Assembly (NCBI RefSeq): GCF_036269755.1
Contig: NZ_DATBDV010000006.1
Span: 489-64,488, forward strand
Origin: Sphingomonas sp.
Lineage (GTDB): Bacteria > Pseudomonadota > Alphaproteobacteria > Sphingomonadales > Sphingomonadaceae
Direction of reading: 5' to 3'
Length of the DNA stretch: 64,000 nt
Part shown: piece by piece, positions 1 to 64,000 of the stretch
Layout: every line of letters starts with the position of its first letter
Numbering within the stretch: the stretch's first letter is position 1
The notes under the pieces: generated by a model
What the model saw: the letters and a program-made list of their open reading frames with translations, nothing else
Told to the model about the DNA's origin: nothing
Databases searched by the model: none
Made by a program: the position numbers and the translations under genes

Positions 1-190
1 CATCCCAGAAGGCCCTCTCGCGTTCGGAAGCTGAAGGGGGGCAGGGCGGCCGCTTCGACCGGAGCTGAGTTCGCGAGCGTGGCCGCACGACCAGCCATTT
101 CGTGACGCTGGCTTTCGACAAGGTTCTGCCCGACAAGCGAGCGGACGCTGCGCCCGCCAAGCGCCGCGCGGCTGCAAAGCGAGGGGGCTT

Positions 191-1123
191 ATCAAGCGCG
201 TTCATTTAGCTTCGCTGCTTTTAGCTGTGGGCATGCCGCTGGGCGCATGTTCGAAGCTCGCGGGCGATGGGCGGAGCGAAGCGTCGGACGAGGCCTTGCG
301 AGCTTGTGCGAACCTTGCTCGCGCGCCGATGGCCGAGATCCCCGGCGGCAGCTTCACGATGGGCGACGACCCGCGCTATCCAGAGGAGGGGCCGCCGCGG
401 CGTGTTTCGGTCAAGAATTTCTGGATCGACACGCACGAACTGACCAACGCCGAGTTCGCGCGGTTCGTGAAGGCGACCGGCTATCGCACCATTGCCGAGC
501 GCGACCCGCCGGCGACGCCGGGGGCGCCGCCTGAAATGCGCTTACCCGGATCGGCGGTGTTCTCGACGCCGGACGGAGGCGATCCCCGCTGGTGGCGCTG
601 GGCGGTCGGGGCGCAATGGCGGCATCCGTCGGGGCCAGGGACCGAAATTGCCGGACGCGGCAGCGAGCCGGTGGTGCAGATCGCCTATGCGGACGCTGCG
701 GCTTATGCCCGCTGGGCGGGCAAGCGGCTTCCGACCGAGGCGGAGTGGGAATATGCCGCGCTGGCCGGTGGCAAGGCGCTGCCCGAGCCGGTCGATGCGC
801 GCGGGACGCCGCAGGCAAACTATTATCAGGGCGTGTTCCCGATCCGCGACTTGGGCCTCGACGGGTTTCGCGGCCGCGCGCCGGTCGGTTGCTTCAAGCC
901 TAACGCTTACGGGCTCTACGACATGATCGGCAATGTGTGGGAATGGACCAGCGACGCCGGCGGGCGGCGCGACACCGGCCTCATCAAGGGGGGCTCGTTC
1001 CTGTGTGCGGCGAATTACTGCGCGCGCTATCGCCCCGCCGCCCGCCAGTTCGAGGAGCGCGGGCTGGGCACCGACCATATCGGCGTGCGCTTCGTCAGTG
1101 ATTGGCCCGTGGCGCCGCGTTGA
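191..1123 (+). CDS. Formylglycine-generating enzyme (SUMF1/FGE family), probable lipoprotein; start uncertain (ATC at 191 or GTG at 227)
   Basis: FGE motifs [28 protein letters not shown] and [20 protein letters not shown] with both FGE-type cysteines. The frame upstream of 227 reads [20 protein letters not shown] (lipoprotein-signal-like) after a GAGGGGG RBS. Confidence 0.88.
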
Positions 1124-1185
1124 CGGCCTGTCCATATTATGGCACGATGAGTGCCAATAAAAATGTCGTTGAGGGGAGAGCGGCA

Positions 1186-2103
1186 ATGCATGTGTTGAGG
1201 ACGCCGGACGAGCGCTTCGCCGATCTCGCTGATTATCCCTTTGCCCCACATTATCTTACCGTCACCGATGCCGACGGGACCGATCTGCGAATCCACTATA
1301 TCGATGAGGGGCCGCGCGACGCTTCGCCGATCCTGCTGATGCACGGTGAGCCGAGCTGGTCGTATCTCTACCGCAGGTTCGTGCCGAATCTCGTCGGGCG
1401 CGGCCATCGTGTGGTGGCACCCGATCTGATCGGGTTCGGCAAGTCGGACAAGCCCGCCGCACGCGACGATTACACCTATGAGCGGCATGTCACCTGGATG
1501 AGCGATTGGCTGACCGCGCTCGACCTCTACGACATCACCTTGTTCTGTCAGGACTGGGGCGGGCTGATCGGCTTGCGGCTGGTCGCGGCGTTCCCCGATC
1601 GCTTCGCGCGGCTGGTCGTGTCGAATACCGGGCTGCCGGTCGGCACCGGATCGTCGGCCGGGTTCGACGCGTGGCTGGCGTTCAGCCAGAACGTCCCGCT
1701 GTTCCCGACCGGCGCGATCGTCAATGGCGGCGCCACGCGCGAGCTGAGCGCGGCCGAGATCGCGGCCTATGACGCGCCGTTCCGCGATGAACGCCACAAG
1801 GAAGGCGCGCGGCAATTCCCCAAGCTGGTGCCGATAACACCCAAGCATCCCTCGGTCGCCGAGAACCGCGCCGCATGGGCCGTGCTCGAGACGTTCGAGC
1901 GGCCGGTGCTCACCGCGTTCGGCGACAAGGACGCCATCACCAGCGGGGGCGAGAAGGCGTTCATGGAGCGGATTCCAGGCGCGCGCGGGCAGCCGCATCG
2001 GATCATCGCCGGCGGCGGGCACTTCATCCAGGAAGACGCGCCGGAGGAGTTGTGCGGACTGATCGACGATCTGATTCGCGCCGACGCGGGAGCGCTGGCG
2101 TGA
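1186..2103 (+). CDS. Haloalkane dehalogenase (alpha/beta hydrolase)
   Basis: N-terminus [11 protein letters not shown]; motifs [18 protein letters not shown] (Asp nucleophile plus Trp) and GHFIQED; GAGGGGAGAG RBS upstream of the ATG at 1186. Confidence 0.9.
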
Positions 2104-2513
2104 ACTACGCGAACGCCATCTTCCCCGGACCCGAGCAGACGGCAGCCTTCTTCGGCGGCGGCGAAGATGGTGCGTTCGTGATGGTCAATCTGCTCAAGTT
2201 CAAGGACCGCGCCGAATATCCCGACGGCAGCGAACCCAGCCTGTCGGGCCGCGAAGCCTATGCCCGCTATGGTGCCGCGGTGCAGGCGTGCCTCGCGGCG
2301 GTCGGCGGCAAGTCGCTTTATGCCGGGGCGGTGACCGACCTGTTGCTCGGCGAGGTCGAAGACCTGTGGGACATGGTCGCGCTCGCGCAATATCCATCGC
2401 GCGCGGCGATGATGGCGATGGTGCAATCGCCGGAATATCAGGCGATCGAGAAGCACCGCGTCGCCGGGCTGGCGGGGCAGCTCAACATCCGCACCAAGCC
2501 GATCGGCGGCTGA
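2100..2513 (+). CDS. DUF1330-like small protein
   Basis: GTG overlaps the upstream TGA (GTGA); [14 protein letters not shown]...[12 protein letters not shown]...HRVAGL pattern. Confidence 0.75.
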
Positions 2514-3599
2514 TCAGCCGACGGGCAGCCGGTCGAAATCGATCGTGCGCGAGCCGGCAGGCAGGCTGAACATCATCCCGTCCTCGCCGACGATGATCGG
2601 CCCATCATAGAGCTTGCGCGCGTCGCCGAGGAATGCCGGGTACATCATCCGCGACGGCAATTGTGGGATGATGTGGCTGAACACCAGATAGCGCACGCCC
2701 GCCGTCTGCGCTTCGCGCGCGACCATTTCGGGCGACGCGTGGTAGCTCAATATGTCGCGGGTGATCTGCGCGGTGCCGGTGATCCCGCGCCTGGTCAGCG
2801 CGACGGTCATCAGCTTGACCAGCTTGGGCTGCAGCCCTTCGTGGATCAGCAGGTCGACGCCCCGCGCCGCCGCGACCAACGCGGGACTCGCGGTCGTGTC
2901 GCCGCTCATCACCACCGATCGACCCTTATAATCGAAGCGATAGCCGACCGCCGGATCGACCGGACCATGATCGACGCGAAATGCGGTCACGCGCAGACCG
3001 TCCTTGGCGTAGACCAATACTCGGTCGTTCGATCCGCGCGGCGGGATGGCGAAGGGCAGGGCAACGCCGCCAGCGCCCGATGGCGGCGCGATCACCGGCC
3101 CGTGATGCGCCGTGCGATAGCCCGAATCGAGCGCATAGGCCGCGTCGTATCCCGCCACGACTCGATCGACGCCAGGCGGCCCATGGATCGGCAGCGGGCT
3201 GGTGGCGCCGTTGCCGGTCCAGCGCAGCAGCATCATCGGCCCGAGCCCGTCGATATGGTCCGAATGGAAGTGCGTCAAGAACACGCCCTCGATCGCACCG
3301 TTGGGAATGCCCATCAGCGAGATGTTGCGCGCGCCGCCTTCGCCCGCATCGACGACGAAGATGTGCTTGCCAGCAATGATCACGGTGCACGCGGCCGCAC
3401 GGCTGGGATCGGGAAGCGGTGAGCCGGTGCCGCACAGCGCAACGTGCAATCCGTCAGGCAAGCCCTGTGTCCGGTCGAGACCGGCGCGATCGGCAAACAC
3501 CGCGCCGAGGATCTTCGCGCCGATCGGGCGCTGGAACGCTGCGATGGCCGCGATCAATGCGACCATTGCGGCAATCGCCCCGAATAACTTTGCCCGCAT
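2514..3599 (-). CDS. Metallo-beta-lactamase-fold hydrolase (RNase Z / AtsA arylsulfatase-like), N-terminal signal or anchor
   Basis: CGTGSPLP, THFHSDHIDGLG (HxHxDH), SGDT, LIHE and FSHIIP motifs; hydrophobic N-terminus. Confidence 0.85.
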   Translation of the reverse strand: MRAKLFGAIAAMVALIAAIAAFQRPIGAKILGAVFADRAGLDRTQGLPDGLHVALCGTGSPLPDPSRAAACTVIIAGKHIFVVDAGEGGARNISLMGIPNGAIEGVFLTHFHSDHIDGLGPMMLLRWTGNGATSPLPIHGPPGVDRVVAGYDAAYALDSGYRTAHHGPVIAPPSGAGGVALPFAIPPRGSNDRVLVYAKDGLRVTAFRVDHGPVDPAVGYRFDYKGRSVVMSGDTTASPALVAAARGVDLLIHEGLQPKLVKLMTVALTRRGITGTAQITRDILSYHASPEMVAREAQTAGVRYLVFSHIIPQLPSRMMYPAFLGDARKLYDGPIIVGEDGMMFSLPAGSRTIDFDRLPVG

Positions 3600-3636
3600 T
3601 CCTCTGCCCCCTTGCGCCACCGATGCAGCCATATTG

Positions 3637-3651
3637 TGGCATTAGCAATGC
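3637..3651. promoter_or_regulatory. Candidate TetR operator (inverted repeat GGCATT-agc-AATGCC)
   Basis: Perfect 6-bp inverted repeat in the divergent intergenic region upstream of the operon that ends in tetR; the function is inferred. Confidence 0.35.
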
Positions 3652-3711
3652 CGAAACATTGCACCCGGCGCGAATGGTGATAGACTGGCGCCAACTTAAG
3701 GGGGGACGAGG

Positions 3712-4098
3712 ATGCGAAGCGGGGTACGCGCCGTGGTGGCCTTGGTCGGGGTGTTCAACCTGATGCTCGGGCTTGGCTTCCTGATCGACCCGGCGCAGGC
3801 GGGGCTGCGTTTCTTCCTGGCATCGCTCGGCACGCAGGGGCTGGCGACGATGCGCGCCGACTTCACTGCTTTTTTCGTGACCGGCGGGACGTTCGCGTTG
3901 ATCGCCGCCTGGCGCGCGCGGCGAGCGCCGCTGCTGGTGCCGCTGATGCTGCTCGGCGTCGCGATCGGCGGGCGTGTGATCAGCCTGATCGCGGACGGCG
4001 CGCCGGGAAAGGCGTTCATGCCGATGATCGCCGAAGCGGTGATGATCGTCATCCTGGCGTTCGGCTGGCGCTATTTTGAAGACGAGGCGGCGCGATGA
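3712..4098 (+). CDS. DUF4345-like small membrane protein
   Basis: Four hydrophobic segments; MRADFTAFF and GRVISLIADG pattern; ATGA-coupled to the sulfatase. Confidence 0.7.
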   Translation: MRSGVRAVVALVGVFNLMLGLGFLIDPAQAGLRFFLASLGTQGLATMRADFTAFFVTGGTFALIAAWRARRAPLLVPLMLLGVAIGGRVISLIADGAPGKAFMPMIAEAVMIVILAFGWRYFEDEAAR

Positions 4099-5789
4099 AG
4101 CGCTGGGTCAAGATCACGCTCGGCGCCGTGGCAACGCTCGGCGTCGCAGGATATCTGTCGAAGGATTATGTGTTCCTTCACCTGCCCGGCTGGCTCGCGC
4201 CGCGCGTCTATGACAATCGCCCGGTAAATTGGCAGAAGGGCCCGGCGACCGCCGCGGTGCCGGTCGACGAGCGCCCGCCCAATATCGTCCTGATCGTCGC
4301 CGACGACCTCGGCTATAACGATATCAGCTTCAACGGGGGCGGTGTCGCCGGCGGGCTGCTCAAGACTCCGAACATCGACGCGATCGGCCGCGATGGTGTC
4401 ACGTTTTCAGACGGTTATGCCGGAAACGCGACTTGCGCGCCGAGCCGCGCCGCGTTGATGACCGGACGCTACCCGACGCGCTTCGGCTACGAATTCACCC
4501 CCGCCGAAACGCACCCGCCGGCATGGTTCCCCTCCAGCCTGATCCGCACCGATGTAACCTTCGCGCGCAACATCGCGAGCTTCCAGACCGATTGGGAACA
4601 CAAGACGATCTTCGACGAAGATGCCGCGCGCCAGCCGGCGACGACCGCCGACAAGGGCGTGCCGGCGAGCGAGATCACCATCGCCGAATTGCTGCGCGGC
4701 CGCGGCTATCACACCGTCCATCTCGGCAAGTGGCATCTGGGCGATGCCAAGGGCATGCGGCCCGAGGACCAAGGCTTCGACGAGAGCTTGGGCTTCATGA
4801 TCGGCGGCCAGATGTATCTGCCCGAAAACAGCCCCGACGTGGAGAATTCGAAACAGGATTTCGATCCGATCGACAAGTTTCTCTGGGCCAATTTGCCGTT
4901 CAGCGTGCAATATAATGGCGGCGACCGATTTCGGCCGAGCAAGTACATGACCGACTATCTGACCGACCAGGCGGTCGCGACGATCGACGCCAACCGCAAC
5001 CGGCCGTTCTTCCTCTACCTCGCCTATAACGCGCCGCACACGCCGCTCCAGGCGTCGAAGGCGGATTACGATGCGCTGCCGCAGATCGCCGACCACCGCA
5101 CGCGAGTCTATGCGGCGATGATCCGCGCGCTCGACCGCGGCATCGGCCAGGTAATGGCCGAACTGAAGGCGCGGCGGCTAGACCAGAACACGCTCGTCAT
5201 CTTCACCAGCGACAATGGCGGGGCGCATTATATCGGGCTGCCCGACATCAATCGGCCATATCGCGGCTGGAAGGCGACATTCTTCGAAGGCGGCGTGAAG
5301 GTGCCGTTCTTCATGCGCTGGCCGGCGCGGATCAAGCCGGGCAGCCGGTTCGACGGACCGGTCAGCCACTTCGACATCTTCTCGACCGCCAGCGACGTGG
5401 CGGGGGCAAAGCAGCCAACCGACCGGCCGATCGACGGCGTCGACTTGCTGCCGTTCATCACGGGCGCAAAGACTGGAACGCCGCACAACACCTTGTTCTG
5501 GCGCAGCGGGCCGTACCGGGTGGTGCGCGATGGCGACTGGAAGCTGCAATTGCTCGACCTGCCGCACGTCGCTTTGCTCTACGATATGAAGGCCGATCCG
5601 ACCGAACGGCGCGACGTTGCCGCGCTCCATCCGGATGTGGTGGCGCGGCTCAAGGGTCTGATCGCGCAGCACGATCGTGAGAGCGTAAAGCCGGCCTGGC
5701 CCTCGCTGATTCGCTCGCCGATCGCGATCGACCGTCCGCTCGGCACCAAGCCGCGGCCCGGCGAAACCTACATCTACTGGTCCAATTGA
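4095..5789 (+). CDS. Type I (formylglycine-dependent) sulfatase with N-terminal signal or anchor
   Basis: PNIVLIVADDLG, CAPSRAALMTGRYP (CxPxR), GKWHLG and SDNGG motifs. Confidence 0.95.
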   Translation: MKRWVKITLGAVATLGVAGYLSKDYVFLHLPGWLAPRVYDNRPVNWQKGPATAAVPVDERPPNIVLIVADDLGYNDISFNGGGVAGGLLKTPNIDAIGRDGVTFSDGYAGNATCAPSRAALMTGRYPTRFGYEFTPAETHPPAWFPSSLIRTDVTFARNIASFQTDWEHKTIFDEDAARQPATTADKGVPASEITIAELLRGRGYHTVHLGKWHLGDAKGMRPEDQGFDESLGFMIGGQMYLPENSPDVENSKQDFDPIDKFLWANLPFSVQYNGGDRFRPSKYMTDYLTDQAVATIDANRNRPFFLYLAYNAPHTPLQASKADYDALPQIADHRTRVYAAMIRALDRGIGQVMAELKARRLDQNTLVIFTSDNGGAHYIGLPDINRPYRGWKATFFEGGVKVPFFMRWPARIKPGSRFDGPVSHFDIFSTASDVAGAKQPTDRPIDGVDLLPFITGAKTGTPHNTLFWRSGPYRVVRDGDWKLQLLDLPHVALLYDMKADPTERRDVAALHPDVVARLKGLIAQHDRESVKPAWPSLIRSPIAIDRPLGTKPRPGETYIYWSN

Positions 5790-6370
5790 TGCGCCAATCC
5801 GACGCCCAGCAGGACGGCCGCCGGCGGCGATCGCAAACCAGCCGTGACAAGATCGTCGCGGCGATGCTTGAGCTCGTTGCCGAAGGGCGGATCACCCCGA
5901 GCGCCGAAGAGGTCGCGGCGCGCGCCAAGGTGGGCCTGCGCACCGTGTTCCGCCACTTCGCCGACATGGAAAGCCTCTACGCGGCGCTGACGCACACGCT
6001 CGCCGAGCAATATGAGATGTGGCTGATCCCGTTCGAATCAAGCCACTGGCGCGAGCAGTTGATCGAAGTGATCGAGCGCCGCACCGCGACTTACGAACGC
6101 CTGCTGCCGTTCAAGTGCGCCGGCGACGCGCACCGTCACATGTCGCCGTCGATGCAGAATCAATATGCGCGCGTGCTGGGAATCATGCGGCAGCGCCTGC
6201 ACTCGTTCCTGCCGCGGTCGATCGTCGAGGATCCGACGCGTTTCGAGCTGATCGACCTGATGCTCAGCTTCGAGGTCTGGCAGCGGCTGCGCGGCGAGCA
6301 GCAGCTGGAAAGCGACCAGGCGCACCGGATCGTCAGCGCGGAGATTCTGCGCCTAGCGGAGGAGTCCTGA
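5789..6370 (+). CDS. TetR/AcrR family transcriptional regulator
   Basis: HTH EEVAARAKVGLRTVFRHF; TGATG overlap with the sulfatase stop codon. Confidence 0.9.
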   Translation: MRQSDAQQDGRRRRSQTSRDKIVAAMLELVAEGRITPSAEEVAARAKVGLRTVFRHFADMESLYAALTHTLAEQYEMWLIPFESSHWREQLIEVIERRTATYERLLPFKCAGDAHRHMSPSMQNQYARVLGIMRQRLHSFLPRSIVEDPTRFELIDLMLSFEVWQRLRGEQQLESDQAHRIVSAEILRLAEES

Positions 6371-6696
6371 GCTCTCGCTATAGAGAGGTTGCCGACGTCA
6401 CGCCGGTTAAGCGAAGTTTGGCAATTACTTGGCTCCGCATGGCAAGTCTCGAGACAGCCGGCGAGCGCGATTCCGCCACCCCGTTGATTACACTGCGAGT
6501 CGCGTCGCACGCGATTCCCGCCAAGCCTGTCCCAAATTTTTTCCGCACGGACAGCAAGTATTAAACTTTGACGCAAATTCAGACGCTTAAAAGCAAGCTA
6601 CAATTCGCGACCTCGAACGAAATCGCCTCCGGGAGTGCTTCCACTCCGGCCACAAACGGCTTATGGTGTCGCACCGGTTTACCATCAGGGGGTATC

Positions 6697-7692
6697 ATGA
6701 AAAGTTCGATCAAGCTGCTTTACACCGCTGGCTTCGCGCTGGCGGGCACCGTTGCGTTCGCGTCGCCCGCTTCGGCGCAAGCGACTCGGACATGGGTTTC
6801 CGGGACTGGCGACGACGCCAATCCCTGCAGCCGTACCGCGCCGTGCAAGACCTTTGCCGGTTCGATCTCGAAGACCGCCGCGGGCGGCGAGATCAACTGC
6901 ATCGACGCGGGTGGTTTCGGTGCGGTGACGATCAACAAGTCGATCACGATCCTGTGCGACGAGACTGAGGCCGGCGTGCTTGTCTCGGGCACCAACGGCA
7001 TCGTCATCAACGATGGCGGCGCTGGCACGGCTCAGGTGACGCTCAGCGGGCTGGATCTGGAAGGACTCGGGTTCACGACCTCAGGGTCAGGGATTCGCGG
7101 GGTATGGTTCATCTCGGGTGCGTCGCTGGTTGTGCGCAACAGCACCATCCGCAACTTTCGCGACGCCACCAACGGCACCGGCATCGCCTTCACGCCGAGC
7201 ACGACGGCGAAGCTGTTGGTTGATAACGTCTCGGTCACGGGCAACGGCAACGGCACTGCGGGCGGCGGTATCGTCATCCAGCCGACCGGCAGCGGCAGTT
7301 CGAAGGCAACGATTACCAACAGCCGCATTTTCAACAATGGCGGAACTGGCGTTTTGACGAGCGCTGTCGGGCTGACCGCCGGTACGGCGCTCTACACCGA
7401 AATTCGCGGCAGTGAGATTTCGAATAACAACGCCGGGGTGGGTGCGATCTCGCCACCATCGACGCGCAGCGTCATGGTGACGACCGTGCATAGCACGTCC
7501 TCGCAGAATACGCTGTACGGCGTCCTCAGCAACGGCTCGAGCGCGCAGAACCGGTTGTCGGACGACGTGATAAACATCAACGGCACCGGCGTTCAGTCTG
7601 CGGCGGGCGGTTTCTTGCTTAGCTACGGGGACAACCTGCTGTTCGGCAATACCACCGACGGCACGTTCAGTTCGACGCTCCCGAAGCAGTGA
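6697..7692 (+). CDS. Secreted protein with Cys-containing N-terminal domain and parallel beta-helix repeats
   Basis: Signal peptide ending ASA-Q; ATRTWVSGTGDDANPCSRTAPCKTF motif; repeated N/G/S/T/I-rich units (e.g. ITNSRIFNNGGTGV, IRGSEISNNNAGV). Confidence 0.8.
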   Translation: MKSSIKLLYTAGFALAGTVAFASPASAQATRTWVSGTGDDANPCSRTAPCKTFAGSISKTAAGGEINCIDAGGFGAVTINKSITILCDETEAGVLVSGTNGIVINDGGAGTAQVTLSGLDLEGLGFTTSGSGIRGVWFISGASLVVRNSTIRNFRDATNGTGIAFTPSTTAKLLVDNVSVTGNGNGTAGGGIVIQPTGSGSSKATITNSRIFNNGGTGVLTSAVGLTAGTALYTEIRGSEISNNNAGVGAISPPSTRSVMVTTVHSTSSQNTLYGVLSNGSSAQNRLSDDVININGTGVQSAAGGFLLSYGDNLLFGNTTDGTFSSTLPKQ

Positions 7693-7698
7693 TCGACC

Positions 7699-7726
7699 GG
7701 GCGCCGGGCTCCCCAGCCCGGCGCCC
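7699..7726. terminator. 12-bp perfect GC hairpin after the beta-helix gene
   Basis: GGGCGCCGGGCT-cccc-AGCCCGGCGCCC; no U-tract. Confidence 0.5.
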
Positions 7727-7765
7727 TACCGGTCCGCGGCCCTGCGACGTCGCAGCGTGCCGGAC

Positions 7766-7806
7766 AAAAGAAAAGCCCGGCGACCAAGCCAGTCGCCGGG
7801 CTTTCT
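7766..7806 (-). terminator. Intrinsic terminator for the precursor transcript (possibly bidirectional)
   Basis: 13-bp stem AAAGCCCGGCGAC/GTCGCCGGGCTTT, followed on the minus strand by a T-rich tract. Confidence 0.75.
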
Positions 7807-7838
7807 CGTAAGGGCGATACCGCCCTGACCGATCGTGA

Positions 7839-7979
7839 CTACGAAAGGCTGGCTTCGTTGGTGAAACCGCCTGACGTTTCCGCGCTTCCAGCCAGGAAAC
7901 GATCCACCGCCGGACGTTCCCAGGTGGGACGCGGTGCAGGATTGCGAGTGCTTACGTCCCGCTTAGGCTCATTGGTCAT
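7839..7979 (-). CDS. Lasso-type RiPP precursor peptide, 46 aa (MTNEPKRDVSTRNPAPRPTWERPAVDRFLAGSAETSGGFTNEASLS)
   Basis: AGGGGA RBS; WxxPxV leader motif; G/S-rich core with a single Glu; C-terminal Ser; lies directly downstream of the cyclase gene and has its own terminator. Confidence 0.8.
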   Translation of the reverse strand: MTNEPKRDVSTRNPAPRPTWERPAVDRFLAGSAETSGGFTNEASLS

Positions 7980-8013
7980 GCGTTCGTCCCCTGTTAAATT
8001 CGAACTCGAAACG

Positions 8014-8043
8014 GACATAACATTCGATCTGCCGTGCTGCCAA
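8014..8043 (-). promoter_or_regulatory. Putative housekeeping-sigma promoter for the precursor gene
   Basis: TTGGCA (-35-like) and GTTATGTC (resembles the Caulobacter-type GCTANAWC -10) on the minus strand at sigma70-like spacing. Confidence 0.35.
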
Positions 8044-8094
8044 GGATTAATTGCGCATCCGCTTCCGGACGAGCCGCACATTCGCGGACGCAGC

Positions 8095-10035
8095 TCACGC
8101 GTTGCTGCCTGAAGCCTTGCGCATGAAATGGCCGCTGGTGACGCCGCGCGCGAGCGCCTGACGATACGGCATGTCGATGTCGGGCCGGTTCCATCCGCCG
8201 TCCGGCCACTGCTCGATCAGGCGCAACATACGCTCGACGTCCAGCGCGGTCGCCGCGGCGGGCACGTCCGCCAATCGGGATACCTCGTCGCGCAAGTGTT
8301 CGCGCGCCGCGGTCAGGCCTTCGTGCCAATCGATGGATTGTGCTCCGCGTCTTCGTTCCGACAACACGGCTGGCGGCAAGCGATCGGCCAGCGCATCGAG
8401 CGCGAGTGCGCGTGGCCGCCCGTCGCGCAGGAACATCTCCATCGGCACCGAAAGGCAGAACTCGATCAGCCGCCGATCGGTGCTGACGTCGCGAATGTCG
8501 GTCCCCCAGCCGGCGAGTGCGCCCTTCTGGTTATTGCCGAAATCAACTCGCCGCAGGATCCACAGACGCGTCTCGAACCCGTTCCGCCGCGGCCGATACG
8601 ACAGGTCGAGCGCATGCTCGCGCGCGCGTCGCTCGATCCCCAGTTCGTTGAAGCGGCGCATGTTGCTCGCGGTGTAGACCGACACGTCCGGGACGGGGTG
8701 GTTCTTGGCCCGATTGAGCGCGCGCCACATGGCATCGGGAAGCCAAGGCCCGAACGCCTGGACTAAGGCGCCCCCCGCGCGCATGCCCGTCTCGCGCATC
8801 GTCGCCCGCGCGGTTTGCCACAAGCGAAGCCAGTGCAGCTTGGCGGCCTGCTCGGCGAACAGCTCCAGCCCCGCATAGCTGAAGGTCGCGTTGCCCATCG
8901 TTGCCGAGAGCACGACCCCCGCGCCGCGCTTCTGCGCCGCGCCGTTGATCGCGTTCCACCAATGCTGAATGTCGCTGTTCAACAGCGGTCGGTCGAACAG
9001 GTAGAAGTCGCGGTCGAGATCGTCGAGCATCGTCCGCGCACCGGTCCTGACCGTGACATGCTCGACATTGGGATAGAGCCCGGCGGTCGCCGCGGCGAGC
9101 GCGCTTTCGTCGCCGATGCGATTGGCGGGAACGAAGCCGTCATAGCCCGCCCGCGGTGCCGAAGTGAACGCGAGCACCCGACCCCCGCTTTGCGCCATGA
9201 GCCGCGCCGCCGTCGCGGTCGTCGCCCCGCTATCGAGCCCGCCGCTCAAATGCGTGGCGACAAGGCCGTTAGTCCCGCGCAGACGCGCCGCAATCGCGCG
9301 GTCGAGCTGTTCGCGGAGCGCTTCGGCATAATCCGTCGGCCTGCCGAGCTTCAACAGTCCGGGCGAAGGCTCCCAATGGCGCGTCGTTGCCACGCCGGAG
9401 CGCGAGACCGTGACGATCTGCCCCGCCTCGACCCGACTGACGCCTTCGTAAAAGCTGCGCGGGCCGTATTCCGGCAGCAGCGCGAGGAATTCCGCATTGC
9501 GCACCGCGTCCGGCGCGCGCGGAACCCGCTCGAGCGCGTGCAGTCCCTTGGGCATCGACGCAACCGCCACGAACCCGTCCGCCAAGTGATAATGGAGCGC
9601 TCGGCCGCCGATATGGTCGCGGGCGAGCACCAACTGCTGCTCGGCCGAGTCCCATAACACGAACGCATAATCGCCCGCGATATGCTCGAACAATGCGCTG
9701 CCCCAGCGCTCCCAGGCGCGGAGCAGGAACGCGGAATCGGGCAGCATCACGGAGTCTTGCGGATCGATCGCCAGCGCGCTCGCCAGGTCGTCGCGATTGT
9801 CGAGACGCACGTCCGCGACGAGGACGAAGCGTCCGCCACCGCCGACCAGCGGCTGGCGGTCGTACCGGTCCTCCGCGAGCAATTGATAGCGGCAGCAGCC
9901 CAGCGCGATCGCGCCATCGTCCCAATCGACGTTGCCGTGTGGCCCGTACATGCGTTGTGCGGCCATGATGCGGCCGCAATCGGCAAGCGCGTCGGGCCGG
10001 CCGTCGATGTTCCAGATCGCCGCCAAGGCGGTCAT
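8095..10035 (-). CDS. Lasso cyclase-like macrolactam synthetase (asparagine synthetase fold)
   Basis: ATP-pyrophosphatase loop HLSGGLDSG; RDHIGGRALHY; DRRLIEFCLSVP; the N-terminus (MTALAAIW) lacks the catalytic Cys of glutamine-hydrolysing AsnB; adjacent to RRE and B2 genes. Confidence 0.9.
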   Translation of the reverse strand: MTALAAIWNIDGRPDALADCGRIMAAQRMYGPHGNVDWDDGAIALGCCRYQLLAEDRYDRQPLVGGGGRFVLVADVRLDNRDDLASALAIDPQDSVMLPDSAFLLRAWERWGSALFEHIAGDYAFVLWDSAEQQLVLARDHIGGRALHYHLADGFVAVASMPKGLHALERVPRAPDAVRNAEFLALLPEYGPRSFYEGVSRVEAGQIVTVSRSGVATTRHWEPSPGLLKLGRPTDYAEALREQLDRAIAARLRGTNGLVATHLSGGLDSGATTATAARLMAQSGGRVLAFTSAPRAGYDGFVPANRIGDESALAAATAGLYPNVEHVTVRTGARTMLDDLDRDFYLFDRPLLNSDIQHWWNAINGAAQKRGAGVVLSATMGNATFSYAGLELFAEQAAKLHWLRLWQTARATMRETGMRAGGALVQAFGPWLPDAMWRALNRAKNHPVPDVSVYTASNMRRFNELGIERRAREHALDLSYRPRRNGFETRLWILRRVDFGNNQKGALAGWGTDIRDVSTDRRLIEFCLSVPMEMFLRDGRPRALALDALADRLPPAVLSERRRGAQSIDWHEGLTAAREHLRDEVSRLADVPAAATALDVERMLRLIEQWPDGGWNRPDIDMPYRQALARGVTSGHFMRKASGSNA

Positions 10036-10146
10036 TGCCTGTCCGTCCCCCAAACGCCCAACTCGGCGGAAGGCTTCGAAGTCGCATCGCGCGCCGCGCC
10101 ATGCAAGCCGCTTTTCGATTCGATCCACGATGGCTAGGGACGGCGG

Positions 10147-11079
10147 ATGCCGAGCGAGGTCCGCCATTATCGATTGTTCGGCCTGACGCTGGCGTCGGCG
10201 ATCGAATTACCCGACTTGCGCGAAGTGACGGAGTCGCGCCCGGACGTAACGATTACGATCGGTGAGGTGCCGATGCCGGCGCAATTGTCGGAGGTCGGGC
10301 TCAACCTCGTCGACGACGCTGCCGTCCTGCCGGTCGTTGGTGCGGGTCGCTATCGCGTGCGCGGCGGCACATCGATCCAAATCGATCCCGAGCCCGGCGC
10401 ACCGGCCGCGAATATCCGACTGTTCCTGCTTGGCTCTGCGATGGGAGCGTTGTTGCACCAGCGGGGGATGCTGCCGCTCCACGCCAATGCGATCGACGTC
10501 GGGGGCAGGGCGATCGCCTTTATCGGCCGGTCGGGGGCGGGCAAGTCGACGCTCGCCGCCGCGTTCCACGACCACGGCTGCGCGCTCCTGTCGGACGATA
10601 TCTGTGTCGTGACCGAGGGCCCCGACGGCGGCCAGTGCGCCCAACCCGGAATCCCGCGCGTGCGGTTATGGCGCGATGCGGTCGAACGCAGCGGTCGAGA
10701 CGCCGCTGGCCTGGATGTTGCTTATGCCGGGGTGGAGAAATATGTCCTGCAGATCGGCGAGACCTACGCCGATACGCCGCTGCCGCTCGCCGCGATCTAC
10801 GTGCTCGCCGAGCCGGATGAAGGCGATGCTCCCCCCGAAATCGCGCCGATCACGGGCGCCGCGGCAATCCGCGCACTCGCCGTCAACACCTACCGCGGCG
10901 CGTACGTGCCCCTTGTCGGCAGTCCGGCGGACCATTTCGCGCAATGCCAAGCGCTAGTCCGCGACGTTCCGATTTTCCTGCTTCGTCGTCCCTGGCGCGC
11001 CGATCGGATCGACGAGACCGTCCGCCTGGTCACCGCGCAAGTTGCGCGTGTCAGCGAGGATCGCCACTTTCCGAAATAA
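10147..11079 (+). CDS. HPr kinase-like lasso-peptide kinase
   Basis: LHANAI, GRSGAGKST (Walker A) and LLSDD motifs in lasso-cluster context. Confidence 0.88.
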   Translation: MPSEVRHYRLFGLTLASAIELPDLREVTESRPDVTITIGEVPMPAQLSEVGLNLVDDAAVLPVVGAGRYRVRGGTSIQIDPEPGAPAANIRLFLLGSAMGALLHQRGMLPLHANAIDVGGRAIAFIGRSGAGKSTLAAAFHDHGCALLSDDICVVTEGPDGGQCAQPGIPRVRLWRDAVERSGRDAAGLDVAYAGVEKYVLQIGETYADTPLPLAAIYVLAEPDEGDAPPEIAPITGAAAIRALAVNTYRGAYVPLVGSPADHFAQCQALVRDVPIFLLRRPWRADRIDETVRLVTAQVARVSEDRHFPK

Positions 11080-11353
11080 TCACGATGCCGTCGCTCGACA
11101 GGTCTTGCAGCAGGTCGCGGACATCCGCCTCGCACGTCGCGGGATCGACCTCGAACTCTTCGGCCAACGCCGCGCAAATCTCCGCGAACGACCGGGGCTG
11201 CTCGATCAACTGCCAAGTCCGCGTCGCGGTCGCGTTGAACCCGTAGCACATGCCGTTGCCGATATGCAGGCCGACGATCTCGCCATCCATTTCGGCCTCG
11301 ATCAGCCCGGCGCCTCGCCGCACCAGAATGTTGCTCGTATCGCTCCAATCCAT
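11051..11353 (-). CDS. PqqD-family RiPP recognition element (B1/RRE)
   Basis: 100 aa; EMDGEIVGL...YGFNATATRTWQLIEQPRSFAEICAALAEEFEVD..TCEADVRDLLQDL is the PqqD pattern; it is the C-terminal part of track ORF 11051..11965. Confidence 0.9.
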   Translation of the reverse strand: MDWSDTSNILVRRGAGLIEAEMDGEIVGLHIGNGMCYGFNATATRTWQLIEQPRSFAEICAALAEEFEVDPATCEADVRDLLQDLSSDGIVIISESGDPR

Positions 11354-11455
11354 CGCGCGCTTCCAGCATAACGGGGTGCGACGTTCAAGTTCGGCCGGGC
11401 GCATGGCGGCAGGAAACCCGTTGCGGGACTCGTCCGGCTGCGACAAACGGGGCGG

Positions 11456-11878
11456 GTGGGGCGACACGGGATCACGGATTGGGCGTTGGCCGCCGAAGCA
11501 TTCGCGTCGCTCGCGGTCGCGCGGCTGACGCTGCTGGTCGTGCCGTTCCCGGTGCTGGCGAAACGTCTGTCGGCGCCGCTTGTCAAACGCCGCTCGGTTT
11601 CCGCCGCCATTCCCCGGCGCGTCGGCTGGGCGGTCGCAGCGGCGGGCCGGCACAGCCCGATACGGTTCGTCTGTTTTCCGCAAGCGCTGGCGGCAAGGGC
11701 AATGCTGCATCGGCGCGGGGTTCCGACGATGCTGCATTACGGTGTTGCCAAGACCGAGGGCAAAGTTCACGCGCATGTCTGGCTGAGCGCGGCGGGCACC
11801 GACGTCGTCGGATACGTCAATAAAGCGGATTTCAAGCTGGTCGCGACGTTTCCTGCGCAAGCGATTTGTGCGGAATGA
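11456..11878 (+). CDS. Lasso leader peptidase B2 (transglutaminase-like); start uncertain
   Basis: CFPQALA (catalytic Cys), LHYGV and HAHVWL (His) motifs. Confidence 0.88.
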   Translation: MGRHGITDWALAAEAFASLAVARLTLLVVPFPVLAKRLSAPLVKRRSVSAAIPRRVGWAVAAAGRHSPIRFVCFPQALAARAMLHRRGVPTMLHYGVAKTEGKVHAHVWLSAAGTDVVGYVNKADFKLVATFPAQAICAE

Positions 11879-13104
11879 CGATGCCCGGCGCGCCTGGCTT
11901 GCGGGGAAAGGCGACGGACAGGAACGCGGCAATGCGCTTTCTGTGCCTTCTCTGTTCGCAAGCAACGCCCGATGGCTCGGCGGACGCCGCCGCGCTCGCG
12001 AGGCGCATCGCCGACTGGAACGCGTTCGAGCACCTGGTGGCGCGCCATCGGGTGGCCGGGCTGGTGCATGCCGGGCTCAAACGCCAACCGCAGATCGTCG
12101 TCCCTGTTACCCCGCGTCAGTCGATCGCGGGCGCTGCCGCGACGATCGCGCGCGAGAACATGGCGATGGCGCTGGAGACGGTGCGGCTTCAGCGGCTGTT
12201 CGACGAAGCCGGTGTGGACGCGATCTTCTTCAAGGGCGCGACGCTGGCGCAGCAGGTCTACGGTACTTTCGCGATCCGGCACGGCAAGGACGTGGATTTC
12301 GTCGTTTCGCCGGGCGACGTCGAACGATGCGTCGCGCTGCTCGAGCAAGACGGTTACGCGCTGTTCGATCTGCCGTCGCCGCTCAGCCCGCGGCAGTGGC
12401 GCGGGCTGCTGCAGTTCGCGATGGAGATCGTCATGATCCATCGCGACCGGCACATTCAGATCGAACCGCACTGGCAGCTTAGCGACAACAGGCGGCTCCT
12501 ACCGCTCGCAACGCTGGCCCGGTCGGCGAGCAAGGAATGGACCCGGATCGGCGACGTCGCGATCAGGACGTTCCATCCCGACGACTCGTTCGCGTATCTC
12601 TGCATGCACGGGGCGCGAAGCGGCTGGTATCGCCTGAAATGGCTGACGGACATCGACGCGCTCCTCAACCCCGCAGGGGAGGACGATCTTGTAAGGCTTT
12701 ATCGTCATTCCGAAAGCTTGGGCGTCGGTCCGGCAACGGCGCTTGCACTATCGCTCTATGCCCAGCTGTTCGGGCGCCCGGTCCCGGCCGAAATACTCGC
12801 TCGCGTAAGTGGCAACTGGACGTTGCGAAGGCTGCGATCCTTGAGCCTTTCCAATCTCGATCGGCCGCGGTCGATGCCGGGTGCGCGTCGCACATTCATG
12901 CTGCACATGCTGCTCGCCGCGGCACACGGCTATCTGCTGTCCGAGCTCTGGCGGTGGAGCGTCTCGGTGATTGACGTCGTCAGGGTTCCGCTCCCGCGAC
13001 CGCTTCACTTCCTGTACCCGGCCTTGCGGTTCCCCCTTTTGATCGGACGGCGGGTCGCGGCCTTGTTCGCCAAAAGCTCGGCTGATGACGCCCCCGCAGC
13101 CTAG
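11875..13104 (+). CDS. Nucleotidyltransferase family protein (lasso-cluster associated)
   Basis: FKGATLAQQVYG..IRHGKDVDFVV, IEPHWQL and WYRLKWLTDID motifs; ATGA overlap with B2. Confidence 0.85.
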   Translation: MTMPGAPGLRGKATDRNAAMRFLCLLCSQATPDGSADAAALARRIADWNAFEHLVARHRVAGLVHAGLKRQPQIVVPVTPRQSIAGAAATIARENMAMALETVRLQRLFDEAGVDAIFFKGATLAQQVYGTFAIRHGKDVDFVVSPGDVERCVALLEQDGYALFDLPSPLSPRQWRGLLQFAMEIVMIHRDRHIQIEPHWQLSDNRRLLPLATLARSASKEWTRIGDVAIRTFHPDDSFAYLCMHGARSGWYRLKWLTDIDALLNPAGEDDLVRLYRHSESLGVGPATALALSLYAQLFGRPVPAEILARVSGNWTLRRLRSLSLSNLDRPRSMPGARRTFMLHMLLAAAHGYLLSELWRWSVSVIDVVRVPLPRPLHFLYPALRFPLLIGRRVAALFAKSSADDAPAA

Positions 13105-13116
13105 CCTCCCGCGCGT

Positions 13117-15393
13117 CTAGGCGACGATCCGCACCGGCACGCCCTTGGCGGCCGGCGTTTTCGATTCCTCGTCGTGGTACCAGAGCGGAACCAGCGGATT
13201 CAGCTCGGGAAAGTACCCGCCGATGCAGCCGCGCGGGAGCAGGAACGGCGTGACGGCCAAGCCACCGACCTGTCGATCGACCCCGTCGTCCGCATCGCTC
13301 GCCAGCGCGACGACCTGGCCCTTGGTCAGCCCCGCCGCGGCGATGTCCTCGGGGTTCATCAGCACCACCTCGCGTGTTCCCTCGATCCCGCGCAAGCGGT
13401 CCGAATAGCCGTAGATTGTCGTGTTGAACTGGTCGTTCGACCGAAGCGTAATGAGGCGATAGCGGCCTTCCTTGTCCGAAAATCCGATCGAGCGCATCGA
13501 TTTGGGCACGGTGAACTGCGCCTTGCCGCTCTTGGTCTTCCACACGCGCTCGCGCGCCGGATTGCCGCGATAGAAGCCACCGGGGGTAAACACGCGCGCA
13601 TTGAAGTCGTGGAACTGATCGGGGTAGGTTTCCTCGATCAAGTCGCGGATCCTGGCATAGTCGCCGGTCCAGCCGTCCCAATCGACCTTGGGGTTGGGCG
13701 GCAACGTCGCCTTGGCCATGCCCGCGACGATCGCGACTTCCGACTTCAGATCCTTCGACGCCGGCTTATTCTTGCCGAGCGAGCCGTGAATGCACGACAG
13801 CGAATCCTCCATCGTGACCGCTTGCTCGCCGCTCGCCTGGACATCGTGCTCCGAGCGGCCGAGGCAGGGGAGGAGGTAGGCGACCTCGCCGTTGATCAAA
13901 TGGCTGCGGTTGAGCTTGGTCGCGATCTGGACGGTCAGCCGCAATTTCGTCCACGCCGCTTCCATCTTCTCGCGCTCGGGGATCGCGCGGACGAAATTGC
14001 CGCCCAGCCCGATGAACGCCTTGACCGCGCCCGACAGGATGTTCTCGCACGCCTTGACGGTGTTCATTCCCTCTTCGCGCGGCGGCTCGAACCCGAATTG
14101 CTCGGCGATCTTGTCGAGCGGGACGAGCTCCGGCTTTTCGGAGATGCCGACGGTGCGCTGGCCCTGCACGTTCGAATGGCCGCGCACCGGCGAGATGCCG
14201 GCACCGTCGCGGCCGATATTTCCCTTGAGCAGCCACAAATTGGTCAGCATCGCGAGATTGTCGAAGCCGTGGACGTGCTGGGTCAGCCCCATACCGTACA
14301 GGCAGATCGCGCGGTGCGATTCGACATAGATTTGTGCTGCAGCCTCGATGTCCGCGCGGGCGAGGCCGCTCTCGCGCTCGATCTCGTCCCAGCTCGCCGC
14401 GTCCGCCTTGGCCTTGATCTCTTCGAACCCGACCGTGTGTTGCTTGATGAAGTCCACGTCTAGGACGTGGAGCTTCTCTTCCGCCCACTTCTTCTCCTCG
14501 GCGGCGAGAACGTATTTGATCATCCCCATGATCGCCGCGATGTCGCCGCCCGATTTGACCTGAAGATAGAGCGTCGAGATTTGAGTCTCTTTCGGCGTCA
14601 GCATTTCGGTCGGGCTTTGCGGGTTCTTGAAGACCTCGAGACCCTTTTCGCGGATCGGGTTAAAGGTGACGATCTTGACCCCGCGCCGCACCGCTTCCTG
14701 CAGCGGATGAAGCAGCCGCGGGCTGTTGGTGCCGGGATTTTGCCCGAAGAAGAACATCGCGTCGCACAGATGAAAGTCGCTCAGCACGCAAGTGCCGACC
14801 GGAGAGCCGATCACCTTCTTGAGCGCGACCGAGGTCGTCTCGTGGCACATGTTCGAGCTGTCGGGCAGGTTGTTGTGGCCATAGAGCCGAGCGAACAGCG
14901 CGTAGAGGTAACTCGTCTCGAGGCTGGCGCGGCCCGAGGCGTAGAATACCGCCGCCCCCGGATCGATCGCCTTCAACTCGCGGCCTATGCCCTCGAACGC
15001 TTCCTCCCACGGACAGGGGACGTAGGTGTCGCTGGCATGGTCGACCCGCATCGGGTGCGTCAGCCGTCCCTGCTGTTCGAGGTCGTGGTCCTTCCACGTC
15101 TTGAGCTCGGTGACGGTGTGCTCGGCGAAGAATTCGGGGGTGCAGCGCCGCGTCGTCAGCTCCCACAAGGTCGCCTTGGCGCCGTTCTCGCAAAATTCGA
15201 ACGCATGCGGGTGCGCCGGCTTGGTCCAGGCGCACGACACGCACATGAACCCCTTGACCTTGTTCTGCCGGCGCAGCGTGTTGAGTGCGCCGAGCGTCGG
15301 CCGCTCGCGCAACGCCGTCTCGGCGATACCGCGCAGCGAGCCCCAGCCACCTTCGGCACCGTTATAGTGGACCGTCTCGTCTTCGTCGGTCAT
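13117..15393 (-). CDS. FdhF/YdeP family molybdopterin oxidoreductase
   Basis: GAEGGWGSL, CVSCAW, FCENGAKA, PDSSNMCHETT, RGHSNVQG and TLRSNDQFNTTIYG motifs. Confidence 0.92.
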   Translation of the reverse strand: MTDEDETVHYNGAEGGWGSLRGIAETALRERPTLGALNTLRRQNKVKGFMCVSCAWTKPAHPHAFEFCENGAKATLWELTTRRCTPEFFAEHTVTELKTWKDHDLEQQGRLTHPMRVDHASDTYVPCPWEEAFEGIGRELKAIDPGAAVFYASGRASLETSYLYALFARLYGHNNLPDSSNMCHETTSVALKKVIGSPVGTCVLSDFHLCDAMFFFGQNPGTNSPRLLHPLQEAVRRGVKIVTFNPIREKGLEVFKNPQSPTEMLTPKETQISTLYLQVKSGGDIAAIMGMIKYVLAAEEKKWAEEKLHVLDVDFIKQHTVGFEEIKAKADAASWDEIERESGLARADIEAAAQIYVESHRAICLYGMGLTQHVHGFDNLAMLTNLWLLKGNIGRDGAGISPVRGHSNVQGQRTVGISEKPELVPLDKIAEQFGFEPPREEGMNTVKACENILSGAVKAFIGLGGNFVRAIPEREKMEAAWTKLRLTVQIATKLNRSHLINGEVAYLLPCLGRSEHDVQASGEQAVTMEDSLSCIHGSLGKNKPASKDLKSEVAIVAGMAKATLPPNPKVDWDGWTGDYARIRDLIEETYPDQFHDFNARVFTPGGFYRGNPARERVWKTKSGKAQFTVPKSMRSIGFSDKEGRYRLITLRSNDQFNTTIYGYSDRLRGIEGTREVVLMNPEDIAAAGLTKGQVVALASDADDGVDRQVGGLAVTPFLLPRGCIGGYFPELNPLVPLWYHDEESKTPAAKGVPVRIVA

Positions 15394-15453
15394 CGCAATT
15401 CCTTCGCCTCGTCGCCAGCCGTCCAAGCTTAGCGCCGGCGGCTGTCATTTGCG

Positions 15454-15478
15454 AACGCTTGCACCGGCTACGCGATCC
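15454..15478 (-). promoter_or_regulatory. Possible EcfG/SigT general-stress promoter (GGATC-N16-CGTT)
   Basis: One mismatch to the GGAAC-N16/17-CGTT consensus, upstream of the oxidoreductase gene. Confidence 0.3.
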
Positions 15479-15588
15479 TTCAGGGGCTCCCCGGCGGAAA
15501 AATTAGCTCGCGATCGCTGGTCGACATTGACGAGTCCGCCTGCGGCCCCAGCTACCTTTTTGCGCGATCGCGCTCCGTTTTAAGCGAA

Positions 15589-15611
15589 ATCAAACGAATA
15601 TGTTGTTTGAT
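15589..15611. promoter_or_regulatory. Candidate operator ATCAAAC-N9-GTTTGAT at the NRPS operon start
   Basis: Perfect 7-bp AT-rich inverted repeat overlapping the first possible start codons. Confidence 0.3.
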
Positions 15612-17457
15612 GGCGCTCATGACCAGCCAATCTTCCCAAGCTCGGGCGTCGTCCGAAGCGTTCGCCTTTGTTCCCAGTGCAGCGGGTGTTCCCGCCGATG
15701 CGATCACGCGCGTGGCGCGCGCGCATCCCGACCGGACCGCATTGATAGCGCCCTGCGGGACGCTCAGCTATGGCGAGTTGCTCGACCGCGCGGACCGCGT
15801 TGCGGCGTGGCTGCGAACCAAGGGCGTCGGCGCGGAAAGCCTGGTCGGTATTTGCATGGAGCGGTCGTTTGACCAGCTGACGGTCGCGCTGGGCATATGG
15901 AAAGCGGGCGGCGCCTATCTGCCGCTCGATCCATCCTGGCCCGACGGCCGCTTGCGGATGATCGTCGAGGATGCCGCGTGCGCGGTCGTGGTCGGCCGCA
16001 ATGAGGTGGTCGAGCGGCTGGCGGGGGTCGATACCCCGGTCGTCGCGCTCGACTGGAACACCTTGCCCGCCGCCGAGGAAGCGTCCGCGACGCCGGTCGA
16101 TGCGGAGGGCTTGGCCTATGTGATTTACACCTCGGGCACGACCGGCAAGCCCAAGGGCGTCGAGGTGAGCCACGGCAACCTCGCGCATCTGATCGCGTGG
16201 CATAACCACGCGTTCGGCGTGACCGCCGACGATCGCGGCAGTCACCTTGCCGGGCTCGGGTTCGACGCCTCGATCTGGGAAGTCTGGCCGTATCTCTGCG
16301 CCGGTGCCTCGGTCGTGCTCGCGCCCGATGAGGTCCGCACCTCCGACACCAAGCTGCGCGCCTGGCTGATCGTTCAGGGCGTCACCGTCGCGTTCGTTCC
16401 CACCGCGCTGGCGCAGGAGCTGATCCGCGACGATTGGGCGAGCGGCGCCAAGTTGCGCTACCTGCTGACCGGCGCCGACCGTCTGCTCGGGCGTCCCCGC
16501 GCGGGGTTGCCGTTCGCGCTGGTCAACAATTACGGTCCGACCGAATGCACCGTGGTCGCGGCGTCCGAAGTCGTGCCGCCCGAAGCGGTAGAGAAGGGTA
16601 TCCCGGCAATCGGCCGCCCGATCGGCGCGACGACGATCCACATCCTCGGCGCCGAAGGCCAGCCGGTCGCAACCGGCGAGCAGGGCGAAATCTTCATCGG
16701 CGGGCCGTCGGTCGCGCGTGGTTACCGCCACCTGCCGGCGATGACCGCCGAGAAGTTCGTGACGATCGCCGGGGAGCGCTGCTATCGCACCGGCGACCGC
16801 GGATCGTGGCGACCGGACGGGCAGATCGCGTTCCATGGCCGGGTCGATGACCAGGCCAAGGTGCGCGGCCATCGCGTCGAGCCCGAGGAAACCGCGCATG
16901 TGCTGCGCGAGCATCCCGCGGTCCGCGCCGCCGCGGTGATCGCGGCGCCGGCCGCCGATGGCAGCGACATGCTGGTCGGCTATGTCGTCGCCAGCGACAC
17001 CGTCACCGCCGAGGATCTGCGCGATCACCTCGCCAATACGCTTCCCGAATATATGATCCCATCCGCATTCGTGCGGATCGACGCGCTGCCGCTCACCGCC
17101 AACGGAAAGCTCGACAAGAAGGCGCTGCCCGAACCGTCGGACGACAATGCGCTGGCGTCGGCCGGGTTCGCCACCGCGCAGACCGCGGCGGAGGAACGGC
17201 TGGTCGAGATCCTGACCGCGGTGCTCGGCCGCGGCAATGTCGGGATCGACGACAATTTCTTCCTGCTCGGCGGGCATTCGCTGCTCGGCACCCAAGTCGT
17301 GCTGCGCGCCGGCGAAGCGTTCGGCATCGACCTGACGCTGCGCGACCTGTTCCAGGCGCCGACGATCCGTCAGCTCGCGGCGCGGATCGAGGAAATCTTC
17401 CTGCGCATGATCGATGAAATGAGCGACGACGAAGCGCAAGCGCGCGCCGCCGAATAG
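15607..17457 (+). CDS. Stand-alone NRPS A-T didomain, predicted Leu-specific (start at 15607, 15610 or 15619)
   Basis: A3 YVIYTSGTTGKPKG, YGPTE, YRTGD and NGKLD; PCP FFLLGGHSL; specificity code read by eye as DAWFLGNVVK, the Leu signature. Confidence 0.92.
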   Translation: MMALMTSQSSQARASSEAFAFVPSAAGVPADAITRVARAHPDRTALIAPCGTLSYGELLDRADRVAAWLRTKGVGAESLVGICMERSFDQLTVALGIWKAGGAYLPLDPSWPDGRLRMIVEDAACAVVVGRNEVVERLAGVDTPVVALDWNTLPAAEEASATPVDAEGLAYVIYTSGTTGKPKGVEVSHGNLAHLIAWHNHAFGVTADDRGSHLAGLGFDASIWEVWPYLCAGASVVLAPDEVRTSDTKLRAWLIVQGVTVAFVPTALAQELIRDDWASGAKLRYLLTGADRLLGRPRAGLPFALVNNYGPTECTVVAASEVVPPEAVEKGIPAIGRPIGATTIHILGAEGQPVATGEQGEIFIGGPSVARGYRHLPAMTAEKFVTIAGERCYRTGDRGSWRPDGQIAFHGRVDDQAKVRGHRVEPEETAHVLREHPAVRAAAVIAAPAADGSDMLVGYVVASDTVTAEDLRDHLANTLPEYMIPSAFVRIDALPLTANGKLDKKALPEPSDDNALASAGFATAQTAAEERLVEILTAVLGRGNVGIDDNFFLLGGHSLLGTQVVLRAGEAFGIDLTLRDLFQAPTIRQLAARIEEIFLRMIDEMSDDEAQARAAE

Positions 17458-17466
17458 GACGCATCC

Positions 17467-18729
17467 ATGACCGACCAAGCACCGATCAAGGCGGCCGCCG
17501 CGCTCGACCCGAGCCTGAGCCTGTTCCAGCTGCTCGAGCCGGCGATCCACGCCGACCCGTTCCCGTTCTACAAGCGCCTGCGCGAGGAAGCGCCGGTGGC
17601 GTGGGACCCGTTCATGCACACCTGGGTCGTCACTCGGTACGAGGACGTCCATTTCGTGCTGAAGGAATTCAGCGCGGATCGCACGCCCGACGTCGCCAAG
17701 ATGGAGGCGCTCGGCCTGCCGTCGCTCGGCCCGGTCGCCGATGTGATGGCCAAGCAGATGCTGTTCCTCGACGCGCCCGCGCACACGCGGCTGCGCAAGC
17801 TCTGCATGAGCGCGTTCACCCCGCGCCGGGTCGAGGCGATGGAAGGCAAGATCCACGAAATCGCGCACCAGCTGATCGACGACCATATCGGCAATGGTCA
17901 GATGGAACTGATCGCCGATTTTGCCGAGCCGTTTCCGGCGATCGTCACCGCCGGTCTGCTCGGCGTGCCGCTCGACGATCATCGCCAGCTCAAGGCGTGG
18001 TCGGCGACCTTCGCGGAGATGCTCGGCAATTTCCAGCATAACCCCGATCGCATCCGCGACGTGCTCAAGTGCGTCGCCGATATGACCGGCTATTTCCGTG
18101 ACGCGGTTCGCGAGCAGGAGCGAAACCCGCACGACGGGCTGATCCGCTCGCTGATGGACGCCGAAGTCGACGGCCAGCGGCTTAGCGAGGACGAGGTCAT
18201 CGCCAACACCATCGTGACGATGGTCGGCGGGCAGGAGACCACGACCAACCTGATGGGCAACGGCCTGCTGACGCTGATCCGCCAGCCCGACAAGCTCGCG
18301 CAGTTGCGCGACAATCCGGAGATCATCGCCAGCGCCGTCGAGGAATTGCTGCGCTTCGAGACCCCAAGCCAGCACACCGCACGGATCTGCCCCGCCGATA
18401 CGATGATGGGCGGCCAATTGATCCGCAAGGGCGAGGCGGTGATGGCGGTGATGGCGGCGGGCAATCGCGATCCGGAACGCTTTGCCGATCCCGACACGCT
18501 CGATCTGACGCGCACCGACAACCGCCATCTGGCGTTCGGCTGGGCGGCGCATTTCTGCTTCGGCGCGGCCTTGGCGCGGATGGAGGCCCGGATCGCGTTT
18601 CCCGCGCTTGTCGGCCGGCTCCAGAACCTCAGCGTGACGAGCGATATCCTCGAATGGCGGACCAATTCCGGACTGCGCGGGCTCACCGCGTTGCCGATCG
18701 CGTTCCGCGCGGGGGAGCGGGCCGCGTGA
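17467..18729 (+). CDS. Cytochrome P450, probably acting on a carrier-protein-bound substrate
   Basis: I-helix GGQETT, EELLR (ExxR) and heme motif FGWAAHFCFG; lies between the two NRPS genes. Confidence 0.95.
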   Translation: MTDQAPIKAAAALDPSLSLFQLLEPAIHADPFPFYKRLREEAPVAWDPFMHTWVVTRYEDVHFVLKEFSADRTPDVAKMEALGLPSLGPVADVMAKQMLFLDAPAHTRLRKLCMSAFTPRRVEAMEGKIHEIAHQLIDDHIGNGQMELIADFAEPFPAIVTAGLLGVPLDDHRQLKAWSATFAEMLGNFQHNPDRIRDVLKCVADMTGYFRDAVREQERNPHDGLIRSLMDAEVDGQRLSEDEVIANTIVTMVGGQETTTNLMGNGLLTLIRQPDKLAQLRDNPEIIASAVEELLRFETPSQHTARICPADTMMGGQLIRKGEAVMAVMAAGNRDPERFADPDTLDLTRTDNRHLAFGWAAHFCFGAALARMEARIAFPALVGRLQNLSVTSDILEWRTNSGLRGLTALPIAFRAGERAA

Positions 18730-21700
18730 ACGCCCACGCCGCGCTGTCGGATTCGAAACGACAGTTGCTCGAAAAGATGATGCGCGGCGGCATCGCGCCC
18801 GCCGACAAGCCCGCACCGATCCAGCCGCGCCGGCCGGGCGCGGCGATCCCGCTATCGGCCGACCAGCGCCAGGTGTGGCTCCACGCCATCATGGCGCCGG
18901 ACGTGCCGCTGTATAACGAATCGATCACGATCCATCGCTTCGGCAGCTTCGATCGCGACGCGATGGCGCGCAGCGTCAACGAGATATTGCGCCGTCACGA
19001 AGCGTGGCGGACGGCGTTCGTCGAAGAAGCGGGCGAGCTCGTCCAGCACGTCCGTCCGCACCGCGACATCGAGCTGCCGTTCGACGATGTCAGCCACTTG
19101 CCGGAAGACCAGCGCGATGCCGCCGCGCTCAAGATCGGCAGCGATGACGCCCGCCGCGCGATCGACCTGTCCGACGCCCCATTGTTCCGCGCGCGGATCG
19201 TCAAGCTGTCCGACGACAATCACCGGCTCTATTTCACGCTCCACCACATCATCTTCGATGGCGTCGCGATCTATCGCGTGATCGTGCCCGAACTGGCGGC
19301 GATCTATGAAGCGTTCGCGCGCGGCGAGCCGTCGCCGCTGCCGATGCCGGCATTGCAATATGGCGACTATGCGATCTGGCAGCGGGAGCATCTCAAGAGC
19401 GCGCCGATCCAGAAGCAGATCGATTATTGGCGCACGACGTTGGCCGACGCGCCGGCCAAGCTCGAAATCCCCGGTGACCGCATCAAGGCGGCGCGGCCGA
19501 CGCACGCCGGGTCGATGGAAGTGTTCCAGATCCCGCACGATCTGACCGAGGCGTTGAAGGAGGCGAGCCGGCGCGAAGGCGTGACGCTCTACATGACCTT
19601 GCTCGCGGCCTATCACGCGCTGCTGCATCGTTATTCGGGCGAGGAGGACATTATCGTCGGCGGGGTCACCGATCTTCGCCGCCGGCCCGAGCTCGACCAG
19701 GTGGTCGGCTATTTCCTCAACACCATCGCATTGCGCGCCAAGCCGAAGGGCGACCTCGCATTTCGCGATTTCGTGCGCCACGTGCGCGAGACCGTGCTCG
19801 GCGCGCTCGGCGCGAGCGAGGCGCCGTTCGACGAGGTGGTGCGCGCGCTCGACGTGCGGCGCGAGCCCGGCACGCATCCTTTGTTCAACTGCCTGTTCTC
19901 GATCGAGCCGCCGGTCGAGCCGTTCGCCGACGGCTGGGACTTGACCCAGATGGACGTGGTGGTCGGGGGCGCGAAGTTCGACCTCTACCTCGAACTCGAC
20001 GAGCGGCCCGACGGGATGATCGGGCGGTTCCTCTATTCGACCGAGCTTTACGATCCATCGACGATCCGCCGGATGATCGGGCATTGGCTCACGATATTGC
20101 GCGCGGTGGCCGAGGACATGGGGTGCCCGATCCGCGACTTGCCGTTGCTCGATTCGGTGGAGTCGCAGTTGCTGGTCGACTGGAACAACACCGCGCGGCG
20201 GCACAAGGCGAAATTGCTGGTCGAGGCGGTCTCGGCGCAGGCGAAGGCGCGGCCCGATGCGGTGGCGGTGCGGTTCGGCGACCAGTCGATAAGCTACGCC
20301 GCGCTCGATGCCCGGGCGCAAGCCATCGCCGCGGCGTTGCGCGCGGCAGGGTTGGGCAAGAGCGACCTCGTCGGCGTCTGTCTCGATCGCTCGACCGACA
20401 TGGTTGCAGGGTTGCTTGGCGTGTTGCGGATCGGCGCGGCGTACCTTCCGCTCGATCCCGACTTCCCGCCGGCGCGGCTCGATTACATCGTCGGGGAGGC
20501 CGGCGCCAAGGCGTTGCTATCCGAACGCAAGCTGGATGCCGTGCTGCCCGGATGCGCGCTGCCGCGCGTCCTGGTGGACGATATCGGCGCTTCGGCGACC
20601 GACGTGCCCGCTGCGGAAATCGCCGCCGGCGACCTTGCCTATGTCCTCTACACCTCGGGCTCGACCGGCCGCCCCAAGGGCGTCGAGATCAGTCACGGCG
20701 CGCTGATCAACCTGCTCGCGTCGATGCGCGAGCAGCCTGGGTTCGGCGCGGGCGATTCGTTGCTCGCAGTCACCACCCTGTCGTTCGACATCGCGATGCT
20801 CGAACTGTTCCTGCCGCTGATCGCCGGCGGCGAGTTGATCGTCGCGCCGCGCAACAGCGCAGTCGATCCGCGCGCGCTGATCGACCTGATCCATACTGCC
20901 AACCCGAGCGTCATGCAGGTGACCCCAGCGACGTGGCGCGCGCTGGTCGAGGCCGGTTGGCAAGGCTCACCGAGCTTGCGGGTTCTGTGCGGCGGCGAAG
21001 CCTTCCCGCGCGACCTGGCCGAAGCGTTGCTGATGCGTGCGGGCGAGGTGTGGAACGTCTATGGCCCCACCGAGACCACGATCTGGTCGACCGTCGCGCG
21101 CGTGACCGGCAGCACCGGCCCGGTCCCGATCGGCCGCCCGATCGCCAACACGAGCATCCACATCCTCGACCGCTACGGCAACACCGCGCCGATCGGCGTG
21201 ACCGGCGAATTGTTCATCGGCGGCGCGGGTCTCGCGAAGGGCTATCGCAACCGTCCCGATCTTACCGCGGAGCGCTTCGTCGAGGTGCGCGGCGAGCGGC
21301 TCTACCGCACCGGCGACCTCGCGCGCTGGCGTCCGGACGGGACAATCCTGTGCCTCGGCCGTGTCGACAATGACGAGAAGATTCGCGGCTATCGCGTGTC
21401 AGTCGAGGAGATCGAGGGTGCGCTCGCAACGCATCCTGAGGTTGCCGCCGCCGCCGTCCGCAGCTGGCCGGACGCGTCGGGTGAACGCGCGCTCGCCGCC
21501 TATGTCGTCGCGCACGGTGGCGCCGAGCCGAGCCGCGCGGAGATGCGCGAGCACCTCGCGCAGACGCTGCCCCAATACATGATCCCCTCGACCATCGAGC
21601 TGTTGCCCGCGCTGCCGATGACGCCCAACGGCAAGATCGACCGCAAGGCGCTGCCCAAGCCGGGCGGGAACGCCGCCGCCGCGATCGAGCCGCCACAGGG

Positions 21701-22718
21701 CGAAACCGAGCAAGCGCTGGCCGCGATCTGGTGCGACATCTTGCGCATCCCCGCGGTCGGCCGCGACGACAGTTTCTTCGAGCTCGGCGGTCATTCGTTG
21801 CTCGTCGCGCGGCTGCTCGTGCGGATCGAGCAGCATTGGGGCCGCCGCATCGGCATGGCAGAATTCTTCGGCGCGCCGGTGCTCTCCAAGCTCGCCACAC
21901 TGATCGACGGTGACGCCGGCGTCGAGGTGGGCGCGCTCGTCCCGCTCCAGCCGCTCGGCGACGAACTGCCGCTATTGTGGATCGATGGCGGCCCGACCTT
22001 CCTGGCGCTTGCCAACGCGATGGGCACTGATCGGCCGTTCCTCGGCCTCGCGCTCGGCCCGATCCTCGAGCGCGACCTCAAGCCCGGCATGCGGTTCGAG
22101 GATATCGCCGCCGCCGTGGTTGCGGTGATCCGCCAGCGCCGCCCGCGCGGACCGTATCTAATCGGCGGCTGGTGCACCAACGGCATCCTGGCGTTCGAGA
22201 TCGCGCGCCAGCTTCGCGCCGACGGCGACGACGTTCCGCTGCTGGCACTCGGCCACACGATGAATCCGGTCGCGTTCCAGGAGATCACCACCGCGCAGAT
22301 GCGGATGAGCAAGGCGCGCTACCATCTCGGCGTGTGGAACAGCCTGCCGTTCAACCGGCGCCTCGGCTATGCCCTCGAGCGCGCGCGCGGGATGCTGGAG
22401 GAAGTCGGCATGGCCGACGCCGACCGCCCGGACGGCCGCTATCGGCCTTTCGCGGCGGTGATGGAGCAGGCGGCGTACGGCTACACGCCCGGCGTCTATG
22501 ACGGCGCGGTCGCGTTGTTCCAGCCGACCGAACGCCTCGACGTGCTCGACACGCGGCCGGGTTGGGCGACCATCGTTACGGGCCCGCTCCAAGCGCACGA
22601 CATTCCCGGCAGCCACGGCACGATGACCGAGCCGCCCAATGCCGACGTCTTCGCGGCCCGGCTGCGCGACTCGATCGAGCGCGCCTTGAAGCCCGGACAG
22701 AGCGCGGCGGCAGCGTGA
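18726..22718 (+). CDS. NRPS termination module C-A-T-TE, predicted Gly-specific, Cys-type thioesterase
   Basis: C domain HHIIFDG; A domain YTSGSTGRPKG with code DILQLGVIWK (Gly signature); PCP FFELGGHSL; TE GGWCTNG...GSHGTM; GTGA overlap with the P450. Confidence 0.93.
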   Translation: MNAHAALSDSKRQLLEKMMRGGIAPADKPAPIQPRRPGAAIPLSADQRQVWLHAIMAPDVPLYNESITIHRFGSFDRDAMARSVNEILRRHEAWRTAFVEEAGELVQHVRPHRDIELPFDDVSHLPEDQRDAAALKIGSDDARRAIDLSDAPLFRARIVKLSDDNHRLYFTLHHIIFDGVAIYRVIVPELAAIYEAFARGEPSPLPMPALQYGDYAIWQREHLKSAPIQKQIDYWRTTLADAPAKLEIPGDRIKAARPTHAGSMEVFQIPHDLTEALKEASRREGVTLYMTLLAAYHALLHRYSGEEDIIVGGVTDLRRRPELDQVVGYFLNTIALRAKPKGDLAFRDFVRHVRETVLGALGASEAPFDEVVRALDVRREPGTHPLFNCLFSIEPPVEPFADGWDLTQMDVVVGGAKFDLYLELDERPDGMIGRFLYSTELYDPSTIRRMIGHWLTILRAVAEDMGCPIRDLPLLDSVESQLLVDWNNTARRHKAKLLVEAVSAQAKARPDAVAVRFGDQSISYAALDARAQAIAAALRAAGLGKSDLVGVCLDRSTDMVAGLLGVLRIGAAYLPLDPDFPPARLDYIVGEAGAKALLSERKLDAVLPGCALPRVLVDDIGASATDVPAAEIAAGDLAYVLYTSGSTGRPKGVEISHGALINLLASMREQPGFGAGDSLLAVTTLSFDIAMLELFLPLIAGGELIVAPRNSAVDPRALIDLIHTANPSVMQVTPATWRALVEAGWQGSPSLRVLCGGEAFPRDLAEALLMRAGEVWNVYGPTETTIWSTVARVTGSTGPVPIGRPIANTSIHILDRYGNTAPIGVTGELFIGGAGLAKGYRNRPDLTAERFVEVRGERLYRTGDLARWRPDGTILCLGRVDNDEKIRGYRVSVEEIEGALATHPEVAAAAVRSWPDASGERALAAYVVAHGGAEPSRAEMREHLAQTLPQYMIPSTIELLPALPMTPNGKIDRKALPKPGGNAAAAIEPPQGETEQALAAIWCDILRIPAVGRDDSFFELGGHSLLVARLLVRIEQHWGRRIGMAEFFGAPVLSKLATLIDGDAGVEVGALVPLQPLGDELPLLWIDGGPTFLALANAMGTDRPFLGLALGPILERDLKPGMRFEDIAAAVVAVIRQRRPRGPYLIGGWCTNGILAFEIARQLRADGDDVPLLALGHTMNPVAFQEITTAQMRMSKARYHLGVWNSLPFNRRLGYALERARGMLEEVGMADADRPDGRYRPFAAVMEQAAYGYTPGVYDGAVALFQPTERLDVLDTRPGWATIVTGPLQAHDIPGSHGTMTEPPNADVFAARLRDSIERALKPGQSAAAA

Positions 22719-23380
22719 CTCTGACGATCGACCTGTCGCAGACCAACGAGGTCGTGCTGGTCGAGCTCGAAGTGGCGCCTGCTGCGCTCGCGAATTTCCA
22801 CGCGACGCTCGATTCCGGCGAGCGTGAGTGCGCGAGCCGGTTCCGCTTCGCGCGCGACCGCGACCGCTACATCGCGCGGCGGGGACAACTGCGAGCGTTG
22901 CTCGCCGAAAGGACCGGCGAGCGAACCGCCGCGCTGCGCATCGCGGCAGACGCGTACGGCAAGCCGTTCCTCGTTGACCGTCCCAAGCTCCACTTCAGCC
23001 TCTCGCACTCGCATGGCCGCGCATTGTTTGCGTTCGGCTGCGAGGCAATCGGGTGTGACCTCGAATGGCGCAATCCCGAGCTCGCCTGCCGCAGCGTCGC
23101 CGCGCGGCTGTTCGCGCCCGCCGAGGTCGCCGCGCTCGACGCGCTTCCCGCCGAGCAATGGGTCGCGGGGTTCTACAATTGCTGGACGCGCAAGGAAGCG
23201 TTCGTGAAGGCGATCGGCCTCGGACTGTCCTATCCGCTCGATGCGTTCGAGGTTTCGGTCGATAAGGCCGCGCGTTTCGTCACCGGCGCGGCAGGGTGGT
23301 CGCTCGTGTCGTTCGAACCCGCGCCCGGTTTTCAGGCAGCGCTGGTGACTCGCTTGCCCGAGGGTGCGACCGCCGGCTGA
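22715..23380 (+). CDS. Sfp-type 4'-phosphopantetheinyl transferase
   Basis: YGKP, HFSLSHS, IGCDLE and FYNCWTRKEAFVKAIGLGL motifs; GTGA-coupled to the NRPS. Confidence 0.93.
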   Translation: MTLTIDLSQTNEVVLVELEVAPAALANFHATLDSGERECASRFRFARDRDRYIARRGQLRALLAERTGERTAALRIAADAYGKPFLVDRPKLHFSLSHSHGRALFAFGCEAIGCDLEWRNPELACRSVAARLFAPAEVAALDALPAEQWVAGFYNCWTRKEAFVKAIGLGLSYPLDAFEVSVDKAARFVTGAAGWSLVSFEPAPGFQAALVTRLPEGATAG

Positions 23381-24852
23381 TACGGCTTGCCGCGCGCCAT
23401 CGAGATCGCTTCCAGCACGACATCGCGCGTGAACAGCATCAGCCAGCCGGCATAGACCGCCGCGCCCAGCCCGACCAATGCCAGCAGCCGCAGCTGCACC
23501 GCCATCTGCGGCAGTACATCGTCGAGAAGCATCACCAGCGCCCCCATCGCGAGCGCCGCCCCGATCGTCGGCGCGATCGCGCGGGCCAGTGCGGTCGCCC
23601 TGAGCCCGATCACCGGCAGCACCCGCACCGCGGTGATCGCGAGGTAGATCGGGTAGGCGACAAACCAGGAAGCGGCGAGCCCGGTCACACCCCAGCGCAA
23701 CCCGACCAGGAAACAAGCTGGCAGCAACACCGCGCCGATCGCACCGATATGGACGGTGATCCCTGGGCGGCCCATCGCGCTGCACGCCGGGCTGAACAGC
23801 ACTTGTAGCGTCATCATCGGCATCGCCAGCGCGAGCAATTGCACCAGCGGTGCCGCGTCGACCCATTTTGGCCCGAGCACGGTCGCGACCAGCGGCTGCG
23901 CGGTCACCGCAAGCCCGATGTAGAACGGCATCGCCACCAGCATCACCATCCGCGCCGACCGCGCGAATCCCTCGGCCACTGCGGAGCGGTTGTCCTGCAT
24001 CCGGGCATAGATCGAGAACGCGACATCGTTGATCGCTGGAACGAATTTCGACACCAGGATCTGGGTCAGGAACAGCCCGGTCGTGTAGAGGCCGAGCGTC
24101 GCCGGGTCGAGGACGCGCCCCGCGATGAACACGTCGGCCTGGCTCTGCAGGAACCAGAACAACTGCCCAGCCGCCATCAGCCCGCCGAACTTCGCGAGCG
24201 CGCCAGATCCGCGGAAATCGAACAATGGGCGGTAATGGTGCCCCGATGCGACCGTCATCCCGATTGCGCGCGTGACGTACAGCACCGCGGGCGCCGCGAT
24301 CAGCGTCCACACGCCGAGCCCGGTATAAGCCCCCGCCAGCGCGGTCAGCGCGCCCGTCACCGACGACAGCAGGTAAACCCGCGCCTGGTGCTTGAAGTCG
24401 ATCGCGCGGGCGAGCAGCGCATACGGGAACGCGACGAACGGCGTCGTGAAATAGAGGAAGGACTGGACGCGCAACAGGTCGGCGACGATCGGCTGGCGAA
24501 AATAGGCGGCGACGACGGGCGCCATCGCGAATTGCAGCGCGCCGAGCGAAAAATTGAGCACGATCAGCATGCCGTACAGCTGCCGCACCGTGCGCTCGTC
24601 GGCGTCGGGCTTTTGGATCAGCCCGCTCGCGAGGCCTGCGCCGTTGAGCATGTTGAGCATCGCCAGCACGACCTGAGTCATTGCGAACAGGCCGTAATCG
24701 TTCGGATTCAGGATGCGGATCACCAAAAACGTCGCCGCCCAGGTGATGATCTGGCCGACGATCTGCGCGCCCGACCGCCAGATTACCGCACGCCGCGCCT
24801 GCGCGAACAGCGGCTCGGGTTCGGAATCGAGCGGATCGGACGGAGACTGCAT
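23332..24852 (-). CDS. Wzx/PST-family oligosaccharide flippase
   Basis: IRILNPNDYGLFAM, GL.SGLIQK, LGLYTTG and LGPKW motifs; 12 or more hydrophobic segments; convergent 49-bp overlap with the PPTase gene. Confidence 0.88.
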   Translation of the reverse strand: MQSPSDPLDSEPEPLFAQARRAVIWRSGAQIVGQIITWAATFLVIRILNPNDYGLFAMTQVVLAMLNMLNGAGLASGLIQKPDADERTVRQLYGMLIVLNFSLGALQFAMAPVVAAYFRQPIVADLLRVQSFLYFTTPFVAFPYALLARAIDFKHQARVYLLSSVTGALTALAGAYTGLGVWTLIAAPAVLYVTRAIGMTVASGHHYRPLFDFRGSGALAKFGGLMAAGQLFWFLQSQADVFIAGRVLDPATLGLYTTGLFLTQILVSKFVPAINDVAFSIYARMQDNRSAVAEGFARSARMVMLVAMPFYIGLAVTAQPLVATVLGPKWVDAAPLVQLLALAMPMMTLQVLFSPACSAMGRPGITVHIGAIGAVLLPACFLVGLRWGVTGLAASWFVAYPIYLAITAVRVLPVIGLRATALARAIAPTIGAALAMGALVMLLDDVLPQMAVQLRLLALVGLGAAVYAGWLMLFTRDVVLEAISMARGKPYQPAVAPSGKRVTSAA

Positions 24853-24937
24853 CCGCGCATTGTGCGCACAAGATGCTTAAAGCGCGCCTAAAGGTGAGGT
24901 CCGCCGGAGCGGATTCGGCGCGAAAAGCAGGCCTCAC

Positions 24938-24962
24938 GCAACATAGTCGAGCGCAATCCGTT
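24938..24962 (+). promoter_or_regulatory. Putative EcfG/SigT promoter (GCAAC-N16-CGTT)
   Basis: Matches the alphaproteobacterial general-stress promoter consensus with one substitution and correct spacing. Confidence 0.5.
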
Positions 24963-24990
24963 GGCGCTTGGTGCGACGATGGAGCGAACC

Positions 24991-25233
24991 ATGACCGGCG
25001 AAGACGACGGCATCCACCTTTACGGCACCCCCGACCCCGACAATCCGGGCCCACTCGCCGAAGGCGGGCTGCGCGGCGAGCGGACCGGCGATCGCGGCCC
25101 GGACCGCGCGCTCGAGGGCACGCCCGGCGGCAACGATCCCGAGAAGGTCGAGGATCGCCCCAATGTCAGCCAAGTGAAGCCCGGGGATTATCCCGCCGCG
25201 GACCGCGCGGAGTCGAGCCCCGACAAGGGCTGA
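24991..25233 (+). CDS. Small acidic, probably disordered hypothetical protein (80 aa)
   Basis: GGAG RBS 6 nt before the ATG; D/E/G/P-rich; downstream of the EcfG-like promoter. Confidence 0.65.
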   Translation: MTGEDDGIHLYGTPDPDNPGPLAEGGLRGERTGDRGPDRALEGTPGGNDPEKVEDRPNVSQVKPGDYPAADRAESSPDKG

Positions 25234-25325
25234 CCCTCGTCCGCCCATTTTAGCGAGATCGAAGCGAGACGCAGGCCTCGCGATCGGCCATAACCGCTCC
25301 AAAACCCGATAGGAGAGGCGCGGCG

Positions 25326-26486
25326 ATGGGGCATTTCGGTGATTACCAGAACGAGATCTACGGCGCCGGCTTGCGCGGCGTGCTGACCAAGCTGCCGGTG
25401 GACTTCGCCACGCTGGTCGAGCGCGCGACCGCGGCGATGCCCGGCCACGTGCTCAACTACGTCCAGGGCGGCTGCGGCGACGAATGGACTCAGGACAGCA
25501 ACGCCGCGGCGTTCCGCCATTGGGGCATGGTGCCGCGAATGATGGTCGGCACCACGCAACGCGACCTGTCGAACACGATTTTCGGCCACACCTATCACAG
25601 CCCGATCTTCATGAGCCCGATCGGCGTCACCGGCATGTGCTCGCAGGACCAGCATGGCGATATCGCGGCGGCGCAGGCGTCGGCGATGACCGGGGTGCCG
25701 ATGACGGTCTCGACGCTCGGCAACGACACGATGGAGGATGTGGCAACGCGCCTCGGTGACGTGCCCGGCTTCTTCCAACTCTATACCCCGCGCGACAAAA
25801 ATCTGGCCGAAAGCCTGATCCATCGCGCCGAGGCGGCGGGGTATCGCGCGCTGGTGGTGACGCTCGACACGTGGGTGACCGGCTGGCGCCCGCGCGACCT
25901 CAACGCCGGCAATTTCCCGCAGCTTCGTGGCCACGTGCTGACCAATTACTTTGCCGATCCTGTGTTCCAAAAGATGCTCGGCAAGGATCCGGCGTCGGCG
26001 CCCGCCGAAGCGACGATGCTATGGGCGTCGCAATTCGCGCGGCCGCTGACCTGGGACGACATGGCGTGGCTCAAGTCGGTGACGAAAATGCCGATCGTGC
26101 TCAAGGGCATCTGTCACCCCGACGACGCGAAGAAGGCGGTCGATCTCGGCGCCGATGCCTTGTTCTGCTCGAACCATGGCGGGCGTCAGGCCAATGGCGG
26201 GATCGCGGCGATCGACATGCTACCGGGCGTGGTCGCGGCGGCAGGGAACACGCCGGTGTGGTTCGACAGCGGCATCCGATCGGGCAGCGACGTGATCAAG
26301 GCGCTGGCGCTCGGTGCGAGCGCGGTCGGCGTCGGGCGCCCGTTCGTCTACGGCCTCGCGCTCGATGGCGCGGCGGGCGCGGCGCACGTGCTCAAGTGCA
26401 TCCTGGCGGAGGCGGACCTGATGATGGCGGTGAACGGGATGCCGACGCTGGCGGATGTGCGGAAGGCGGGGGCGGCGCGGGCGTAA
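25326..26486 (+). CDS. FMN-dependent alpha-hydroxy acid oxidase (lactate 2-monooxygenase-like)
   Basis: GWRPRDL, LKGI, SNHGGRQ, DSGIRSGSDVIKALALGA and GRPFVYGL motifs. Confidence 0.92.
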   Translation: MGHFGDYQNEIYGAGLRGVLTKLPVDFATLVERATAAMPGHVLNYVQGGCGDEWTQDSNAAAFRHWGMVPRMMVGTTQRDLSNTIFGHTYHSPIFMSPIGVTGMCSQDQHGDIAAAQASAMTGVPMTVSTLGNDTMEDVATRLGDVPGFFQLYTPRDKNLAESLIHRAEAAGYRALVVTLDTWVTGWRPRDLNAGNFPQLRGHVLTNYFADPVFQKMLGKDPASAPAEATMLWASQFARPLTWDDMAWLKSVTKMPIVLKGICHPDDAKKAVDLGADALFCSNHGGRQANGGIAAIDMLPGVVAAAGNTPVWFDSGIRSGSDVIKALALGASAVGVGRPFVYGLALDGAAGAAHVLKCILAEADLMMAVNGMPTLADVRKAGAARA

Positions 26487-26499
26487 AGGGGGGCGAAAA

Positions 26500-26712
26500 A
26501 TGACCGACAGTGACTCAACTCCACCGTCGAACGGTCGCTCACCATTCAATAGTCCAACTATATTATGGGCTGGCTTGGGGTTGGGGGCACTGCTTTTTGT
26601 TACGATGTGTAGTGGCAAGCGTCGAAGCGCGCCGACGACCGTCGCAGATTGCAAGTTCTCAGATGTTCAACCGGACTTGGACAAATTCGTAGCCGTTCTG
26701 CGGAACGAATGA
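26500..26712 (+). CDS. Small membrane-anchored hypothetical protein (70 aa), possibly the 5' half of a split gene
   Basis: One TM segment (ILWAGLGLGALLFVTMC); lower GC than the flanks; ATGA overlap with the next ORF. Confidence 0.45.
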   Translation: MTDSDSTPPSNGRSPFNSPTILWAGLGLGALLFVTMCSGKRRSAPTTVADCKFSDVQPDLDKFVAVLRNE

Positions 26713-27278
26713 CGACGCAGGATACGCGCGTATCCGCTTGCAACGATTTCGCCGACATCTTGAGCGGCACTAACCGCGATGCCGATATGACAATCATCTC
26801 CCTGCCCAGTAATGACAGCTGCAGTTTTTACGATTCCGAGAGCGCAAGGCGTTATCTCATTAAGCAGGCCGGTGGGATGCGTGCCGAAGCAGATCGGATT
26901 TGTGGTGCTGGGCTTGAACGCCGGATTGATGCAGGCAAACTCCGCACGGAATTCTCGGACATCGTGAAGAACGCGAACGCTGGCGAAGCTGCGCGGCGTA
27001 TAGGCAATCGTATGGCGTTGTTCGCGCCTGATATCGACCTGAGGCGCTGCATCGAAACGGCGGGCATTCGCGATGAACCAGCCGTGATGACCCAGCCGTT
27101 CAACCAGATTGTCCCGTCGTGCGAACTGATGCTGGGTCTGCCCGCTCAATCACCTGAGCAGCGATGGCGTATCCCCTCAGTCGATGAGCCTATCGCTAAC
27201 GGAATTGGCGCCGCCTCCAATTCTGCTGACAACGCTGCTTCGGACGCACCGTCGGAGGACGAGAGCAACGAACTGTAG
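26709..27278 (+). CDS. Cys-containing hypothetical protein with acidic low-complexity tail
   Basis: 189-aa ORF in a lower-GC patch; no recognisable family motif. Confidence 0.55.
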   Translation: MTTQDTRVSACNDFADILSGTNRDADMTIISLPSNDSCSFYDSESARRYLIKQAGGMRAEADRICGAGLERRIDAGKLRTEFSDIVKNANAGEAARRIGNRMALFAPDIDLRRCIETAGIRDEPAVMTQPFNQIVPSCELMLGLPAQSPEQRWRIPSVDEPIANGIGAASNSADNAASDAPSEDESNEL

Positions 27279-27304
27279 CGGCTAATCTGCGCGCTATCCG
27301 CCGT

Positions 27305-27583
27305 TTAGCGCCGCCGTTTGCCGCGGCCGCCGGTCATCAGATCGGGCTTTCGCGGCGGCTTCCACCCCTTCGGCGGCGTCATGCGTTGCTGGCTGGTGCC
27401 GAGGCCCATCTTGCCGGGCTGCTGGCGATCGATCCCCGACGTGTCGCTCGCTTCGGCTTCGGCGAGCGTGGCGCCGCCGCGCATCAGGTTGAGCTGGTCG
27501 CGCAGGCGCTTGGCCAGCTCGAAGTCGAGGGCTGCGGCGGCGGCTTCCATGCGCAGGCGGATGGCTTCGATGTCGCTGGTCAT
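27305..27583 (-). CDS. Small UvrB/UvrC (UVR) motif protein
   Basis: MEAAAAALDFELAKRLRDQL is the UVR coiled-coil motif; followed by a basic tail. Confidence 0.8.
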   Translation of the reverse strand: MTSDIEAIRLRMEAAAAALDFELAKRLRDQLNLMRGGATLAEAEASDTSGIDRQQPGKMGLGTSQQRMTPPKGWKPPRKPDLMTGGRGKRRR

Positions 27584-27680
27584 GGGTGCGAAACGCGCAA
27601 CCATGCGGGTAGGCTCAATATGGCCCATTTGCGATCGAAGCCGATGGCGAACGCCCACTATCACCACCGCCGCAGGGCAG

Positions 27681-27709
27681 CGTGATAGTGTGACCTTGGT
27701 GTGACCTTT
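27681..27709 (+). repeat. Dispersed intergenic element, copy 1 (tandem GTGTGACC)
   Basis: CGTGATAGTGTGACC-ttg-GTGTGACCTTT; a near-identical copy lies at 44190..44219 in the opposite orientation. Confidence 0.7.
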
Positions 27710-27745
27710 GGCCCGCGCGATCGTGCGAAACCGGGCGAATTTCGG

Positions 27746-28642
27746 CTAGGCGGCGGGTGCCGTGGCCTTGCGCGCGACTTGCTCGAACGCGTCGAGGACT
27801 TGGGGGATCAGCGGCTCAGGCAGGTTGTGCCCCATGCCGGGGATCTCGACGATCTTCGCGCCCGGGATCGTCTCGGCGGTATCTCGGCCGCCGGCGAGCG
27901 GCACGAGCGGGTCGTCGACGCCGTGGATCACCATCGTCGGCGCGGTGATGCCGCGGAGCGCTTCGCGGCGATCGCCGCTGCCGACGATCGCCGCCATCTG
28001 GCGCGCGATGCCGGGCGGATAGTGCATCCGGCGGAAGCTGGCGCGGACTCGCTCGCTCAGCTCGGCTTCGTCAGCGGGGTAACCGGGACTGCCGATCACC
28101 TTTTCGGCGCGGACGCCGTGTGCGACCATCGATTCCTCGTCGCTGCTCGTCGGGCGCTGGGTCAGCACCGCCATCGCTTCGCGCGTCGCCGAGGGCAGCG
28201 CAGGGTTGCCGGTGGTCGACATGATCGAAGTCAGCGACAGCACGCGCTCTGGATAGGCCGCCGCGACCATCTGCGCGATCATTCCGCCCATCGACGCGCC
28301 CATGATGTGTGCCTTGGCGATGCGGAGCGCGTCGAGCAGCCCGATCGCGTCGGCCGCCATGTCCCCGATCAGATAGGGCACGTCCGGCTTCGCGCCCATC
28401 ATCATCTCACCGATGATCGCGGCCATCGCCGGCGCTTGCTCGTGGTCGAACTTGGTCGACAGCCCGACATCGCGATTGTCGTAACGGATCGCGCGATAGC
28501 CGCGCGCCACCAGCTGATCGACCATCGGCATCGGCCACAGGGTCAGCTGCGCGCCGAGCCCCATGATGAGAAGCACAGGCGGCGAGTCCTTGTCGCCATA
28601 ATCCTCAAACTCGATCTCAATGCCGTTCGCCTGAGCTTTCAT
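27746..28642 (-). CDS. Alpha/beta hydrolase (esterase-like)
   Basis: LLIMGLGAQL, DNRDVGLS, GASMGG and IHGVDDPLV motifs. Confidence 0.9.
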   Translation of the reverse strand: MKAQANGIEIEFEDYGDKDSPPVLLIMGLGAQLTLWPMPMVDQLVARGYRAIRYDNRDVGLSTKFDHEQAPAMAAIIGEMMMGAKPDVPYLIGDMAADAIGLLDALRIAKAHIMGASMGGMIAQMVAAAYPERVLSLTSIMSTTGNPALPSATREAMAVLTQRPTSSDEESMVAHGVRAEKVIGSPGYPADEAELSERVRASFRRMHYPPGIARQMAAIVGSGDRREALRGITAPTMVIHGVDDPLVPLAGGRDTAETIPGAKIVEIPGMGHNLPEPLIPQVLDAFEQVARKATAPAA

Positions 28643-28719
28643 GCGCGTCTCCTTTGTCGTCGGCCACGTTCGCAGGGCGGCGGCTTGTCGGCAAGCCCGG
28701 TCAGGGGCAGGGTGCGGCG

Positions 28720-28983
28720 ATGGACCTCGACGATCAGCTCCGCCGCTATTTCGGGGCCACTGACCTCGCTTCGCTGTCGCCCGGCGGGCTGGCGGCGGGG
28801 ACCGAGCGGATGCGGGTCGAGTTCGGCATGACCAAGGATCGCGGGCGGCGGTTCGCATTATGGGCGCTGATGCACATGCTCGGCGTCGCGCCCGACCTCG
28901 ACGTGGCGTTCGAGGACGAGGCGGACCGCGATGCCGCGCGCGACTTCATGGACCTGAGCGCGGCGAGTAAATCCTGCCCGTGA
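28720..28983 (+). CDS. Small hypothetical protein
   Basis: 87-aa ORF with typical codon usage, convergent with nadE. Confidence 0.65.
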   Translation: MDLDDQLRRYFGATDLASLSPGGLAAGTERMRVEFGMTKDRGRRFALWALMHMLGVAPDLDVAFEDEADRDAARDFMDLSAASKSCP

Positions 28984-28993
28984 ACGGGGAGGA

Positions 28994-28994
<1 letters not shown>
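28971..28994. terminator. Hairpin between convergent genes
   Basis: ATCCTGCCCG-tgaa-CGGGGAGGAT. Confidence 0.4.
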
Positions 28995-31045
<2,051 letters not shown>

Positions 31046-31131
31046 GCCGCGCATTTAGCGGGGTTTCGCGACAGGCGCTATCCGCACGGTGGAACGGCGG
31101 GACGAAAGAAAGGCTTGCGCAGCGCGATTGA

Positions 31132-31146
31132 GAACATATCATGAAC
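31132..31146. promoter_or_regulatory. Alphaproteobacterial LexA (SOS) box
   Basis: GAAC-atatcat-GAAC (GAAC-N7-GAAC), 5 nt upstream of the imuA ATG. Confidence 0.9.
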
Positions 31147-31151
31147 ACGTA

Positions 31152-31916
31152 ATGTCCGAGTCGGTTGCCTCGCTCAGCAAGTTGCGACGGCGGCTGGCGC
31201 GTTTGGAGCGCGCCGCGCCGCGCGAGGTCGTGCGGTTCGCGACCGGGTGCGAAGTCGTCGATGCATGGCTCGATGGCGGGCTGTGCCGCGGGCGGCTGCA
31301 CGAGGTCGTCGCTAGCGAGAGCGGCGATGCGGGCGCAGCGGCGGGGTTCGGTGCCTTGCTGGCGTTGCGCGCGGGCGAGGGAAAGCCGCTGTTGTGGCTT
31401 CGCACCGAGGGGGGCGAACGGCAGGGGGGCAAGCTCCACGCCGGCGGCCTTGTCGAGCTGGGGTTCGACGGCGGCGCGGTGATGCTCGGGCTGGTCGCCG
31501 ACGATGCCGCGTTACTCAAGGCGGCGAACGACGCGGCGCGATGCGCTGGGTTGGGGGCGTTGCTGATCGAATGCTGGGGCGATCCCAAGCCGCTCGACCT
31601 CACTGCGACTCGGCGGCTGATGCTGGCGGCCGAAGCGTCGGGGGTGACGGTGCTGTTGTTGCGAATCGCCGCAGCCGAAGCGCCGAGCGTCGCCGACACG
31701 CGCTGGCGGGTGGCGTCGGCACCGTCGGTGCCGCTCGCCGATGGCAGCGCGGCCGGGGCGCCGGGCGATCCGGCGTTCGACGTGGAATTGTTGCGCCGTC
31801 GCGCCGGGCCTGCCGGCGCCAAGTGGCGCGTGGAGTGGAATCGTGAACGACGTGCCTTCCAGGAACCAGCCGCCGCGCCGTTACCTGGCGCTGTACTTCC
31901 CGTGGCTGCCCACTGA
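31152..31916 (+). CDS. imuA: ImuA, RecA-like SOS mutagenesis protein
   Basis: DAWLDGGLCRGRLHEV and LDLTATRRLMLAAE; first gene of the imuA-imuB-dnaE2 cassette. Confidence 0.9.
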   Translation: MSESVASLSKLRRRLARLERAAPREVVRFATGCEVVDAWLDGGLCRGRLHEVVASESGDAGAAAGFGALLALRAGEGKPLLWLRTEGGERQGGKLHAGGLVELGFDGGAVMLGLVADDAALLKAANDAARCAGLGALLIECWGDPKPLDLTATRRLMLAAEASGVTVLLLRIAAAEAPSVADTRWRVASAPSVPLADGSAAGAPGDPAFDVELLRRRAGPAGAKWRVEWNRERRAFQEPAAAPLPGAVLPVAAH

Positions 31917-33402
31917 GCGGCTGCGGATCGCGCGCGCGCATCTGTTCGCGGGCGCGGGGCGCGATGTGCCCTATGCGGTGGTGGAGAAGGTCAAAGGCGC
32001 GCAGCGGCTGTACGCGGTCGATCCGGCGGCGGCGCGATCGGGAATCGAGCCCGGCATGCCTCTCGCCGATGCGCGTGCGCGGGTGCCCGAGCTCGCGGCG
32101 TTCGATCATGCGCCATACGAGGATCATCGCTGGCTCGAGCGGCTCGCCGATGGCTGCACGCGGTACACGCCCTGGGTGATGCTCGATACGCCCGACGGGC
32201 TGGTGCTCGACGTGACCGGCTGCGTGCATTTGTTCGGCAGCGAGGCGGCGCTGGTGGCGGATGCCGTCACCCGGCTCGAACGTCTCGGTGTGGCGGCGGC
32301 ACATGCCTTTGCCGATAACCCCGATGCGGCACGCGCGCTGGCGCGGTGGCGGGTGAGCGGAGCAAACGAGGAGGAAGCGATTCGCCGGCTGCCGGTCGCG
32401 GCGCTGGGGCTCGACGACCAGGCGACGCTGGCGCTGAAGCGCGCTGGATTGAAGACGGTGGGCGATGTCGTGGTGCGGCCGTCGTCGGCGATCGCCGCGC
32501 GCTTCGGCGGCGATGCGGCGGCTCGCGTTCGGCGGATCATCGGCGAGACAGACAGCCCGCTCGCCCCGCGCACCGTCAAGCCGCCACTACATGTCGAGCG
32601 CCGCTTCGCCGAGCCGGTCGCGCGCACCGAATTCGCGCTGGAAGTGGTCGGCGAATTGATGGCCGAGGCTGTCTTCCAGCTCGAGCAAAGCCACGAAGGC
32701 GGGCGCCGGTTCGAAGCGCGCTTCTTCCGCACCGATGGATTGGTCCAGCGGCTCGCGATCGAAACCGGGCGGCCGAGCCGCGATGTCGCCGCGGTGCTGC
32801 GGCTGTTCCGCGAACGGATCGACGCACTGGCCGATCCGATCGATCCCGGCTTTGGGTTCGACCTGATCCGGCTCGATATTCCAATTGCCGAGCGGCTCGA
32901 TGCGGCGCAATTGAAGCTCGAAGGCGGAGCGGTCGCCGAGGCCGAGCTGGCGGCGCTGATCGACCGGCTGTCGACTCGATTGGGCCGCGGACGGGTGCGC
33001 CGCTTCGTCCCACGCGACAGGCATTTGCCCGAACAAGCCGAGTTCATGCTCCCCGCGGTCGAGCCGGTACCGGCGGGCGAGTGGCCGACACCCGAGCCGG
33101 GCGAGCCGCCGTTGCGCCCGATCCACCTGTTCGACCCGCCGCAGCGAATCGAACAGGTCATCGCCGGCATTCCCGACGGCCCCCCAGCACGTTTCCGCTG
33201 GCGCCGCATGCTTCATGACGTTGCACGTGCCGAAGGCCCCGAACGGATCGCCGCCCCATGGTGGACCAAGCGCGAAGCCCCAACGCGCGATTATTACCGC
33301 GTCGAGGATCGGCGCGGGCGGCGACTGTGGATCTTCCGCCATGGCCTGTTCGAAGACGGCAAATCCGCGCCTGCCTGGTACGTCCACGGAATATTCGCAT
33401 GA
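31843..33402 (+). CDS. imuB: ImuB, Y-family polymerase-like protein (start approximate)
   Basis: RYLALYFPWL, DGLVLDVTGC, RPIHLFDPPQ and GPERIAAPWW..RDYYRVED motifs. Confidence 0.92.
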   Translation: MNDVPSRNQPPRRYLALYFPWLPTERLRIARAHLFAGAGRDVPYAVVEKVKGAQRLYAVDPAAARSGIEPGMPLADARARVPELAAFDHAPYEDHRWLERLADGCTRYTPWVMLDTPDGLVLDVTGCVHLFGSEAALVADAVTRLERLGVAAAHAFADNPDAARALARWRVSGANEEEAIRRLPVAALGLDDQATLALKRAGLKTVGDVVVRPSSAIAARFGGDAAARVRRIIGETDSPLAPRTVKPPLHVERRFAEPVARTEFALEVVGELMAEAVFQLEQSHEGGRRFEARFFRTDGLVQRLAIETGRPSRDVAAVLRLFRERIDALADPIDPGFGFDLIRLDIPIAERLDAAQLKLEGGAVAEAELAALIDRLSTRLGRGRVRRFVPRDRHLPEQAEFMLPAVEPVPAGEWPTPEPGEPPLRPIHLFDPPQRIEQVIAGIPDGPPARFRWRRMLHDVARAEGPERIAAPWWTKREAPTRDYYRVEDRRGRRLWIFRHGLFEDGKSAPAWYVHGIFA

Positions 33403-36400
33403 CCGGTTTCGCCGAGCTGGTCGCGGCGACCAATTATTCGTTCCTGCGCGGCGCGTCGCATCCCAGCGACATGGTCGGCGAGGCGATCCGGCTGAAGATG
33501 CGAGGAATTGGTATCGCCGACCGCAACACCGTCGCAGGCGTGGTGCGGGCGCATGTCGCGCTTAAGCAAGCGCGTGAGAAATGCAGCGAAGATTGGGCCA
33601 AAGCGCGCGCCAAGCACGAAGCCGATCGGCCGTGGGAGCCCTTCCCACCGCCTCCCGAATTGCCCGAGCCCGATCTCCATTTCCGCCTGGTGGTAGGCGC
33701 ACGTTTGGTTTTCCGCGACGGCACCCCGGACATCGTCGCCTATCCCGCGACGCGCTACGGCTGGGGCCGGCTGACTCGATTGCTCACGGCTGGCAACCGC
33801 CGCGCGGCGAAGGGGGGATGCCTGCTCGATCTCGGCGACCTGATCGCGCACCATCAGGATTTGCTGCTGATCCTGCTGACGGAAAGCACATTCGATGCCG
33901 CGGAAGTCGAGCAACTAGCGGAGAAGCGGCGGGTCGCCGAGGAGCAGGATCGCGGATTTCTGCAACTGGGGGAGGAAGAAGCGGGCGAGAGCAACGTCGT
34001 CCAATTCCCAGCACGTCATGCTGGGCCTGTTTCGGCACCCGCCGTTCCAGAGGCCACAGCTCAAGTGGTGCAATGGACCCCGGAACAGGGTCGCGGCGAT
34101 GTTGGAATCGAAGGAATCCTGGGCCGTCTCAAACGTATCGTTGGCGATCGTCTCTGGCTCGGAATCACGATGCCGCACGGCGGACGGGACAATCGACAGG
34201 TTCGCGATCTCGCGAATATTGCGAGGACGGCGGGCGTGCCGCTGCTGGCCACCAACGACGCGCTCTACGCCTCGTCCAAACAGCGCCCGCTTCACGATGT
34301 CGTCACTTGCATCCGCAAAGGCACGACCGTGAAGGCCGCGGGTCGGCTGCTCGAAGCCAATGCCGAGCGGCATTTGAAGCACCCCGACGAAATGGCGCGG
34401 CTGTTCCGCCGCTATCCGCAGGCGATCGCCGAAACCGAACGACTGCTCGCGCGGATCGATTTCACGCTCGACCAACTCAGCTACGAATATCCCCACGAGC
34501 CCGTGCCCGATGGGTGGGAGGCGCAGGATTGGCTGGAGCATCTGGTCATGGAGGCCGCGCACAAACGATATGATGGCACGATTCCAGTCAAAGCGAAGGC
34601 GCTGATCCAGGAGGAGTTCGCCCTCATCCGCCAGCGTAAATACGCTTATTATTTCCTCACCGTGCACGACATCGTTCGCTTTGCGCGAAGCTGCGAGCCG
34701 CCGATCCTGTGCCAGGGACGCGGATCGGCCGCCAATTCGATCGTCTGTTGGCTCCTCGACGTGACCTCGGTCGATCCGGTCAAGCACGACCTGTTATTCT
34801 CGCGCTTCGTGTCCAGCGAGCGAAACGAGCCTCCCGATATCGACGTCGATTTCGAACATGAGCGTCGCGAAGAGGTGATGCAGTACATCTACAAACGCTA
34901 CGGCCGTCACCGCGCCGCGATCGCCGCTACCGTCATTCACTATAGGTCGCGCAGCACGTTGCGCGAGGTAGGTAAGGCATTGGGAATGAGCGAGGATGTC
35001 ACGTCTCGTCTCGCCGGTACGATTTGGGGAAGCTATTCCAGCAAGGTGGAGGAAGATCGTTTCACCCAGGCCGGCTTCACGCTCGACAATCCGGAGATTG
35101 CGCAGCTCAAGACGCTGGTCGATCAGTTGGTCGAATTTCCCCGGCACCTCTCACAGCATGTCGGCGGGTTCGTGCTGACCCAGAATCCGCTGATCGAGAC
35201 GGTGCCGTTGCACAATGCCGCTATGAAGGATCGCACCTTCATCGAATGGGACAAGGACGATATCGATGCGCTGAAATTGATGAAGGTCGACATTCTCGCG
35301 CTTGGGATGCTGTCGTGCATCCGCAAAGCATTCGATCTGATCGATCAGCACACGTCGGTTCGGCCCGAGCTAGGGACGCTTGCAACCGACGAGAATCCGA
35401 TCGTCTACGAAATGCTTTGCCAAGCGGACAGCCTGGGCTTGTTCCAGGTCGAAAGCCGCGCGCAGATGAGCATGCTGCCACGGCTCAAGCCGGAAAAGTT
35501 CTACGATCTCGTCGTGCAGGTGGCCATCGTTCGGCCGGGTCCGATCCAGGGCAATATGGTGCACCCTTATCTGCGACGCCGCGCCAAAAAAGAGAGGGTT
35601 CGCTTCCCCAAGCCATCTTCCGAATTCGGACCACCCGATGAGCTGGTCAACGTGCTCGGCAAGACCGAAGGCGTGCCGCTGTTTCAGGAACAGGCAATGA
35701 AGCTGGCCATCGTCGCGGCGGACTTCTCGCCGGACGATGCCAACCGTTTGCGGCGCGCAATGGCCACGTTTCGTAACGTCGGGACGATCCAGAATCTCGA
35801 AACCAAGATGGTCGAGGGCATGGTGAGGCGGGGTTATGATCGCGACTTCGCGCAACGCTGTTACGATCAGATCAAGGGGTTCGGCAGTTACGGCTTTCCT
35901 GAAAGCCATGCTCTATCATTCGCGCGGCTGGTGTACGTCTCGGCTTGGTTGAAATGTTTTCATCCCGCGGTGTTCGCCTGCGCGCTACTCAATTCGCAAC
36001 CGATGGGATTCTACGCGCCGGCGCAGATCGTCCGCGACACGTTCGAGCATGGCGTCGCCATCCTGCCGATCGACGTTAACGCAAGCGATTGGGACAACGG
36101 GCTGGAGGCGTGCGACGACGCGCCAGAACCGTTGCCACGCTGGATCAAGCGGGATCGCCGTGATGCTGGCCTCGCACTCCGATTGGGCTTCCGCCAGATC
36201 GACGGCTTTCGTGAGGAATGGGCGAAGGATCTCGTAAAGGCTCGCGGCCAAACACGCTTCGCCTCGATCGAGGAGTTCGCGCGCCGCGCCAATCTCCCTT
36301 CGCGGGCGCTGCGCTTGCTGGCGGACGCCGATGCCTGGGGATCGATCGGCAAGGGGCGGCGCGATGCCTTGTGGGAGGTGCGGCGGACGCCGTCGGGTGA

Positions 36401-37010
36401 ACTGCCGTTGTTCGCCGCGGCGGATGCGCGCGAACTGGGCGAGGAAGAGGATGCGCGGCTGCCGGCGATGCCGCTCAGCGAAGAGGTCAGTGCCGATTAC
36501 CAGCTCACGCGGCTGTCGCTCAAAGGCCATCCGATGCAGTTCCTGCGGCCGGTGTTTGCTGCGGAGAACGTGCTGAGCTGCGCCGACGTGTCGAAAGCGA
36601 AAAACGGCGCGCGTGTCACCGTTGCCGGTGTCGTATTGGTGCGCCAGCGGCCGGGCACGGGCAACGCGATCTTCATTACGCTGGAGGACGAAACCGGAAT
36701 CACCAACGTGCTGTTGTGGGCGCGCGTGTTCGAAGCGCAGCGGATGCAAGTGATGGGGGCGCGGCTGATGACGGTCGAGGGCGAGGTGCAGCGCAGCGCA
36801 CCAAGGGATGGAAGCGTCGTTCACTTGATCGGCACTCGGGTCATCGACCGTACGCACGAACTGAGTCGATTGTCGGAGGATCGCGAGACTCGCCCGGCGA
36901 TGGCGCGCGCCGATATCGGCCTGACGCCTGATCCACGCTATCGAGCGGCTCAGCGCGTGCGGCATCCCCGCAACGTCCGCATCCTGCCGCCGTCACGCGA
37001 CTTTCATTGA
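33399..37010 (+). CDS. dnaE2: Error-prone DNA polymerase DnaE2 (ImuC)
   Basis: FAELVAATNYSFLRGAS, CQGRGSAANS, EPPDIDVDFEH, RHLSQHVGG, GFPESHA and C-terminal RDFH. Confidence 0.96.
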   Translation: MTGFAELVAATNYSFLRGASHPSDMVGEAIRLKMRGIGIADRNTVAGVVRAHVALKQAREKCSEDWAKARAKHEADRPWEPFPPPPELPEPDLHFRLVVGARLVFRDGTPDIVAYPATRYGWGRLTRLLTAGNRRAAKGGCLLDLGDLIAHHQDLLLILLTESTFDAAEVEQLAEKRRVAEEQDRGFLQLGEEEAGESNVVQFPARHAGPVSAPAVPEATAQVVQWTPEQGRGDVGIEGILGRLKRIVGDRLWLGITMPHGGRDNRQVRDLANIARTAGVPLLATNDALYASSKQRPLHDVVTCIRKGTTVKAAGRLLEANAERHLKHPDEMARLFRRYPQAIAETERLLARIDFTLDQLSYEYPHEPVPDGWEAQDWLEHLVMEAAHKRYDGTIPVKAKALIQEEFALIRQRKYAYYFLTVHDIVRFARSCEPPILCQGRGSAANSIVCWLLDVTSVDPVKHDLLFSRFVSSERNEPPDIDVDFEHERREEVMQYIYKRYGRHRAAIAATVIHYRSRSTLREVGKALGMSEDVTSRLAGTIWGSYSSKVEEDRFTQAGFTLDNPEIAQLKTLVDQLVEFPRHLSQHVGGFVLTQNPLIETVPLHNAAMKDRTFIEWDKDDIDALKLMKVDILALGMLSCIRKAFDLIDQHTSVRPELGTLATDENPIVYEMLCQADSLGLFQVESRAQMSMLPRLKPEKFYDLVVQVAIVRPGPIQGNMVHPYLRRRAKKERVRFPKPSSEFGPPDELVNVLGKTEGVPLFQEQAMKLAIVAADFSPDDANRLRRAMATFRNVGTIQNLETKMVEGMVRRGYDRDFAQRCYDQIKGFGSYGFPESHALSFARLVYVSAWLKCFHPAVFACALLNSQPMGFYAPAQIVRDTFEHGVAILPIDVNASDWDNGLEACDDAPEPLPRWIKRDRRDAGLALRLGFRQIDGFREEWAKDLVKARGQTRFASIEEFARRANLPSRALRLLADADAWGSIGKGRRDALWEVRRTPSGELPLFAAADARELGEEEDARLPAMPLSEEVSADYQLTRLSLKGHPMQFLRPVFAAENVLSCADVSKAKNGARVTVAGVVLVRQRPGTGNAIFITLEDETGITNVLLWARVFEAQRMQVMGARLMTVEGEVQRSAPRDGSVVHLIGTRVIDRTHELSRLSEDRETRPAMARADIGLTPDPRYRAAQRVRHPRNVRILPPSRDFH

Positions 37011-37153
37011 TGCGCAAACTTGTATCTTCGCGACCGATTTATCCAATACCGAGGCGCCCCAATTCCCCTAGATTGCATTGCCACTCGGTACGCATATCCA
37101 GTAGGCTTATTCGGGGAAAATGCCTTTCCCTGCGTCGTTGAGAGGGGAAATCG

Positions 37154-37486
37154 ATGACCAGGTTATTCACATCCTTCGCCGCTGCCGCCGCTCTGACTGC
37201 CGTTGCGATCGCCAGCCCGGCGCTTGCCGCGGGCCGCGGCTTCTATGTCAACAACACCAACAGTTCGGTATCGGTCCAGCGCGTGTGGTATGCCGCTGCA
37301 GGCACCACCCAGACCTGGGAGGAAATCTACCTCGACTACCCGGTCAAGCCGAACACCAAATCCAACTTCACGATGGGCGACGGCGACACCTGCCTGTACG
37401 ACATCAAGCTCAAATTCAGCGATGGCTACGAACAGACGTTCGCCAACGTCAACGTATGCCGTGGCGACGGCGTTCACGCGACCTGA
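37154..37486 (+). CDS. Small secreted two-Cys beta-rich hypothetical protein
   Basis: Signal peptide ending ALA-A; CLYDIKLKFSDG..NVNVC pattern; GAGAGGGG RBS; terminator downstream. Confidence 0.75.
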   Translation: MTRLFTSFAAAAALTAVAIASPALAAGRGFYVNNTNSSVSVQRVWYAAAGTTQTWEEIYLDYPVKPNTKSNFTMGDGDTCLYDIKLKFSDGYEQTFANVNVCRGDGVHAT

Positions 37487-37511
37487 TCGCCGTTACGACC
37501 TGAAAAAGAGT

Positions 37512-37542
37512 GGGTGGTCGGTTCATTCCGGCCGCCCTTTTT
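37512..37542 (+). terminator. Intrinsic terminator
   Basis: GGGTGGTCGG-ttcatt-CCGGCCGCCC-TTTTT. Confidence 0.65.
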
Positions 37543-39625
37543 GTGACGCCTTCGCCTCGGCGCGAAAGGCGTGGAGTAGCGGCTCGGTATAGCCGTTGGG
37601 CTGCACCGTCCCTTCGAACACCAGCGCGCGCGCTGCACGAAAGGCCGAGCCCGTCGGGTTGTTCACCAGCGACCGGTAGGCGGGATCCCCGGCATTCTGG
37701 GCATCGACCTTGATCGCCATTCGCCCGAACGCGGCTTCGACCTCCTCGGGCGTGCAGACGCCGTGGAGCAGCCAGTTGGCCAGCGCCTGACTTGAAATCC
37801 GCAGGGTCGCGCGATCTTCCATCAGGCCGACATCGTGAATGTCGGGCACTTTCGAACAGCCCACACCCTGATCGATCCAGCGCACGACATAGCCAAGGAT
37901 ACCCTGGCAATTGTTGTTGAGTTCGGCGCGCACCTCCTCGGGCGTCCAGTTGCGCCCCAGCGCCAGCGGGATCGTCAGCAGATCGTCGAGGCTGGCGATC
38001 GGCTCATCCCTGCGTGCCTGCTGGCGCTCGAACACGTCGATCCGGTGATAGTGCGTGGCGTGGAGCGTCGCCGCGGTGGGCGACGGCACCCAGGCGGTGG
38101 TCGCCCCGGTCATCGGATGACCGATCTTCTGGTCGAGCATGTCGGCCATGCGGTCGGGCGCCGCCCACATGCCCTTGCCGATCTGCGCCTTGCCGCTGAG
38201 CCCGCAGGCAAGCCCGATCTGGACGTTGCGGTCCTCGTACGCCTTGATCCAGGCGCTGGTCTTCATCTCTCCCTTGGGCACCATTGGGCCTGCCTGCATG
38301 CTGGTGTGGATCTCATCGCCGGTGCGATCGAGGAAGCCGGTGTTGATGAAGACGATCCGATCCTTCACCGCATGGATGCATGCCGCGAGATTGGCCGAGG
38401 TGCGGCGCTCCTCATCCATCACGCCGACCTTGATCGTGTGACGCGGCAGGCCCAGCAGATCCTCCACCGCGTCGAACAGCTGGTCAGTGAAGGCGGCCTC
38501 GTCGGGCCCGTGCATCTTGGGCTTGACGATATAGATCGATCCCGCTTGGCTGTTGCGGAATTTGCCGAGCCCCTTCAGGTCGTGAAGCCCGATCAGGCTG
38601 GTCATGATCGCGTCGAGGATGCCCTCTGGCGCCTCGCCGCCGTCGGGCAGGATCACCGCCGGTGTGGTCATCAAGTGACCGACATTGCGCACGAACAGCA
38701 AGCTACGGCCGTTCAGCGTGAACTCGCCGCCGTCGGGCGCGGTGTAGCGGCGATCGGGGTTCAGCCGGCGAGTCACGCTGCGGCCACCCTTGTCGAACGT
38801 CTCTTCCAGATCGCCGCGCATCAGCCCGAGCCAATTGGCATAGGCCGCAACCTTGTCCGCGGCGTCGACTGCGGCGATCGAATCCTCGAGGTCGGCGATG
38901 GTCGTGATCGCACTTTCCAGGATCACGTCGGCAATCCCGGCAGGGTCATGGCAACCGACTGGATGCTCGCGGTCGATTACCACTTCAATGTGCAGCCCGT
39001 TGTGACGGAATAGATAATTCTCGTCCGCGCGACCGACCAGCAGCGAGGGATCGGCAAGTTCGGGCGCGCCACTCAGGTCCGCCCAGCTCCCGTTCGCCAG
39101 CGGCACCGCCTCGTCGAGAAACGCCTTGGCTCGGGCGATCACCTGCGCGCCGCGCTCGGCATCATAGCCGCCGGGCCTGGGCTGACCGGGGATTGCGTCG
39201 GTCCCATACAGCGCATCGTACAGGCTGCCCCAGCGTGCATTGGCGGCGTTGAGCACGAAGCGTGCGTTGAGCATCGGCACGACGAGCTGTGGCCCGGCAG
39301 TGGTCGCGATCTCGGGATCCACGTTCGTAGTGTCGATACGAAACGGCCCGGGTTCTTCGACGAGATAACCGATCGATTTGAGAAACGCCTGATACTCGGC
39401 CTGGTCGATCGCCTCACCCGCGCGTTGCGCCAGCCAGCCGTCGATCTCCGCCTGGATCAAATCGCGCTTTTCCAGCAGCTTCGCATTCTCGGGCGCGAAC
39501 CGCGCAAAGACGTCCGCCACGCCCGTCCAGAATGCGTCCGAGGCGATTCCTGCGCCCGGCAGCGCGCTCTCTTCGACGAACGTCACGAGCTCGCTCGCGA
39601 TTTTCAGGGCGGCTCGGTCGATCAT
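37523..39625 (-). CDS. glcB: Malate synthase G
   Basis: [36 protein letters not shown] and [12 protein letters not shown] motifs. Confidence 0.97.
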
Positions 39626-39767
39626 GGAACCTTCGGACACATGTTGCTCCGTTGTCTGACGAGGGGGGAGCCGGCTGATACACCGGCCGGCCGCGCTGCC
39701 CATCGGGAAATTGCGCTTGCCGCTTGCGTCAACCAGTGGCTAACTGCAACCGATAAGGAGAGCGAGG

Positions 39768-40943
39768 ATGGCGGAAGCGTATATCGTGTCGGCGGGGCGG
39801 ACCGCGGGCGGGCGTCGTGGCGGTAAATTGGCCGGGTGGCACCCCGCCGACCTCGCCGGCAAGGTGCTCGACGCGGTGGTGGAGCGCGCCGGGATCGATG
39901 GCGCCGCGGTCGAGGACGTGATCATGGGCTGCGTGATGCAGGCCGGCGAGCAATCCGCACATATCGGCCGCAGCGCAGTGATGGCTTCGTCGCTTCCGGA
40001 CAGCGTCCCCGCGGTCTCGATCGACCGCCAGTGCGGATCGTCGCAGCAGGCGATCCAGTTCGCGGCGCAAGCGGTGATGTCGGGCACGCAGGACGTGGTG
40101 ATCGCGGCGGGCGTCGAGAGCATGACCCGCGTGCCGATGGGACTCGCCAGTTCGGCGCCCGCGCAACTCGGCATCGGGATCGGTCCGTGGTCGCAGAAGA
40201 TCAAGGATCGCTACGGCGTGCCCGGCTTCAGCCAGTTCGTCGGCGCCGGGATGATGGCGCAGAAATACGGGTTCAGCCGCGAGGAGCTCGACGCTTTTTC
40301 GCTCGAAAGCCATCGCCGCGCGGCGGCAGCGACTCAGGCGGGCGCGTTCGGCGATGAGATCGTGCCGATCGAAGTCGTCGATGAAGACGGCAACACCCAG
40401 CTCCACACCACGGATGAGGGCATCCGCTACGACGCGACGCCCGAATCGATGGCGGGCGTGAAGCCGCTCGGCGAGGGGAGCGTGCTGACCGCGGCCTCGG
40501 CTAGCCAGATCTGCGACGGCGCGTCGGGGGTGATGATCGTCAGCGAACGGGCCCTCAAGGGGCATGGACTTACCCCGCTGGCGCGGATTCATAACCTGAC
40601 AGTCACCGCAGGCGACCCCGTGATCATGCTCGAGGAGCCGCTGCCCGCGACTCAGCGCGCGCTCCAACGCGCCGGTATGAAGATCGAGGATATCGATCTG
40701 TACGAAGTCAACGAAGCATTCGCGCCGGTGCCGCTGGCATGGCTGCGCGTGATCGGCGGCGATCATTCGCGGCTCAACGTCAATGGCGGCGCGATCGCGC
40801 TCGGCCACCCGCTCGGCGCGTCGGGGACCAAGCTAATGACGACGCTGCTGCACGCGCTGAAAGCGCGCGACAAACGCTGGGGGCTGCAGACGATGTGCGA
40901 AGGCGGTGGAATCGCCAACGTGACGATCGTCGAGCGGTTTTAA
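39768..40943 (+). CDS. Acetyl-CoA C-acyltransferase (thiolase)
   Basis: DRQCGSSQ, NEAFA, NGGAIALGHPLG and MCEGGG motifs. Confidence 0.95.
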   Translation: MAEAYIVSAGRTAGGRRGGKLAGWHPADLAGKVLDAVVERAGIDGAAVEDVIMGCVMQAGEQSAHIGRSAVMASSLPDSVPAVSIDRQCGSSQQAIQFAAQAVMSGTQDVVIAAGVESMTRVPMGLASSAPAQLGIGIGPWSQKIKDRYGVPGFSQFVGAGMMAQKYGFSREELDAFSLESHRRAAAATQAGAFGDEIVPIEVVDEDGNTQLHTTDEGIRYDATPESMAGVKPLGEGSVLTAASASQICDGASGVMIVSERALKGHGLTPLARIHNLTVTAGDPVIMLEEPLPATQRALQRAGMKIEDIDLYEVNEAFAPVPLAWLRVIGGDHSRLNVNGGAIALGHPLGASGTKLMTTLLHALKARDKRWGLQTMCEGGGIANVTIVERF

Positions 40944-40965
40944 GAGATTTACGGGAGAGAGATAA

Positions 40966-41748
40966 ATGAAGCTGGATTCATCGGTGGCTGCCGTCGTCAC
41001 CGGCGGGGCGTCGGGGCTCGGCGCGGCAACCGCGCGGGCGCTCGCGGCCAAGGGCGTCCAGGTCGCGATCTTCGACATGCAGGCCGAAAAGGGTGAGGCC
41101 GTCGCGCAGGAGATCGGCGGGCTGTTCTGTGAGGTCAATGTGACCAGCGACGAGAGTGTCGACGCCGGCTTCGCGAAGGCGCGCGCGGCGCACGGGCAGG
41201 AGCGCGTCCTTGTCTGCTGCGCCGGCACTGGCAACGCGGTGAAGACGGCGAGCCGATCGAAGGAAGACGGTTCGATCAAGCATTTCCCGCTCGAGGCGTT
41301 CAACTGGCTCATCCAGATAAATCTGGTTGGCACGTTCCGCTGCGTCGCCAAGTCGGCGGCCGGAATGCTGAGCCTCGAAGCCGGCGAGGATGGCGAGCGC
41401 GGTGCGATGGTGATGACCGCGAGCGTGGCCGCGGAGGACGGCCAGATCGGCCAGGCGGCCTATTCGGCGTCGAAGGGCGGCGTCGTCGGCATGACGCTGC
41501 CGATCGCGCGCGACCTGATGAACGAAGGCATCCGGATCAACACGATCCTGCCGGGCATCTTCGAGACCCCGTTGATGCAGGGCGCGCCGCAGCAGGTGAA
41601 GGACAACCTCGCTGCATCGGTGCCGTTCCCCAAGCGGCTCGGCAATCCGCCCGAATACGCGCACCTCGCGCTGACGATGATCGAAAACGGCTATTTCAAC
41701 GGCGAGGACGTCCGCCTCGACGGTGCTATCCGCATGGCGCCGCGCTGA
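40966..41748 (+). CDS. SDR, type II 3-hydroxyacyl-CoA dehydrogenase-like
   Basis: TGGASGLG, AEDGQIGQAAYSASKGG and RLDGAIRM motifs. Confidence 0.93.
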   Translation: MKLDSSVAAVVTGGASGLGAATARALAAKGVQVAIFDMQAEKGEAVAQEIGGLFCEVNVTSDESVDAGFAKARAAHGQERVLVCCAGTGNAVKTASRSKEDGSIKHFPLEAFNWLIQINLVGTFRCVAKSAAGMLSLEAGEDGERGAMVMTASVAAEDGQIGQAAYSASKGGVVGMTLPIARDLMNEGIRINTILPGIFETPLMQGAPQQVKDNLAASVPFPKRLGNPPEYAHLALTMIENGYFNGEDVRLDGAIRMAPR

Positions 41749-41752
41749 CGTC

Positions 41753-42763
41753 ATGCCCGGGCCGCTGACCGGCATTCGCATCGTCGAGCTGGCGGGGATC
41801 GGCCCGGCGCCGTTCTGCGGGATGATGCTGGCGGATCACGGTGCGGAGGTGATCCGCGTCGATAGGCCGGGCACGGCGCTCAACCCGCGCGATCCGTTGC
41901 TGCGGGGCCGGACGGCGATGCAGCTCGACCTCAAGGCGGCCGAGGACGTCGCAAAGCTGCGCGAGCTGGTGAAGACGGCCGACGGGCTGATCGAGGGGTT
42001 CCGTCCCGGCGTGATGGAGCGGCTCGGCATCGGTCCCGACATACTGCTCGGCGACAATCCCAAGCTCGTCTACGGCCGCATGACCGGATGGGGGCAGGAC
42101 GGGCCGTACGCGCACGCCGCCGGGCACGACATCAATTACATCGCGCTGTCGGGCGTGCTCGGCGCGCTCGGCCGCGCGGGCCAAAAGCCAACTCCGCCGA
42201 TCAATCTCGTCGGAGACTTTGGCGGCGGTGCGATGATGCTCGCGTTTGGCATGGTCAGCGCACTGCTGGCCGTGAAGAACGGCGCCGACGGCCAGGTGAT
42301 CGACTGCGCGATGACCGATGGATCCGCGTTGCTGATGGCGATGATGTGGGGCTTCCGCGCGCAGGGCATGTGGAGCGAGGATCGCGGCACCAATCTGCTC
42401 GATACCGGCGCGCCCTTCTACGACACCTACGAAACCGCGGACGGCGGCTATGTCGCGATCGGGTCGATCGAGCCGCAATTCTACGCCTTGCTCCGCGAGA
42501 AGCTCGGACTGATCGAAGATCGGCTGTTCGACGCCCAGTTCGATCGCGCGCAATGGCCAGCGCAGAAAGAGCGGCTGGCCGCAATCCTCCGGAGCAAGAC
42601 GCGCGACGAATGGTGCGCCCTGATGGAGGGGAGCGACGTCTGCTTCGCGCCGATATTGTCGATGTCGGAGGCCGCGGTGCACCCGCACAACGTGACGCGC
42701 AAAACGTTCGTCGACATCGACGGCGTGACTCAACCCGCGCCGGCCCCGCGCTTTCTTCGCTAG
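41753..42763 (+). CDS. CaiB/BaiF CoA-transferase / alpha-methylacyl-CoA racemase-like
   Basis: GIGPAPFCGMMLAD, EGFRPGVMERLG, GHDINY and GDFGGG motifs. Confidence 0.93.
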   Translation: MPGPLTGIRIVELAGIGPAPFCGMMLADHGAEVIRVDRPGTALNPRDPLLRGRTAMQLDLKAAEDVAKLRELVKTADGLIEGFRPGVMERLGIGPDILLGDNPKLVYGRMTGWGQDGPYAHAAGHDINYIALSGVLGALGRAGQKPTPPINLVGDFGGGAMMLAFGMVSALLAVKNGADGQVIDCAMTDGSALLMAMMWGFRAQGMWSEDRGTNLLDTGAPFYDTYETADGGYVAIGSIEPQFYALLREKLGLIEDRLFDAQFDRAQWPAQKERLAAILRSKTRDEWCALMEGSDVCFAPILSMSEAAVHPHNVTRKTFVDIDGVTQPAPAPRFLR

Positions 42764-43230
42764 GCCGCGCCGACTTTACGATCGAGGCACGCCACCACGC
42801 GACGCGAAAGATCATCGATCGCGGATCGGATTTCGGGCGTGTCGACGACGTGCGGTACCGGGTCGATCGCGCACAACGTTCCGAAGAAGCTTCCGTCCGC
42901 GCGGTTGAGCGGCACCGAGACGTAGCTCTGGAAGCCGTAGAGGATAGGTGTCGGATGCGTTCGCCACATCGGCGCGTCGCCGACGCAATCGATGTAAACC
43001 GCCTCCCCGCTGTCGCGAATCTCGTTGCAGATCGTGGTGCTGACCTTGAGCTCGCCGCCGGGTTCGAGCCCGAACTCGATCTTATCGAGCACCTGGCATG
43101 CGATCCAGCGGTGTTCGGTCACGCGGGCGACGGCGGCAAAGCCCATGTCGGTCACGTCGCAAAGCTCGCGAAGCACCTCACCTAACACGCCGCTTGCCGA
43201 CAAGGTGCTCACTTCCCGCTCGAAGTCCAT
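42760..43230 (-). CDS. Stand-alone GAF domain protein
   Basis: TDMGFAAVARV..WIACQVLD..FGL.PGGEL..TICNEIR..YVSVPL..FFGTLCAID pattern. Confidence 0.8.
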   Translation of the reverse strand: MDFEREVSTLSASGVLGEVLRELCDVTDMGFAAVARVTEHRWIACQVLDKIEFGLEPGGELKVSTTICNEIRDSGEAVYIDCVGDAPMWRTHPTPILYGFQSYVSVPLNRADGSFFGTLCAIDPVPHVVDTPEIRSAIDDLSRRVVACLDRKVGAA

Positions 43231-43255
43231 CGGCCGCCCTTCATGCACTACAAAA

Positions 43256-43332
43256 TGGCGCGCCCGGCAGGACTCGAACCTGCAACTCCAAGCTTAGAAG
43301 GCTCGTGCTCTATCCAGTTGAACTACGGGCGC
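43256..43332 (-). tRNA. tRNA-Arg (anticodon UCU)
   Basis: Reverse complement GCGCCCGTAGTTCAACTGGATAGAGCACGAGCCTTCTAAGCTTGGAGTTGCAGGTTCGAGTCCTGCCGGGCGCGCCA: cloverleaf, TTCGA loop and encoded CCA. Confidence 0.97.
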
Positions 43333-43407
43333 CCGCGAGCGGCCTAGCCCGGATTGCGCGGGCGCGAAACGGGCTTCATATCGGCGAGGATGAAGGGGAG
43401 GGCAGGC

Positions 43408-44184
43408 ATGGCGCTCGATAAGGTCACCGCCAATCAAATGCGCGGGGCGCAGTTCCGCTATTTCGATTTCGTGATGGTGGCGTTCGTCGTCATCCTCGTG
43501 CTGTCGAACGTGGTCGGCGCGGGCAAGCGCGCGGTGATCGATTTGCCTTGGTTCGGGCTGTGGCCGTTCGGCGCCGGCATCCTGTTCTTCCCGCTCTCTT
43601 ACCTTCTCGATGACGTGCTGACCGAGGTCTACGGCTACGCGCGGGCGCGGCGCGTGATCTGGACCGGGTTCGTTGCGCTCGCCTTCCTGGTGGTGATGGA
43701 ATGGACCGTCGTCGCGCTTCCGCCCGCCGCCGACTGGGAGGGGCAGGCTCAGTACGAATATGTTTTTGGCCTGCCGCCGCACCTGATCGATACGTTCCCG
43801 TATGTGAGCGTCGGCATTGGCGGCCGGATTGCCTTTGCCTCGCTGTGCGCGTTCTGGGTGGGCGATCTGCTCAATTCCTATGTGCTGGCCAAGATGAAGA
43901 TCTGGACCAGCGGGCGGTGGCTATGGACTCGAACGATCGGCTCGACGATCCTCGGCGAGGGCGCCGACAGCCTGATCTTCTACCCCATCGCATTCTTTGG
44001 CGCCCCCGATTGGCCGATCCATGCGATGCTGCTCGTGATGCTCAGCCAGTTCGTGCTCAAGGTCGGTTGGGAAGTCGTGCTGACCCCCGTCACTTATGCC
44101 GTGGTCGGATTCCTCAAGCGTAAGGAAGGCGTCGACTTGTACGACGAAGGGACCGATTTCAGCCCGTTCCACGCCGGAGTGTGA
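43408..44184 (+). CDS. Queuosine-precursor transporter (YhhQ/VUT family)
   Basis: FPLSYLLDDVLTEVYGYARARRVIWTGF, NSYVLAKMK and RTIGSTILGEGADSLIF motifs. Confidence 0.9.
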   Translation: MALDKVTANQMRGAQFRYFDFVMVAFVVILVLSNVVGAGKRAVIDLPWFGLWPFGAGILFFPLSYLLDDVLTEVYGYARARRVIWTGFVALAFLVVMEWTVVALPPAADWEGQAQYEYVFGLPPHLIDTFPYVSVGIGGRIAFASLCAFWVGDLLNSYVLAKMKIWTSGRWLWTRTIGSTILGEGADSLIFYPIAFFGAPDWPIHAMLLVMLSQFVLKVGWEVVLTPVTYAVVGFLKRKEGVDLYDEGTDFSPFHAGV

Positions 44185-44189
44185 GCGCG

Positions 44190-44219
44190 AAAGGTCACAC
44201 AAGGGGTCACACTATCACG
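44190..44219 (-). repeat. Dispersed intergenic element, copy 2 (tandem GTGTGACC)
   Basis: Reverse complement CGTGATAGTGTGACC-cctt-GTGTGACCTTT; matches 27681..27709. Confidence 0.7.
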
Positions 44220-44321
44220 ACGCACCCGCCAAATCCGACAAGCCGGACAAGCGCGGATCGACGATGTCAAAGAGTAAGGGCTGACCCTGACTCTTCAATT
44301 CCAACATTACCAGCCGAAGAG

Positions 44322-44990
44322 TTAGGCCGCGATCAGCTCCATCAGGCCCTCGAACAGCCGCCGGCCATCGTCGCCGCCATGCGTGGCTTCGATCTTGCGC
44401 TCGGGGTGCGGCATCATGCCGAGCACGTTGCCGCTCGCGTTTAGCACACCTGCGATGCGCCTCGCCGATCCATTGACCTCGCCGGTATAGCGGAACGCCA
44501 CGCGGCCTTCGCCTTCGATCCGGTCGAGCGTCTCGGGGTCGGCGGTGTAATTGCCGTCATGGTGCGCGACCGGGATCCGGATCGTCTCGCCAGCGGAGTA
44601 GCGGCTGGTGAAGACCGACTGCGCATTCTCGACGGTCAGTTCGACATCGCGACAGACGAAGTTGAGTCCTGCGTTGCGCATCAGCGCGCCCGGCAGCAGC
44701 CCGGCTTCGGTCAGCACCTGGAAGCCGTTGCACACGCCCAGAACCGGCACGCCGCGCTCGACCGCGGCGATCACCGCGCGCATCACCGGCGACCGCGCCG
44801 CCATCGCGCCCGAGCGGAGATAATCGCCGTATGAGAACCCCCCGGGCAGCGCGATCAGATCGGTGCCGGCGGGCAACTCGGTCTCGCCGTGCCACACCAT
44901 GTTGGGCTTGCGCCCGGTCACCGAATCGATCGCCACTGCGAGGTCGCGGTCGCAATTGGAGCCGGGGAATACAACGACCGCCGCGGTCAT
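44322..44990 (-). CDS. purQ: Phosphoribosylformylglycinamidine synthase glutaminase subunit
   Basis: [27 protein letters not shown] and MMPHPER motifs. Confidence 0.97.
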
Positions 44991-45214
44991 CGCTCGATCC
45001 TGTAATTCTCGATTACCGTATTCGCGATCAGCTTGCGGCACATGCCGTCGAGATCGGCGTCGCTGATATCGTCGGCGACGTCGAGCTCGATCACCTTGCC
45101 CGCGCGGACGTCGTTGATCCCGCCGAACCCGAGGCTTTCGAGCGACTTGTGGATCGCCTTGCCCTGCGGATCGAGCACGCCGGGCTTGAGGGTGACGACG
45201 ATGCGGACCTTCAT
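44987..45214 (-). CDS. purS: Phosphoribosylformylglycinamidine synthase subunit PurS
   Basis: [24 protein letters not shown]. Confidence 0.96.
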
Positions 45215-45370
45215 GGGGCGGCTTCCTGGTTCGAGGAGGGAGTCGGCGCCCCTATGGCCGCGCCCGCCACTCGTCGCAACTTTTACGTTTCGTTAACGGT
45301 CGGGGCGCAGCTTTTAGGACAGGACCGGCCCGACTCACTGGGTAGCGCGGGCAAGTTGGGGGTACCGGAC

Positions 45371-45520
45371 ATGGCCATCGTGGCAATGTTCCTGTTCATC
45401 GCAGTGTTCGCGTTCGGCCAGAACTATTTCGGCTGGAGCGATCCCGCAGGCTACGTCCAGCTCTCGCTGGTGTCGTGCTTCGTGTTCGGGATCATTTGCG
45501 GGATACGGGTGAAGAGCTGA
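45371..45520 (+). CDS. Small two-TM membrane peptide (49 aa)
   Basis: MAIVAMFLFIAVFAFGQNYFGWSDPAGYVQLSLVSCFVFGIICGIRVKS; fills the purC-purS gap on the opposite strand. Confidence 0.55.
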   Translation: MAIVAMFLFIAVFAFGQNYFGWSDPAGYVQLSLVSCFVFGIICGIRVKS

Positions 45521-45535
45521 GGGTCGGCCCGCGGC

Positions 45536-46315
45536 TCACTTGCCGCGGTTCTGCCGATGCTTTTCGAGATCGAGCACCGCCGAATCCTCGCCCTCGGGCA
45601 TCAGCCCGAGCCGCCGCGCGACCTCCTGATATGCCTCGGCCTCGCCGCCTAGGTCGCGGCGGAAGCGGTCCTTGTCCATCTTTTCGTTGGTCTTCATGTC
45701 CCACAGACGGCAGCCGTCGGGGCTGATCTCGTCGGCGAGGATGATCCGGCTGTAATCGTTGTCCCAAATGCGGCCGAATTCGAGCTTGAAGTCGACCAGC
45801 CGGATGCCGACCCCGGCGAACAGTCCGCACAGGAAATCGTTCACGCGGATCGCCAGATCGGCGATGTCGTGCATCTCCTCCTGCGTTGCCCAGCCGAACG
45901 CGGCGATATGTTCGTCGGTGATCATCGGATCGCCGAGCGCATCGTCCTTGTAATAATATTCGATGATCGTGCGCGGGAGCTGGGTGCCTTCCTCGATGCC
46001 GAGCCGAGTCGACAGCGACCCGGCGGCGACGTTGCGCATGACGACCTCGATCGGCACGATCTCGACCTGGCGGATCAGCTGCTCGCGCATGTTGAGGCGA
46101 CGGATGAAATGGGTGGGCACGCCGATCAGCCCGAGCAAGGTGAAGATGTGCTCGCTGATACGGTTGTTGAGCACGCCCTTGCCGTTGATCGTGCCCTTTT
46201 TCTGCGCGTTGAACGCAGTCGCGTCGTCCTTGAAATACTGGATCAGCGTGCCGGGTTCGGGCCCCTCATAGAGGATCTTGGCCTTGCCCTCGTAGATCTG
46301 GCGGCGGCGTGCCAT
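45536..46315 (-). CDS. purC: SAICAR synthetase
   Basis: [26 protein letters not shown] and [13 protein letters not shown] motifs. Confidence 0.97.
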
Positions 46316-46415
46316 CGTCGGCGCGTGTCCTTCATGAAACGAGCGGCCCCGGCAACGCGAGTGGCGCGCCGGGGCGGGAGCCGAGGCCCTTACAGGAAGC
46401 GTGACGGGGGCGCAA

Positions 46416-47282
46416 TCAGGCGGGCGTGTCCGCCTGCGGGACGGGGCGCCGACGCGGACGCAAGCGGCGCCACAACAGGAAGCCGCCCAACAGGATGATC
46501 CCCGGCGGGGCAAGCGCGGCGAGCAGCGTCAGCACGAACCCGATCGTGACGGTGGCGGAGCCGACGAACACGTTGGCGGCGCTGGTGATCGGTGCGCTGC
46601 CGTCGAAGCCCTGCACCGCGGGGCCGGATTCGTAATCGAATTCCATCGGCGTGTTGGCGAGCGAGTCGGTCTGCTCGCCGACGTTGCTCTTGGCGGCGGC
46701 GATCCGGTCGGTGATCGCTGCGCGCTGGTTCTGCAGTTCGGCGCGCTCGTCGCTTTTCAGATCGCTGCGCTTGGGCTCGCCGTCGATGCGTTGAAGCTCG
46801 GCTGCCGCCTGCGCGCGCAGACCCTGCTGCTTGGCGATCTCCGCCCCGGCATCGGTACCGGTGATTTCGGCATCGACCAGCTTGCCTTCGGAGGCGGTGA
46901 TCGCATCGATGCCTTGCTTGCCGAACGCCCGGGCGAGCGCGGGGTCGAGCTTGAACAGCAACGTGCCTTCGCTGCTGTTCTCGCCGAGCACGCGATAGCG
47001 CATGCCGATGATCCGGCAGCGCGCGACGCCGAGCTTTTCGCACGCCTGGGCATGCGTTTCCTGCGCGGCGGCGAGCTTTTCGGCGGGCAGGCGGAAGGCG
47101 TAGCGATAGTTGAACGCGACGCCCGGCGCGGCGGTGACCGCGATACCCGGCGCGGCGTCGCTCATCGCGGCCGGGGCGTTCGTGCCACCCCCGCCGCTCG
47201 AATAGCCGGAATTTTCGGATCTGGAGCAGCCGGCAAGCGCCAGGGCCGCAACGCAGACGGACGTCATCACCAAATGTCGCAT
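46416..47282 (-). CDS. DUF4349-like lipoprotein
   Basis: Lipobox LAGC; [20 protein letters not shown]; coiled region and C-terminal TM. Confidence 0.75.
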
Positions 47283-47349
47283 GATCGCTCTCCCAAACGC
47301 CGACAATACACCATCACATCGATAGGGTATTGCCGTCAAGCGGAGAGAT

Positions 47350-48234
47350 TCAGGAGTGAAACGCCAGTTTTATTAAATGCTTAGCCTTATTCCACGCAGA
47401 CGATCCGGGGGCGATCAGTTCGACGTGGCCGGTATTCGGGACGGTATGGAGCGTCGCTCCGCCGCGCGATTTGGCGACGTAATCGGTGGCCAGTCGGTAG
47501 GGGATGATCGTGTCCTCGCGCCCGTTGACGAGATCCTGAGCAGCCGCGAGCGGGAAGAGCCGCGGGACCGACGTGTCGGCATAGACATCGGCGCGGCCGG
47601 AGGTCGGCTTACCAACGAGTCGAGTGACGACGTCGGTGCCGCAGCCATTGTCGGGGCTGGCGGCCGTTTCCTCGAGATCGGGCAGTCCGCCGAGGCTGAT
47701 GACGTTCGCGATCGGGAGCGGGTCGGGGGTGTAGAGCGGGCTGGTCCTGGACAGGTTGGGACGTGCCGCCAGCCACAAAGCGAGGTGTCCGCCGGCACTG
47801 TGCCCCACCGCGACGATGCGCGTGAGATCGAGGTGATACTTAGCGGCGTTGGCGCGCAACAGGTCGGCTGCTGCGGCGGCATCCATAAACGTGCCGGGAT
47901 AGCCGCCGCCGGGGCGGTCGACGCCGCGATAGTCGATATTCCACACCGCATAGCCGGCGCGGCGGAGGTCTTCGGCGGCCCAATCCATGATGCTGCGGTC
48001 GGCGACACTGGTCGTCCAGCACCCGCCATGCACCATCAGCACGACCGGAAACGGGCCGGCTCCGGTGGGCAACCATAGGTCAATCTTCTGAAAGTCGTCC
48101 GCGCCATAGGCGATCGTCGCTTGCGGTGCAGGGCGCGGGCGCGACAGCAGGTCGGCCCAGGTCATCGGCGTGAAGGTATCGCTCGGCATGATCGCGAGAG
48201 ACCCCAGCAGGGCGAGGAAGGCAAGCCGGATCAT
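47350..48234 (-). CDS. Secreted alpha/beta hydrolase (lipase/esterase)
   Basis: HGGCW, GHSAGGHLALW and GHVELI motifs; signal peptide. Confidence 0.88.
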   Translation of the reverse strand: MIRLAFLALLGSLAIMPSDTFTPMTWADLLSRPRPAPQATIAYGADDFQKIDLWLPTGAGPFPVVLMVHGGCWTTSVADRSIMDWAAEDLRRAGYAVWNIDYRGVDRPGGGYPGTFMDAAAAADLLRANAAKYHLDLTRIVAVGHSAGGHLALWLAARPNLSRTSPLYTPDPLPIANVISLGGLPDLEETAASPDNGCGTDVVTRLVGKPTSGRADVYADTSVPRLFPLAAAQDLVNGREDTIIPYRLATDYVAKSRGGATLHTVPNTGHVELIAPGSSAWNKAKHLIKLAFHS

Positions 48235-48296
48235 CGCCGCGAACTATAGCATCGCCGGGCCGATCGCGAGGGAGCGGGCGATCGGCCCGGCGAGGG

Positions 48297-48485
48297 TCAG
48301 CAGCGCTCGCTGCCGATCTTCACCTGGCGCCAGCGATGCTGCCACGGTGCGTCGAATTGCTGGCGGGCCAGCGCGTCGAACGTGTCGCCGACGGCGTGTG
48401 CGAGCTTTCGAACCAGCTTATCGACGCCCGCACTGAGATGGTGATGGTTCGCGACCCAGTCGCCGCGCAGGAAATCGTCACGCAT
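48297..48485 (-). CDS. Small hypothetical protein divergent from LysR (62 aa)
   Basis: ORF with plausible composition in the typical target position for a divergent LysR. Confidence 0.55.
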   Translation of the reverse strand: MRDDFLRGDWVANHHHLSAGVDKLVRKLAHAVGDTFDALARQQFDAPWQHRWRQVKIGSERC

Positions 48486-48579
48486 GGTTCAAATCCTTCT
48501 TCGGTCTCTCGGGTTTCGCTAGCCGCTGCGATATGCGTGGCGCGCGCCGCGCGCACCAACAAATCGTTGGACACGATCG

Positions 48580-48594
48580 ACAAGCGACGCTTAT
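48580..48594. promoter_or_regulatory. Candidate LysR binding site
   Basis: ACAAGC-gac-GCTTAT imperfect dyad of 15 bp just upstream of the LysR start. Confidence 0.35.
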
Positions 48595-48603
48595 GGAAAA
48601 GCT

Positions 48604-49500
48604 ATGCGTCGCCTGCCGCCCCTTGCCGCCGTCCGCGTGTTCGAAGCCGCGGCGCGGCATGAGAATTTCACCGCCGCGGCCGCCGAGCTCGGCATGACCC
48701 AGGCCGCGGTCAGCTATCAGATCAAGGTGCTGGAAGAGCGGCTCGGCGCGCCGCTGTTCCGCCGCGAAAAGCGCCGCGTCGTACTGACCGACGCCGGCCG
48801 CGCCGCGGCGCCACCAATCACCCGCGCGTTCGACGCAATCGATTCGGCGTTCGGCGCGATCCGCGCGGCGGATGAGGCGGTACTGACCGTTTCCACCTCG
48901 AACACGTTCGCCAACACCTGGTTGGCATGGCGGCTCGGCAGCTTTCAGATGAAACACCCCGAAATGGCGGTGCGGCTGCAGACCAGCGATGCAATGGCCG
49001 ATTTCGGCAGCGACGATGTCGATGTTGCCGTCCGCGCCGGGCTGGGCGGATGGGACGGGCTGATCGAGGATTTGATCGTGCCGATCGATTTCACTCCGAT
49101 GTGCTCGCCGGGGTTCCTGCGGCGCCACGGCCCGCTCACCCCCGAAAAGCTGCTCGACGTGCCGCAGATCAGCCTGCACGATCCGTGGTGGCCATTCTGG
49201 CTGCGCGAGGCCGGGGTCGACGTCCCCGAAGGCCCGCCGCGCGCCGGGGTCCGTCTCGACAGCCAGGCGCATGAAGGCCATGCGGCGATGGCGGGGCAGG
49301 GGGTGGCGATGCTGACGCCGTTCTTCTGGCGCAACGATCTGGCGGAGGGGCGACTGGTGCGGCCGTTCGAGCAAGTCTCGACGCGCGGCTATGCCTATTG
49401 GCTTGTCTACCCCCAGGCCCGGCGCGGCACGCCCAAGATCAAGCGCTTCCGCGAATGGCTGCTCGCGGAATTGGCGCGTGATCTGCCGAGCCCAGTCTAG
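48604..49500 (+). CDS. LysR family regulator (GcvA/AmpR-like)
   Basis: LPPLAAVRVFEAAARHENFTAAAAELGMTQAAVSYQIK. Confidence 0.93.
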   Translation: MRRLPPLAAVRVFEAAARHENFTAAAAELGMTQAAVSYQIKVLEERLGAPLFRREKRRVVLTDAGRAAAPPITRAFDAIDSAFGAIRAADEAVLTVSTSNTFANTWLAWRLGSFQMKHPEMAVRLQTSDAMADFGSDDVDVAVRAGLGGWDGLIEDLIVPIDFTPMCSPGFLRRHGPLTPEKLLDVPQISLHDPWWPFWLREAGVDVPEGPPRAGVRLDSQAHEGHAAMAGQGVAMLTPFFWRNDLAEGRLVRPFEQVSTRGYAYWLVYPQARRGTPKIKRFREWLLAELARDLPSPV

Positions 49501-49563
49501 CCGCCCACAGCTTTGCGGCCACTGGCTGTTCCCTCTTTGATCAATCCGCACTAACCGAAGCCG

Positions 49564-51813
49564 ATGGCTTCAGAGATTACCGACCTTCCCGACAATCCCC
49601 CAATCGCCGTGCTGGACGCTCCGTTCGATAGCGCGCTTTCCGAACGCTATCTCGTCTACGCGCTGTCGACGATCACCGCGCGGTCGTTGCCCGACGTCCG
49701 CGACGGGCTCAAGCCGGTGCACCGCCGGCTGCTGTGGGCGATGCGGTTGCTGCGGATGGATCCGGCGGGCGCGTACAAGAAATCGGCGCGCGTCGTCGGC
49801 GACGTGATCGGCAAGTATCATCCGCACGGCGACCAGTCGGTCTACGACGCCATGGTCCGGCTCGCGCAGGATTTCTCGCTGCGCTACCCGCTGGTCGACG
49901 GGCAGGGCAATTTCGGGAATATCGATGGCGATAACGCCGCCGCGTACCGTTATACCGAAGCGCGGCTGACCCAGGTCGCGATCGACCTGATGAACGGGCT
50001 CGACGAGGACGCGGTCGGGTTCCGCCCGACCTACAATAACGAGGATCACGAGCCCGAGCTGATGCCGGGGCTGTTCCCCAATCTGCTCGCCAACGGCGCC
50101 GCCGGGATCGCGGTCGGGATGGCGACGAGCATCCCGCCGCACAATGCCGCGGAATTGCTCGACGCGGCCGTCGCGCTGATCGACAACGCGCAGGCGAACG
50201 TGCTCGATTACGTCAAGGGGCCGGACTTCCCGACCGGTGGCTTGGTCGTCGACAGTCCGGCGGCGATCGCCGAATGTTACGCGACCGGGCGCGGCTCGTT
50301 CCGGACGCGCGCCAGGATCGAGCGAGTCAATGAAAAGGGCGGCGGCTGGCATCTGGTCGTGGCCGAAATCCCCTATGGCGTGTCCAAGGGCAAGCTGATC
50401 GAGAACATCGCCGACCTGATCAACGACAAGAAGCTGCCGATCCTCGGCGACGTGCGCGACGAGTCGGCCGAGGATTTGCGCATCGTCCTCGAACCGCGCA
50501 GCCGCACGGTCGATTCCGACACGCTGATGGAGAGCCTGTTTCGGCTGTCCGATCTCGAAACGCGCATTCCCCTCAACCTCAACGTTCTCGACGCGACGCG
50601 CACGCCGCGGGTGATGAGCCTCAAGGAAGCGCTCGCCGCCTGGGTCGATCACCAGTTCGTCGTTTTGCGCCGCCGTTCGCGGCATCGGCTCGACAAGATC
50701 GCCGACCGGCTCGAACTGCTCGGTGGGTATCTGATCGCATTCCTCAACCTCGACCGAGTAATCGAGATCATCCGTACCGAGGACGAGCCCAAGCCAGTGA
50801 TGATGGCGGAGTTCGGCCTGACCGATCGCCAGGCCGAAGCGATCCTCAACATGCGCTTGCGCAGCTTGCGGCGGCTCGAGGAAATAGAAATCCGCAAGGA
50901 GCGCGACGGGCTGGAGAAGGAACAGGGCGAACTTGAGTTGCTGCTGTCGAGCGACGCGCGGCAGCGCACGCGGCTGAAGCGCGACCTCGGCAAGATACGC
51001 GAGCGCTACGGTCCGGAAACGGCGCTCGGCAAGCGCCGCACGACGATCGAGGAAGCTGCGCCCGCGCGCGAAATCCCCTTGGAAGCGATGATCGACCGCG
51101 AGCCGATCACCGTGATCCTCTCGCAACGCGGCTGGATTCGCGCGATGAAGGGGCATGTCGAGCTCGCGAGTGCCGACGCGATGAAGTTCAAGGAAGGCGA
51201 CGGCGCGTTCCTTGCCTTCCACGCGCAGACCACCGACAAGCTGCTCCTCGCCGCGGAGAACGGCAGGTTCTACACCTTGGCCTCCGACCGCTTGCCCGGC
51301 GGGCGCGGGTTCGGCGAGCCGGTGCGGCTGATGATCGATCTCGACGGCGCGGTCGGGATCGTCGCGCTGTTTCCCGCCGGTCGATCCGAAAGATTGCTCG
51401 TGGCCGCGTCGGACGGGCGAGGCTTCGTGCTCAAGGCGGCGGACGCCGTGGCGGAGACGCGCAAGGGCAAAGGCGTGGTCAGTCCGCGCGCGGGGGCCAA
51501 GCTCAAGCTGGTCAGGCCGATCGCGCCCGACGACGATTACGTCGCGGCGATCGGCGACAATCGCAAGATGCTGGTCTTCCCGCTGGCCGAGGTCGCCGAG
51601 CTCGCCAAGGGGCAGGGCGTCCAGCTCCAGCGCTATCGCGACGGTGGGCTGGCCGATGCGACGACCTTCAAGTTCGCCGAAGGTCTGAGCTGGGCAATGG
51701 GCGGCGAGAGCGGACGGACGCGGACCGAAACCGACCTCCAGCCATGGCGCACCGCGCGCGGTGCCGCAGGCCGGATGCCGCCGACCGGGTTCCCGCGCGA
51801 CAATCGATTCTGA
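49564..51813 (+). CDS. parC: DNA topoisomerase IV subunit A
   Basis: [21 protein letters not shown] and [11 protein letters not shown]; short C-terminal pinwheel. Confidence 0.95.
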
Positions 51814-51873
51814 TACCCTGGTTTAGGTCAAGCTTCAGAGCACCTTAACCAATGCCGATTAGGCGGGTCGGCA

Positions 51874-53595
51874 ATGTCACTTGGCTTTTCCCGCGCGAAG
51901 ACCGCTCGCGCCGCCGCGGTCGCTTTGCCCGACGCGGTGCCGGCCGTGCTTGAGCCGCAGCAAATCGCCAACGTGGCTGCGTCGATCGAGCTGATCCCGG
52001 TGGCGCTCGCACTGGTCGGCCCGGGCGATGGCGGCGTCGTCATCGCGGCCGCCAACAGCGCCTTCCGCCAGGCCGGGCTGGGGGCAGACGGCGACGGTTC
52101 GCCGATGGTCGAACAGCTCGGCGAGCGCATCGCCGCATTCCTTGCGAGCGACAAGGAGCGCGAGGAGTTTTCCTGGGAATATGGCGCCGCGGTCGATTGC
52201 CGGTATTTCCGCGTGATGGCCGCGCGCCGCTCCGCGCAATCGAGCCACTGCTTCGTCACCTTGACCGATCACACCGGCGAGCTTCGCACCGAGCGCAACT
52301 TGCGGCGCGAAATGATGACTGACAGCCTGACCGGGCTGCCCAATCGCGCCGCCTTCAGCGAACGGCTGGAGGAACGGATTGCGGCGGGTGAGGATACCGC
52401 GCGCTACGCCGTGCTGATCGTCGATCTCGACCGCTTCAGCCGAGTCAATGCGTGCCTCGGTTCGATGGCCGGCGACGAATTGCTGATCACCGTCGCGCGG
52501 CGGCTGAAGGGCGCGCTCCGTGCGGTCGACGTGCTGGCGCGCACCGGCGGTGACGAGTTCGGCATCCTGCTGACGCTCGAGCAAAGCGGCGCCGAGGCCG
52601 ACCAGGTCGCGCACCGCATTGAACAGGCGCTGGCGACGCCGTTTCGCCTGTCCGATTTCGAGATCCGAGTCGCTTGCTCGATCGGCATCGCGTTCGGGTC
52701 GGACGACGTCGAAGATCCCGAGGACTTGATCCGCCACGCGCAGTTTGCGGTGAAGCGTTCGAAGACGTCGGGCCACGCCGAACACTACCAGACGCGCGCG
52801 TTCGACGCGGCGCGGACTCAGTTCGGGATCGAGACCGAGCTTCGCCGCGCGATCGAGAACGGGGCGTTGCGGCTGAGTTTCCAGCCTATCTGCGATCTGG
52901 CGAGCGGCCGGATCGTATCGTTCGAATCGCTCGCGCGCTGGACCAGCGAGAGCGGTCAGGAATATTCGCCCACCGAATTCATACCGGTCGCCGAAGAATC
53001 GGGGCTGATCGTGCCGCTCGGGCGCTGGGCGCTCGACGAGGCCGCGCGGACGCTACGCGCGTGGGACGTGCGCGCGGGCGGGGGATGCGGGGTGCGGTTC
53101 GCGGTCAATCTGTCGGCGATCCAGCTGCACCGCGACGACATCGCGCCCGCGGTCGAATCGGCGCTGACGGCGCACCAGCTCGCCGGCAGCCGCTTCACGC
53201 TCGAGCTGACCGAAAGCGCGCTGATCGCCGATCCCGCGCGCGTGTCGGACATGATGCATGCGCTCAAGCAGCTAGGCACGACGCTGGCGATGGACGATTT
53301 CGGGACGGGCTATTCGAACCTGGCCTACCTCCAGAAGCTGCCGATCGATGTCCTCAAGATCGACCGCAGCTTCGTCACCGGTATGCTCGCCGACCGCGAC
53401 AAGATCGCGATCGTGCGCGCGATCCTCAGCCTCGCGCAGGCACTGGGAATGGATACCACCGCCGAAGGAATCGAGACCAACGAACTCGCGCAGACGCTCG
53501 CGGCGCTCGGCTGCACCTATGGTCAGGGGTATGTCTATGCCAAGCCGCTCGAAGCCGACGCGGCCTACGATTTCCTGATGGCGTCCAACAGCTGA
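51874..53595 (+). CDS. GGDEF-EAL c-di-GMP metabolism protein
   Basis: DSLTGLPNR, GGDEF, FESLARW, DDFGTGYS, LKID and TAEGIET motifs. Confidence 0.94.
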   Translation: MSLGFSRAKTARAAAVALPDAVPAVLEPQQIANVAASIELIPVALALVGPGDGGVVIAAANSAFRQAGLGADGDGSPMVEQLGERIAAFLASDKEREEFSWEYGAAVDCRYFRVMAARRSAQSSHCFVTLTDHTGELRTERNLRREMMTDSLTGLPNRAAFSERLEERIAAGEDTARYAVLIVDLDRFSRVNACLGSMAGDELLITVARRLKGALRAVDVLARTGGDEFGILLTLEQSGAEADQVAHRIEQALATPFRLSDFEIRVACSIGIAFGSDDVEDPEDLIRHAQFAVKRSKTSGHAEHYQTRAFDAARTQFGIETELRRAIENGALRLSFQPICDLASGRIVSFESLARWTSESGQEYSPTEFIPVAEESGLIVPLGRWALDEAARTLRAWDVRAGGGCGVRFAVNLSAIQLHRDDIAPAVESALTAHQLAGSRFTLELTESALIADPARVSDMMHALKQLGTTLAMDDFGTGYSNLAYLQKLPIDVLKIDRSFVTGMLADRDKIAIVRAILSLAQALGMDTTAEGIETNELAQTLAALGCTYGQGYVYAKPLEADAAYDFLMASNS

Positions 53596-54743
53596 GCGAC
53601 TTCGTCGTCGGCGATCGCGGCGACACGCGCGGCATCGGGAAAACCTTCGGCGATCCAGCGATCCTCGATTCGGCGTAGCGTTCGCGCGACGTCGGGGCCG
53701 GCGGTGAGCCCTTTCGCGACCAGCTGACCGCCCGACAGCGGCAAGCGCGGCGGCGTCCAACCGTCAAGATCGGCGGTGCTTTCGCCCGCCAGCAGCAGGC
53801 GATCGACCGCGAAATCCACGCCGATACGATAAGCGAGCGCGCGCGGCGCCGAATCGGCGGGGAGCATCGCGCTTTCGAGACGGCGGCGCTGGAGGTTGGA
53901 CAGCTTGAGCCGCGCGCCGACATTGGCCGCGGCCGCCGGATCGGGCGGCAGCAGCGCGGCGAGCCGGCGGATCGGGTCGGGCACGACGCCAGCCTCGGCT
54001 TCCGCGCGGGCCAGCGCCGCGAGCCGCAGCGCATCGGCAATCTCGGGCAGAACGGGCGCAAGGATGCCACGGTCGATCATCAGTTCGACCACTTCAGGCG
54101 CGCGCGGCGCGACCAGCAGGCGCAACAGCTCGTTGGCGATCCGCTCGCGCGACAGCGCCATCAAATCGTTGGCGCGATCGGTGCAGGCGGCGAGCCCCGC
54201 CGGATCGGGCGTATCGCCGAACCGCGCGAGAAAGCGAAAGAAGCGCAGGATACGCAAATGATCCTCGGCGATACGCACCAGCGGATTGCCGATGAAGCGC
54301 ACGTGCCGTGCCTCCAGATCGGCGATACCGTTGAAATAATCGAATATCTCGCCGCTTTCGGGATCGGCATAGAGCGCGTTGAACGTGAAATCGCGCCGCG
54401 CCGCGTCCTCGCGCCAATCGTCGGTGAACGCGACCGTCGCGTGGCGGCCGTCGGTGTCGACGTCTCGCCGCAGCGTCGTGACCTCGTACACCTCCTCGTC
54501 CGACACCGCGGTGATCGTGCCGTGCTGAATCCCCGTCGGCACCGTCTTGATCTGCACCGCTTCGAGCAACCGAATCACCTCGTCAGGCGCATGGATCGTC
54601 GCGAGGTCGATGTCGGCGGTTGGTAGCCCGAGCAATGTATCGCGCACTGCGCCGCCGACGATGCGCGCGGTCCCGGGGCCGAGCGCGGCGATCAGCCGGG
54701 CCAGCCCCGGGCGGTCGCGCCACGCGGCGGGCGGCAGGGTCAT
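53565..54743 (-). CDS. cca: CCA-adding tRNA nucleotidyltransferase
   Basis: VGGAVRD, DIDLAT, RRDFTFNA and EDHLRILRFFRF motifs. Confidence 0.92.
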   Translation of the reverse strand: MTLPPAAWRDRPGLARLIAALGPGTARIVGGAVRDTLLGLPTADIDLATIHAPDEVIRLLEAVQIKTVPTGIQHGTITAVSDEEVYEVTTLRRDVDTDGRHATVAFTDDWREDAARRDFTFNALYADPESGEIFDYFNGIADLEARHVRFIGNPLVRIAEDHLRILRFFRFLARFGDTPDPAGLAACTDRANDLMALSRERIANELLRLLVAPRAPEVVELMIDRGILAPVLPEIADALRLAALARAEAEAGVVPDPIRRLAALLPPDPAAAANVGARLKLSNLQRRRLESAMLPADSAPRALAYRIGVDFAVDRLLLAGESTADLDGWTPPRLPLSGGQLVAKGLTAGPDVARTLRRIEDRWIAEGFPDAARVAAIADDEVAQLLDAIRKS

Positions 54744-55336
54744 GCCACCCATCGCAGCCGCCGCGACAGATTGACGATCATCGCTGCGGTCGCGCCCCAG
54801 ATGCGGCGGTCGCGCCAGTTGATCTCGTAATAGGTCCGCGTGCGTCCCTGCCATTCGGCCTGCGTCTCGACCTGGTTGGCGGGGTCGAACACAAAGGCCA
54901 GCGGCACCTCGAACACGTCGGCGACCTCAGCCTCGTTGGGACGATAATCGAGGTCGGGGGCGATCACGCCGATCACCGGGGTCACCGAAAAGCCGGTGAC
55001 GGTGAGGTACAGGTCCGCGGGTCCGATCACTTCGACGGCGTCTCGGGGCAGCGCGATTTCCTCTTCGGCTTCGCGCAAGGCCGCAGCGGCGGCATCGACA
55101 TCCTCGGGATCGATTCGCCCCCCGGGAAACGCGACTTGCCCGGCGTGACGGCGCAACGTCTCGGTGCGCTGGGTGAGGATCACCCCCGGCTCGGGACGGT
55201 CGGTGATCGCGACCAGCACGGCCGCGGCCGCGGGATCGCCCGCGTCGAACGGCGGGATCCGCTGGTCCCCGGCGAGCAGTATCGGCGTGTGATCGTCCGC
55301 CGTGAGCGCGGCGCGCAGCCGCTCGGCGAGCGTCAT
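54740..55336 (-). CDS. CoA pyrophosphatase (Nudix)
   Basis: HAGQVAFPGG..AALREAEEE and IWGATA motifs. Confidence 0.9.
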   Translation of the reverse strand: MTLAERLRAALTADDHTPILLAGDQRIPPFDAGDPAAAAVLVAITDRPEPGVILTQRTETLRRHAGQVAFPGGRIDPEDVDAAAAALREAEEEIALPRDAVEVIGPADLYLTVTGFSVTPVIGVIAPDLDYRPNEAEVADVFEVPLAFVFDPANQVETQAEWQGRTRTYYEINWRDRRIWGATAAMIVNLSRRLRWVA

Positions 55337-55899
55337 GCGCCCGGCTCGAGCGCGAAAAAGGCGCCGTTGCTCCACACGCCGGTCGGGTCGTCGTCGCGCG
55401 CAAGCGCCCGCTCCGCAATCTCGTAATAGACACTGCGCGCGACCAGCGCTTCGAGCCTGCCGCGAACATGCAGGTACGGGCGAGGGCCATCCTCGCTTAG
55501 TTCAAAGCGCAAGCGGTGCTCGGCGTCCGCGCTCACCAGCTCCCCGGTGTTGAGCCGAAACGCCAGCCGAGATTCGCGCCCTTCGCCTTCGGCCTTCATC
55601 TCGACTGCGACGAACGGCGCATCCTCCACCGCGATGTCGAGCTTCTCGACCGGCGTCACCAGCACATAGCCGCCGTCTGCGTCGCGGCGCAGGATGGTCG
55701 AGAACAGCCGCACCATCTCTTGCCGGCCGATCGGCGAACCCATGTGAAACCAGGTGCCGTCGCGCGCGATCCGCATGTCGCTATTGCCGCAGTGCGTGGG
55801 GTTCCACTTGTCGACCGGCGGCAGGCGCTTCTCCGCGGCCAGTCGCGCGACGTCGGCGAGCGACAGGCTGGCGAGGTCGGGGGGCGGCTCCATCGGCAT
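55333..55899 (-). CDS. DUF1285 family protein
   Basis: LPPVDKWNP..CG..MRIARDGTWFH.GSPIGR; VTPVEK. Confidence 0.85.
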   Translation of the reverse strand: MPMEPPPDLASLSLADVARLAAEKRLPPVDKWNPTHCGNSDMRIARDGTWFHMGSPIGRQEMVRLFSTILRRDADGGYVLVTPVEKLDIAVEDAPFVAVEMKAEGEGRESRLAFRLNTGELVSADAEHRLRFELSEDGPRPYLHVRGRLEALVARSVYYEIAERALARDDDPTGVWSNGAFFALEPGA

Positions 55900-55923
55900 G
55901 GAGCGTGGCTAGGGCAGGGGGGG

Positions 55924-56436
55924 CTAAGCCGCAACCGTGACGCGAGGGCCCAGCATCCCGGCGATCGCGGGGACGGCCGAACCGCGCGCGAGCAGCCGGC
56001 GCGGTTCGACCGGACCGGGAAGCCGCCAGCGAGCGGTTCGTTCGGCCGTGAAGCCGAAGAAACGCTCGTAATATTCGGGATCGCCGACCAGCATGATCGC
56101 GCGATCCTCGCCCGAAGCATGCGCTGCATCAAGCGCGCGGTGCATCAGTTGCTTACCGAGCCCGGCGCGTTGCCGTTCGGGATCGACCGCGACCGGGCCG
56201 ACCATCACCATCGGCGCGGTCTCGCCGTCGTCGCCCGCGATCTCGACGGGCCAGCACTGGATCGTGCCGATCAGCTCGCCCCCCTCGACCGCTGCGAAAC
56301 TCAGATGCGCTATCGCGCCCACACCCTCGCGCAGCCGGTACGCGGTCTTGCTATGCCGGTTGCGGCCGAACGCGCGGTCCAGCAGCGCCTCGACGGCGGC
56401 GGGAACGACGGCTGTGATCGGGACGAATTCCAGCAC
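55924..56436 (-). CDS. GNAT N-acetyltransferase
   Basis: GPVAVDPERQRAGLGKQL and GDPEYYERFFGF motifs. Confidence 0.88.
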   Translation of the reverse strand: MLEFVPITAVVPAAVEALLDRAFGRNRHSKTAYRLREGVGAIAHLSFAAVEGGELIGTIQCWPVEIAGDDGETAPMVMVGPVAVDPERQRAGLGKQLMHRALDAAHASGEDRAIMLVGDPEYYERFFGFTAERTARWRLPGPVEPRRLLARGSAVPAIAGMLGPRVTVAA

Positions 56437-56547
56437 TTCGGTTCCTTGTCGGCGCGGGGCGAAGGGCGCGGCGCTTTAACGCTCTCGCCCGCGAATACAA
56501 GCGCGCGGGGTTGATCGCCGGGGCGGAGACGGGCAGGGCGCGCCGCG

Positions 56548-56919
56548 ATGACCGACCGCCTGCAACTCCATGTGCACGATCTCGACGTGATGGTGCTGAC
56601 CGGCATCTATTCCGAGGAAACGCACCTGCCGCAGCCGCTGCGGATATCGATCACGGTCGACCTCGACCTGCCGGCCCGGTTCGACCCCGAATCGCCGTTG
56701 AGCGAATCGAAGAACTATCTCGACCTCAAACACGCCGCGACGACCGCGCTGCCGCCGGGCGTGCACTTCAAGCTGGTCGAAGCTGTCGCCGACCATATCT
56801 GCGAAACGCTGATCTTGCAGGACAAGCGAGTCGCTCGAGTCGAAGTGAAGATCGTCAAGCTCGCGATCGCGGAGGCCGGCGAATCGATCGGCATCACGCT
56901 GGTTCGTCACCGCCGTTAG
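56548..56919 (+). CDS. folB: Dihydroneopterin aldolase family
   Basis: GIYSEE..QPLRISI; NYLD; LVEAVAD; KIVKLAI. Confidence 0.75.
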   Translation: MTDRLQLHVHDLDVMVLTGIYSEETHLPQPLRISITVDLDLPARFDPESPLSESKNYLDLKHAATTALPPGVHFKLVEAVADHICETLILQDKRVARVEVKIVKLAIAEAGESIGITLVRHRR

Positions 56920-57752
56920 CCGCGGCAGGCGCCCAAACTCCTCTGAACCACGGCATAGTCGTCGCGCACCGCGGCCGAATCGGCCGAGTCGAGACCGGCG
57001 AGAAGATCGCCGGGAATCGCCGCGGGCAGCCCGCAGGCGAGACGATACCACAGAAAGGTGTCGCGCTGCGGCGGCGGCAGCGCATCCTCGACCACCTCGC
57101 TCAGCGACACGGTCCAGACCGGCGTCGCGTTCTGTTTGCGGATGACGCTGAGCGAGATCGGATGGCCGGTGGTCTTGAGAAATATCTGCGTCTCGCCTTC
57201 GCCCGGAAGCGCGCCCGCGGCATGGAACGCATTGGCGATTCCGGTGATCGCGGGAGGCGCATTGGCAGCGGCGAGATCGGTCGCGATTCGCCGCGCGGTG
57301 GCTTCGGTGGATGCGCTCCACAGCAGTTGCGCGCGGTTCGAAATCAGCTGGACCTGATCCGCCGAACCGGCGACTGAGCGCGCGAACAGCAACACCCGCT
57401 GCTTCTTCAGCCGGGGCACGTCGCCGTCCGAATCCAGCGCCGTGTCATAGAGATAGCCGATCCGCGGCGGCACCGCGCCAGGCCCGCGAATCAGTGCGAC
57501 CATATCGACGGTGACGTATAGACGGACATGCCCAGGGGCGACGCCGGCGGCCTCCGCGCCCTTGATTCGGGCGACGTCGCGAACGGTCGCATCGATCACC
57601 ATCGGCGCCTCGATCGACAGGTCCGCGATGTCGGCATAGGGATAAGCCGGCGCTGGCGCAGCGACGGTCACGGGGGCGGCAACGGCGCACGGGGGCAGTA
57701 CGATCGGGAAGAGGGCGAGCGCGAGCAAACGCGCCTTTGGAACACAAGGCAT
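56916..57752 (-). CDS. Secreted hypothetical protein (start approximate)
   Basis: Signal-peptide-like N-terminus; typical codon usage; no family recognised. Confidence 0.65.
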   Translation of the reverse strand: MPCVPKARLLALALFPIVLPPCAVAAPVTVAAPAPAYPYADIADLSIEAPMVIDATVRDVARIKGAEAAGVAPGHVRLYVTVDMVALIRGPGAVPPRIGYLYDTALDSDGDVPRLKKQRVLLFARSVAGSADQVQLISNRAQLLWSASTEATARRIATDLAAANAPPAITGIANAFHAAGALPGEGETQIFLKTTGHPISLSVIRKQNATPVWTVSLSEVVEDALPPPQRDTFLWYRLACGLPAAIPGDLLAGLDSADSAAVRDDYAVVQRSLGACRG

Positions 57753-57965
57753 GCACCATGGGTTAACCGATCGGGCTAGTCCCAAACAGAAATATTTGTG
57801 ACATGCTGCGATTGTACGTTCGATGCCTCCGACAAAGCGTTTGCGTCGGTCCTGCGGTGAAGATAGAGACTCGCGCTCTGTCCGATCTGGCGCAGCCGAA
57901 GGTTCGTTAACCGAACCGCCAAAGGGCGGTCGACCGTGGTTGGGATGAAGGAGTTGAGTTGCTGA

Positions 57966-58634
57966 ATGGCATACGCTGATCGTGATCAAAGTGGCAGCCG
58001 CATCGTAGCGATTATCATCTGTTCGATAATCGTCGCGGCATTCGGCTACGCATTCGTGACGGGCTTGGCGTCGAGCGTCGCCAAGAAGATCTCCGAGAAA
58101 CTGAATACATTCGACGTCGCCCCGCCGCCGCCGCCGCCGCCGCCCGACAAGCCGCCGCCGCCGCCGCCGGATCAGCCGAACCTGCCGCCGCCGCCGACCG
58201 CGCCGCCGGTGTTCAATTCGCCGATCCCGTCACCGGTGACCTTCCCGCCGCAGCCGCCGATGCCGCCGACGATGGCGCCGCCGGCGCCACCTGCGCCACC
58301 AGCGCCGCCGGCACCCCCACCGGCGCCGAGGCCGGCGGCCGTCAAGGGCGGTCCGAAGGGCAATCCGGGTAGCTGGTTCACCGACGAGGACTTCCCGCCA
58401 GGCGCGAAGCGCGCTGGAGCGTCGGGCCGCGTTGCAGTCGTGATGAGCATCGACGCAAGCGGCAGGCCCGCGGGGTGCCGGGTCAGCGCATCGAGTGGGA
58501 ACCAGGATCTCGATGACACGACGTGCCGTCTCGCAACGCGTCGTGGCCGGTGGAATATCCAAAAGGATGCCGACGGCAATGCGCAGCCTTATTCCTACAC
58601 GCTCAGTACGCGCTGGGTGTTGAAGGACGAGTGA
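57966..58634 (+). CDS. tonB: TonB energy transducer
   Basis: N-terminal TM, poly-Pro linker and C-terminal domain (FPPGAKRAG..GRV..SSGNQDLDDTTC). Confidence 0.9.
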   Translation: MAYADRDQSGSRIVAIIICSIIVAAFGYAFVTGLASSVAKKISEKLNTFDVAPPPPPPPPDKPPPPPPDQPNLPPPPTAPPVFNSPIPSPVTFPPQPPMPPTMAPPAPPAPPAPPAPPPAPRPAAVKGGPKGNPGSWFTDEDFPPGAKRAGASGRVAVVMSIDASGRPAGCRVSASSGNQDLDDTTCRLATRRGRWNIQKDADGNAQPYSYTLSTRWVLKDE

Positions 58635-58697
58635 CCGGCGCCGTCGTACTGGCGCCCACAATGTTTTTTACACGACGATCCAAAGAGGAAGCATCGA

Positions 58698-59501
58698 ATG
58701 AGCATCTCCATCCTTAATTCCGGCGCCTCGGGTGGCGCTGCCGAACAGTTCGGCGTGATGAACGCTCTCCAACAGGGCGGTTTCATTTCGTGGAGCGTCG
58801 CCATCATCCTGACGATCATGCTGTTCTTCTCGCTCTACATCCTGTTCACCAAGTGGTTCGAGCAGCAGAAGATCATGAACCAGGGCCGCCGCGTTCGCGC
58901 CAGCTTCTGGAACTCGAACTCGCTGCGCGAAGCCGCTGCCAAGCTCGAGAAGAACTCGGCATACAAGCAGCTGGTCGACGACGGCCTTGCCGCGCAGGAT
59001 CAGCACAGCCGCCTGACCGACCCGGTCGAAGCGCACGACTGGCTGCACGGTTCGCTGCGCCGCTCGGAGGACGTGATCAACTCGCAGCTCAACGGTGGCC
59101 TGGCGTTCCTCGCGACGGTCGGCGCGACGGCGCCGTTCATCGGTCTGTTCGGTACGGTGCTCGGCATCTATCGGGCGCTGATCAACATCGGACAGGCTGG
59201 CCAGGCGTCGATCGACAAGGTCGCCGGTCCGGTCGGTGAGGCGCTGATCATGACCGCGTTCGGTCTGGTCACCGCGGTTCCCGCCGTGCTCGCGTACAAC
59301 TGGCTGCAGCGCCGCAACAAGGCGATTTCGGAGGACCTCAACTCGTTCTCGAACGACGTGCTGGGGTACTTGGCCTCGAATGGCGCGGTGAAGCCGACCG
59401 CTGCCGCTCGCAAGGCGGGCGCTCCGACGGCCAAGCCGGCGACGACGACCGCTACGAGTACCACGGCCGGACAGACCGGTGGCGTCCAGGTCAAGCAGTA
59501 A
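58698..59501 (+). CDS. exbB: ExbB (MotA/TolQ family)
   Basis: FLATVGATAPFIGLFGTVLGI and EALIMTAFGL motifs. Confidence 0.92.
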   Translation: MSISILNSGASGGAAEQFGVMNALQQGGFISWSVAIILTIMLFFSLYILFTKWFEQQKIMNQGRRVRASFWNSNSLREAAAKLEKNSAYKQLVDDGLAAQDQHSRLTDPVEAHDWLHGSLRRSEDVINSQLNGGLAFLATVGATAPFIGLFGTVLGIYRALINIGQAGQASIDKVAGPVGEALIMTAFGLVTAVPAVLAYNWLQRRNKAISEDLNSFSNDVLGYLASNGAVKPTAAARKAGAPTAKPATTTATSTTAGQTGGVQVKQ

Positions 59502-59599
59502 GCCGGAAGGCAACATTGCGGCGGAATGGGGTGTTTCTCGTTCCGCCGCTTCACCCCGCCGGTTCATGCGGGGCGACCGAATAAGGATAGGATAGCTCG

Positions 59600-60079
59600 A
59601 TGGCTGTGAGCACTGGAGGCTCCTCCGATACCCCGATGTCGGACATCAACACCACGCCGCTGGTCGACGTGATGCTGGTGCTCCTCATCATCTTCCTGAT
59701 CACCGTTCCGGTGGTGGTTCAGAACATCAAGCTGAAGCTGCCGGACGTGCGGTTCGATCCGACGACGACCAAGCCGGAGAACGTCTCGCTGTCGATTACC
59801 AGGGACGATCAGGGCAACTGCGCCGTCTATTGGAACATGGCTCGAATGGGCCATCAGGAGCTGTACGACACGGCCAAGAAGAAGATGGACGCCGATATCA
59901 AGCGGCTGGAGGCGGAAGGTCCGATCGATCCGGAAAAGATTCCGGAAGTACATATCCGCGGCGACGTCGATGTCCCCTACCGTTGCATCGGCGCGGCGAT
60001 CTACACGATGCAGAGCGCCGGGTTCATCAAAGTCGGCTTCATCTCGCAGCCGGAGCCCACAGGCGGACCGACGTCCTGA
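59600..60079 (+). CDS. exbD: ExbD/TolR family protein
   Basis: INTTPLVDVMLVLLIIF. Confidence 0.9.
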   Translation: MAVSTGGSSDTPMSDINTTPLVDVMLVLLIIFLITVPVVVQNIKLKLPDVRFDPTTTKPENVSLSITRDDQGNCAVYWNMARMGHQELYDTAKKKMDADIKRLEAEGPIDPEKIPEVHIRGDVDVPYRCIGAAIYTMQSAGFIKVGFISQPEPTGGPTS

Positions 60080-60108
60080 CCGCGAGCGATTTTACGGAGT
60101 TTTGAAGT

Positions 60109-60537
60109 ATGGCAATGAGTGGCGGCAAGGATGATGGCGCGCCGATGATGGACATGAACATGACGCCGATGATCGACGTCTTGTTGGTGCTCCTCATCCT
60201 GTTCATCATCACCATCCCGGTCCAGACTCACGCGGTGAAGGTGGATCTTCCGGTCAATTCCAAGAATCCCACACCGCCGCCGGTCGAACCGCAGAAGAAC
60301 AAGATCATCATCTTCGCCAACGATACGATGACGTGGAACGGCACGCCGATCAACGACGAGCAGCTTGCGCAGTTTCTGGAAGCAACCAAGAGCCTCGATC
60401 CCGAACCCGAACTGCATTTTCAGCCGTCGCCGGATGCGCGGTACGAGAAGGTCGACGACGTGCTCGCGGTGATCAAGCGCTCGGGCATCACCAAGCTCGG
60501 CTTCATCGGCAACGAATATTACGCCAACGACTTCTGA
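60109..60537 (+). CDS. exbD: ExbD/TolR family protein (second copy)
   Basis: MNMTPMIDVLLVLLILF. Confidence 0.9.
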   Translation: MAMSGGKDDGAPMMDMNMTPMIDVLLVLLILFIITIPVQTHAVKVDLPVNSKNPTPPPVEPQKNKIIIFANDTMTWNGTPINDEQLAQFLEATKSLDPEPELHFQPSPDARYEKVDDVLAVIKRSGITKLGFIGNEYYANDF

Positions 60538-60553
60538 CGTCGGCACAGGTGAC

Positions 60554-60588
60554 AAAGAGGGGCGGTCGCGCGAGCGGCCGCCCTTTTT
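60554..60588 (+). terminator. Intrinsic terminator
   Basis: A-rich lead-in, GGGCGGTCG..CGGCCGCCC stem and TTTTT tail. Confidence 0.7.
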
Positions 60589-60608
60589 CGTGCGATGCTA
60601 CGTTTTAT

Positions 60609-60682
60609 CGCCATTGCGAGCGCAGCGAAGCAATCCCGCGTCGAGCGCCACGCTGGATTGCTTCGCTACGCTCGCAATGGCG
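60609..60682. repeat. REP-like intergenic palindrome with 28-bp arms
   Basis: CGCCATTGCGAGCGCAGCGAAGCAATCC ... GGATTGCTTCGCTACGCTCGCAATGGCG; one mismatch between the arms. Confidence 0.85.
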
Positions 60683-60713
60683 GTGGGCCGTGGCGGTGAG
60701 CGGTGGGCTGAGC

Positions 60714-61268
60714 TTACAGCTTCGGCAGCGTCACCCCGCGCTGGCCCATATATTTGCCGGCGCGGTCGGCATAGCTCGTCTCGCACGGCTCGTTGCCTTG
60801 CAGGAACAGGAACTGGCACGCGCCTTCGTTGGCGTAGATCTTGGCCGGCAGCGGCGTGGTGTTCGAGAATTCGAGCGTGACATGCCCCTCCCATTCGGGC
60901 TCGAGCGGAGTCACGTTGACGATGATTCCGCATCGCGCATAGGTCGACTTGCCAAGGCAGATCACCAGCACGTCGCGCGGCACGCGGAAATACTCCACCG
61001 TCCGCGCCAGCGCGAAGCTGTTGGGCGGGATGATGCAGCAATCGGTCTTGCGGTCGACGAAGCTCGTCGCGGAGAAATCCTTGGGGTCGACCACCGCGCT
61101 GTCGATATTGGTGAAGATCTTGAACTCGTCGGCAACGCGCGCGTCATAGCCGTACGAGGACAAGCCGTAGCTGATGCAGCCTTCGCGCCGCTGCGCCTCG
61201 ACGAACGGATCGATCATGCCGTGTTCCGTCGCTTGTTCGCGAATCCAGCGGTCGGACAGGATGGACAT
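60714..61268 (-). CDS. dcd: dCTP deaminase
   Basis: [21 protein letters not shown] and TPLEPEWEG motifs. Confidence 0.95.
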
Positions 61269-61348
61269 GCGGCTCCCCTTCACCCCCTCAAATGTCGGGC
61301 GGGCGTGCCACCGGCAAGGCACGCGAGCGCGAAAGTTGTGGATGGCCG

Positions 61349-61783
61349 TTAGACCAGACCGAGGCTCGCCGGTCCGAAGGCGTGCGGGAGCAGTTCCGAC
61401 AGCCGATATTGCTCGACCGGACCGCCGGTCAGCCCCGAGCAATAGATGGTGAGGTCGCGCTTGCCGAGTTGCGCGGCCTCGTTGAGGACTTGCCGGCAGC
61501 GGCCGCAGGGGAGCACTGGCTCGGCGCCGTCCTCGCCGGTCATCCCGCCGACGATGCCGACCGCGACGATATCCTTGAGGCGACCCGCGGTGCTCGCGGC
61601 CGCAGTCGCGACGGTCTCGGCGCAGAGCGTCAGGCCGTAGCTGGCATTTTCAAAATTCGCGCCAGTGATGACGGTCCCATCGGTCATCAGCAACGCGGCG
61701 CCGACCGAAAAGCCTGAATAGGGCGCATAGGCGTTCGCCGCAGCTTGCCGCGCCGCCGCGATCAATCGTTCGCTTTCGCTCAT
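61349..61783 (-). CDS. cdd: Cytidine deaminase
   Basis: [22 protein letters not shown] and PCGRCRQ motifs. Confidence 0.93.
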
Positions 61784-62451
61784 TTCGCCACCACATCCCA
61801 ATTGATCGGACCATCGACGCCGTCGATCCGCCGCATATCGCTTGCGCGCCACATCCGCCATGGCCGCGCGGCGTAATCGGGCGCGAAGAAGTTTTGCGCG
61901 CTCCACACCGGACGGTCGATCGCGGCGGTGACGCGATATCGCGCTTCGAATGCGCGCGATACCAGCAGCAGGACCGGACGCCGGCTGTGCGCCTCGACCA
62001 TCGCGATGAACCGCGCAAGTTCGGCGAGGACCGCCGCGCGTTCGGGCCGCGCGTCGCAGCCCGCGACGAAGTCGAGCGACAGCGCCGGCGGCAGCGAGTC
62101 GTCGCTTTGCGGCGCCGTCGTGTTGAAATTATTGGCCTGGTCGGTTGCGGGCGCGCACAGCGACCAAATGTGGATCGCCCCGCGACGAAGCCTGGCGCTT
62201 GCTGCGCCGCGCCAATTGTCCTCGAACGCCGCATCGCGATCATTGCCCGATGTCGCCGCGACATAGCCGAAAGCGGCGCCCGCCGCCTTGACCGCTACCC
62301 AGTCGACCGCGCCGTTGGCCGCCGATACGTCGACGCCTTGCATATCGTAGGTCTCGGTCGAGGGGCGCCAGTGGATCGCGAACACATAGAGCGCCAGCGC
62401 GAACACCGCCGCGATCGCCGCGAGCACGCCCCACCATCTGCGCCGCCGCAT
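61780..62451 (-). CDS. GH25 lysozyme-like protein with N-terminal TM
   Basis: GVDVS..NG.VDW, LPPALSL and GPINWD pattern; some catalytic positions look degenerate. Confidence 0.8.
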   Translation of the reverse strand: MRRRRWWGVLAAIAAVFALALYVFAIHWRPSTETYDMQGVDVSAANGAVDWVAVKAAGAAFGYVAATSGNDRDAAFEDNWRGAASARLRRGAIHIWSLCAPATDQANNFNTTAPQSDDSLPPALSLDFVAGCDARPERAAVLAELARFIAMVEAHSRRPVLLLVSRAFEARYRVTAAIDRPVWSAQNFFAPDYAARPWRMWRASDMRRIDGVDGPINWDVVAK

Positions 62452-62453
62452 CG

Positions 62454-62936
62454 TCAGCCCCGGATGTGCAGCACGCAGATCAGCGTGAACAGCCGCCGCG
62501 CGGTGTCGAAGTCCACATCGATCTTTCCCCCAAGGCGCTCCTTCAGGAGATTGGCCGCGTCGTTGTGGATGCCGCGCCGCGCCATGTCCACCGTCTCGAT
62601 TTGCGCGGGCGTCGCGTTGCGGATGGCATCGTAATAGCTGTCGCAGATCGCGAAATAGTCTCGGATCGGGCGCCGCAGCGTCCCGAGCGACAGGATCAGC
62701 GTTTCGAGCGGCGATCCGTCTTCGCGCGCCAGCGCCAGCACCAGTCGGCCTTCCTCGACCGCGATGTCGAGCAAATACGGTCCGGCATAGCCATCGGGAT
62801 ATTCACGGTGCGGGCGGAAGCTGTTTTGTTCGATCAGGTCGAAGATCGCGATCCGGCGTTCCTGCTCGACATCGGCGTTGCGCCACATGATGGTCCGTTC
62901 GTCGAGCGTGATCTGCTTGATGCGATGGTCGGCCAC
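62454..62936 (-). CDS. UPF0262 family protein
   Basis: EQERRIAIFDL..NSF; DMARRGIHN; DFDTARRLFTLICVLH. Confidence 0.9.
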   Translation of the reverse strand: MADHRIKQITLDERTIMWRNADVEQERRIAIFDLIEQNSFRPHREYPDGYAGPYLLDIAVEEGRLVLALAREDGSPLETLILSLGTLRRPIRDYFAICDSYYDAIRNATPAQIETVDMARRGIHNDAANLLKERLGGKIDVDFDTARRLFTLICVLHIRG

Positions 62937-63010
62937 GGTTCCGCGCTTATCCCCATCGAAAAGCTTTATCCACAGTGGCAGCGGCGTTGGGCGCGGCGTA
63001 GAAGGCGAGT

Positions 63011-64000
63011 ATGGCCACCGCGATTCACTCTCTGACCCCGACCGAACCCCCGACGCTGCCGCAGAACGTGGAGGCCGAGGCGGCTTTGCTCGGCGCGATG
63101 ATGATCGACAATCGCATCGCCGACGACACCGACAAGTTGACGCAGGACCATTTCTTCGAGCCGCTGCACGGGCGGATTTTCGTCGCGATCAAGAGCTTGC
63201 GCGAGCACGACATGACCGCGACACCGGTCACGCTCCGCCCAATGTTCGAGGCCGATCCCGCGATCAAGGAGCTTGGCGGTGCGGGCTATCTTGCGCGGCT
63301 GACCGGGTCGGGCGCGGGGCTGATTGGCGCCAAGCAATTCGCGCAGCAGATCTACGACCTCGCGATGCTACGGACGCTGATCGAAGTCGGGCGCGGGCTG
63401 GTCGACAAGGCGATGGATACCTCGAAGGAGGTCAATCCGCGCGGTCAGATCGAGGCGGCGGAAGAGGAATTGTTCAAGGTCGCGGCGGACGGCGGCAGCG
63501 AATCGTCGATCAAGACCTTCGCGCAGGCCAGCACCGCGGCAATCCAGATGGCCGACCGCGCGCTCAATTCGGGCGGCGGCGTTTCGGGGGTCACGACAGG
63601 GCTCAGCTCGGTCAATGCCAAGATGGGCGGGTTCCACAAATCCGACCTGATCATCCTCGCCGGGCGACCCGGCATGGGCAAGACGTCGCTCGCCACCAAC
63701 ATCGCGTTCAACGCGGCGCAGCGATTCATGCAGGATGAGCAAGACGGGATAGACCCCAAGCAACGCATCGGCGCCAAGGTCGCGTTCTTCAGCCTCGAAA
63801 TGTCGGCCGATCAGCTCGCGACTCGCGTGTTGGCCGAACAATCGCGGATCAGCAGTCAGGACTTGCGCATGGGCAAGATCAGCCAGGCCGAGATGGACCG
63901 GCTGGTGGTGACCTCGGGCGAGCTGCAGAATCTGCCGTTCGTGATCGACGATACCGCCGGGCTGACGATCGGCCAGCTCCACACGCGCATGCGGCGGTTG
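63011..64000 (+). CDS. dnaB: Replicative DNA helicase, runs off the window end
   Basis: PQNVEAEAALLG, LIILAGRPGMGKT and FFSLEMS motifs; no stop before 64000. Confidence 0.95.
   Translation, partial: MATAIHSLTPTEPPTLPQNVEAEAALLGAMMIDNRIADDTDKLTQDHFFEPLHGRIFVAIKSLREHDMTATPVTLRPMFEADPAIKELGGAGYLARLTGSGAGLIGAKQFAQQIYDLAMLRTLIEVGRGLVDKAMDTSKEVNPRGQIEAAEEELFKVAADGGSESSIKTFAQASTAAIQMADRALNSGGGVSGVTTGLSSVNAKMGGFHKSDLIILAGRPGMGKTSLATNIAFNAAQRFMQDEQDGIDPKQRIGAKVAFFSLEMSADQLATRVLAEQSRISSQDLRMGKISQAEMDRLVVTSGELQNLPFVIDDTAGLTIGQLHTRMRRL

Follow-up and report, generated by a model that had tools for sequence, protein, structure and literature searches.

The interval 7,839–13,104 of the window, by which we mean the whole 64,000-nucleotide stretch of Sphingomonas DNA analyzed here, is a genuine and intact lasso-peptide gene cluster of the kinase-bearing paeninodin/pseudomycoidin kind. 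It encodes a 46-aa precursor (A), an Asn-synthetase-like cyclase (C), an HprK-like kinase (K), a PqqD-type RRE (B1), a B2 protease and an NTP_transf_5 nucleotidyltransferase (N); every open reading frame is intact, and the catalytic motifs of K, B2, N and C are complete. From these sequences we predict an order of enzymatic steps and a 12-residue product, to which we assign a probability of roughly three in four, a figure that excludes the topology of the product.

The six genes had been proposed in a sequence-only reading of this DNA. Each was found where it had been placed, the five other than the precursor by Pfam and NCBIfam profile matches (Table 1), and the domain assignments support the assignment of the enzyme set to the paeninodin/pseudomycoidin type. 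The suggestion that the system is undescribed does not stand: kinase-bearing lasso clusters in Sphingomonadales have already been reported (SyanK; Duan 2023, PMC10368454), and the cluster represents no new system but a variant within a known kind. The alphaproteobacterial branch that holds it is apparently undescribed; a search of the literature outside the Zhu 2016 JBC and Tietz 2017 RODEO data sets found no lasso clade with Ala at position -2 or with a mini-core. This branch extends over Sphingomonas, Allosphingosinicella, Rhizomicrobium, Caulobacteraceae and further soil and freshwater Alphaproteobacteria.

Homologous loci carry a conserved precursor beside the cyclase: the gene set recurs together with a homologous precursor in dozens of loci, far above chance expectation. 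These loci were gathered using an alignment of 30 cyclase sequences as the query, and a single cyclase as the query retrieved none. A non-antibiotic role had been suggested in the sequence-only reading, and in its favor paeninodin and pseudomycoidin themselves showed no antibacterial activity (PMC6993621).

Table 1. Features of the cluster and its immediate surroundings, in window coordinates
Feature	Position	Strand	Evidence
Secreted right-handed beta-helix protein	6697..7692	+	Signal peptide, then invariant ATRTWVSG.GDD.NPCSRTAPCKTF cap
Intrinsic terminator, 3' of precursor gene	7771..7805	-	16-bp stem with 9 GC pairs, then T-run
Precursor peptide A, 46 aa	7839..7979	-	Homologous called genes (44-47 aa) adjoin relatives' cyclases
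C-A intergenic region, promoter-like element and AGGGG RBS	7980..8094	-	Conservation
Lasso cyclase C, macrolactam synthetase, 646 aa	8095..10035	-	Asn_synthase (PF00733, E=8e-25), GATase_7 (PF13537, E=1.5e-20), ATP-binding motif SGGLDS
HprK-like peptide kinase K, 310 aa	10147..11079	+	Weak matches to Hpr_kinase_C (Pfam, E=2e-4) and HprK_rel_A
B1, PqqD-type RRE, 100 aa	11051..11353	-	PqqD (PF05402, E=2.8e-19), lasso_PqqD_Bac (E=7e-16)
B2 leader peptidase, transglutaminase-like Cys protease	11456..11878	+	Transglut_core3 (PF13471, E=3.5e-18)
N, PsmN-like nucleotidyltransferase	11866..13104	+	NTP_transf_5 (PF14907, E=1e-47)

The biosynthetic enzymes

The cyclase begins with MTALAAIW, without a Cys nucleophile, as members of its class do. 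It has 1313 homologues at E<=1e-100, and its best NCBIfam match is the lasso cyclase model NF033535, at 253 bits and below the cutoff of 525. With respect to the curated NCBIfam lasso models, K and B1 likewise score below the model cutoffs, while B2 reaches 67 bits against lasso_biosyn_B2 (NF033537), for which the cutoff is 33. A start for the cyclase at 10167, which would give 690 aa, was rejected because its homologues are 645–646 aa long, and we therefore place the ATG at 10035.

The kinase residues H112, K133, D150 and D151 are kept in no fewer than 90% of the 77 homologues compared, among them those of five Paenibacillus lasso loci, and they correspond to the His-Lys-Asp-Asp catalytic motif described for such kinases (PMC9266682). 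The kinase proteins of related loci carry PF27840 (ScmC). The 3' end of the B1 gene overlaps the end of the K gene convergently by 29 nt, and the same overlap is found in L071, the relative whose cyclase is 88% identical. In B2, C73 and H107 are conserved.

The G..DxD motif of N (G124, D142, D144) is conserved or invariant, and the protein may alternatively start at the ATG at 11932. A search of PDB sequences with N gave no match. Its AF2 model (pLDDT 91) has a core that matches the Pol-beta-fold transferases MenT1, ANT(2'')-Ia and LnuA, with target-normalized TM scores of 0.64–0.70. The protein is 31–33% identical to N of the two Paenibacillus lasso loci with which it was compared (L147 and L154).

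The precursor gene and its signals

The 46-aa peptide had no match in an index of 5.8 billion proteins, and tblastn with it returned only the peptide itself; the precursors of related loci were therefore located by motif and position. The gene has, as the sequence-only reading had noticed, an RBS and a terminator of its own, namely GGGGA located 8 nt upstream and the hairpin read from 7805 to 7771.

In the intergenic region between C and A, a promoter-like element consists of CTTGGC, a spacing of about 17 nt, and TATG. Some 85 nt of this region are almost identical in L071 despite a coding dS of about 0.5, and the CTTGGC, TATG and GGGG blocks are kept in five relatives. An equivalent terminator hairpin occupies the same place in L071. 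Searched against Rfam, this conserved stretch ahead of the precursor gene matched no family.

The leader comprises M1–E34 and contains W(-15)xxP(-12)xV(-10), present in the sequence as WERPAV, followed by A(-2)E(-1). The predicted core is TSGGFTNEASLS, in which E8 is the sole acidic residue and the C-terminal end is ASLS. Thus the window precursor carries the lasso leader motif [Y/W]xxPx[L/V/I] together with an Asp or Glu at core positions 7–9, and it has the C-terminal Ser of the kinase-bearing type.

Reading the core from the precursor family

In order to fix the register, we aligned 48 precursors lying next to related cyclases with their Trp at -15, which is the register of the crystallized paeninodin-like PbaA leader (PMC13381572). 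Position 8 of the core is then Asp or Glu in 41 of the precursors and position 9 in the other 7, which accounts for all 48. Known lasso rings have 7–9 members. In 43 of the 48, the ring is followed by only 4–6 residues. An unbiased scan for the motif produced 47 matches, compared with 2 in the reversed-sequence control, and 43 of 44 short ORFs selected by the motif end in Ser. The unusually short core, which had been remarked on from this one gene, is thereby confirmed, but as a conserved feature that a large clade shares and not as a quirk of a single gene.

In the cyclase tree, the loci whose precursors have 12 core residues and a 4-residue tail, the window's among them, form a deep and supported clade (SH-aLRT 99), nested in a mini-core clade of 43 rows with the same support, and the latter is separate from both the Paenibacillus and the SyanA-like long-tail clusters. 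Across the seven 12-mers, position 11 reads L/F/Q/L/F/Y/F, so that a bulky residue adjoins the terminal Ser in six of them.

Thr at -2 is the canonical determinant for B2 and has long been held necessary; to our knowledge, the exceptions described so far have only Ile or Val. The window precursor has Ala at this position, as do 44 of the 48 related precursors, the remaining four having Thr, and Glu occupies position -1 in 41 of the 48. An Ala(-2)-Glu(-1) cut site would imply that the B2 of the window works without the canonical Thr, and the leader-peptidase/RRE pair would be of interest for accepting Ala-Glu in its place.

Two other registers must be weighed against the one adopted here. When the window precursor is taken alone, the spacing of classical leaders, Y(-17)/P(-14)/T(-2), yields T(-2) and Gly1, with the core GGFTNEASLS and an unprecedented 6-residue ring, G1–E6, which the sequence-only reading had raised as an alternative; the GGF is even kept in the nearest five relatives. 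The family alignment rejects this ring and leaves it very improbable: neither T/S at that site nor the Gly-Gly is conserved among the 48 precursors, and the acidic residue would stand at position 6 in 41 of them, beyond any known ring size. Placing W at -15, on the other hand, puts every acidic residue at 8 or 9, brings the invariant Ala into line with Thr in the four Thr-bearing members, and conforms to the documented register of paeninodin-like leaders (PMC13381572). A shift by a single residue is a different matter. Cleavage after AE-x may instead give an S1–E7 ring and an 11-mer; residue 1 would then mostly be Gly, Ala or Ser across the family.

Predicted biosynthesis

With the W(-15) register and its cut after Glu(-1), the pathway that we propose would run as follows. 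The 46-aa precursor would be transcribed from its own promoter, and B1 would bind the leader through W(-15)xxP(-12)xV(-10). The HprK-like kinase would then phosphorylate core S12, the invariant terminal Ser, on the linear peptide, in keeping with kinases of this family, which modify the linear precursor at its C-terminal Ser ahead of cyclization (PMC9266682). The Pol-beta-fold transferase N would further decorate the phosphoserine; PsmN is needed for the addition of hexose in pseudomycoidin, where one or two hexoses have been observed (PMC6993621, PMC9266682). B2 would cleave after Ala(-2)-Glu(-1), and the cyclase would link the newly exposed amine of Thr1 to the side chain of Glu8. The expected product has 12 residues, with an 8-residue macrolactam (TSGGFTNE) and a 4-residue tail (ASLS) that terminates in phosphoserine or phospho-glycosylserine. 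As small scaffolds, ribosomal macrolactams of 12 residues whose sequence can be programmed would be attractive.

Topology of the product

Among solved lassos, the loop counts 3 residues or more and the tail 2 or more, so that the isopeptide residue is followed by at least 5, and total lengths are 14–33 residues (PMC12214591). The window core has 12 residues, of which 4 follow E8. Cores of 12–14 residues are too short for an ordinary lasso unless the group on the last Ser serves as a stopper; since no side chain is able to sit below the ring, a threaded state would have to be locked by the C-terminal modification.

The sequence-only reading had favored an unthreaded product. This is plausible but unproven; it is one of two live options, and a minimal plugged lasso is about as likely. 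A head-to-side-chain branched-cyclic dodecapeptide that was never threaded and has a modified C-terminus, to which we give somewhat less than even odds while regarding it as a serious contender, would fit the four residues after the ring, one fewer than the minimum of solved lassos; LassoPred discards sequences with tails this short (PMC12214591). Purified pseudomycoidin lacking the K and N modifications is, moreover, branched-cyclic (PMC6993621). Yet ring closure by lasso cyclases is believed to take place round a pre-folded tail, and a 3-residue loop does exist among solved lassos (PMC12214591). The subclade with 4-residue tails has also retained both K and N, along with the terminal Ser and a bulky position 11, which fits a plug function, and phosphorylation comes before cyclization (PMC9266682).

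This order of events, together with the bulky penultimate residue and the proposal by Zyubko et al. that the phospho-hexose acts as a lock (PMC6993621), makes a plugged minimal lasso about equally likely. Its loop would be A9–L11, with the modified S12 below the ring, and we hold it to be just short of an even chance. Some other outcome, for instance cleavage at another site or a cluster that is inactive, is unlikely.

A more sweeping proposal can be put forward tentatively, and we consider it a good deal less than probable: these clusters would make the smallest products of lasso machinery, macrolactams of 12–14 residues with 4–6 after the ring, in which a phospho-sugar installed before cyclization is the sole plug, or which are unthreaded, and they would have a new Ala(-2)-Glu(-1) specificity. 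As part of that proposal, there may be a functional tie to the secreted beta-helix protein and to a type IV secretion locus.

Either topology would be of consequence. A minimal rotaxane locked by modification would represent the 'third stabilisation strategy' on which Zyubko et al. only speculated, whereas an unthreaded family would be a natural source of branched-cyclic peptides. The cluster thus offers a natural test of whether a C-terminal phospho-glycosyl group installed before cyclization can act as a steric lock, and the answer would be clean, because no side chain can take its place below the ring. The clade has probably been overlooked systematically, since structure-prediction pipelines leave out cores of this size; LassoPred sets a minimum of 5 residues beyond the isopeptide.

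Relation to described clusters

The pseudomycoidin cluster psmCAKB1B2ND of Bacillus pseudomycoides (Zyubko et al. 2019, PMC6993621) shares with the window the split B1/B2, the Asn-synthetase-like cyclase, the HprK-like kinase and the PF14907-type NTP transferase, and its C-terminal Ser is the site of modification, as predicted here. It differs in having a long-tailed core of about 24 residues (m/z 2618), as opposed to 12 with a tail of 4; in its cut site, which is of the Thr(-2) type and not Ala-Glu; and in its ABC exporter and co-linear Bacillota operon, neither of which is found here (PMC6993621). Paeninodin (padeCAKB1B2D, Paenibacillus dendritiformis; Zhu et al. 2016, via PMC9266682) and the paeninodin-like PbaA/PbaB1 (Popov et al. 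2026, PMC13381572) have in common with the window a WxxP leader with Trp at -15, and the paeninodin kinase resembles ours in its His-Lys-Asp-Asp motif; it phosphorylates the linear precursor at the C-terminal Ser (PMC9266682). Paeninodin differs by an exporter, a much longer core, Thr at -2 and a cluster with no N gene (PMC9266682).

SyanA/SyanK of Sphingobium yanoikuyae ATCC 51230 (Zhu et al. 2016 FEBS Lett, cited in PMC9266682) is a kinase-bearing Sphingomonadales lasso cluster whose C-terminal Ser is polyphosphorylated. The Sphingomonas-type loci with long cores, which are presumably SyanA-like, form a distant and separate cyclase clade with 10–12 residues after the ring; they include a third locus of the same genome (contig C23), L034 and L151. 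The bsf cluster of Bradymonas sediminis is, like ours, a lasso cluster of a proteobacterium that has K/B1/B2/N and a residue other than Thr at -2 (Duan et al. 2023, PMC10368454), but that residue is Ile, the leader spacing is Y(-17)xxP, phosphorylation falls on Ser3 of the ring, and a mature product was never obtained (PMC10368454). The lppA-K-B-S-D-N clusters for linear polyphosphorylated peptides share the tailoring set of K, RRE and N, and differ in lacking the cyclase and B2 and in having a YxxP leader, a SipW-like peptidase and linear cores of 45 aa (PMC13381572).

Export and possible decay

The sequence-only reading had noted that neither a dedicated exporter nor an isopeptidase is encoded. 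This holds for the cluster itself: tblastn with the ABC exporter of its relatives found no homologue over the 64-kb window at E<1e-5, and the annotated neighbouring genes include no candidate isopeptidase. It does not hold for close relatives, several of which carry an ABC exporter (L055, L074–77, L087 and L088), although L071 lacks one as well. The genome's best homologue of the exporter outside the window, an ABC transporter on contig C2 with 42% identity, was considered as a relocated exporter and rejected, as nothing lasso-related lies nearby. Export, if any, would have to proceed via a transporter encoded elsewhere.

The absence here of an exporter that relatives possess means that the cluster may be partly decayed. 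One could go further and regard it as a decaying remnant whose mature product is no longer made, since the exporter is missing from L071 too, its C2 homologue has no lasso gene near it, and the genes are split over four or five transcription units of scrambled orientation. We consider this improbable in view of the whole reading frames, the conserved catalytic residues, and the conservation of the precursor gene's promoter-like element and of its terminator. Furthermore, the arrangement persists in L071 with identical gene order and a precursor that is 74% identical, at a dS of about 0.5, and dN/dS relative to L071 is 0.12 for the cyclase and 0.27 for the precursor, the latter value indicating purifying selection on the precursor.

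A neighbouring beta-helix gene

Homologues of the secreted beta-helix protein, 45–64% identical to it, adjoin A or C in 18 related loci. A search of PDB sequences with the protein gave no match; its AF2 model is a beta-helix (pLDDT 79), and the fold matches in the PDB are generic ones, namely tailspikes, the AlgE epimerase and polygalacturonases. In two genomes the gene lies beside type IV secretion genes with no lasso genes near. Because of these contexts and the generic fold matches, we rejected the protein as a lasso-specific partner. The gene is a frequent neighbour of precursor and cyclase, and its membership in the system is uncertain. Related lasso loci often adjoin a type IV secretion locus.

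Gene set, relatives and selection on the precursor

The sequence-only reading had proposed a six-gene, lasso-type set at 7839-13104, and our analysis confirms it. All six genes were found, and the enzymes keep their catalytic residues: SGGLDS of the cyclase C, H112/K133/D150/D151 of the kinase K (matching the published His-Lys-Asp-Asp motif of lasso kinases), C73/H107 of the protease B2, and G124, D142 and D144 of the nucleotidyltransferase N. The cyclase reading frame formally starts at 10167, while 1313 homologues (645-646 aa) begin at the equivalent of 10035. A GGGGA ribosome-binding site precedes the precursor gene, and a strong terminator follows it.

Features of the cluster and its surroundings
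Feature	Position	Strand
Secreted right-handed beta-helix protein, signal peptide, convergent with A	6697-7692	+
Precursor A, 46 aa, MTNEPKRDVSTRNPAPRPTWERPAVDRFLAGSAETSGGFTNEASLS	7979..7839	-
Region upstream of A, containing 85 conserved nt	7980-8094	-
Asn-synthetase-like cyclase C	10035..8095	-
HprK-like kinase K	10147..11079	+
PqqD-type recognition element B1	11353..11051	-
Transglutaminase-like B2 protease	11456..11878	+
PF14907 nucleotidyltransferase N	11866..13104	+
Molybdopterin oxidoreductase	13117-15426	-
Stand-alone NRPS A-T protein	15607-17457	+

A cyclase occurs at E<=1e-70 in 15 of 401 sampled genomes of Sphingomonadaceae, the family of the 3.13-Mb window genome. In a large protein index 1313 cyclases reach E<=1e-100; the closest is 88% identical and the next ones 66-59%. 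The contig of this nearest relative, L071, has the order and orientations of the window (N-B2-B1-K-C-A), shares its 29-nt convergent K/B1 overlap, and carries a called 46-aa precursor gene, MTNDRKRDVSTRNPAPRQAWQRPAVDRYLAGGAESAGGFTNEGGFS. Between the two loci dN/dS is 0.27 for the precursor and 0.12 for the cyclase, and conservation is higher in the 85 nt preceding the precursor than in the coding sequence. A CTTGGC, ~17 nt, TATG element and a GGGG block upstream of the precursor recur in five relatives. Because of the called gene in L071, the dN/dS values and these conserved upstream blocks, we conclude from sequence comparison that the small precursor gene is real and under selection, and that the region upstream probably serves as its own promoter and 5' UTR. 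Those 85 nt are near-identical in the two loci despite a synonymous divergence of ~0.5; the region has no Rfam match.

Other relatives vary in detail. Two or three tandem precursors with differing cores occur in L080, L098, L123, L060 and L151, and one L080 copy ends in Val instead of Ser. The cyclase matches of the two loci L051/L057 (contig G081:C37) and L043/L063 (contig G290:C151) each contain one in-frame TGA; these may be pseudogenes or sequencing errors. L115, on a contig labelled Neptunomonas phycophila MAG, resembles the Brevundimonas loci L113 and L116 nearly exactly in gene order and in percent identities to the window proteins, and short branches join its cyclase to theirs. Mis-binning or a recent transfer of the contig may explain this.

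Leader register and start of the core

A profile search, with one genome per species, gave 80 loci from Sphingomonas, Allosphingosinicella, Sphingosinicella, Rhizomicrobium, Caulobacter/Brevundimonas, Croceibacterium, Pseudolabrys, Stellaceae and others. From these and earlier loci we collected 48 precursors and fixed their register by the Trp at -15, its position in the crystallised complex of the paeninodin-like leader PbaA with its RRE (PMC13381572). Read this way, 44 precursors have Ala at -2 and four have Thr, 41 of 48 have Glu at -1, and an acidic residue is core residue 8 in 41 and core residue 9 in seven, so that all 48 lie within the known ring range. Since the initial collection required a terminal Ser, we repeated the scan by the leader motif alone (W..P.[LVIMA].{7}AE). 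This returned 47 matches, compared with 2 for reversed translations; of the 44 short ORFs, 43 ended in Ser.

The classical Y(-17)/T(-2) register, which would give the window a G1-E6 ring, was rejected: it places the acidic residue at position 6 in 41 of 48 precursors. A register one residue later, with an S1-E7 ring, is still compatible with the sequences and would make residue 1 mostly Gly, Ala or Ser; however, the rings would then have seven residues, in most cases with Asp as the closing residue, and Thr would no longer stand at -2 in the four precursors that have it there. Whichever register is chosen, including that of the T1-E8 ring that we prefer, equally many residues follow the ring.

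Short cores as a clade property

Among the 48 precursors the core has 12 residues in 7, 13 in 14 and 14 in 22, with four residues after the ring in 10, five in 13 and six in 20. A quick maximum-likelihood tree of 59 cyclases unites the loci with such 12-14-residue cores in a 43-row group (SH-aLRT 99), separate both from Paenibacillus loci (13-15 residues after the ring) and from long-core Sphingomonas loci (10-12), including one on contig C23 of the window's own genome. In this quick tree the window and L071, L072, L073 and L075, all with 12-mers, form one clade (SH-aLRT 99); four-residue tails are also found in L089 (Sphingomonas psychrotolerans), L077 and L084, placed nearby. Judged by these sequences, the short core is a property of the clade.

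The window genome has two further lasso-type loci. L031 (contig C18, 8212-11815) is a second short-core locus, with a cyclase 47% identical to that of the window, a PqqD gene, a family-2 glycosyltransferase and a precursor on the strand opposite the cyclase. This precursor ends ...SATE|QGPFYLPDNAFGS, with Thr at -2, a Gln1-Asp8 ring and a five-residue tail. Within 19 kb of it there is no kinase, N or B2 gene; the closest B2-like gene is ~60 kb away. L033 (contig C23, 6225-10431) consists of kinase, PqqD and cyclase with a precursor of normal length ending ...SLVNNAGPDGVSSYSSISYGS. Together with the cyclases of L034 and L151, its cyclase belongs to a distant clade with long tails that is probably SyanA-like.

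Kinase-bearing lasso clusters are already known in Sphingomonadales from SyanK and the Duan 2023 survey, and the combination of K and N from pseudomycoidin. The literature searched, which did not extend to the two papers likeliest to list such clusters, yielded no report of the Ala-Glu cut site, of 12-14-residue cores as a clade property, or of a beta-helix/T4SS association with lasso loci.

Proposed pathway and topology of the product

By homology, B1 would bind WxxPxV of the leader, and the kinase would phosphorylate the C-terminal Ser on the linear precursor, as has been shown for PadeK and ThcoK. N would then modify the phosphoserine. PsmN is required for one or two hexoses on pseudomycoidin; LppN showed no activity when expressed in a heterologous host. 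For N, AlphaFold gives a confident model (pLDDT 91), whose core superposes on the Pol-beta-fold O-nucleotidyltransferases MenT1, ANT(2'')-Ia and LnuA (target-normalised TM 0.64-0.70), with weaker partial matches to the CDP-ribitol phosphotransferase FKRP. The modelled fold agrees with transfer from a nucleotide-activated donor, whose identity it does not give. B2 would then cleave after Ala-Glu, and C would close T1-E8. The ions expected from this pathway are 1152.517, 1232.483, 1394.536 and 1556.589.

The 47 solved lasso structures have loops of at least three residues, tails of at least two and lengths of 14-33, and LassoPred drops predicted cores with fewer than five residues after the isopeptide residue (PMC12214591). 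The window peptide, by comparison, has four residues after the ring and 12 in total. The earlier suggestion that it is too short to thread thus has an empirical basis in these minima, but the margin is only one residue. Two readings come out about equally likely. To a minimal lasso locked by its modification we give a probability of about 45%. Because the modification is installed ahead of ring closure, a plug too large for the ring is mechanistically possible, and exactly such a lock has been proposed by Zyubko et al. Both K and N are kept in every locus with a four-residue tail and sufficient flanking sequence, position 11 (L/F/Q/L/F/Y/F) offers a plausible upper plug, and solved structures include three-residue loops. 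An unthreaded, branched-cyclic product, to which we give only slightly lower odds, would fit a tail one residue shorter than that of any known lasso, and pseudomycoidin produced in the absence of K and N has this topology. The cluster's real interest lies in the test it offers of modification-locked threading.

Exporter, beta-helix gene and other neighbours

The ABC exporter of relatives (L055, L074-77, L087, L088) has no match within the 64-kb window. No lasso gene lies close to its best homologue in the rest of the genome, which is on contig C2 (42% identity).

The beta-helix protein has an almost invariant N-terminal cap, ATRTWVSGVGDD.NPCSRTAPCKTF, and its fold matches are generic carbohydrate-enzyme beta-helices. 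Homologues with 45-64% identity adjoin the precursor or cyclase in 18 loci, and 7 of these clusters are also directly adjacent to a VirB/Trb type IV secretion operon (T4SS). Two genomes of the family have the beta-helix gene next to the T4SS but no lasso genes close by; the window genome's own T4SS is on a separate contig, C19. We record this three-way linkage as an association. The loci listed for beta-helix linkage are L072-L077, L055, L078, L079, L084, L087-L089, L098, L099, L103, L114, L141 and L153, with L157 and L159 also listed.

The molybdopterin oxidoreductase directly follows N and is adjacent in L071 too, and the NRPS A-T protein comes next; judging by other relatives, both seem to lie outside the lasso cluster.

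Follow-up and report, generated by a model that had tools for sequence, protein, structure and literature searches.

A conserved family of short-tailed lasso-type precursors in paeninodin-type gene clusters of Sphingomonas and other bacteria

The stretch of Sphingomonas sp. DNA analysed here (64,000 nucleotides, to be referred to as the window) carries on its reverse strand, at 7979..7839, a gene that is confirmed as a genuine lasso-type precursor with four residues past the ring acceptor. The gene probably belongs to a paeninodin-type (split-B, kinase plus nucleotidyltransferase) lasso pathway, as a member of a large family of precursors with 'mini' cores from soil Alphaproteobacteria. What is new is this conserved family of sub-minimal lasso-type cores within a known type of pathway. 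The family is apparently undescribed so far: a limited literature search found no description of its WxRPxVxRLxAGxAE leader with Ala(-2) and Glu(-1), or of Ser-terminated cores of 12-14 residues.

The translation of 7979..7839 is MTNEPKRDVSTRNPAPRPTWERPAVDRFLAGSAETSGGFTNEASLS, and it ends at a TAG stop codon (7841-7839). The features of the gene are as follows.

7839..7979, reverse strand: precursor gene, 46 codons plus TAG, from the ORF list and its membership in the family of 73 precursors
7878..7979, reverse strand: leader of 34 residues, MTNEPKRDVSTRNPAPRPTWERPAVDRFLAGSAE, with W(-15), P(-12), V(-10), A(-2) and E(-1), assigned from the family column counts
7842..7877, reverse strand: predicted core of 12 residues, TSGGFTNEASLS, with ring T1-E8 and tail A9-S10-L11-S12, the junction being placed by the family alignment and the paeninodin register
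7854..7856, reverse strand: Glu8 codon (GAA), predicted isopeptide acceptor, the sole acidic residue in the core
7842..7844, reverse strand: codon of the C-terminal Ser12, predicted site of O-phosphorylation and further modification, from the Ser-terminal family and the paeninodin-type kinases
7771..7805, reverse strand: intrinsic terminator downstream of the precursor gene, with a 16-bp GC-rich stem and a T-run

A ribosome-binding site (GGGGA) is located 8 nt upstream of the ATG, and the terminator hairpin begins 34 nt past the stop codon. The terminator stretch has a stability of -42 kcal/mol (z = -4.6), which is reached by 0 of 200 shuffled sequences. The ORF list also contains an alternative in-frame ATG at 8081. 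The start at 7979 fits, because the leaders of the family have about 20 residues ahead of the Trp. After the leader, the precursor has one acidic residue, the Glu at 7856-7854. Therefore, exactly four residues (ASLS) follow the sole possible acceptor for any cleavage site. The preliminary description had claimed a tail of only these four residues, and the single Glu and the position of the TAG codon bear this out, whatever the junction.

The precursor is the last gene in a compact lasso-type cluster. The enzymes of the cluster are encoded by five genes, all of which are intact.

8095..10035, reverse strand: lasso cyclase (C), in an ORF open to 10167; PF00733 88.7 bits (cut-off 21), GATase_7 73.9 bits
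10147..11079, forward strand: HPr-kinase-like peptide kinase (K); weak HMM matches, TIGR04352 35 bits and PF07475 21 bits
11051..11353, reverse strand: B1, PqqD-type RiPP recognition element (RRE); PF05402 69.7 bits, NF033536 58 bits
11456..11878, forward strand: B2, transglutaminase-like leader peptidase; NF033537 67.1 bits (cut-off 33), PF13471 66.1 bits
11866..13104, forward strand: nucleotidyltransferase-like tailoring enzyme (N) of the NTP_transf_5 type; PF14907 163.3 bits

The best NCBIfam match of the cyclase is to NF033535 (lasso peptide isopeptide bond-forming cyclase), with a score of 252 bits (E 9.5e-75) that is below the 525-bit cut-off. Its homologues begin at Met45 (MTALA..., ATG at 10035), and the true start is therefore probably at 10035; the cyclase alignment and all the tblastn matches begin at residues 42-45. 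The kinase has an intact H-x14-G-x2-G-x-G-K-S-x15-D-D motif (LHANAIDVGGRAIAFIGRSGAGKSTLAAAFHDHGCALLSDD in its translation), the spacing of which is the same as that of H148, G163, G166, G168, K169, S170, D186 and D187 in BsfK (PMC10368454). The cluster thus has the cyclase, the discrete B1 and B2 proteins and the kinase motif of a split-B kinase (paeninodin)-type cluster. The precursor also has the features of this type, with WERPAV at -15 to -10 (for the predicted junction) as an example of [Y/W]xxPx[L/V/I], and with Ser as its last residue. The Thr(-2) of this type is, however, replaced by Ala in the window precursor. No ABC exporter (D) or isopeptidase was found among the neighboring genes examined, an accessory feature that is not strictly defining. 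The neighbors of the cluster encode a sulfatase, FGE, hydrolases, an MBL-fold protein, TetR, a secreted repeat protein and a molybdopterin oxidoreductase.

No homologue turned up when the 46-residue precursor was used in a word-based protein search, and its relatives came instead from six-frame translations around cyclase genes. While a scan of contigs with the single cyclase protein gave no matches, a search of one-genome-per-species contigs with an alignment of the cyclase and two relatives was successful and produced 80 loci, with cyclases that are 44-59% identical. The loci are mostly from Allosphingosinicella, Sphingomonas, Rhizomicrobium, Xanthobacteraceae/Pseudolabrys and Caulobacter, together with a few Acidobacteriota MAGs. 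The six-frame scan for precursors in these loci accepted only ORFs with Asp or Glu at core positions 7-9 and with Ser as the last residue, and it found 73 precursors with 70 unique cores; the counts below are from related loci and are not statistically independent of each other.

The common leader of the 73 precursors is WxRPxVxRLxAGxAE. Pro(-12) is found in all of them and Trp(-15) in 72, and the other positions of the leader are conserved to varying degrees, with Val or Leu at -10 (63/73), Arg at -13 (47/73) and -8 (39/73), Ala at -5 (53/73), and Gly at -4 (42/73). Position -2 is Ala in 57 precursors and Thr in 12 (six of these as 'TE'). The preliminary description had proposed an alignment of homologous precursors to see whether the acidic residue sits at position 8 after an A-E junction. 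This is what the alignment gives, with Asp or Glu at core position 8 in 59 precursors and at position 9 in the remaining 14, and with Glu(-1) in 63 of the 73. The cores themselves are 14 residues long in 42 precursors. The first column of the core is hypervariable (D14, A10, T9, Q6, G6, I6, N6, L5), and the second is Gly, Ser or Ala in 55 precursors. The C-terminal Ser is invariant, as the scan demanded. The acidic residue is followed by four residues in 4 precursors, five in 14, six in 45, seven in 4, and at least eight in 6, giving a mode of 6 and a range of 4-7 for 67 of the 73.

The same picture is obtained when nothing is demanded of the core, which argues that the core features are not an artefact of the filter. 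The leader-only motif [WY]..P.[VLIFMA].{7}[AT]E has 70 matches in 60 of the 80 loci, as compared to 7 in the reversed translations. Of these matches, 62 are short, Ser-terminal ORFs with a stop codon 12-21 residues past the 'AE'; their cores have 12-17 residues with one exception. Among the short-ORF matches as a whole, all but one have Ser as the last residue. The remaining matches are mostly chance ones inside long ORFs. On the evidence of these alignments, the precursor family is real and widespread rather than a one-off, and the short tail is a conserved trait of it. Short-tail cores with intact machinery are present in at least 60 loci, and the family spans Sphingomonadales, Hyphomicrobiales, Micropepsales, Caulobacterales, Rhodospirillales-type MAGs and even Acidobacteriota. 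Its cultured members include Sphingomonas psychrotolerans Cra20 (GASGVGGD-TFFS), Sphingomonas sp. 7/4-4, Sphingomonas sp. BE123 and Sphingosinicella sp. YJ22. In one genome of the same genus (G021), the cyclase, B1, B2 and K are present, and no precursor was found within 14 kb.

The shortest tails are concentrated around the window cyclase. In a quick maximum-likelihood tree (IQ-TREE) of 86 cyclases, it is located in a clade of seven rows (aLRT 91, not starred), nested in a starred clade of 11 rows (98). The cyclases of the seven-row clade are 49-59% identical to that of the window. The cores are unrelated in sequence, but their short length is kept, and all seven precursors have 4-5 residues past the ring acid.

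Window: TSGGFTNE-ASLS
L038, Sphingomonas MAG: ITSADVNAD-DIFS
L045, Sphingomonas psychrotolerans Cra20, cultured: GASGVGGD-TFFS
L028: AAGAPVAD-VVYS
L030: tail VVFAS
L031: tail AGIYS
L046: tail GFTFS

In six of the seven, a bulky residue is directly ahead of the terminal Ser. All four of the 4-residue tails have Leu, Phe, Phe or Tyr at position +3 of the acid, in only four related sequences, and this bulky +3 pattern is no more than a hint of a plug-like feature. Both K and N are located at most 7 kb from the cyclase gene in five of the seven members, and L038 has K only. In comparison, most loci of the Allosphingosinicella clade with 6-residue tails contain only A-B1-C. In all five of the genomes with such A-B1-C-only loci that were tested, B2 and a 44-50% identical kinase are encoded at another site, in some cases on the same contig at a distance of 10-15 kb.

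The position of the cleavage site is best considered by reference to paeninodin, the precursor of which is divided into MKKQYSKPSLEVLDVHQTM and AGPGTSTPDAFQPDPDEDVHYDS, with the mature product starting at Ala1 (PMC11594732). The paeninodin leader has Y(-15), P(-12), L(-10) and T(-2) (PMC11594732), and [Y/W]xxPx[L/V/I/F/A] is the motif that is bound by discrete lasso RREs (PMC13381572). The W, P, V/L and A/T columns of the family are in the exact register of paeninodin, which leads to the core TSGGFTNEASLS with a Thr1-Glu8 ring, and the 12 members with Thr in the -2 column tie this column to the known Thr(-2) rule. The paeninodin-like spacing considered in the preliminary description, with W(-15), Ala(-2) and a T1-E8 ring, is therefore the one on which the family columns and the paeninodin register agree. 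Glu8 is within the range of core positions 7, 8 or 9 for an acceptor (as Glu7 would be for a later cleavage), the bond itself being predicted. The alignment thus supports an ordinary 8-residue T1-E8 ring as the probable ring of the window peptide, with a size that is not unprecedented. The earlier view that either spacing breaks the rules for lasso peptides holds for the tail, with four residues against the LassoPred minimum of five, but not for the ring.

Cleavage one residue later would place Glu at -2 and Thr at -1, giving the core SGGFTNEASLS, in which a 7-residue ring (Ser1-Glu7) would again be followed by a tail of four residues. This junction is unlikely, although several observations speak for it. 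The residues Gly, Ser and Ala in column 2 (55/73) are typical of lasso position 1, next to a hypervariable column 1; canonical leaders conserve -2 and vary -1, and the conserved Glu would fall at -2; and 7-residue rings do exist (huascopeptin; 2025 review). On the other hand, the aromatic residue and Pro would then be at -16 and -13, unlike -15 and -12 in paeninodin, and the Thr of the 12 members would shift to -3 instead of -2. Moreover, 59 of the 73 rings would be 7-membered, which is rare, while the -15 register produces the usual sizes of 8 (59) and 9 (14), and a Gly at position 2 is also found in paeninodin (AGPG...). The classical spacing (aromatic -17, Pro -14, Thr -2) is far less probable. 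It would give the core GGFTNEASLS with an unprecedented 6-residue Gly1-Glu6 ring, a possibility raised in the preliminary description, and it is suggested by the Thr two residues ahead of Gly-Gly in the window peptide alone. This Thr is located in a variable core column (Thr in 9/73), and the spacing would force 6-residue rings on 59 of the 73 precursors, whereas known rings have 7-9 residues and none has six (PMC6993621; 2025 review). The register also disagrees with that of paeninodin. The 6-residue ring was rejected on these family column counts.

It is hardly more credible that the Glu of 'AGSAE' in the leader is the acceptor, with cleavage about 8 residues upstream. The resulting core, RFLAGSAE-TSGGFTNEASLS, would be a 20-residue lasso with a 12-residue tail, which restores a conventional size and accounts for a conserved Glu (63/73) that is otherwise unexplained. 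Yet ten of the 73 precursors have no acid in this column and still have Asp or Glu at core position 8 or 9, and the distant kinase-type precursors L023-L025, which have the same W..P register, are without this Glu but keep the acid at W+22/23. In addition, the RRE motif would be three residues from the scissile bond as compared to 10 in paeninodin, and, contrary to RiPP logic, conservation would fall in the 'core' and hypervariability in the 'tail'. This reading was also rejected on the column counts of the family. Finally, the gene could be decaying or truncated, or an artefact of sequencing, with no product, which we regard as highly improbable. The lack of a homologue in the word-based protein search is consistent with it, but the ribosome-binding site, the terminator, the leader motif and the five enzyme genes are all intact, and three loci with 52-59% identical cyclases (including that of Sphingomonas psychrotolerans Cra20) have independent cores of 12-13 residues, again with 4-residue tails. 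A sequencing error that extends the ORF past the TAG, which the preliminary description had named as a refutation of the short tail, is very unlikely because relatives with divergent cores stop at the same place (ASLS, VVYS, TFFS, DIFS). The sequencing-error reading was rejected on this conserved stop position.

With cleavage after Ala(-2)-Glu(-1), the first residue of the ring would be unusual. Experiments have shown Gly, Cys, Ser and Ala as ring-forming N-terminal residues, with Asn known from metanodin (PMC12670498), and core position 1 of the family (D, A, T, Q, G, I, N, L) overlaps with these only partly. If the register holds, the window peptide would add Thr1 to the ring-forming residues known so far, and the family would add Asp, Gln, Ile, Leu and Val. 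The family would also document an Ala(-2)/Glu(-1) cleavage site. There is one experimental precedent for the replacement of Thr(-2), by Ile in BsfA (PMC10368454).

The pathway that we propose from these assignments begins with the binding of the W(-15)xxP(-12)xV(-10) motif by B1. The HprK-like kinase would then act on the still linear precursor, where it would phosphorylate the hydroxyl group of Ser12 once or perhaps repeatedly, and hexose(s) or a nucleotide may be attached to this phosphate by the NTP_transf_5 enzyme. B2 would cut after Ala(-2)-Glu(-1), and the cyclase would form an isopeptide bond between Thr1 (amine) and Glu8 (side chain); the product would be an 8-residue macrolactam with the tail Ala-Ser-Leu-Ser(P). 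The calculated [M+H]+ of the cyclised core is 1152.517, to which each phosphate would add 79.966 and each hexose 162.053, as compared to 1051.469 for the core with the 7-residue ring and 964.437 for that with the 6-residue ring. In paeninodin-type systems, it is the linear precursor that the kinase phosphorylates, at its C-terminal Ser (PMC9266682; PMC8498205). In comparison, BsfK, a kinase of this type, phosphorylates Ser3 and not the C-terminal Ser (PMC10368454), and the core TSGGFTNEASLS also has Ser2 and Ser10 beside Ser12. In 2016, such kinase-type lasso clusters of proteobacteria were recognised as a clade, with the label 'putative' (PMC5067487), and the Sphingobium yanoikuyae peptide was still 'putative' in a 2021 review (PMC8498205). 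No isolated product of any proteobacterial kinase-type lasso cluster was found in the literature searched, and every chemical step here therefore rests on homology (to paeninodin, ThcoK/SyanK and pseudomycoidin), from which we infer where the leader is cut, that the ring is formed, that Ser12 is phosphorylated, and in which order the steps occur.

The peptides of this family are at or below the smallest size known for a threaded tail. The solved lasso structures span 14-33 residues, with loops of at least 3 and tails of at least 2 residues (PMC12214591). LassoPred needs at least five residues past the isopeptide residue, and drops shorter cores, because of this minimum of loop 3 plus tail 2 (PMC12214591). 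With the four residues of ASLS after Glu8, the window peptide is one residue under this empirical minimum, and the family mode of 6 is at the known floor. Among isolated lassos, a 2025 review names huascopeptin as the smallest, with 13 residues and a 7-residue ring. Niso+3 is the earliest upper-plug position in known lassos (PMC12214591), and Leu11 of the window peptide, at this position, could sit above the ring. Below the ring there would be no residue other than Ser12, and this could serve as a plug only when carrying its phosphate or glycan.

Since the tail is one residue short of the smallest solved loop plus tail, the unmodified peptide is expected to be an unthreaded lariat, like unmodified pseudomycoidin. 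For the fully modified product, the chances are slightly better than even that it is an unthreaded or only transiently threaded lariat. The branched-cyclic peptide suggested in the preliminary description may therefore be the product. A lasso with Leu11 above the ring and phospho(glyco)-Ser12 below it would be a serious possibility for this product, though one with somewhat less than an even chance. In such a lasso, Ala9-Ser10-Leu11 would be the 3-residue loop, equal to the smallest known loop, and the modification of Ser12 would stand in for the missing tail residue. The plug would be put on the linear precursor before closure, and the ring would then close around the 3-residue loop and the single modified residue. 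As kinases act ahead of ring closure, the modified Ser need not pass through the ring. It is a tentative proposal, which we would not expect to hold in most scenarios, that the family represents the smallest mechanically interlocked peptides known, with 12-14-residue lassos in which the lower plug is an enzymatic C-terminal O-phospho(glyco)serine. A phospho(glyco)-Ser plug of the kind proposed for pseudomycoidin (PMC6993621) is an alternative that was absent from the preliminary description.

Pseudomycoidin (psm, Bacillus pseudomycoides DSM 12442) is the closest functional precedent for a tail without side-chain plugs. A kinase and an NTP_transf-type enzyme modify its C-terminal Ser, as predicted for the window peptide, and PsmN, a homologue of N, adds hexose(s) to the phospho-Ser (PMC6993621; PMC9266682). 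Pseudomycoidin that is made without K and N is a branched cycle, whereas its L21F mutant is threaded (PMC6993621). In the authors' proposal, the tail is locked by the bulky phospho-glycosyl Ser (PMC6993621). On the other hand, pseudomycoidin has a 9-residue ring and a tail that extends past residue 23, so that the problem there is the lack of a bulky residue and not the length. The tail of the window peptide is shorter than any known loop plus tail.

Paeninodin (pade, Paenibacillus dendritiformis C454) shares with the window cluster the cyclase, the split B1/B2 and the HPr-kinase homologue, with the nucleotidyltransferase being present in related clusters. The precursors have the same register (aromatic -15, Pro -12, aliphatic -10), and the C-terminal Ser of paeninodin is the site of the kinase on the linear precursor. 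In comparison with the Thr(-2), 9-residue ring, 14-residue tail and 23-residue core of paeninodin, the window peptide has Ala(-2), a conserved Glu(-1), a ring of 8, a tail of 4 and a core of 12 residues, and there is no adjoining ABC exporter. Among proteobacterial systems, SyanK/SyanA (Sphingobium yanoikuyae ATCC 51230) and bsf (Bradymonas sediminis) also have K, split B1/B2 and C, with N in bsf. SyanK polyphosphorylates the C-terminal Ser of its precursor (PMC9266682); no structure of the mature SyanA product was found in the literature searched, where the product is 'putative' (PMC8498205). The bsf system differs in that BsfK targets Ser3 and the leader has the register -17/-14/-12 (PMC10368454).

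Huascopeptin (13 residues, 7-residue ring) and chaxapeptin (15 residues) resemble the window peptide in having class II-type cores without Cys and a very short loop and tail. By arithmetic, huascopeptin keeps six residues past the ring acid, as compared to four in the window peptide. The ring of chaxapeptin, which we take to be 8-membered, would leave seven. The LPP clusters (linear polyphosphorylated peptides) of Bacillota have an RRE, a kinase, nucleotidyltransferase-type tailoring and a [Y/W]xxPx[LVI] leader (PMC13381572). However, these clusters have no cyclase, and the phosphates in the studied example are in the N-terminal fragment of the core (PMC13381572). The window cluster, in contrast, has an intact cyclase and the conserved acid at position 8.

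As ultra-stable scaffolds, lasso peptides are in demand, and it is of practical interest how small they can be and still thread. Current structure-prediction pipelines treat a core as invalid, and drop it, when fewer than five residues are left past the ring (LassoPred, PMC12214591). If the peptides of this family do thread, a modification added after translation can take over the role of a steric plug, and natural rotaxanes can be as small as 12 residues. If they do not, a whole clade of lasso cyclases is kept for simple lariats, which bears on the selection on these enzymes. The size limit of threading is directly testable, because cultured strains carry members of the family.

The genome of the window contains additional precursors of the family. 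One of them, found in a whole-genome scan, reaches into the window with its 3' end.

1..34, forward strand: second family precursor (C6:373-522 of the same genome), MPTDPAPAPAPTPDTRQPWTPPVIHAIRAGDAQ followed by AGPTPVIPEGPLAFGS, with its 3' end at the window edge

This precursor has no cyclase gene of its own nearby, and it may therefore be a second substrate of the cluster described here. A further precursor, QGPFYLPDNAFGS, is located on C18 of the same genome.

A further precursor of the short-core family is split by the left edge of the window. The preliminary description had dealt with the precursor of the lasso cluster itself, and this second gene lies 7.8 kb away from that cluster, with unrelated genes in between.

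Window 1-34, plus strand (contig C6:373-522 of the same assembly): family precursor, leader MPTDPAPAPAPTPDTRQPWTPPVIHAIRAGDAQ, core AGPTPVIPEGPLAFGS

The gene is preceded by the ribosome-binding site AAGGGA. Its core has a ring of 9 residues and a tail of 7 residues, and the last two leader residues are Ala(-2) and Gln(-1). It has no cyclase of its own, and it may therefore be a second substrate of the window enzymes.

The genome contains two lasso loci besides that of the window.

Contig C18, ~192-194 kb (locus L021): precursor, B1 and cyclase only
Contig C23, ~160-164 kb (locus L023): kinase, B1, cyclase and precursor

The C18 cyclase is 47% identical to the window cyclase. The core at this locus is QGPFYLPD-NAFGS, with a tail of 5 residues and with Thr(-2) and Glu(-1) ending the leader. 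The closest B2 is located 61 kb away; the kinase, nucleotidyltransferase and B2 are probably supplied to this locus in trans. The C23 core is of normal size, with 21 residues (SLVNNAGPD-GVSSYSSISYGS).

In most of the Allosphingosinicella-type loci (L057, L063, L066, L070-L072, L074, L076, L077, L080-L085, L087, L088, L090, L091, L094, L095, L097-L099, L101 and L105), only the precursor, B1 and cyclase are present within 7 kb, and no B2, kinase or nucleotidyltransferase is found in that interval. Homologues of B2 and the kinase are located elsewhere in the genome in all five genomes checked (5/5), and the pathway is therefore dispersed.

A locus in a genome of the same genus (L022; G021, contig C131) has B2, cyclase, B1 and kinase, the cyclase being 43% identical to that of the window, and no recognisable precursor in the 14 kb of sequence looked at. 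Two other loci carry several precursors.

L031 (Caulobacter MAG), 4062, 4544 and 4831: three precursors
L062 (Pseudolabrys MAG), 601, 936 and 1279: three precursors

Those in L062 form a tandem array with near-identical leaders and variable cores. In L031, one typical precursor is accompanied by two odd copies, one lacking the Ser and ending in ...VDLGV, the other with its sole acid at position 6. The family precursor at L034 (Hyphomicrobiales MAG, ~6639) has a long core with two Cys residues (GGAAPCNDGQGVGCGPPGNHS), possibly a disulfide-stabilised variant inside the same cyclase clade.

Core position 1 is predicted to provide the N-terminal residue for ring formation, and it is hypervariable across the family precursors (D14, A10, T9, Q6, G6, I6, N6, L5), a range far wider than the G/C/S/A/N observed by experiment. 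This points either to enzymes of unusual tolerance or to a cleavage site one residue further on.

Family cyclases and precursors are also present in three non-alphaproteobacterial MAGs, L065 (Terriglobia), L075 (Bryobacterales) and L092 ('delta proteobacterium'). As these cyclases nest among alphaproteobacterial sequences in the cyclase tree, their occurrence there suggests horizontal transfer or binning error.

The window cyclase ORF (8095-10167, minus strand) is open from the ATG at 10167, and Met45 (MTALA...) is the alignment start for every homologue. The true start is probably at 10035, which would leave a 111-bp divergent intergenic region ahead of the kinase gene.

A putative NRPS-type operon is located 2.5 kb past the lasso cluster.

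Window 15607-22718, plus strand: large ORFs whose sequence resembles adenylation domains, together with a P450-like ORF, from the ORF list

Follow-up and report, generated by a model that had tools for sequence, protein, structure and literature searches.

A self-contained nonribosomal peptide cassette of Sphingomonas predicted to make a small oxidised Leu-Gly peptide

We describe a nonribosomal peptide synthetase (NRPS) operon of Sphingomonas sp. within a window of 64,000 nucleotides (contig NZ_DATBDV010000006.1, positions 489 to 64,488). The four-gene operon at 15607-23380 is confirmed as real and intact in this genome. Sequence comparison suggests that the cluster comprises five genes rather than four, the fifth being a convergent MOP/Wzx gene. 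On balance, and with moderate confidence, we favour the reading that these genes form a self-contained accessory cassette which makes a small oxidised Leu-Gly peptide. The cassette belongs to a widespread, uncharacterised family of soil bacteria.

Gene organisation

The four tightly linked genes proposed in a first-pass annotation of this DNA, encoding an A-T didomain protein, a P450, a C-A-T-TE protein and a phosphopantetheinyl transferase (PPTase), were all recovered by Pfam and are co-directional (Table 1). Their junctions, described there as two GTGA overlaps and one 9-nt gap, read as claimed. The TAG of the A-T gene is followed by 9 nt (GACGCATCC) and the ATG at 17467; the overlaps lie at 18726-18729 (P450/C-A-T-TE) and 22715-22718 (C-A-T-TE/PPTase), and in the latter the GTG start of the PPTase gene overlaps the NRPS stop codon. 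The GTG start of the C-A-T-TE gene is supported by database homologues, which begin with MNAH... at the same position. The A-T gene starts at TTG 15607 or at the following codon, ATG 15610. Core motifs of all cassette domains (C, both T, P450, TE) are intact. The gene order recurs in about 80 fetched loci, far beyond chance. The PPTase gene follows the NRPS gene in most alphaproteobacterial loci; its product gives a HetI-like NCBIfam match with a score below the cut-off.

Table 1. Features of the cassette and their positions in the window
Feature	Position	Strand	Evidence
A-T didomain gene, 616 residues including tail	15607..17457	+	Pfam AMP-binding, AMP-binding_C, PP-binding
Cytochrome P450, 420 aa	17467..18729	+	Pfam p450
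C-A-T-TE termination module, 1330 aa	18726..22718	+	Pfam Condensation, AMP-binding, AMP-binding_C, PP-binding, Thioesterase
C domain of C-A-T-TE (HHIIFDG)	18846..20174	+	
A domain of C-A-T-TE	20235..21635	+	
T domain of C-A-T-TE (GGHSL)	21711..21905	+	
TE domain of C-A-T-TE	21927..22715	+	Alignments, AF2 model, Foldseek, phmmer
Sfp/HetI-type 4'-phosphopantetheinyl transferase, 221 aa	22715..23380	+	Pfam AASDHPPT_N, ACPS
MOP/PST (Wzx-type) membrane protein, 506 aa	23332..24852	-	Pfam Polysacc_synt_3, Polysacc_synt

Substrate codes of the two modules

The A-T protein consists of an A domain (about residues 35-501), a T domain (530-594, GGHSL) and a conserved C-terminal tail of docking type (595-616). 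A docking-type segment, likewise conserved, forms the N-terminus of the C-A-T-TE protein (residues 1-40). Specificity codes of both A domains were read by anchoring on FDxS, GGE/TGAD, xYGPTE and the A10 Lys. Re-extraction reproduced both substrate assignments made earlier: DAWFLGNVVK (Leu) for the A-T protein and DILQLGVIWK (Gly) for the termination module. The codes are near-invariant in the family. Across several phyla, and with A-T proteins merely 43-85% identical, 60 of the 64 loci carry the leucine code; the glycine code, as DILQLG[VM]IWK, is shared by 65 of the 69 family members. Among solved structures, the A-T protein is closest to LgrA module 1 (365 bits), and the C-A-T part to LgrA module 2 (895 bits over residues 60-1063), DhbF module 1 and AB3403, the last three of which we take to be Gly-activating.

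The P450 and the site of oxidation

The P450 carries the expected motifs (I-helix GGQETT, ExxR EELLR and haem loop FGWAAHFCFG, with the Cys codon at 18556-18558) and is encoded by the most conserved gene of the cassette, with 59-89% identity across phyla. No ferredoxin or reductase partner is encoded near the cassette, a point against the reading favoured here. The best PDB matches are BioI (3EJB), PksS and other CYP107-type enzymes; OxyD, NikQ and P450sky are not among the best 60. BioI is a carrier-protein-dependent P450. The A-T gene lies directly upstream of the P450 gene in essentially all 80 fetched loci, and four of them (L068, L072, L073, L087) keep this pair together with the C-A-T-TE gene on the opposite strand. 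The orthologous P450 of two acidobacterial genomes (L083, L089) forms an in-frame fusion with the C-A-T-TE protein. Adjacency, conserved docking-type tails and natural fusions indicate that the P450 most likely acts on the assembly line.

A different order of events is suggested by the best NCBIfam match of the P450, TIGR04538 ("cytochrome P450, cyclodipeptide synthase-associated"): the NRPS would first make unmodified Leu-Gly or cyclo(Leu-Gly), and the P450 would then oxidise the free product, as CypX and CYP121 do with cyclodipeptides, which could yield a hydroxylated, N-oxidised or aromatised pyrazine-type compound. In keeping with this order, dipeptidyl thioesters whose N-terminus is free readily form rings, and the P450 falls outside the clade of known carrier-dependent amino-acid hydroxylases. 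The TIGR04538 score of 203.8 bits is, however, far under the 500-bit cut-off. Late oxidation also offers no rationale for a separate A-T protein in all loci or for a P450 gene between those for A-T and C-A-T-TE, and it fits poorly with a P450 covalently fused to the NRPS. Moreover, the A-T/P450 pair occurs without a C-A-T-TE gene in the 21-kb locus L075, and likewise in L067, L074 and L080, where the fetched DNA ends within about 5 kb downstream of the P450 gene. We regard oxidation after release as quite unlikely.

For the P450 acting on the assembly line, we infer beta-hydroxylation of tethered leucine as the likeliest reaction, as leucine hydroxylated at the gamma or delta carbon would probably leave the carrier as a lactone before it could be condensed; we put this no more strongly because the enzyme is CYP107/BioI-like and not near known aminoacyl-carrier hydroxylases. 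The proposal that leucine is oxidised on the carrier is thus supported as to assembly-line action and not as to the position of oxidation.

The thioesterase domain

The TE nucleophile is Cys1150 in GWCTNG (codon TGC, 22173-22175), a cysteine conserved in 64 of 70 loci. Alignments identify His1297 (GSH motif) as the catalytic His; a further, invariant His1200 lies in the lid helix. Strand positions were taken from an AF2 model (pLDDT 88), and triad positions I and II are used as defined in PMC11298585. Position I, after beta6, where most NRPS TEs place the triad Asp, is occupied by His1177, and a nearly invariant Asp1275 is found in the loop after beta7 (position II). The TE had been called atypical, which overstates the case: the domain is a member of a large clade of Cys-type TE domains.

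Such a layout, a Cys nucleophile with the canonical position-I Asp missing and a nearly invariant Asp at position II, has otherwise been reported solely for ObiF1 and SulTE among NRPS TEs, and together with the small substrate it could point to a TE that forms a beta-lactone or beta-lactam like ObiF1/SulM, using the hydroxyl installed by the P450. Yet the TE-bound residue is glycine, which has no beta substituent, so that a four-membered ring is unlikely from the Gly code, and the hydroxyl would sit on the N-terminal residue and lead to a seven-membered ring. The Gln-Cys-Asn motif of SulTE is absent, with Trp-Cys-Thr in its place, and neither ObiF1 nor SulM is among the 50 best Foldseek matches. 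AB3403 (4ZXH) ranks first, both by Foldseek and by phmmer. As judged from these comparisons the TE is not close to beta-lactone or beta-lactam formers, AB3403 being nearest, and we consider strained-ring formation highly improbable. The Cys nucleophile and position-I His would stay unexplained if the TE merely hydrolysed the dipeptide, which counts against our favoured explanation.

Distribution and the adjoining MOP/Wzx gene

The cassette is no one-off but belongs to a large cross-phylum family, with at least 528 relatives in species genomes that represent the Alphaproteobacteria, Acidobacteriota, Verrucomicrobiota and Eremiobacterota. Its distribution is patchy: it occurs in 4 of 300 Sphingomonadaceae genomes and, within the genus, in one of 26 sampled besides the genome studied here, and its flanks are wholly different between genomes. 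It is the sole NRPS of this Sphingomonas genome (99.8% complete, one C domain genome-wide), which explains the dedicated PPTase in the operon. MbtH, correctly stated to be missing next to the operon, was found nowhere else in the genome either. The architecture had not been recognised as a characterised cluster, and our search, made without antiSMASH and MIBiG, found no characterised counterpart with A-T, P450 and C-A-T-TE.

Sole among flanking genes, the MOP/Wzx gene recurs: 18 of the 81 loci have it, each time downstream and in convergent orientation. In this genome it shares 49 bp at its 3' end with the PPTase gene. Its product matches the NCBIfam MOP flippase family at 167 bits (cut-off 273). 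Identity of this protein is 74-88% at loci with 71-82% for the NRPS and falls to about 50% at those with 52-56%, and this parallel divergence supports co-inheritance with the cassette. The first-pass annotation had overlooked this gene: the cluster is not minimal, and the statement that no exporter is adjacent becomes doubtful, as the protein probably exports (or flips) the product. The usual substrates of PST/Wzx proteins are lipid-linked glycans, which they flip, and not small peptides for export.

In several non-sphingomonad lineages the cassette is housed in exopolysaccharide operons, which suggests that the product may not exist in free form. The A-T/P450(/NRPS) set lies within glycan operons at six loci of Acidobacteriota/Eremiobacterota (L075, L081, L082, L083, L086, L089) and at one metagenome locus (L010), along with Bac_transf (initiating sugar-phosphate transferase), GT4, Wzy_C, WecG, sulfotransferases, polysaccharide deacetylase and carbamoyltransferase. 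One may thus imagine decoration of a surface glycan, with the Cys TE acting as an acyltransferase which attaches oxidised Leu-Gly to a hydroxyl or amine on a sugar, either in a lipid-linked glycan or in exopolysaccharide, and the Wzx-type protein flipping the intermediate. The PST/Wzx family of the conserved adjoining gene agrees with this, a thioester acyl-enzyme is suited to transfer onto weak nucleophiles, and the TE of Pks13, which is among the Foldseek matches of the TE domain, transfers an acyl chain to a sugar. We nevertheless judge glycan decoration to be unlikely. Apart from the MOP/Wzx gene, no glycosyltransferase, polymerase, initiating transferase or other glycan gene is found among the window ORFs scanned against Pfam, glycan genes cannot be recognised close to the cassette at most of the 80 loci, and an MFS transporter in the slot of the MOP/Wzx gene at L031 points to simple export.

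Proposed pathway

In the pathway we favour, the Sfp-type PPTase of the operon would convert both carrier domains into their holo forms. The A-T protein, whose code specifies leucine, would activate L-leucine and tether it as Leu-S-T1, on which the P450 would carry out its presumed oxidation. Through the conserved helices at the protein termini, T1 may then dock onto the C domain of C-A-T-TE. The latter protein, loaded with glycine, is predicted from domain logic and specificity code to form (oxidised Leu)-Gly-S-T2. The dipeptidyl chain would pass to Cys1150 of the AB3403-like TE and leave by hydrolysis, as a diketopiperazine, by ester-linked oligomerisation via the new hydroxyl or by transfer to another acceptor. 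The co-inherited MOP/Wzx protein, to judge from its conservation, would move the product across the inner membrane.

Comparison with known systems

AB3403 (ABBFA_003403; PDB 4ZXH/4ZXI) is the C-A-T-TE termination module of the Acinetobacter baumannii A1S_0112-0119 cluster, which has been tied to biofilm and pellicle formation and to surface motility and whose product, "acinetin 505", has no defined structure. It shares the four-domain architecture (1320 aa versus 1330 aa here), an A domain crystallised with bound glycine, a Cys TE nucleophile (GGWCFGG versus GGWCTNG here), delivery of the upstream unit in trans from a free-standing loading enzyme and carrier, and a dedicated PPTase in the operon. 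The Acinetobacter pathway employs an acyl-AMP ligase, a separate ACP and an acyl-CoA-dehydrogenase-like tailoring enzyme, in place of which the present cassette has a Leu-specific A-T didomain and a P450. In addition, position I holds the triad Asp in AB3403 but His in the TE described here, and the transporter of its cluster is of RND rather than MOP type.

The logic of an A-T protein with a P450, by which a modified aminoacyl thioester is fed to an NRPS, is shared with NovH/NovI, NikP1/NikQ, BpsD/OxyD, P450sky and PlyR, the last proposed for the 3-hydroxyleucine of polyoxypeptin. NovH/NovI, NikP1/NikQ, BpsD/OxyD and P450sky hydroxylate carrier-tethered amino acids. Unlike the P450s of all these systems, none of which is among its best 60 solved relatives, the P450 described here is CYP107/BioI-like. 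The substrate is aliphatic, and the pair feeds a one-module synthetase, whereas pairs of the NovH/NovI type divert a building block into a large pathway.

The ObiF1 and SulM TEs resemble the present TE in their Cys nucleophile, small substrate and acidic residue after beta7 instead of beta6; the C-terminal Gly, the lack of Gln-Cys-Asn and the structural top matches set it apart. Finally, modules 1-2 of the linear gramicidin synthetase LgrA, F-A(Val)-T-C-A(Gly)-T, are the best solved relative of both the A-T and the C-A-T-TE protein, and in both systems an aliphatic amino acid is joined to glycine. LgrA is a single polypeptide which tailors the first residue with a formylation domain and runs on for 14 more modules, while the Sphingomonas cassette is split, with a P450 between its modules.

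Organisation of the NRPS cassette

The source genome (3.13 Mb in 23 contigs, 99.8% complete, approximately 66% G+C) carries the four-gene NRPS operon that the first-pass annotation had recognised, and its Pfam domains, gene junctions and intact catalytic motifs bear this out. A free-standing A-T didomain, a cytochrome P450, a C-A-T-TE module and a phosphopantetheinyl transferase (PPTase) are encoded in this order, every domain being supported with Pfam E-values between 1e-11 and 1e-95. Re-reading of the sequence gave the same junctions as before, namely TAG, 9 nt and ATG between the A-T and P450 genes and GTGA at each of the two junctions that follow. For the A-T gene the start codon is either TTG 15607 or the adjoining ATG 15610. 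The start of the C-A-T-TE gene is placed at GTG 18726, where its database homologues also begin (MNAH...).

Positions of the cassette genes and of the lasso-peptide-type genes in the window
Gene	Position	Strand or orientation	Remark
Asn-synthase-like cyclase	8095-10167	minus	lasso-peptide-type set
HPr-kinase-like gene	10147-11079		lasso-peptide-type set
PqqD/RRE gene	11051-11965	minus	lasso-peptide-type set
NTP_transf_5 gene	11866-13104		lasso-peptide-type set
Free-standing A-T didomain	15607-17457	co-directional with the next three genes	Pfam AMP-binding, AMP-binding_C, PP-binding
Cytochrome P450	17467-18729	co-directional with A-T	Pfam
C-A-T-TE module	18726-22718	co-directional with A-T	Pfam
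Sfp/HetI-type phosphopantetheinyl transferase	22715-23380	co-directional with A-T	Pfam
PST/MOP (Wzx-type) gene	23332-24852	convergent to the PPTase gene	49-bp overlap with the PPTase gene

The condensation domain has the motif HHIIFDG, both T domains have GGHSL, including its serine in the A-T didomain, and motifs A3 to A10 are intact in both A domains, the A10 lysine of the A-T didomain included. The P450 retains GGQETT, EELLR and FGWAAHFCFG, and the thioesterase (TE) carries GWCTNG, with the cysteine codon TGC at 22173-22175. Neither a riboswitch nor a leader was detected by Rfam in 15200-25400, and promoter and terminator scans gave nothing convincing.

The C-A-T-TE protein holds the only condensation domain in the genome (genome-wide search), and the operon thus brings its own PPTase. 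An MbtH gene, already noted as absent from the neighbourhood, is found nowhere in the genome. The unit is larger than the four genes without an exporter that had been proposed: a convergent MOP/Wzx gene adjoins the PPTase gene, and such a gene recurs in 18 of 81 loci.

Distribution and genomic setting

The cassette family is widespread and uncharacterised. A scan with the P450 alignment against one genome per species gave at least 528 relatives, the best 80 of which were examined. These belong to Sphingomonadaceae, to further Alphaproteobacteria (Stellaceae, Rhodospirillales, Pseudolabrys), and to Acidobacteriota, Verrucomicrobiota and Eremiobacterota. In essentially all of these 80 loci the A-T gene lies directly upstream of the P450 gene. 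The C-A-T-TE gene comes next in most of them, and the PPTase gene then follows in most alphaproteobacterial loci. A C-A-T-TE gene is absent from one 21-kb locus (L075, Eremiobacterota), and a few other loci have none in the fetched DNA, which is short. Among the best 80 loci the P450 is the most conserved protein (62-89% identity), compared to 43-85% for the A-T protein and 38-82% for the NRPS.

Homologous loci in S. mali and Stakelama marina contain the same four genes together with a convergent PST/MOP (Wzx-type) gene overlapping the 3' end of the PPTase gene; beyond these five genes the surroundings are unrelated. Upon clustering of all flanking ORFs, the MOP/Wzx gene was the sole recurrent neighbour. 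Wherever present it lies downstream in convergent orientation (median overlap 37 bp), and its divergence follows that of the NRPS.

The P450 is present in 4 of 300 sampled Sphingomonadaceae genomes and, besides the source genome, in a single one of 26 sampled Sphingomonas genomes. None of the best 80 of the at least 528 relatives shares the flanking genes of the window. We read this patchy distribution, together with the unshared flanks, as the mark of a putative mobile accessory cassette. An empty site was sought in the closest sampled genome of the same genus with the neighbouring FdhF/YdeP gene (G001, 82% identity); it shares neither flank of the window and therefore gives no insertion boundary.

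A lasso-peptide-type gene set (7839-13104) lies directly upstream in the window, past the FdhF/YdeP gene. In another Sphingomonadales genome (locus L051, 2918-5331) the A-T/P450/NRPS cassette is likewise preceded, at a distance of 3-5 kb, by Asn-synthase-like (28% identity) and HPr-kinase-like (41%) genes; this recurrence may reflect either linkage or coincidence. A second sub-clade of sphingomonads (L031:15836-19640, L006:2647-3735) has a convergent MFS transporter gene right after the PPTase gene, in the Wzx slot. Next to it come genes for a protein resembling cysteine dioxygenase and for a transporter of the AI-2E family; a LysR regulator is encoded upstream. S. mali, too, has an AI-2E-family transporter gene a few kb upstream.

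Substrate codes of the adenylation domains

With FDxS, the GGE/TGAD turn, xYGPTE and the A10 lysine as anchors, the specificity code of the free-standing A domain reads DAWFLGNVVK and that of the module's A domain DILQLGVIWK, the very codes read previously. The former is the canonical Leu code of the Stachelhaus table; the latter differs in one residue from the canonical Gly code, DILQLGLIWK. Of 64 orthologous A-T proteins spanning several phyla, 60 carry the Leu code unchanged, at an overall identity of only 43-85%, and the second code reads DILQLG[VM]IWK in 65 of 69 family members. This conservation across the family strengthens both assignments.

The nearest solved relative of the A-T protein is module 1 of LgrA, which handles an aliphatic amino acid. 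Closest to the C-A-T part among solved proteins are LgrA module 2, DhbF and AB3403 of Acinetobacter baumannii. LgrA module 2 and DhbF module 1 activate Gly as well, and the crystal structure of AB3403 contains bound glycine.

The cytochrome P450 and its site of action

The first-pass annotation had proposed that the operon builds an oxidised Leu-Gly dipeptide, with the A-T didomain and the P450 acting as in known pairs that hydroxylate carrier-bound amino acids. The logic of the pair and the Leu and Gly codes stand, but by sequence the P450 is not close to the known enzymes. Its best 60 PDB matches are headed by BioI, PksS, YjiB and CYP107s of the PikC/EryF type, and neither OxyD, NikQ, P450sky nor NovI is among these 60. 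The absence of the first three places it, by sequence, outside the known clade of aminoacyl-carrier hydroxylases. BioI is a P450 working on acyl-ACP. AF2 modelling of the P450 from a 6-sequence alignment gave a pLDDT of only 52. With the NCBIfam model of cyclodipeptide-tailoring P450s (TIGR04538; CypX/CYP121 type) the P450 scores 203.8 bits against a cut-off of 500, and the locus has no CDPS gene.

Several features of gene organisation lead us to favour a P450 that works on the assembly line over one that oxidises a product already released. In all lineages the A-T protein is kept apart from the C-A-T-TE protein, with the P450 gene between them, and in some Acidobacteriota the A-T and P450 genes stay together with the C-A-T-TE gene on the other strand. 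Two Acidobacteriaceae genomes encode the orthologous P450 as an in-frame fusion to the N-terminus of the C-A-T-TE protein (L083:9893-15385, 1830 aa; L089:9899-15451, 1850 aa). The fused gene directly follows the Leu A-T gene, in an operon with Bac_transf, sulfotransferase and Wzy_C genes, and these forms have a serine thioesterase (GYSFGG) rather than a cysteine one. Moreover, the A-T protein ends in a conserved C-terminal tail (IExLVxxxIExMSDDEA...) and the C-A-T-TE protein begins with a conserved segment (LSxSKRxLLEKMLRGGG). The two look like the docking elements of split NRPSs, which likewise argues for assembly-line action. A methoxypyrazine/hydroxypyrazine or a product resembling pulcherriminic acid, built from Leu and Gly with the P450, was also considered; it is retained only within the alternative of oxidation after assembly, to which we give a low probability.

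Acting on the assembly line, the P450 would, on chemical grounds, beta-hydroxylate carrier-tethered leucine. A thioester hydroxylated at the gamma or delta carbon would probably leave the carrier as a lactone before condensation, while a beta-hydroxy thioester is stable, which favours the beta position. Known carrier-dependent systems perform beta-hydroxylation.

The thioesterase

Sequence comparison gives AB3403 (4ZXH; E 9e-23) as the nearest match of the T-TE region. AB3403, too, has a cysteine as nucleophile, the GWCTNG of the window protein aligning with GWCFGG. The AF2 model of the TE (pLDDT 88) likewise retrieves 4ZXH at Foldseek rank 1 (E 9.6e-15), followed by the skyllamycin, NocB, Vlm2, FAS and Pks13 TEs. 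The cysteine is kept in 64 of 70 loci. After beta6 (position I), where AB3403 and most NRPS TEs carry the triad Asp, the C-A-T-TE protein shows His1177. A His is found there in 48 of 70 loci; Asp is confined to distant members. The nearly invariant Asp1275 is predicted in the loop after beta7 (position II), after the AF2-predicted TE strand 195-200. Among NRPS TEs, Cys together with a position-II Asp has been reported only for ObiF1 and SulTE (PMC11298585). His1297, in a GSH motif, is invariant in the TE alignment. A further histidine, His1200 (22524-22526; TE residue 133, motif SKARYH), on a helix predicted as the lid, is invariant in an 18-sequence TE alignment that includes distant members and is present in most of 70 loci.

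A beta-lactone- or beta-lactam-forming TE was considered and rejected. Such enzymes are recognised by Gln-Cys-Asn (SulTE) and a beta-hydroxy or beta-amino last residue (PMC11298585). The present TE has Trp-Cys-Thr, the last A domain carries the Gly code, and neither ObiF1 nor SulM appears in the top 50 Foldseek matches; a TE-bound Gly makes a four-membered ring impossible. Candidate modes of release would be hydrolysis, diketopiperazine formation, ester-linked oligomerisation via the new hydroxyl, or transfer to an acceptor.

The TE clade is very large, with 6052 cluster representatives at E <= 1e-30 in a profile search. About 70% of its best-scoring domains carry Cys, which is thus a trait of the clade and not peculiar to the window TE. 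In five database proteins of the Cys-TE clade (P0251, P0268, P0276, P0285, P0286) the TE-like domain is internal, at about residues 1080-1400 of 2200-4500 aa, after the first C-A-T module and with more sequence behind, which is unusual for a release domain. TE relatives are also found in C-T-TE proteins of about 830-1060 aa without an A domain (P0078, P0079, P0082, P0088, P0108, P0112, P0117), for example from Camelimonas lactis.

The transporter gene and exopolysaccharide operons

The MOP/Wzx gene matches Pfam Polysacc_synt_3 (4.6e-63) and scores 167 against a cut-off of 273 with the NCBIfam MOP flippase model. In seven loci the cassette lies inside operons with glycan genes: L010 (metagenome), L075 (Eremiobacterota) and L081, L082, L083, L086 and L089 (Acidobacteriota). 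An initiating sugar-phosphate transferase is encoded immediately upstream of the A-T gene, and GT4, Wzy_C, WecG, sulfotransferase, polysaccharide deacetylase and carbamoyltransferase genes also occur.

Together with the Wzx-type gene adjoining the cassette in sphingomonads, this exopolysaccharide-operon setting of the Leu-A-T/P450 core in Acidobacteriota and Eremiobacterota raises the idea that the peptide ends up on a glycan. On this reading the Cys TE would load oxidised Leu-Gly onto a lipid-linked sugar or exopolysaccharide, with the co-inherited Wzx as flippase for the product. We consider this unlikely. Among the window ORFs that were scanned, Pfam recognised neither a glycosyltransferase nor a polymerase nor an initiating transferase, most loci have no glycan gene nearby, and an MFS transporter takes the Wzx position in L031. 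For the same reasons the MOP protein is treated primarily as a putative exporter of the product. If glycan decoration were true, it would explain the place of the core in exopolysaccharide operons, reveal a new route of polysaccharide modification and provide a first function for the large Cys-type NRPS TE clade including AB3403.

In the distant metagenomic relative (L010:1-20041), the A-T/P450/C-A-T-TE genes are flanked by a second A-T-TE protein, two sulfotransferases, a GT4 glycosyltransferase, a polysaccharide deacetylase, Wzy_C, WecG, a GDSL lipase and a carbamoyltransferase, a glycan-tailoring set reminiscent of Nod-factor decoration. Beside A-T and P450, a family of proteins of about 370-410 aa occurs in loci without a normal C-A-T-TE protein or in exopolysaccharide operons: L075:11227-14578 encodes three tandem paralogues, and homologues are found in L067, L080, L082 (6748-7989) and L086. 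For the members encoded after the P450 gene in L075 and L082, searches of Pfam, NCBIfam and PDB sequences gave no match.

Significance

The cassette is frequent among soil bacteria from at least four phyla, with an almost invariant Leu code. Identification of its product would give a function to hundreds of orphan gene clusters and a first chemical role to the Cys-type TE clade, whose only solved member is AB3403. It would also test NRPS chemistry as a means of exopolysaccharide modification. The Sphingomonas copy is a convenient entry point, being the only NRPS in a 3.1-Mb genome and combining, in about 9.3 kb, its own PPTase and a probable transporter.

Comparison with known systems

In the searchable literature we found neither a paper on the cassette family nor a characterised cluster with the A-T/P450/C-A-T-TE/PPTase architecture. 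Oxidation by a P450 of an amino acid held on a free carrier, before its delivery to an NRPS, is well-known logic; the cassette would follow it as a family for which no characterised member was found. With NovH/NovI, NikP1/NikQ and BpsD/OxyD it shares the free-standing A-T didomain with an adjacent, co-conserved P450, but none of their P450s is among the best 60 PDB matches of its own. ObiF1 and SulTE resemble the TE in the Cys nucleophile and, if the AF2 model places Asp1275 correctly, in an Asp in the loop after beta7. AB3403 modules share the C-A-T-TE architecture and a Gly-specific A domain, and AB3403 is the best match of the TE in both sequence and structure, with a Cys nucleophile too, but its triad Asp is replaced by His1177 here. 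AB3403 belongs to the Acinetobacter A1S_0112-0119 pathway, which is linked to biofilm and pellicle formation and motility and whose product is undefined. Loading enzymes, tailoring enzymes and the TE triad set the cassette apart from this pathway; still, AB3403 and its pathway are the closest known piece.

Follow-up and report, generated by a model that had tools for sequence, protein, structure and literature searches.

The window, by which we mean the whole 64 000-nucleotide stretch of Sphingomonas DNA analysed here, carries a small NRPS cassette (table 1) that runs in the order A-T protein (Leu-like), cytochrome P450, C-A(Gly)-T-TE synthetase, phosphopantetheinyl transferase (PPTase) and Wzx-type flippase, with the thioesterase (TE) gene terminating it. 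The specificity code of the stand-alone A-T protein reads DAWFL(T/G)NVVK, the T or G depending on the alignment register, and that of the synthetase A domain reads DILQLGVIWK, which indicates Gly; the Leu and Gly specificities assigned in the initial annotation were thus reproduced. The A domains match DltA models weakly. The synthetase has an elongation-type C domain that matches Txo1, Txo2 and TycC best among PDB entries. Translation of the synthetase probably starts from a GTG at 18726 that overlaps the stop codon of the P450 gene; an ATG at 18654 opens the longest ORF. A database protein identical to the synthetase has 1330 amino acids. Downstream, the GTG start of the PPTase gene overlaps the TE stop codon and the convergent flippase gene overlaps the PPTase 3′ end. 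The P450, whose best PDB match is the ACP-dependent P450 BioI, presumably acts on carrier-bound Leu or on the dipeptide, oxidising one of them.

Table 1. Genes of the cassette and features of the TE domain, with positions in the window.
Feature	Position	Strand	Assignment or residue
Stand-alone A-T protein, Leu-like code	15607..17457	+	Pfam AMP-binding, AMP-binding_C, PP-binding
Cytochrome P450	17467..18729	+	Pfam p450
C-A(Gly)-T-TE synthetase	18726..22718	+	Pfam Condensation, AMP-binding, PP-binding, Thioesterase
Thioesterase domain, 263 aa as modelled	21927..22715	+	AlphaFold2 model and Foldseek
Cys nucleophile codon TGC	22173..22175	+	TE residue 83, Cys1150 of the 1330-aa protein
His at acid 'position I' (Cys+27), CAC	22254..22256	+	TE residue 110, His1177
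Loop after β7: Glu202, Asp205, Asp208	22530..22550	+	Glu1269, Asp1272, Asp1275; candidate 'position II' acids
Catalytic His of 'PGSH'	22614..22616	+	TE residue 230, His1297
Sfp/HetI-type phosphopantetheinyl transferase	22715..23380	+	Pfam ACPS; NCBIfam HetI-like below cut-off
Wzx-type MOP flippase	23332..24852	-	Pfam Polysacc_synt_3 (E 4.6e-63); NCBIfam 'MOP flippase family'

The cassette is kept as a unit in 22 loci with differing flanks, and the stand-alone A-T gene is likewise kept in 22 loci. P450 orthologues at 60–89% identity are present in all cassettes, and the flippase gene adjoins the cassette in 18 of the 24 Sphingomonadaceae loci. Sphingomonas mali, S. pruni and Stakelama marina are among the type strains that carry the cassette. 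In the loci compared, no synteny was conserved beyond the unit from the A-T gene to the flippase. An FMN dehydrogenase gene lies near the cassette both in the window and in one distant relative (L001); the two are only 32% identical, and we read this shared neighbour as a coincidence. A Pfam scan downstream of four cassette loci lacking the flippase was uninformative, returning spurious high-GC ORFs for the most part.

The TE domain was modelled using AlphaFold2 with a mean pLDDT of 93.3 and has the strand order of an α/β-hydrolase, strand β7 spanning model residues 195–200. This fold, together with a PF00975 score of 45.2 bits (cut-off 26.4), places the domain among the type-I NRPS/PKS thioesterases. 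The top Foldseek matches were all TE domains, the best being AB3403 (PDB 4ZXH). AB3403 also came first in a profile search of PDB sequences (E 5.8e-45; single-sequence match E 2.9e-12), followed by Skyxy-TE, NocTE, EntF and FAS TE, and NocTE and Skyxy-TE rank second to fourth by sequence and by fold. An epimerising TE of the NocTE or Skyxy-TE type was considered and rejected, since Gly, the C-terminal residue in this case, is achiral.

The nucleophile elbow reads G-G-W-C-T-N-G, with the TGC codon in the frame of the 18654/18726–22718 ORF. The window TE therefore departs from the Ser-His-Asp triad with its G-x-S-x-G elbow and an Asp 27 residues past the nucleophile: a Cys stands in the elbow, as in Cys-type type-I TEs with a conserved Cys at that place, the Gly at +2 is lost and the catalytic His is retained. 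At Cys+27, in the context 'LALGH', a His occupies the site of the type-I TE catalytic Asp. The canonical position-I acid is thus substituted by His rather than merely absent, and the Cys-His-Asp arrangement of Cys-type TEs is not preserved at position I either. The loop after β7 holds three acidic residues, encoded at 22530–22532 (Glu), 22539–22541 (Asp) and 22548–22550 (Asp). The initial annotation had read a Cys nucleophile, a missing canonical Asp, acidic residues past the next strand and a GSH catalytic His from the letters alone, and each of these observations was borne out. We conclude that the domain is an intact type-I NRPS thioesterase with a Cys-His catalytic pair, Cys1150 and His1297. 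A third triad member might be supplied by His1177, which would make a Cys-His-His triad, or by the β7 loop through Asp1275 or Glu1269; a bare Cys-His dyad is also conceivable.

The Cys and the His are retained in approximately 90 orthologues, in which both synonymous codons are used for each residue. The Cys is present in all of approximately 70 orthologous clusters and in 26 genomic loci, where it is encoded by TGC 24 times and by TGT twice; the His at +27 is encoded by CAT in 16 loci and by CAC in nine. Such synonymous variation indicates purifying selection on both residues. It also excludes the miscalled Ser codon that the initial annotation had named as one possibility that would overturn its reading, and sequencing error in general. 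Among the 148 nearest cluster representatives, 126 have a Cys TE, and Cys is thus the rule rather than the exception in this branch. The window TE belongs to a large, mostly uncharacterised and almost all-Cys TE branch; it falls within a Cys clade of 137 rows, and AB3403 falls outside it.

Phylogenetic trees place the window TE inside a clade of 30 rows (SH-aLRT 99) with His at position I in 100% of members. This clade is nested in one of 55 rows, of which 40 have His and 15 have Asp at the acid position, a distribution that requires two or more switches on well-supported branches; Asp and His have thus been exchanged repeatedly at the acid position inside this sub-clade. Throughout the all-His clade, an acid (Asp or Glu) occupies position 202 and an invariant Asp position 208. 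Asp208 is also common (45–81%) in relatives that keep the position-I Asp, and for that reason conservation is an ambiguous proxy for membership of the triad.

The gene neighbourhoods of more distant relatives may point towards surface glycans. Polysaccharide genes were found around six of the eight relatives with readable flanks (L085, L086, L088, L089, L090 and L096). L088 encodes a Leu A-T protein, a P450 60% identical to that of the window and a C-A-T-TE synthetase, and its flanks contain sulfotransferases, GT4, a polysaccharide deacetylase, Wzy_C and WecG. L096 combines a WecA-like gene, Bac_transf and GT2 with a P450 and a C-A-T-TE synthetase; L086 has GT4, a flippase, Wza, WecG and a Wzz-like gene; L090 is an exosortase EPS locus; L085 lies among polysaccharide genes; and L089 has an adjacent GT2. 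No polysaccharide genes were found in the other two, L001 and L094. In a tblastn control on 56 loci whose Cys TEs are more distant, polysaccharide marker proteins were matched in just two; this search used few marker proteins and is cruder than the Pfam annotation of the positive loci.

The window cassette itself, like the Sphingomonadaceae cassette generally, has a lone flippase alongside and neither a glycosyltransferase nor an amino-sugar gene. The possibility that this flippase travels only with the cassette was ruled out, as its orthologues occur in many cassette-less genomes: orthologues at 40–61% identity are found in approximately 60 of 150 family genomes without the NRPS. In the three NRPS-less genomes checked, no polysaccharide markers lie near the flippase. 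Because flippase orthologues occur without the NRPS and without polysaccharide markers, the adjacency of flippase and cassette in the Sphingomonadaceae may reflect one inherited insertion.

The initial annotation had proposed that the TE does something other than plain hydrolysis, listing a 7-membered lactone, a diketopiperazine, oligomerisation and transacylation onto an external acceptor. Of these options, transacylation gains support from the gene neighbourhoods of the relatives, and the lactone gains none. Our preferred reading, plausible if still short of probable, is that an external acceptor, an amino sugar or glycan, resolves the Cys thioester and takes over the (hydroxy)Leu-Gly group. 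The stand-alone T domain would carry the Leu while the P450 oxidises it, most likely by β-hydroxylation as in the NovH/NovI-type pairs, and the oxidised Leu would next be condensed with Gly. The dipeptidyl group would then move to the TE Cys as a thioester, which the amine (or hydroxyl) of the acceptor would attack; a nucleotide- or lipid-linked amino sugar is the likeliest acceptor. In effect the TE would act as a glycan-decorating peptidyl transferase, and the flippase encoded next to it would carry the glycan outward. That characterised Cys TEs make amide or strained-ring bonds, that exchange of Cys for Ser abolishes or undermines this chemistry so that hydrolysis prevails, and that acyl-thioesters are more activated than oxoesters towards aminolysis, is background consistent with such a role. 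We are more doubtful, but consider it possible, that a branch of NRPS TEs has turned into peptidyl transferases. These would use a Cys thioester and, in this sub-clade, a Cys-His-His arrangement whose acid has been relocated or given up, and would place the short, oxidised nonribosomal peptide (HO)Leu-Gly on an amino sugar of a lipid-linked glycan prior to its export by a dedicated Wzx flippase. A literature search found no description of this peptide-decoration route for surface polysaccharides, and nothing relevant on the cassette or on NRPS modules in polysaccharide clusters.

Alternatively, the product could leave as a free small molecule, as the diketopiperazine cyclo((HO)Leu-Gly) if the N-terminal amine attacks the thioester, or as the linear dipeptide if water does so; its exporter would then be the MOP-family protein, and the P450 might act on the released ring. 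This is quite conceivable, although we would not expect it. The N-terminal amine is free and the C-terminal Gly flexible, both of which favour a six-membered ring; thioesters favour aminolysis; the cassette is self-contained with its own PPTase; and L001 and L094 lack glycan genes. The NCBIfam model nearest to the P450, 'cyclodipeptide synthase-associated P450', would also suit a free product, but the match is far under the cut-off (203.8 versus 500 bits) and corresponds to general P450 similarity. The setting of six of the eight distant relatives among polysaccharide genes argues against a free product, as does the neighbouring transporter, which is a Wzx/PST-type flippase rather than a MATE-type or ABC exporter. 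The P450 gene, moreover, lies between those for the A-T protein and the C-A-T-TE synthetase, an order suggestive of action on a tethered residue.

Release through a hydroxyl installed by the P450 is improbable. It would yield ester-linked head-to-tail cyclodimers or trimers, comparable to serrawettin W1 and enterobactin, or a 7-membered lactone. The layout of a stand-alone A-T protein feeding a single C-A-T-TE module is indeed that of EntE/EntB/EntF, and residue 1 would offer a β-hydroxyl if the P450 were a β-hydroxylase. However, hydroxylation by the P450 is itself conjectural, the oligomerising TEs known so far, EntF included, rely on Ser, and neither the sequence nor the context contains a pointer to oligomerisation; for the 7-membered lactone, no precedent was found in the literature.

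Formation of a strained four-membered ring by a TE of the ObiF1/SulM type is very unlikely indeed. As the initial annotation accurately stated, these TEs combine a Cys nucleophile with an Asp relocated past β7, and the window TE formally has their pattern, with Cys, a non-acidic position I (Gly1173 at Cys+27 in ObiF1) and acids after β7. However, ObiF1 and SulM, whose products are small, need a β-nucleophile (β-hydroxyl or β-amino) on the C-terminal residue; the caveat that Gly supplies none holds with the A-domain code, which effectively refutes this reading. The analogy does not extend to relatedness either, and kinship was rejected, since neither enzyme is among the 60 listed PDB profile matches or the 50 best Foldseek matches. 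The Gln-Cys-Asn motif of SulM is absent, its place being taken by W-C-T; the ObiF1 and SulM triads are RifR-like with 30 residues from Asp to His, against 22–28 in the window TE; and position I is a His that alternates with Asp in close relatives bearing the same cassette. A miscalled Cys codon or a decaying domain, finally, is refuted by the conservation of Cys and His described above, by the intact ORF and by the confident structure model.

Cys-type thioesterases are reported to make up approximately 2% of known TEs, and each one characterised so far forms bonds beyond the reach of Ser enzymes, which makes them wanted biocatalysts; a large unstudied branch with Cys as the norm is a sizeable reservoir of such enzymes. 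The recurrent Asp-to-His exchange at the acid position, which is natural and selected, bears on the extent to which a Cys-His pair needs a third residue. The link of a sub-branch to polysaccharide loci offers a testable idea of how bacterial surface glycans might be decorated with amino acids or peptides, and the cassette, at four to five genes, is small enough for direct expression and assay.

The nearest solved relative of the window TE by sequence and fold is AB3403 (ABBFA_003403; PDB 4ZXH/4ZXI), a termination module from Acinetobacter baumannii. It shares the C-A-T-TE layout and the GGWC elbow, is likewise fed by a free-standing A and carrier protein, and was crystallized with glycine in its A domain as a representative substrate, Gly being also the predicted substrate of the window module. 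It differs in having Asp at Cys+27 (counted on the alignment) and Gly at elbow +2, and its C domain is only distantly similar. We take the AB3403 neighbourhood not to be a polysaccharide locus.

MacB-TE (macolacin) and BulbE-TE (bulbiferamide) are also type-I TEs with a Cys nucleophile and catalyse aminolytic release that a Ser variant cannot achieve. Both have Asp at Cys+27 (C89/D116 and C961/D988, respectively). The D116S variant of MacB-TE stays active, and natural Asn or Ser has been reported at the acid position of Cys TEs. Unlike the reaction proposed here, these two enzymes release long peptides by forming an intramolecular macrolactam or an indolylamide, and no His has been reported at their acid position.

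Upstream of the TE, the stand-alone A-T gene directly precedes the P450 gene, as in the NovH/NovI, NikP1/NikQ and P450sky-type pairs, in which an A-T protein and a P450 β-hydroxylate a tethered amino acid; the best solved match of the window P450 is nonetheless BioI rather than any of these enzymes. For the transfer step, the D-alanylation of teichoic acids by the Dlt system offers a functional analogy, in which an amino acid is adenylated and passes via a carrier protein to a glycopolymer. The Dlt transfer depends on DltB and DltD in place of a TE domain and moves a single D-Ala as an ester, and the comparison implies no homology of the transfer step.

The initial annotation had described the thioesterase (TE) at the end of the NRPS gene as a Cys enzyme with no Asp at the canonical position, and closer inspection bears this out. 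The nucleophile lies in a G-G-W-C-T-N-G elbow, and the strand ending L-A-L-G-H places a His 27 residues past the Cys. Counted on the alignment, Cys+27 is the triad Asp position in AB3403, and MacB-TE (C89/D116) and BulbE-TE (C961/D988) hold Asp at the same spacing; the acid at position I (the site after β6) is therefore missing and is replaced by His. The equivalent position in ObiF1 is Gly1173 (nucleophile C1146). In an AlphaFold2 model built from a 44-sequence alignment (pLDDT 93.3), the Cys follows strand 78-82, the His comes directly after strand 105-109, β7 (195-200) leads into the loop T-E-R-L-D-V-L-D, and the PGSH His follows strand 221-226. The Cys is kept in all approximately 70 orthologous protein clusters. 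Among 26 genomic loci, its codon is TGC in 24 and TGT in 2, and the position I His is encoded by CAT in 16 and CAC in 9. Such synonymous variation alongside residue conservation indicates selection on the amino acids, and rules out a sequencing error at the Cys codon. The TE is a PF00975 member, yet it departs from the Ser-His-Asp definition at two of the three residues. We conclude that it belongs to the Cys-type type-I TEs and carries His where the acid would be.

The third member of the triad could be His110 (giving Cys-His-His), Asp208, Glu202 or none. Throughout the all-His clade, residue 202 is Asp or Glu and residue 208 is Asp. However, Asp208 also occurs at 45-81% among relatives retaining the position I Asp, so conservation alone does not mark it as the replacement catalytic acid.

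HMMER, run exhaustively against 1.84 billion cluster representatives, yielded 24 575 matches; at least one Cys TE was present in 126 of the 148 nearest scorable representatives, 16 of which additionally have the position I His. In a FastTree phylogeny of 252 TE domains, the window's TE sits at the centre of nested clades: 30 sequences that are all Cys and all His; 56 that include every His sequence plus 15 with Asp; 67-69 that are all Cys (support 99); and 137 that are 93-100% Cys, with AB3403 outside. None of the 196 sequences outside the clade of 56 has a position I His. In an IQ-TREE analysis of 81 sequences, the window's TE fell among 25 sequences that form an all-His clade (SH-aLRT 99), nested in a clade of 55 in which 40 His and 15 Asp sequences are interleaved. 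Parsimony counts nine Asp/His changes in the latter, and at least two are required even if just the well-supported branches are considered; the Asp-to-His step is a single-nucleotide change (GAY to CAY). On these phylogenies, the exchange is recurrent and confined to one sub-clade. Further features set the 137-member Cys branch apart and are far less pronounced in the rest of the tree, which is rich in Ser: at the +2 position of GxSxG the elbow has Asn, Asp, Ser or Ala instead of Gly, an N-P pair is conserved after position I, and so is a lid motif. A role for the basic residues of the lid in binding an anionic acceptor is speculation. Both acid-site residues occur together in P0125, a metagenomic protein of 482 aa with two tandem Cys-type TE domains, in which position I is His in the first domain and Asp in the other.

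The intact Cys-His TE closes a two-module system for Leu plus Gly, with a P450 and a phosphopantetheinyl transferase (PPTase) in the same operon. Pfam domains of the NRPS are, in order, Condensation (C), AMP-binding (A), PP-binding (T) and Thioesterase. Its true start is probably the GTG that overlaps the upstream gene's stop codon, a choice favoured by an identical database protein of 1330 aa. Specificity residues, extracted by alignment to the window's own A domain, gave DILQLGVIWK (Gly) for the TE-bearing module and the Leu-like DAWFL(T/G)NVVK for the stand-alone A-T protein, in agreement with the earlier calls. The lasso-type gene set next to the cassette shows no synteny with it in other genomes. 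FMN-dependent dehydrogenase genes lie near the cassette both here and at L001, a distant locus with a related TE; the two proteins are just 32% identical, so this shared neighbour is probably a coincidence.

Features of the TE, its cassette and its flanks (positions in the window unless a distant locus is named)
Feature	Position	Strand	Remark
Lasso-type RiPP gene set	7839-13104		directly 5′ of the NRPS cassette
Asn-synthase-like cyclase	8095-10167	-	lasso set
HPr-kinase-like gene	10147-11079	+	lasso set
PqqD/RRE gene	11051-11965	-	lasso set
NTP_transf_5 nucleotidyltransferase	11866-13104	+	lasso set
Stand-alone A-T protein	15607-17457	+	5′ of NRPS gene
Cytochrome P450	17467-18729	+	5′ of NRPS gene
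NRPS ORF	18654-22718	+	1354 codons; TE at 3′ end
GTG, probable NRPS start	18726
TE elbow	22167-22184
Cys codon (TGC)	22173-22175
Position I His codon (CAC)	22254-22256
Lid motif	22300-22390		K129...H133...Y148...R152
PPTase, Sfp/HetI-type	22715-23380	+	GTG start overlaps TE stop codon
MOP flippase, Wzx-type	23332-24852	-	convergent; overlaps PPTase 3′ end
FMN-dependent α-hydroxy-acid dehydrogenase	25326-26486	+
FMN-dependent α-hydroxy-acid dehydrogenase	L001:5493-6743
Variant cassette	L085:4008-11441

One scan of representative genomes found the orthologous TE at 24 Sphingomonadaceae or alphaproteobacterial loci, including Sphingomonas mali, S. pruni, S. asaccharolytica, S. oligophenolica, S. 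parva, Stakelama marina and S. sediminis. The A-T, P450 and C-A-T-TE genes are present wherever the contig allows, the PPTase gene at most loci and the convergent flippase at 18; beyond these, nothing is conserved around the loci. Flippase identity follows cassette identity (71-87% in close loci, 49% in the most distant). The distribution is patchy: a further 150 Sphingomonadaceae genomes, sampled from 112 genera, all lack the cassette. Approximately 60 of those genomes have a flippase orthologue (40-61% identical). In the three cassette-less genomes examined it stands alone, with polysaccharide markers absent from approximately 9 kb around it, and its adjacency to the cassette in this family may thus represent just one or two events.

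A stronger polysaccharide signal comes from distant relatives' loci, taken from metagenomes and annotated with Pfam, where six of the eight with readable flanks have polysaccharide genes. At L088 (Cys/Asp), a module of Leu-type A-T, a P450 60% identical to that of the window and C-A-T-TE has sulfotransferases, GT4, polysaccharide deacetylase, Wzy_C, WecG and carbamoyltransferase on either side. Two Cys/Asp loci with Gly specificity are L096 (WecA-like gene, Bac_transf, GT2, P450, C-A-T-TE) and L086 (PPTase, GT4, flippase, Wza, WecG, Wzz-like gene); L090 (Cys/Asp) is an exosortase-type EPS locus and L089 (Cys/Asp) adjoins GT2. L085 combines A-T, C-A-T-TE and PPTase with Bac_transf, WecG and two epimerases; its Gly module and Cys/His TE match those of the window, its A-T protein has the code DGTAMAGVEK, and a pterin-dependent aromatic amino-acid hydroxylase (PF00351) replaces the P450. 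L001 (Cys/His) and L094 (Cys/Asp) have no polysaccharide genes. As a rough control, 22 marker proteins for polysaccharide genes were compared by tblastn with 56 more distant Cys-TE loci (cyanobacterial, acidobacterial and other NRPS/PKS), and only two of these loci gave a match; the method is cruder than the Pfam annotation of the positives.

In the pathway we propose, the P450 would oxidise tethered Leu. Precedent comes from A-T/P450 pairs known to beta-hydroxylate tethered residues, and the best solved match to the window P450 is BioI, which also acts on a carrier-bound substrate. The C domain would next form (HO)Leu-Gly-S-T; it best matches the peptide-elongation C domains of Txo1, Txo2 and TycC, making an aminoacyl (Leu) donor the natural reading, and resembles the AB3403 C domain poorly. 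The TE would then accept (HO)Leu-Gly onto its Cys and hand the dipeptide on to an acceptor, either an amino sugar or a glycan. Such a transfer is our best single reading, a tentative one that draws on thioester chemistry, the Gly substrate and the relatives' polysaccharide context. Acyl-thioesters are much more activated towards aminolysis than oxoesters, and every characterized Cys TE yields an amide or a strained ring, chemistry that a Ser variant cannot sustain. The de-N-acetylase at L088 would free the amine of a sugar. A close second, also tentative, is that the product leaves as a free diketopiperazine or linear dipeptide. Ester-linked oligomers or a 7-membered lactone, though conceivable, are improbable and found no support.

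Among known structures, a single-sequence search of PDB sequences gave as top match AB3403 of A. baumannii (4ZXH/4ZXI), a Cys TE that retains the Asp after β6 and has a GGWC elbow of its own. A family-profile search ranked AB3403 (E 5.8e-45) ahead of Skyxy-TE (7e-39) and NocTE (4e-32), with EntF, FAS TE and Pks13 TE lower and RifR at 1e-4; Foldseek with the TE model reproduced this ranking. The initial annotation had likened the TE to ObiF1 and SulM, as Cys enzymes with a relocated Asp. The literature agrees on those two (Cys1146/His1284/Asp1254 and Cys2818/His2956/Asp2926, both with Asp after β7), and the likeness in pattern stands, but not shared descent: neither is among the 60 listed profile matches to PDB sequences or the Foldseek top 50. 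The window TE departs from them in three of four features; for the fourth, the geometry of position II (acid after β7), Glu202 and Asp208 are candidate acids. Their type of ring closure is excluded by Gly. In a recent study of MacB-TE, the Cys was indispensable and D116S still active; that study mentions Asn and Ser, and not His, as natural replacements for the acid in Cys TEs. Three observations are new here: the Asp/His exchange is recurrent, the Leu-P450-Gly cassette is conserved, and an orthologue of the cassette is embedded in a glycan locus.
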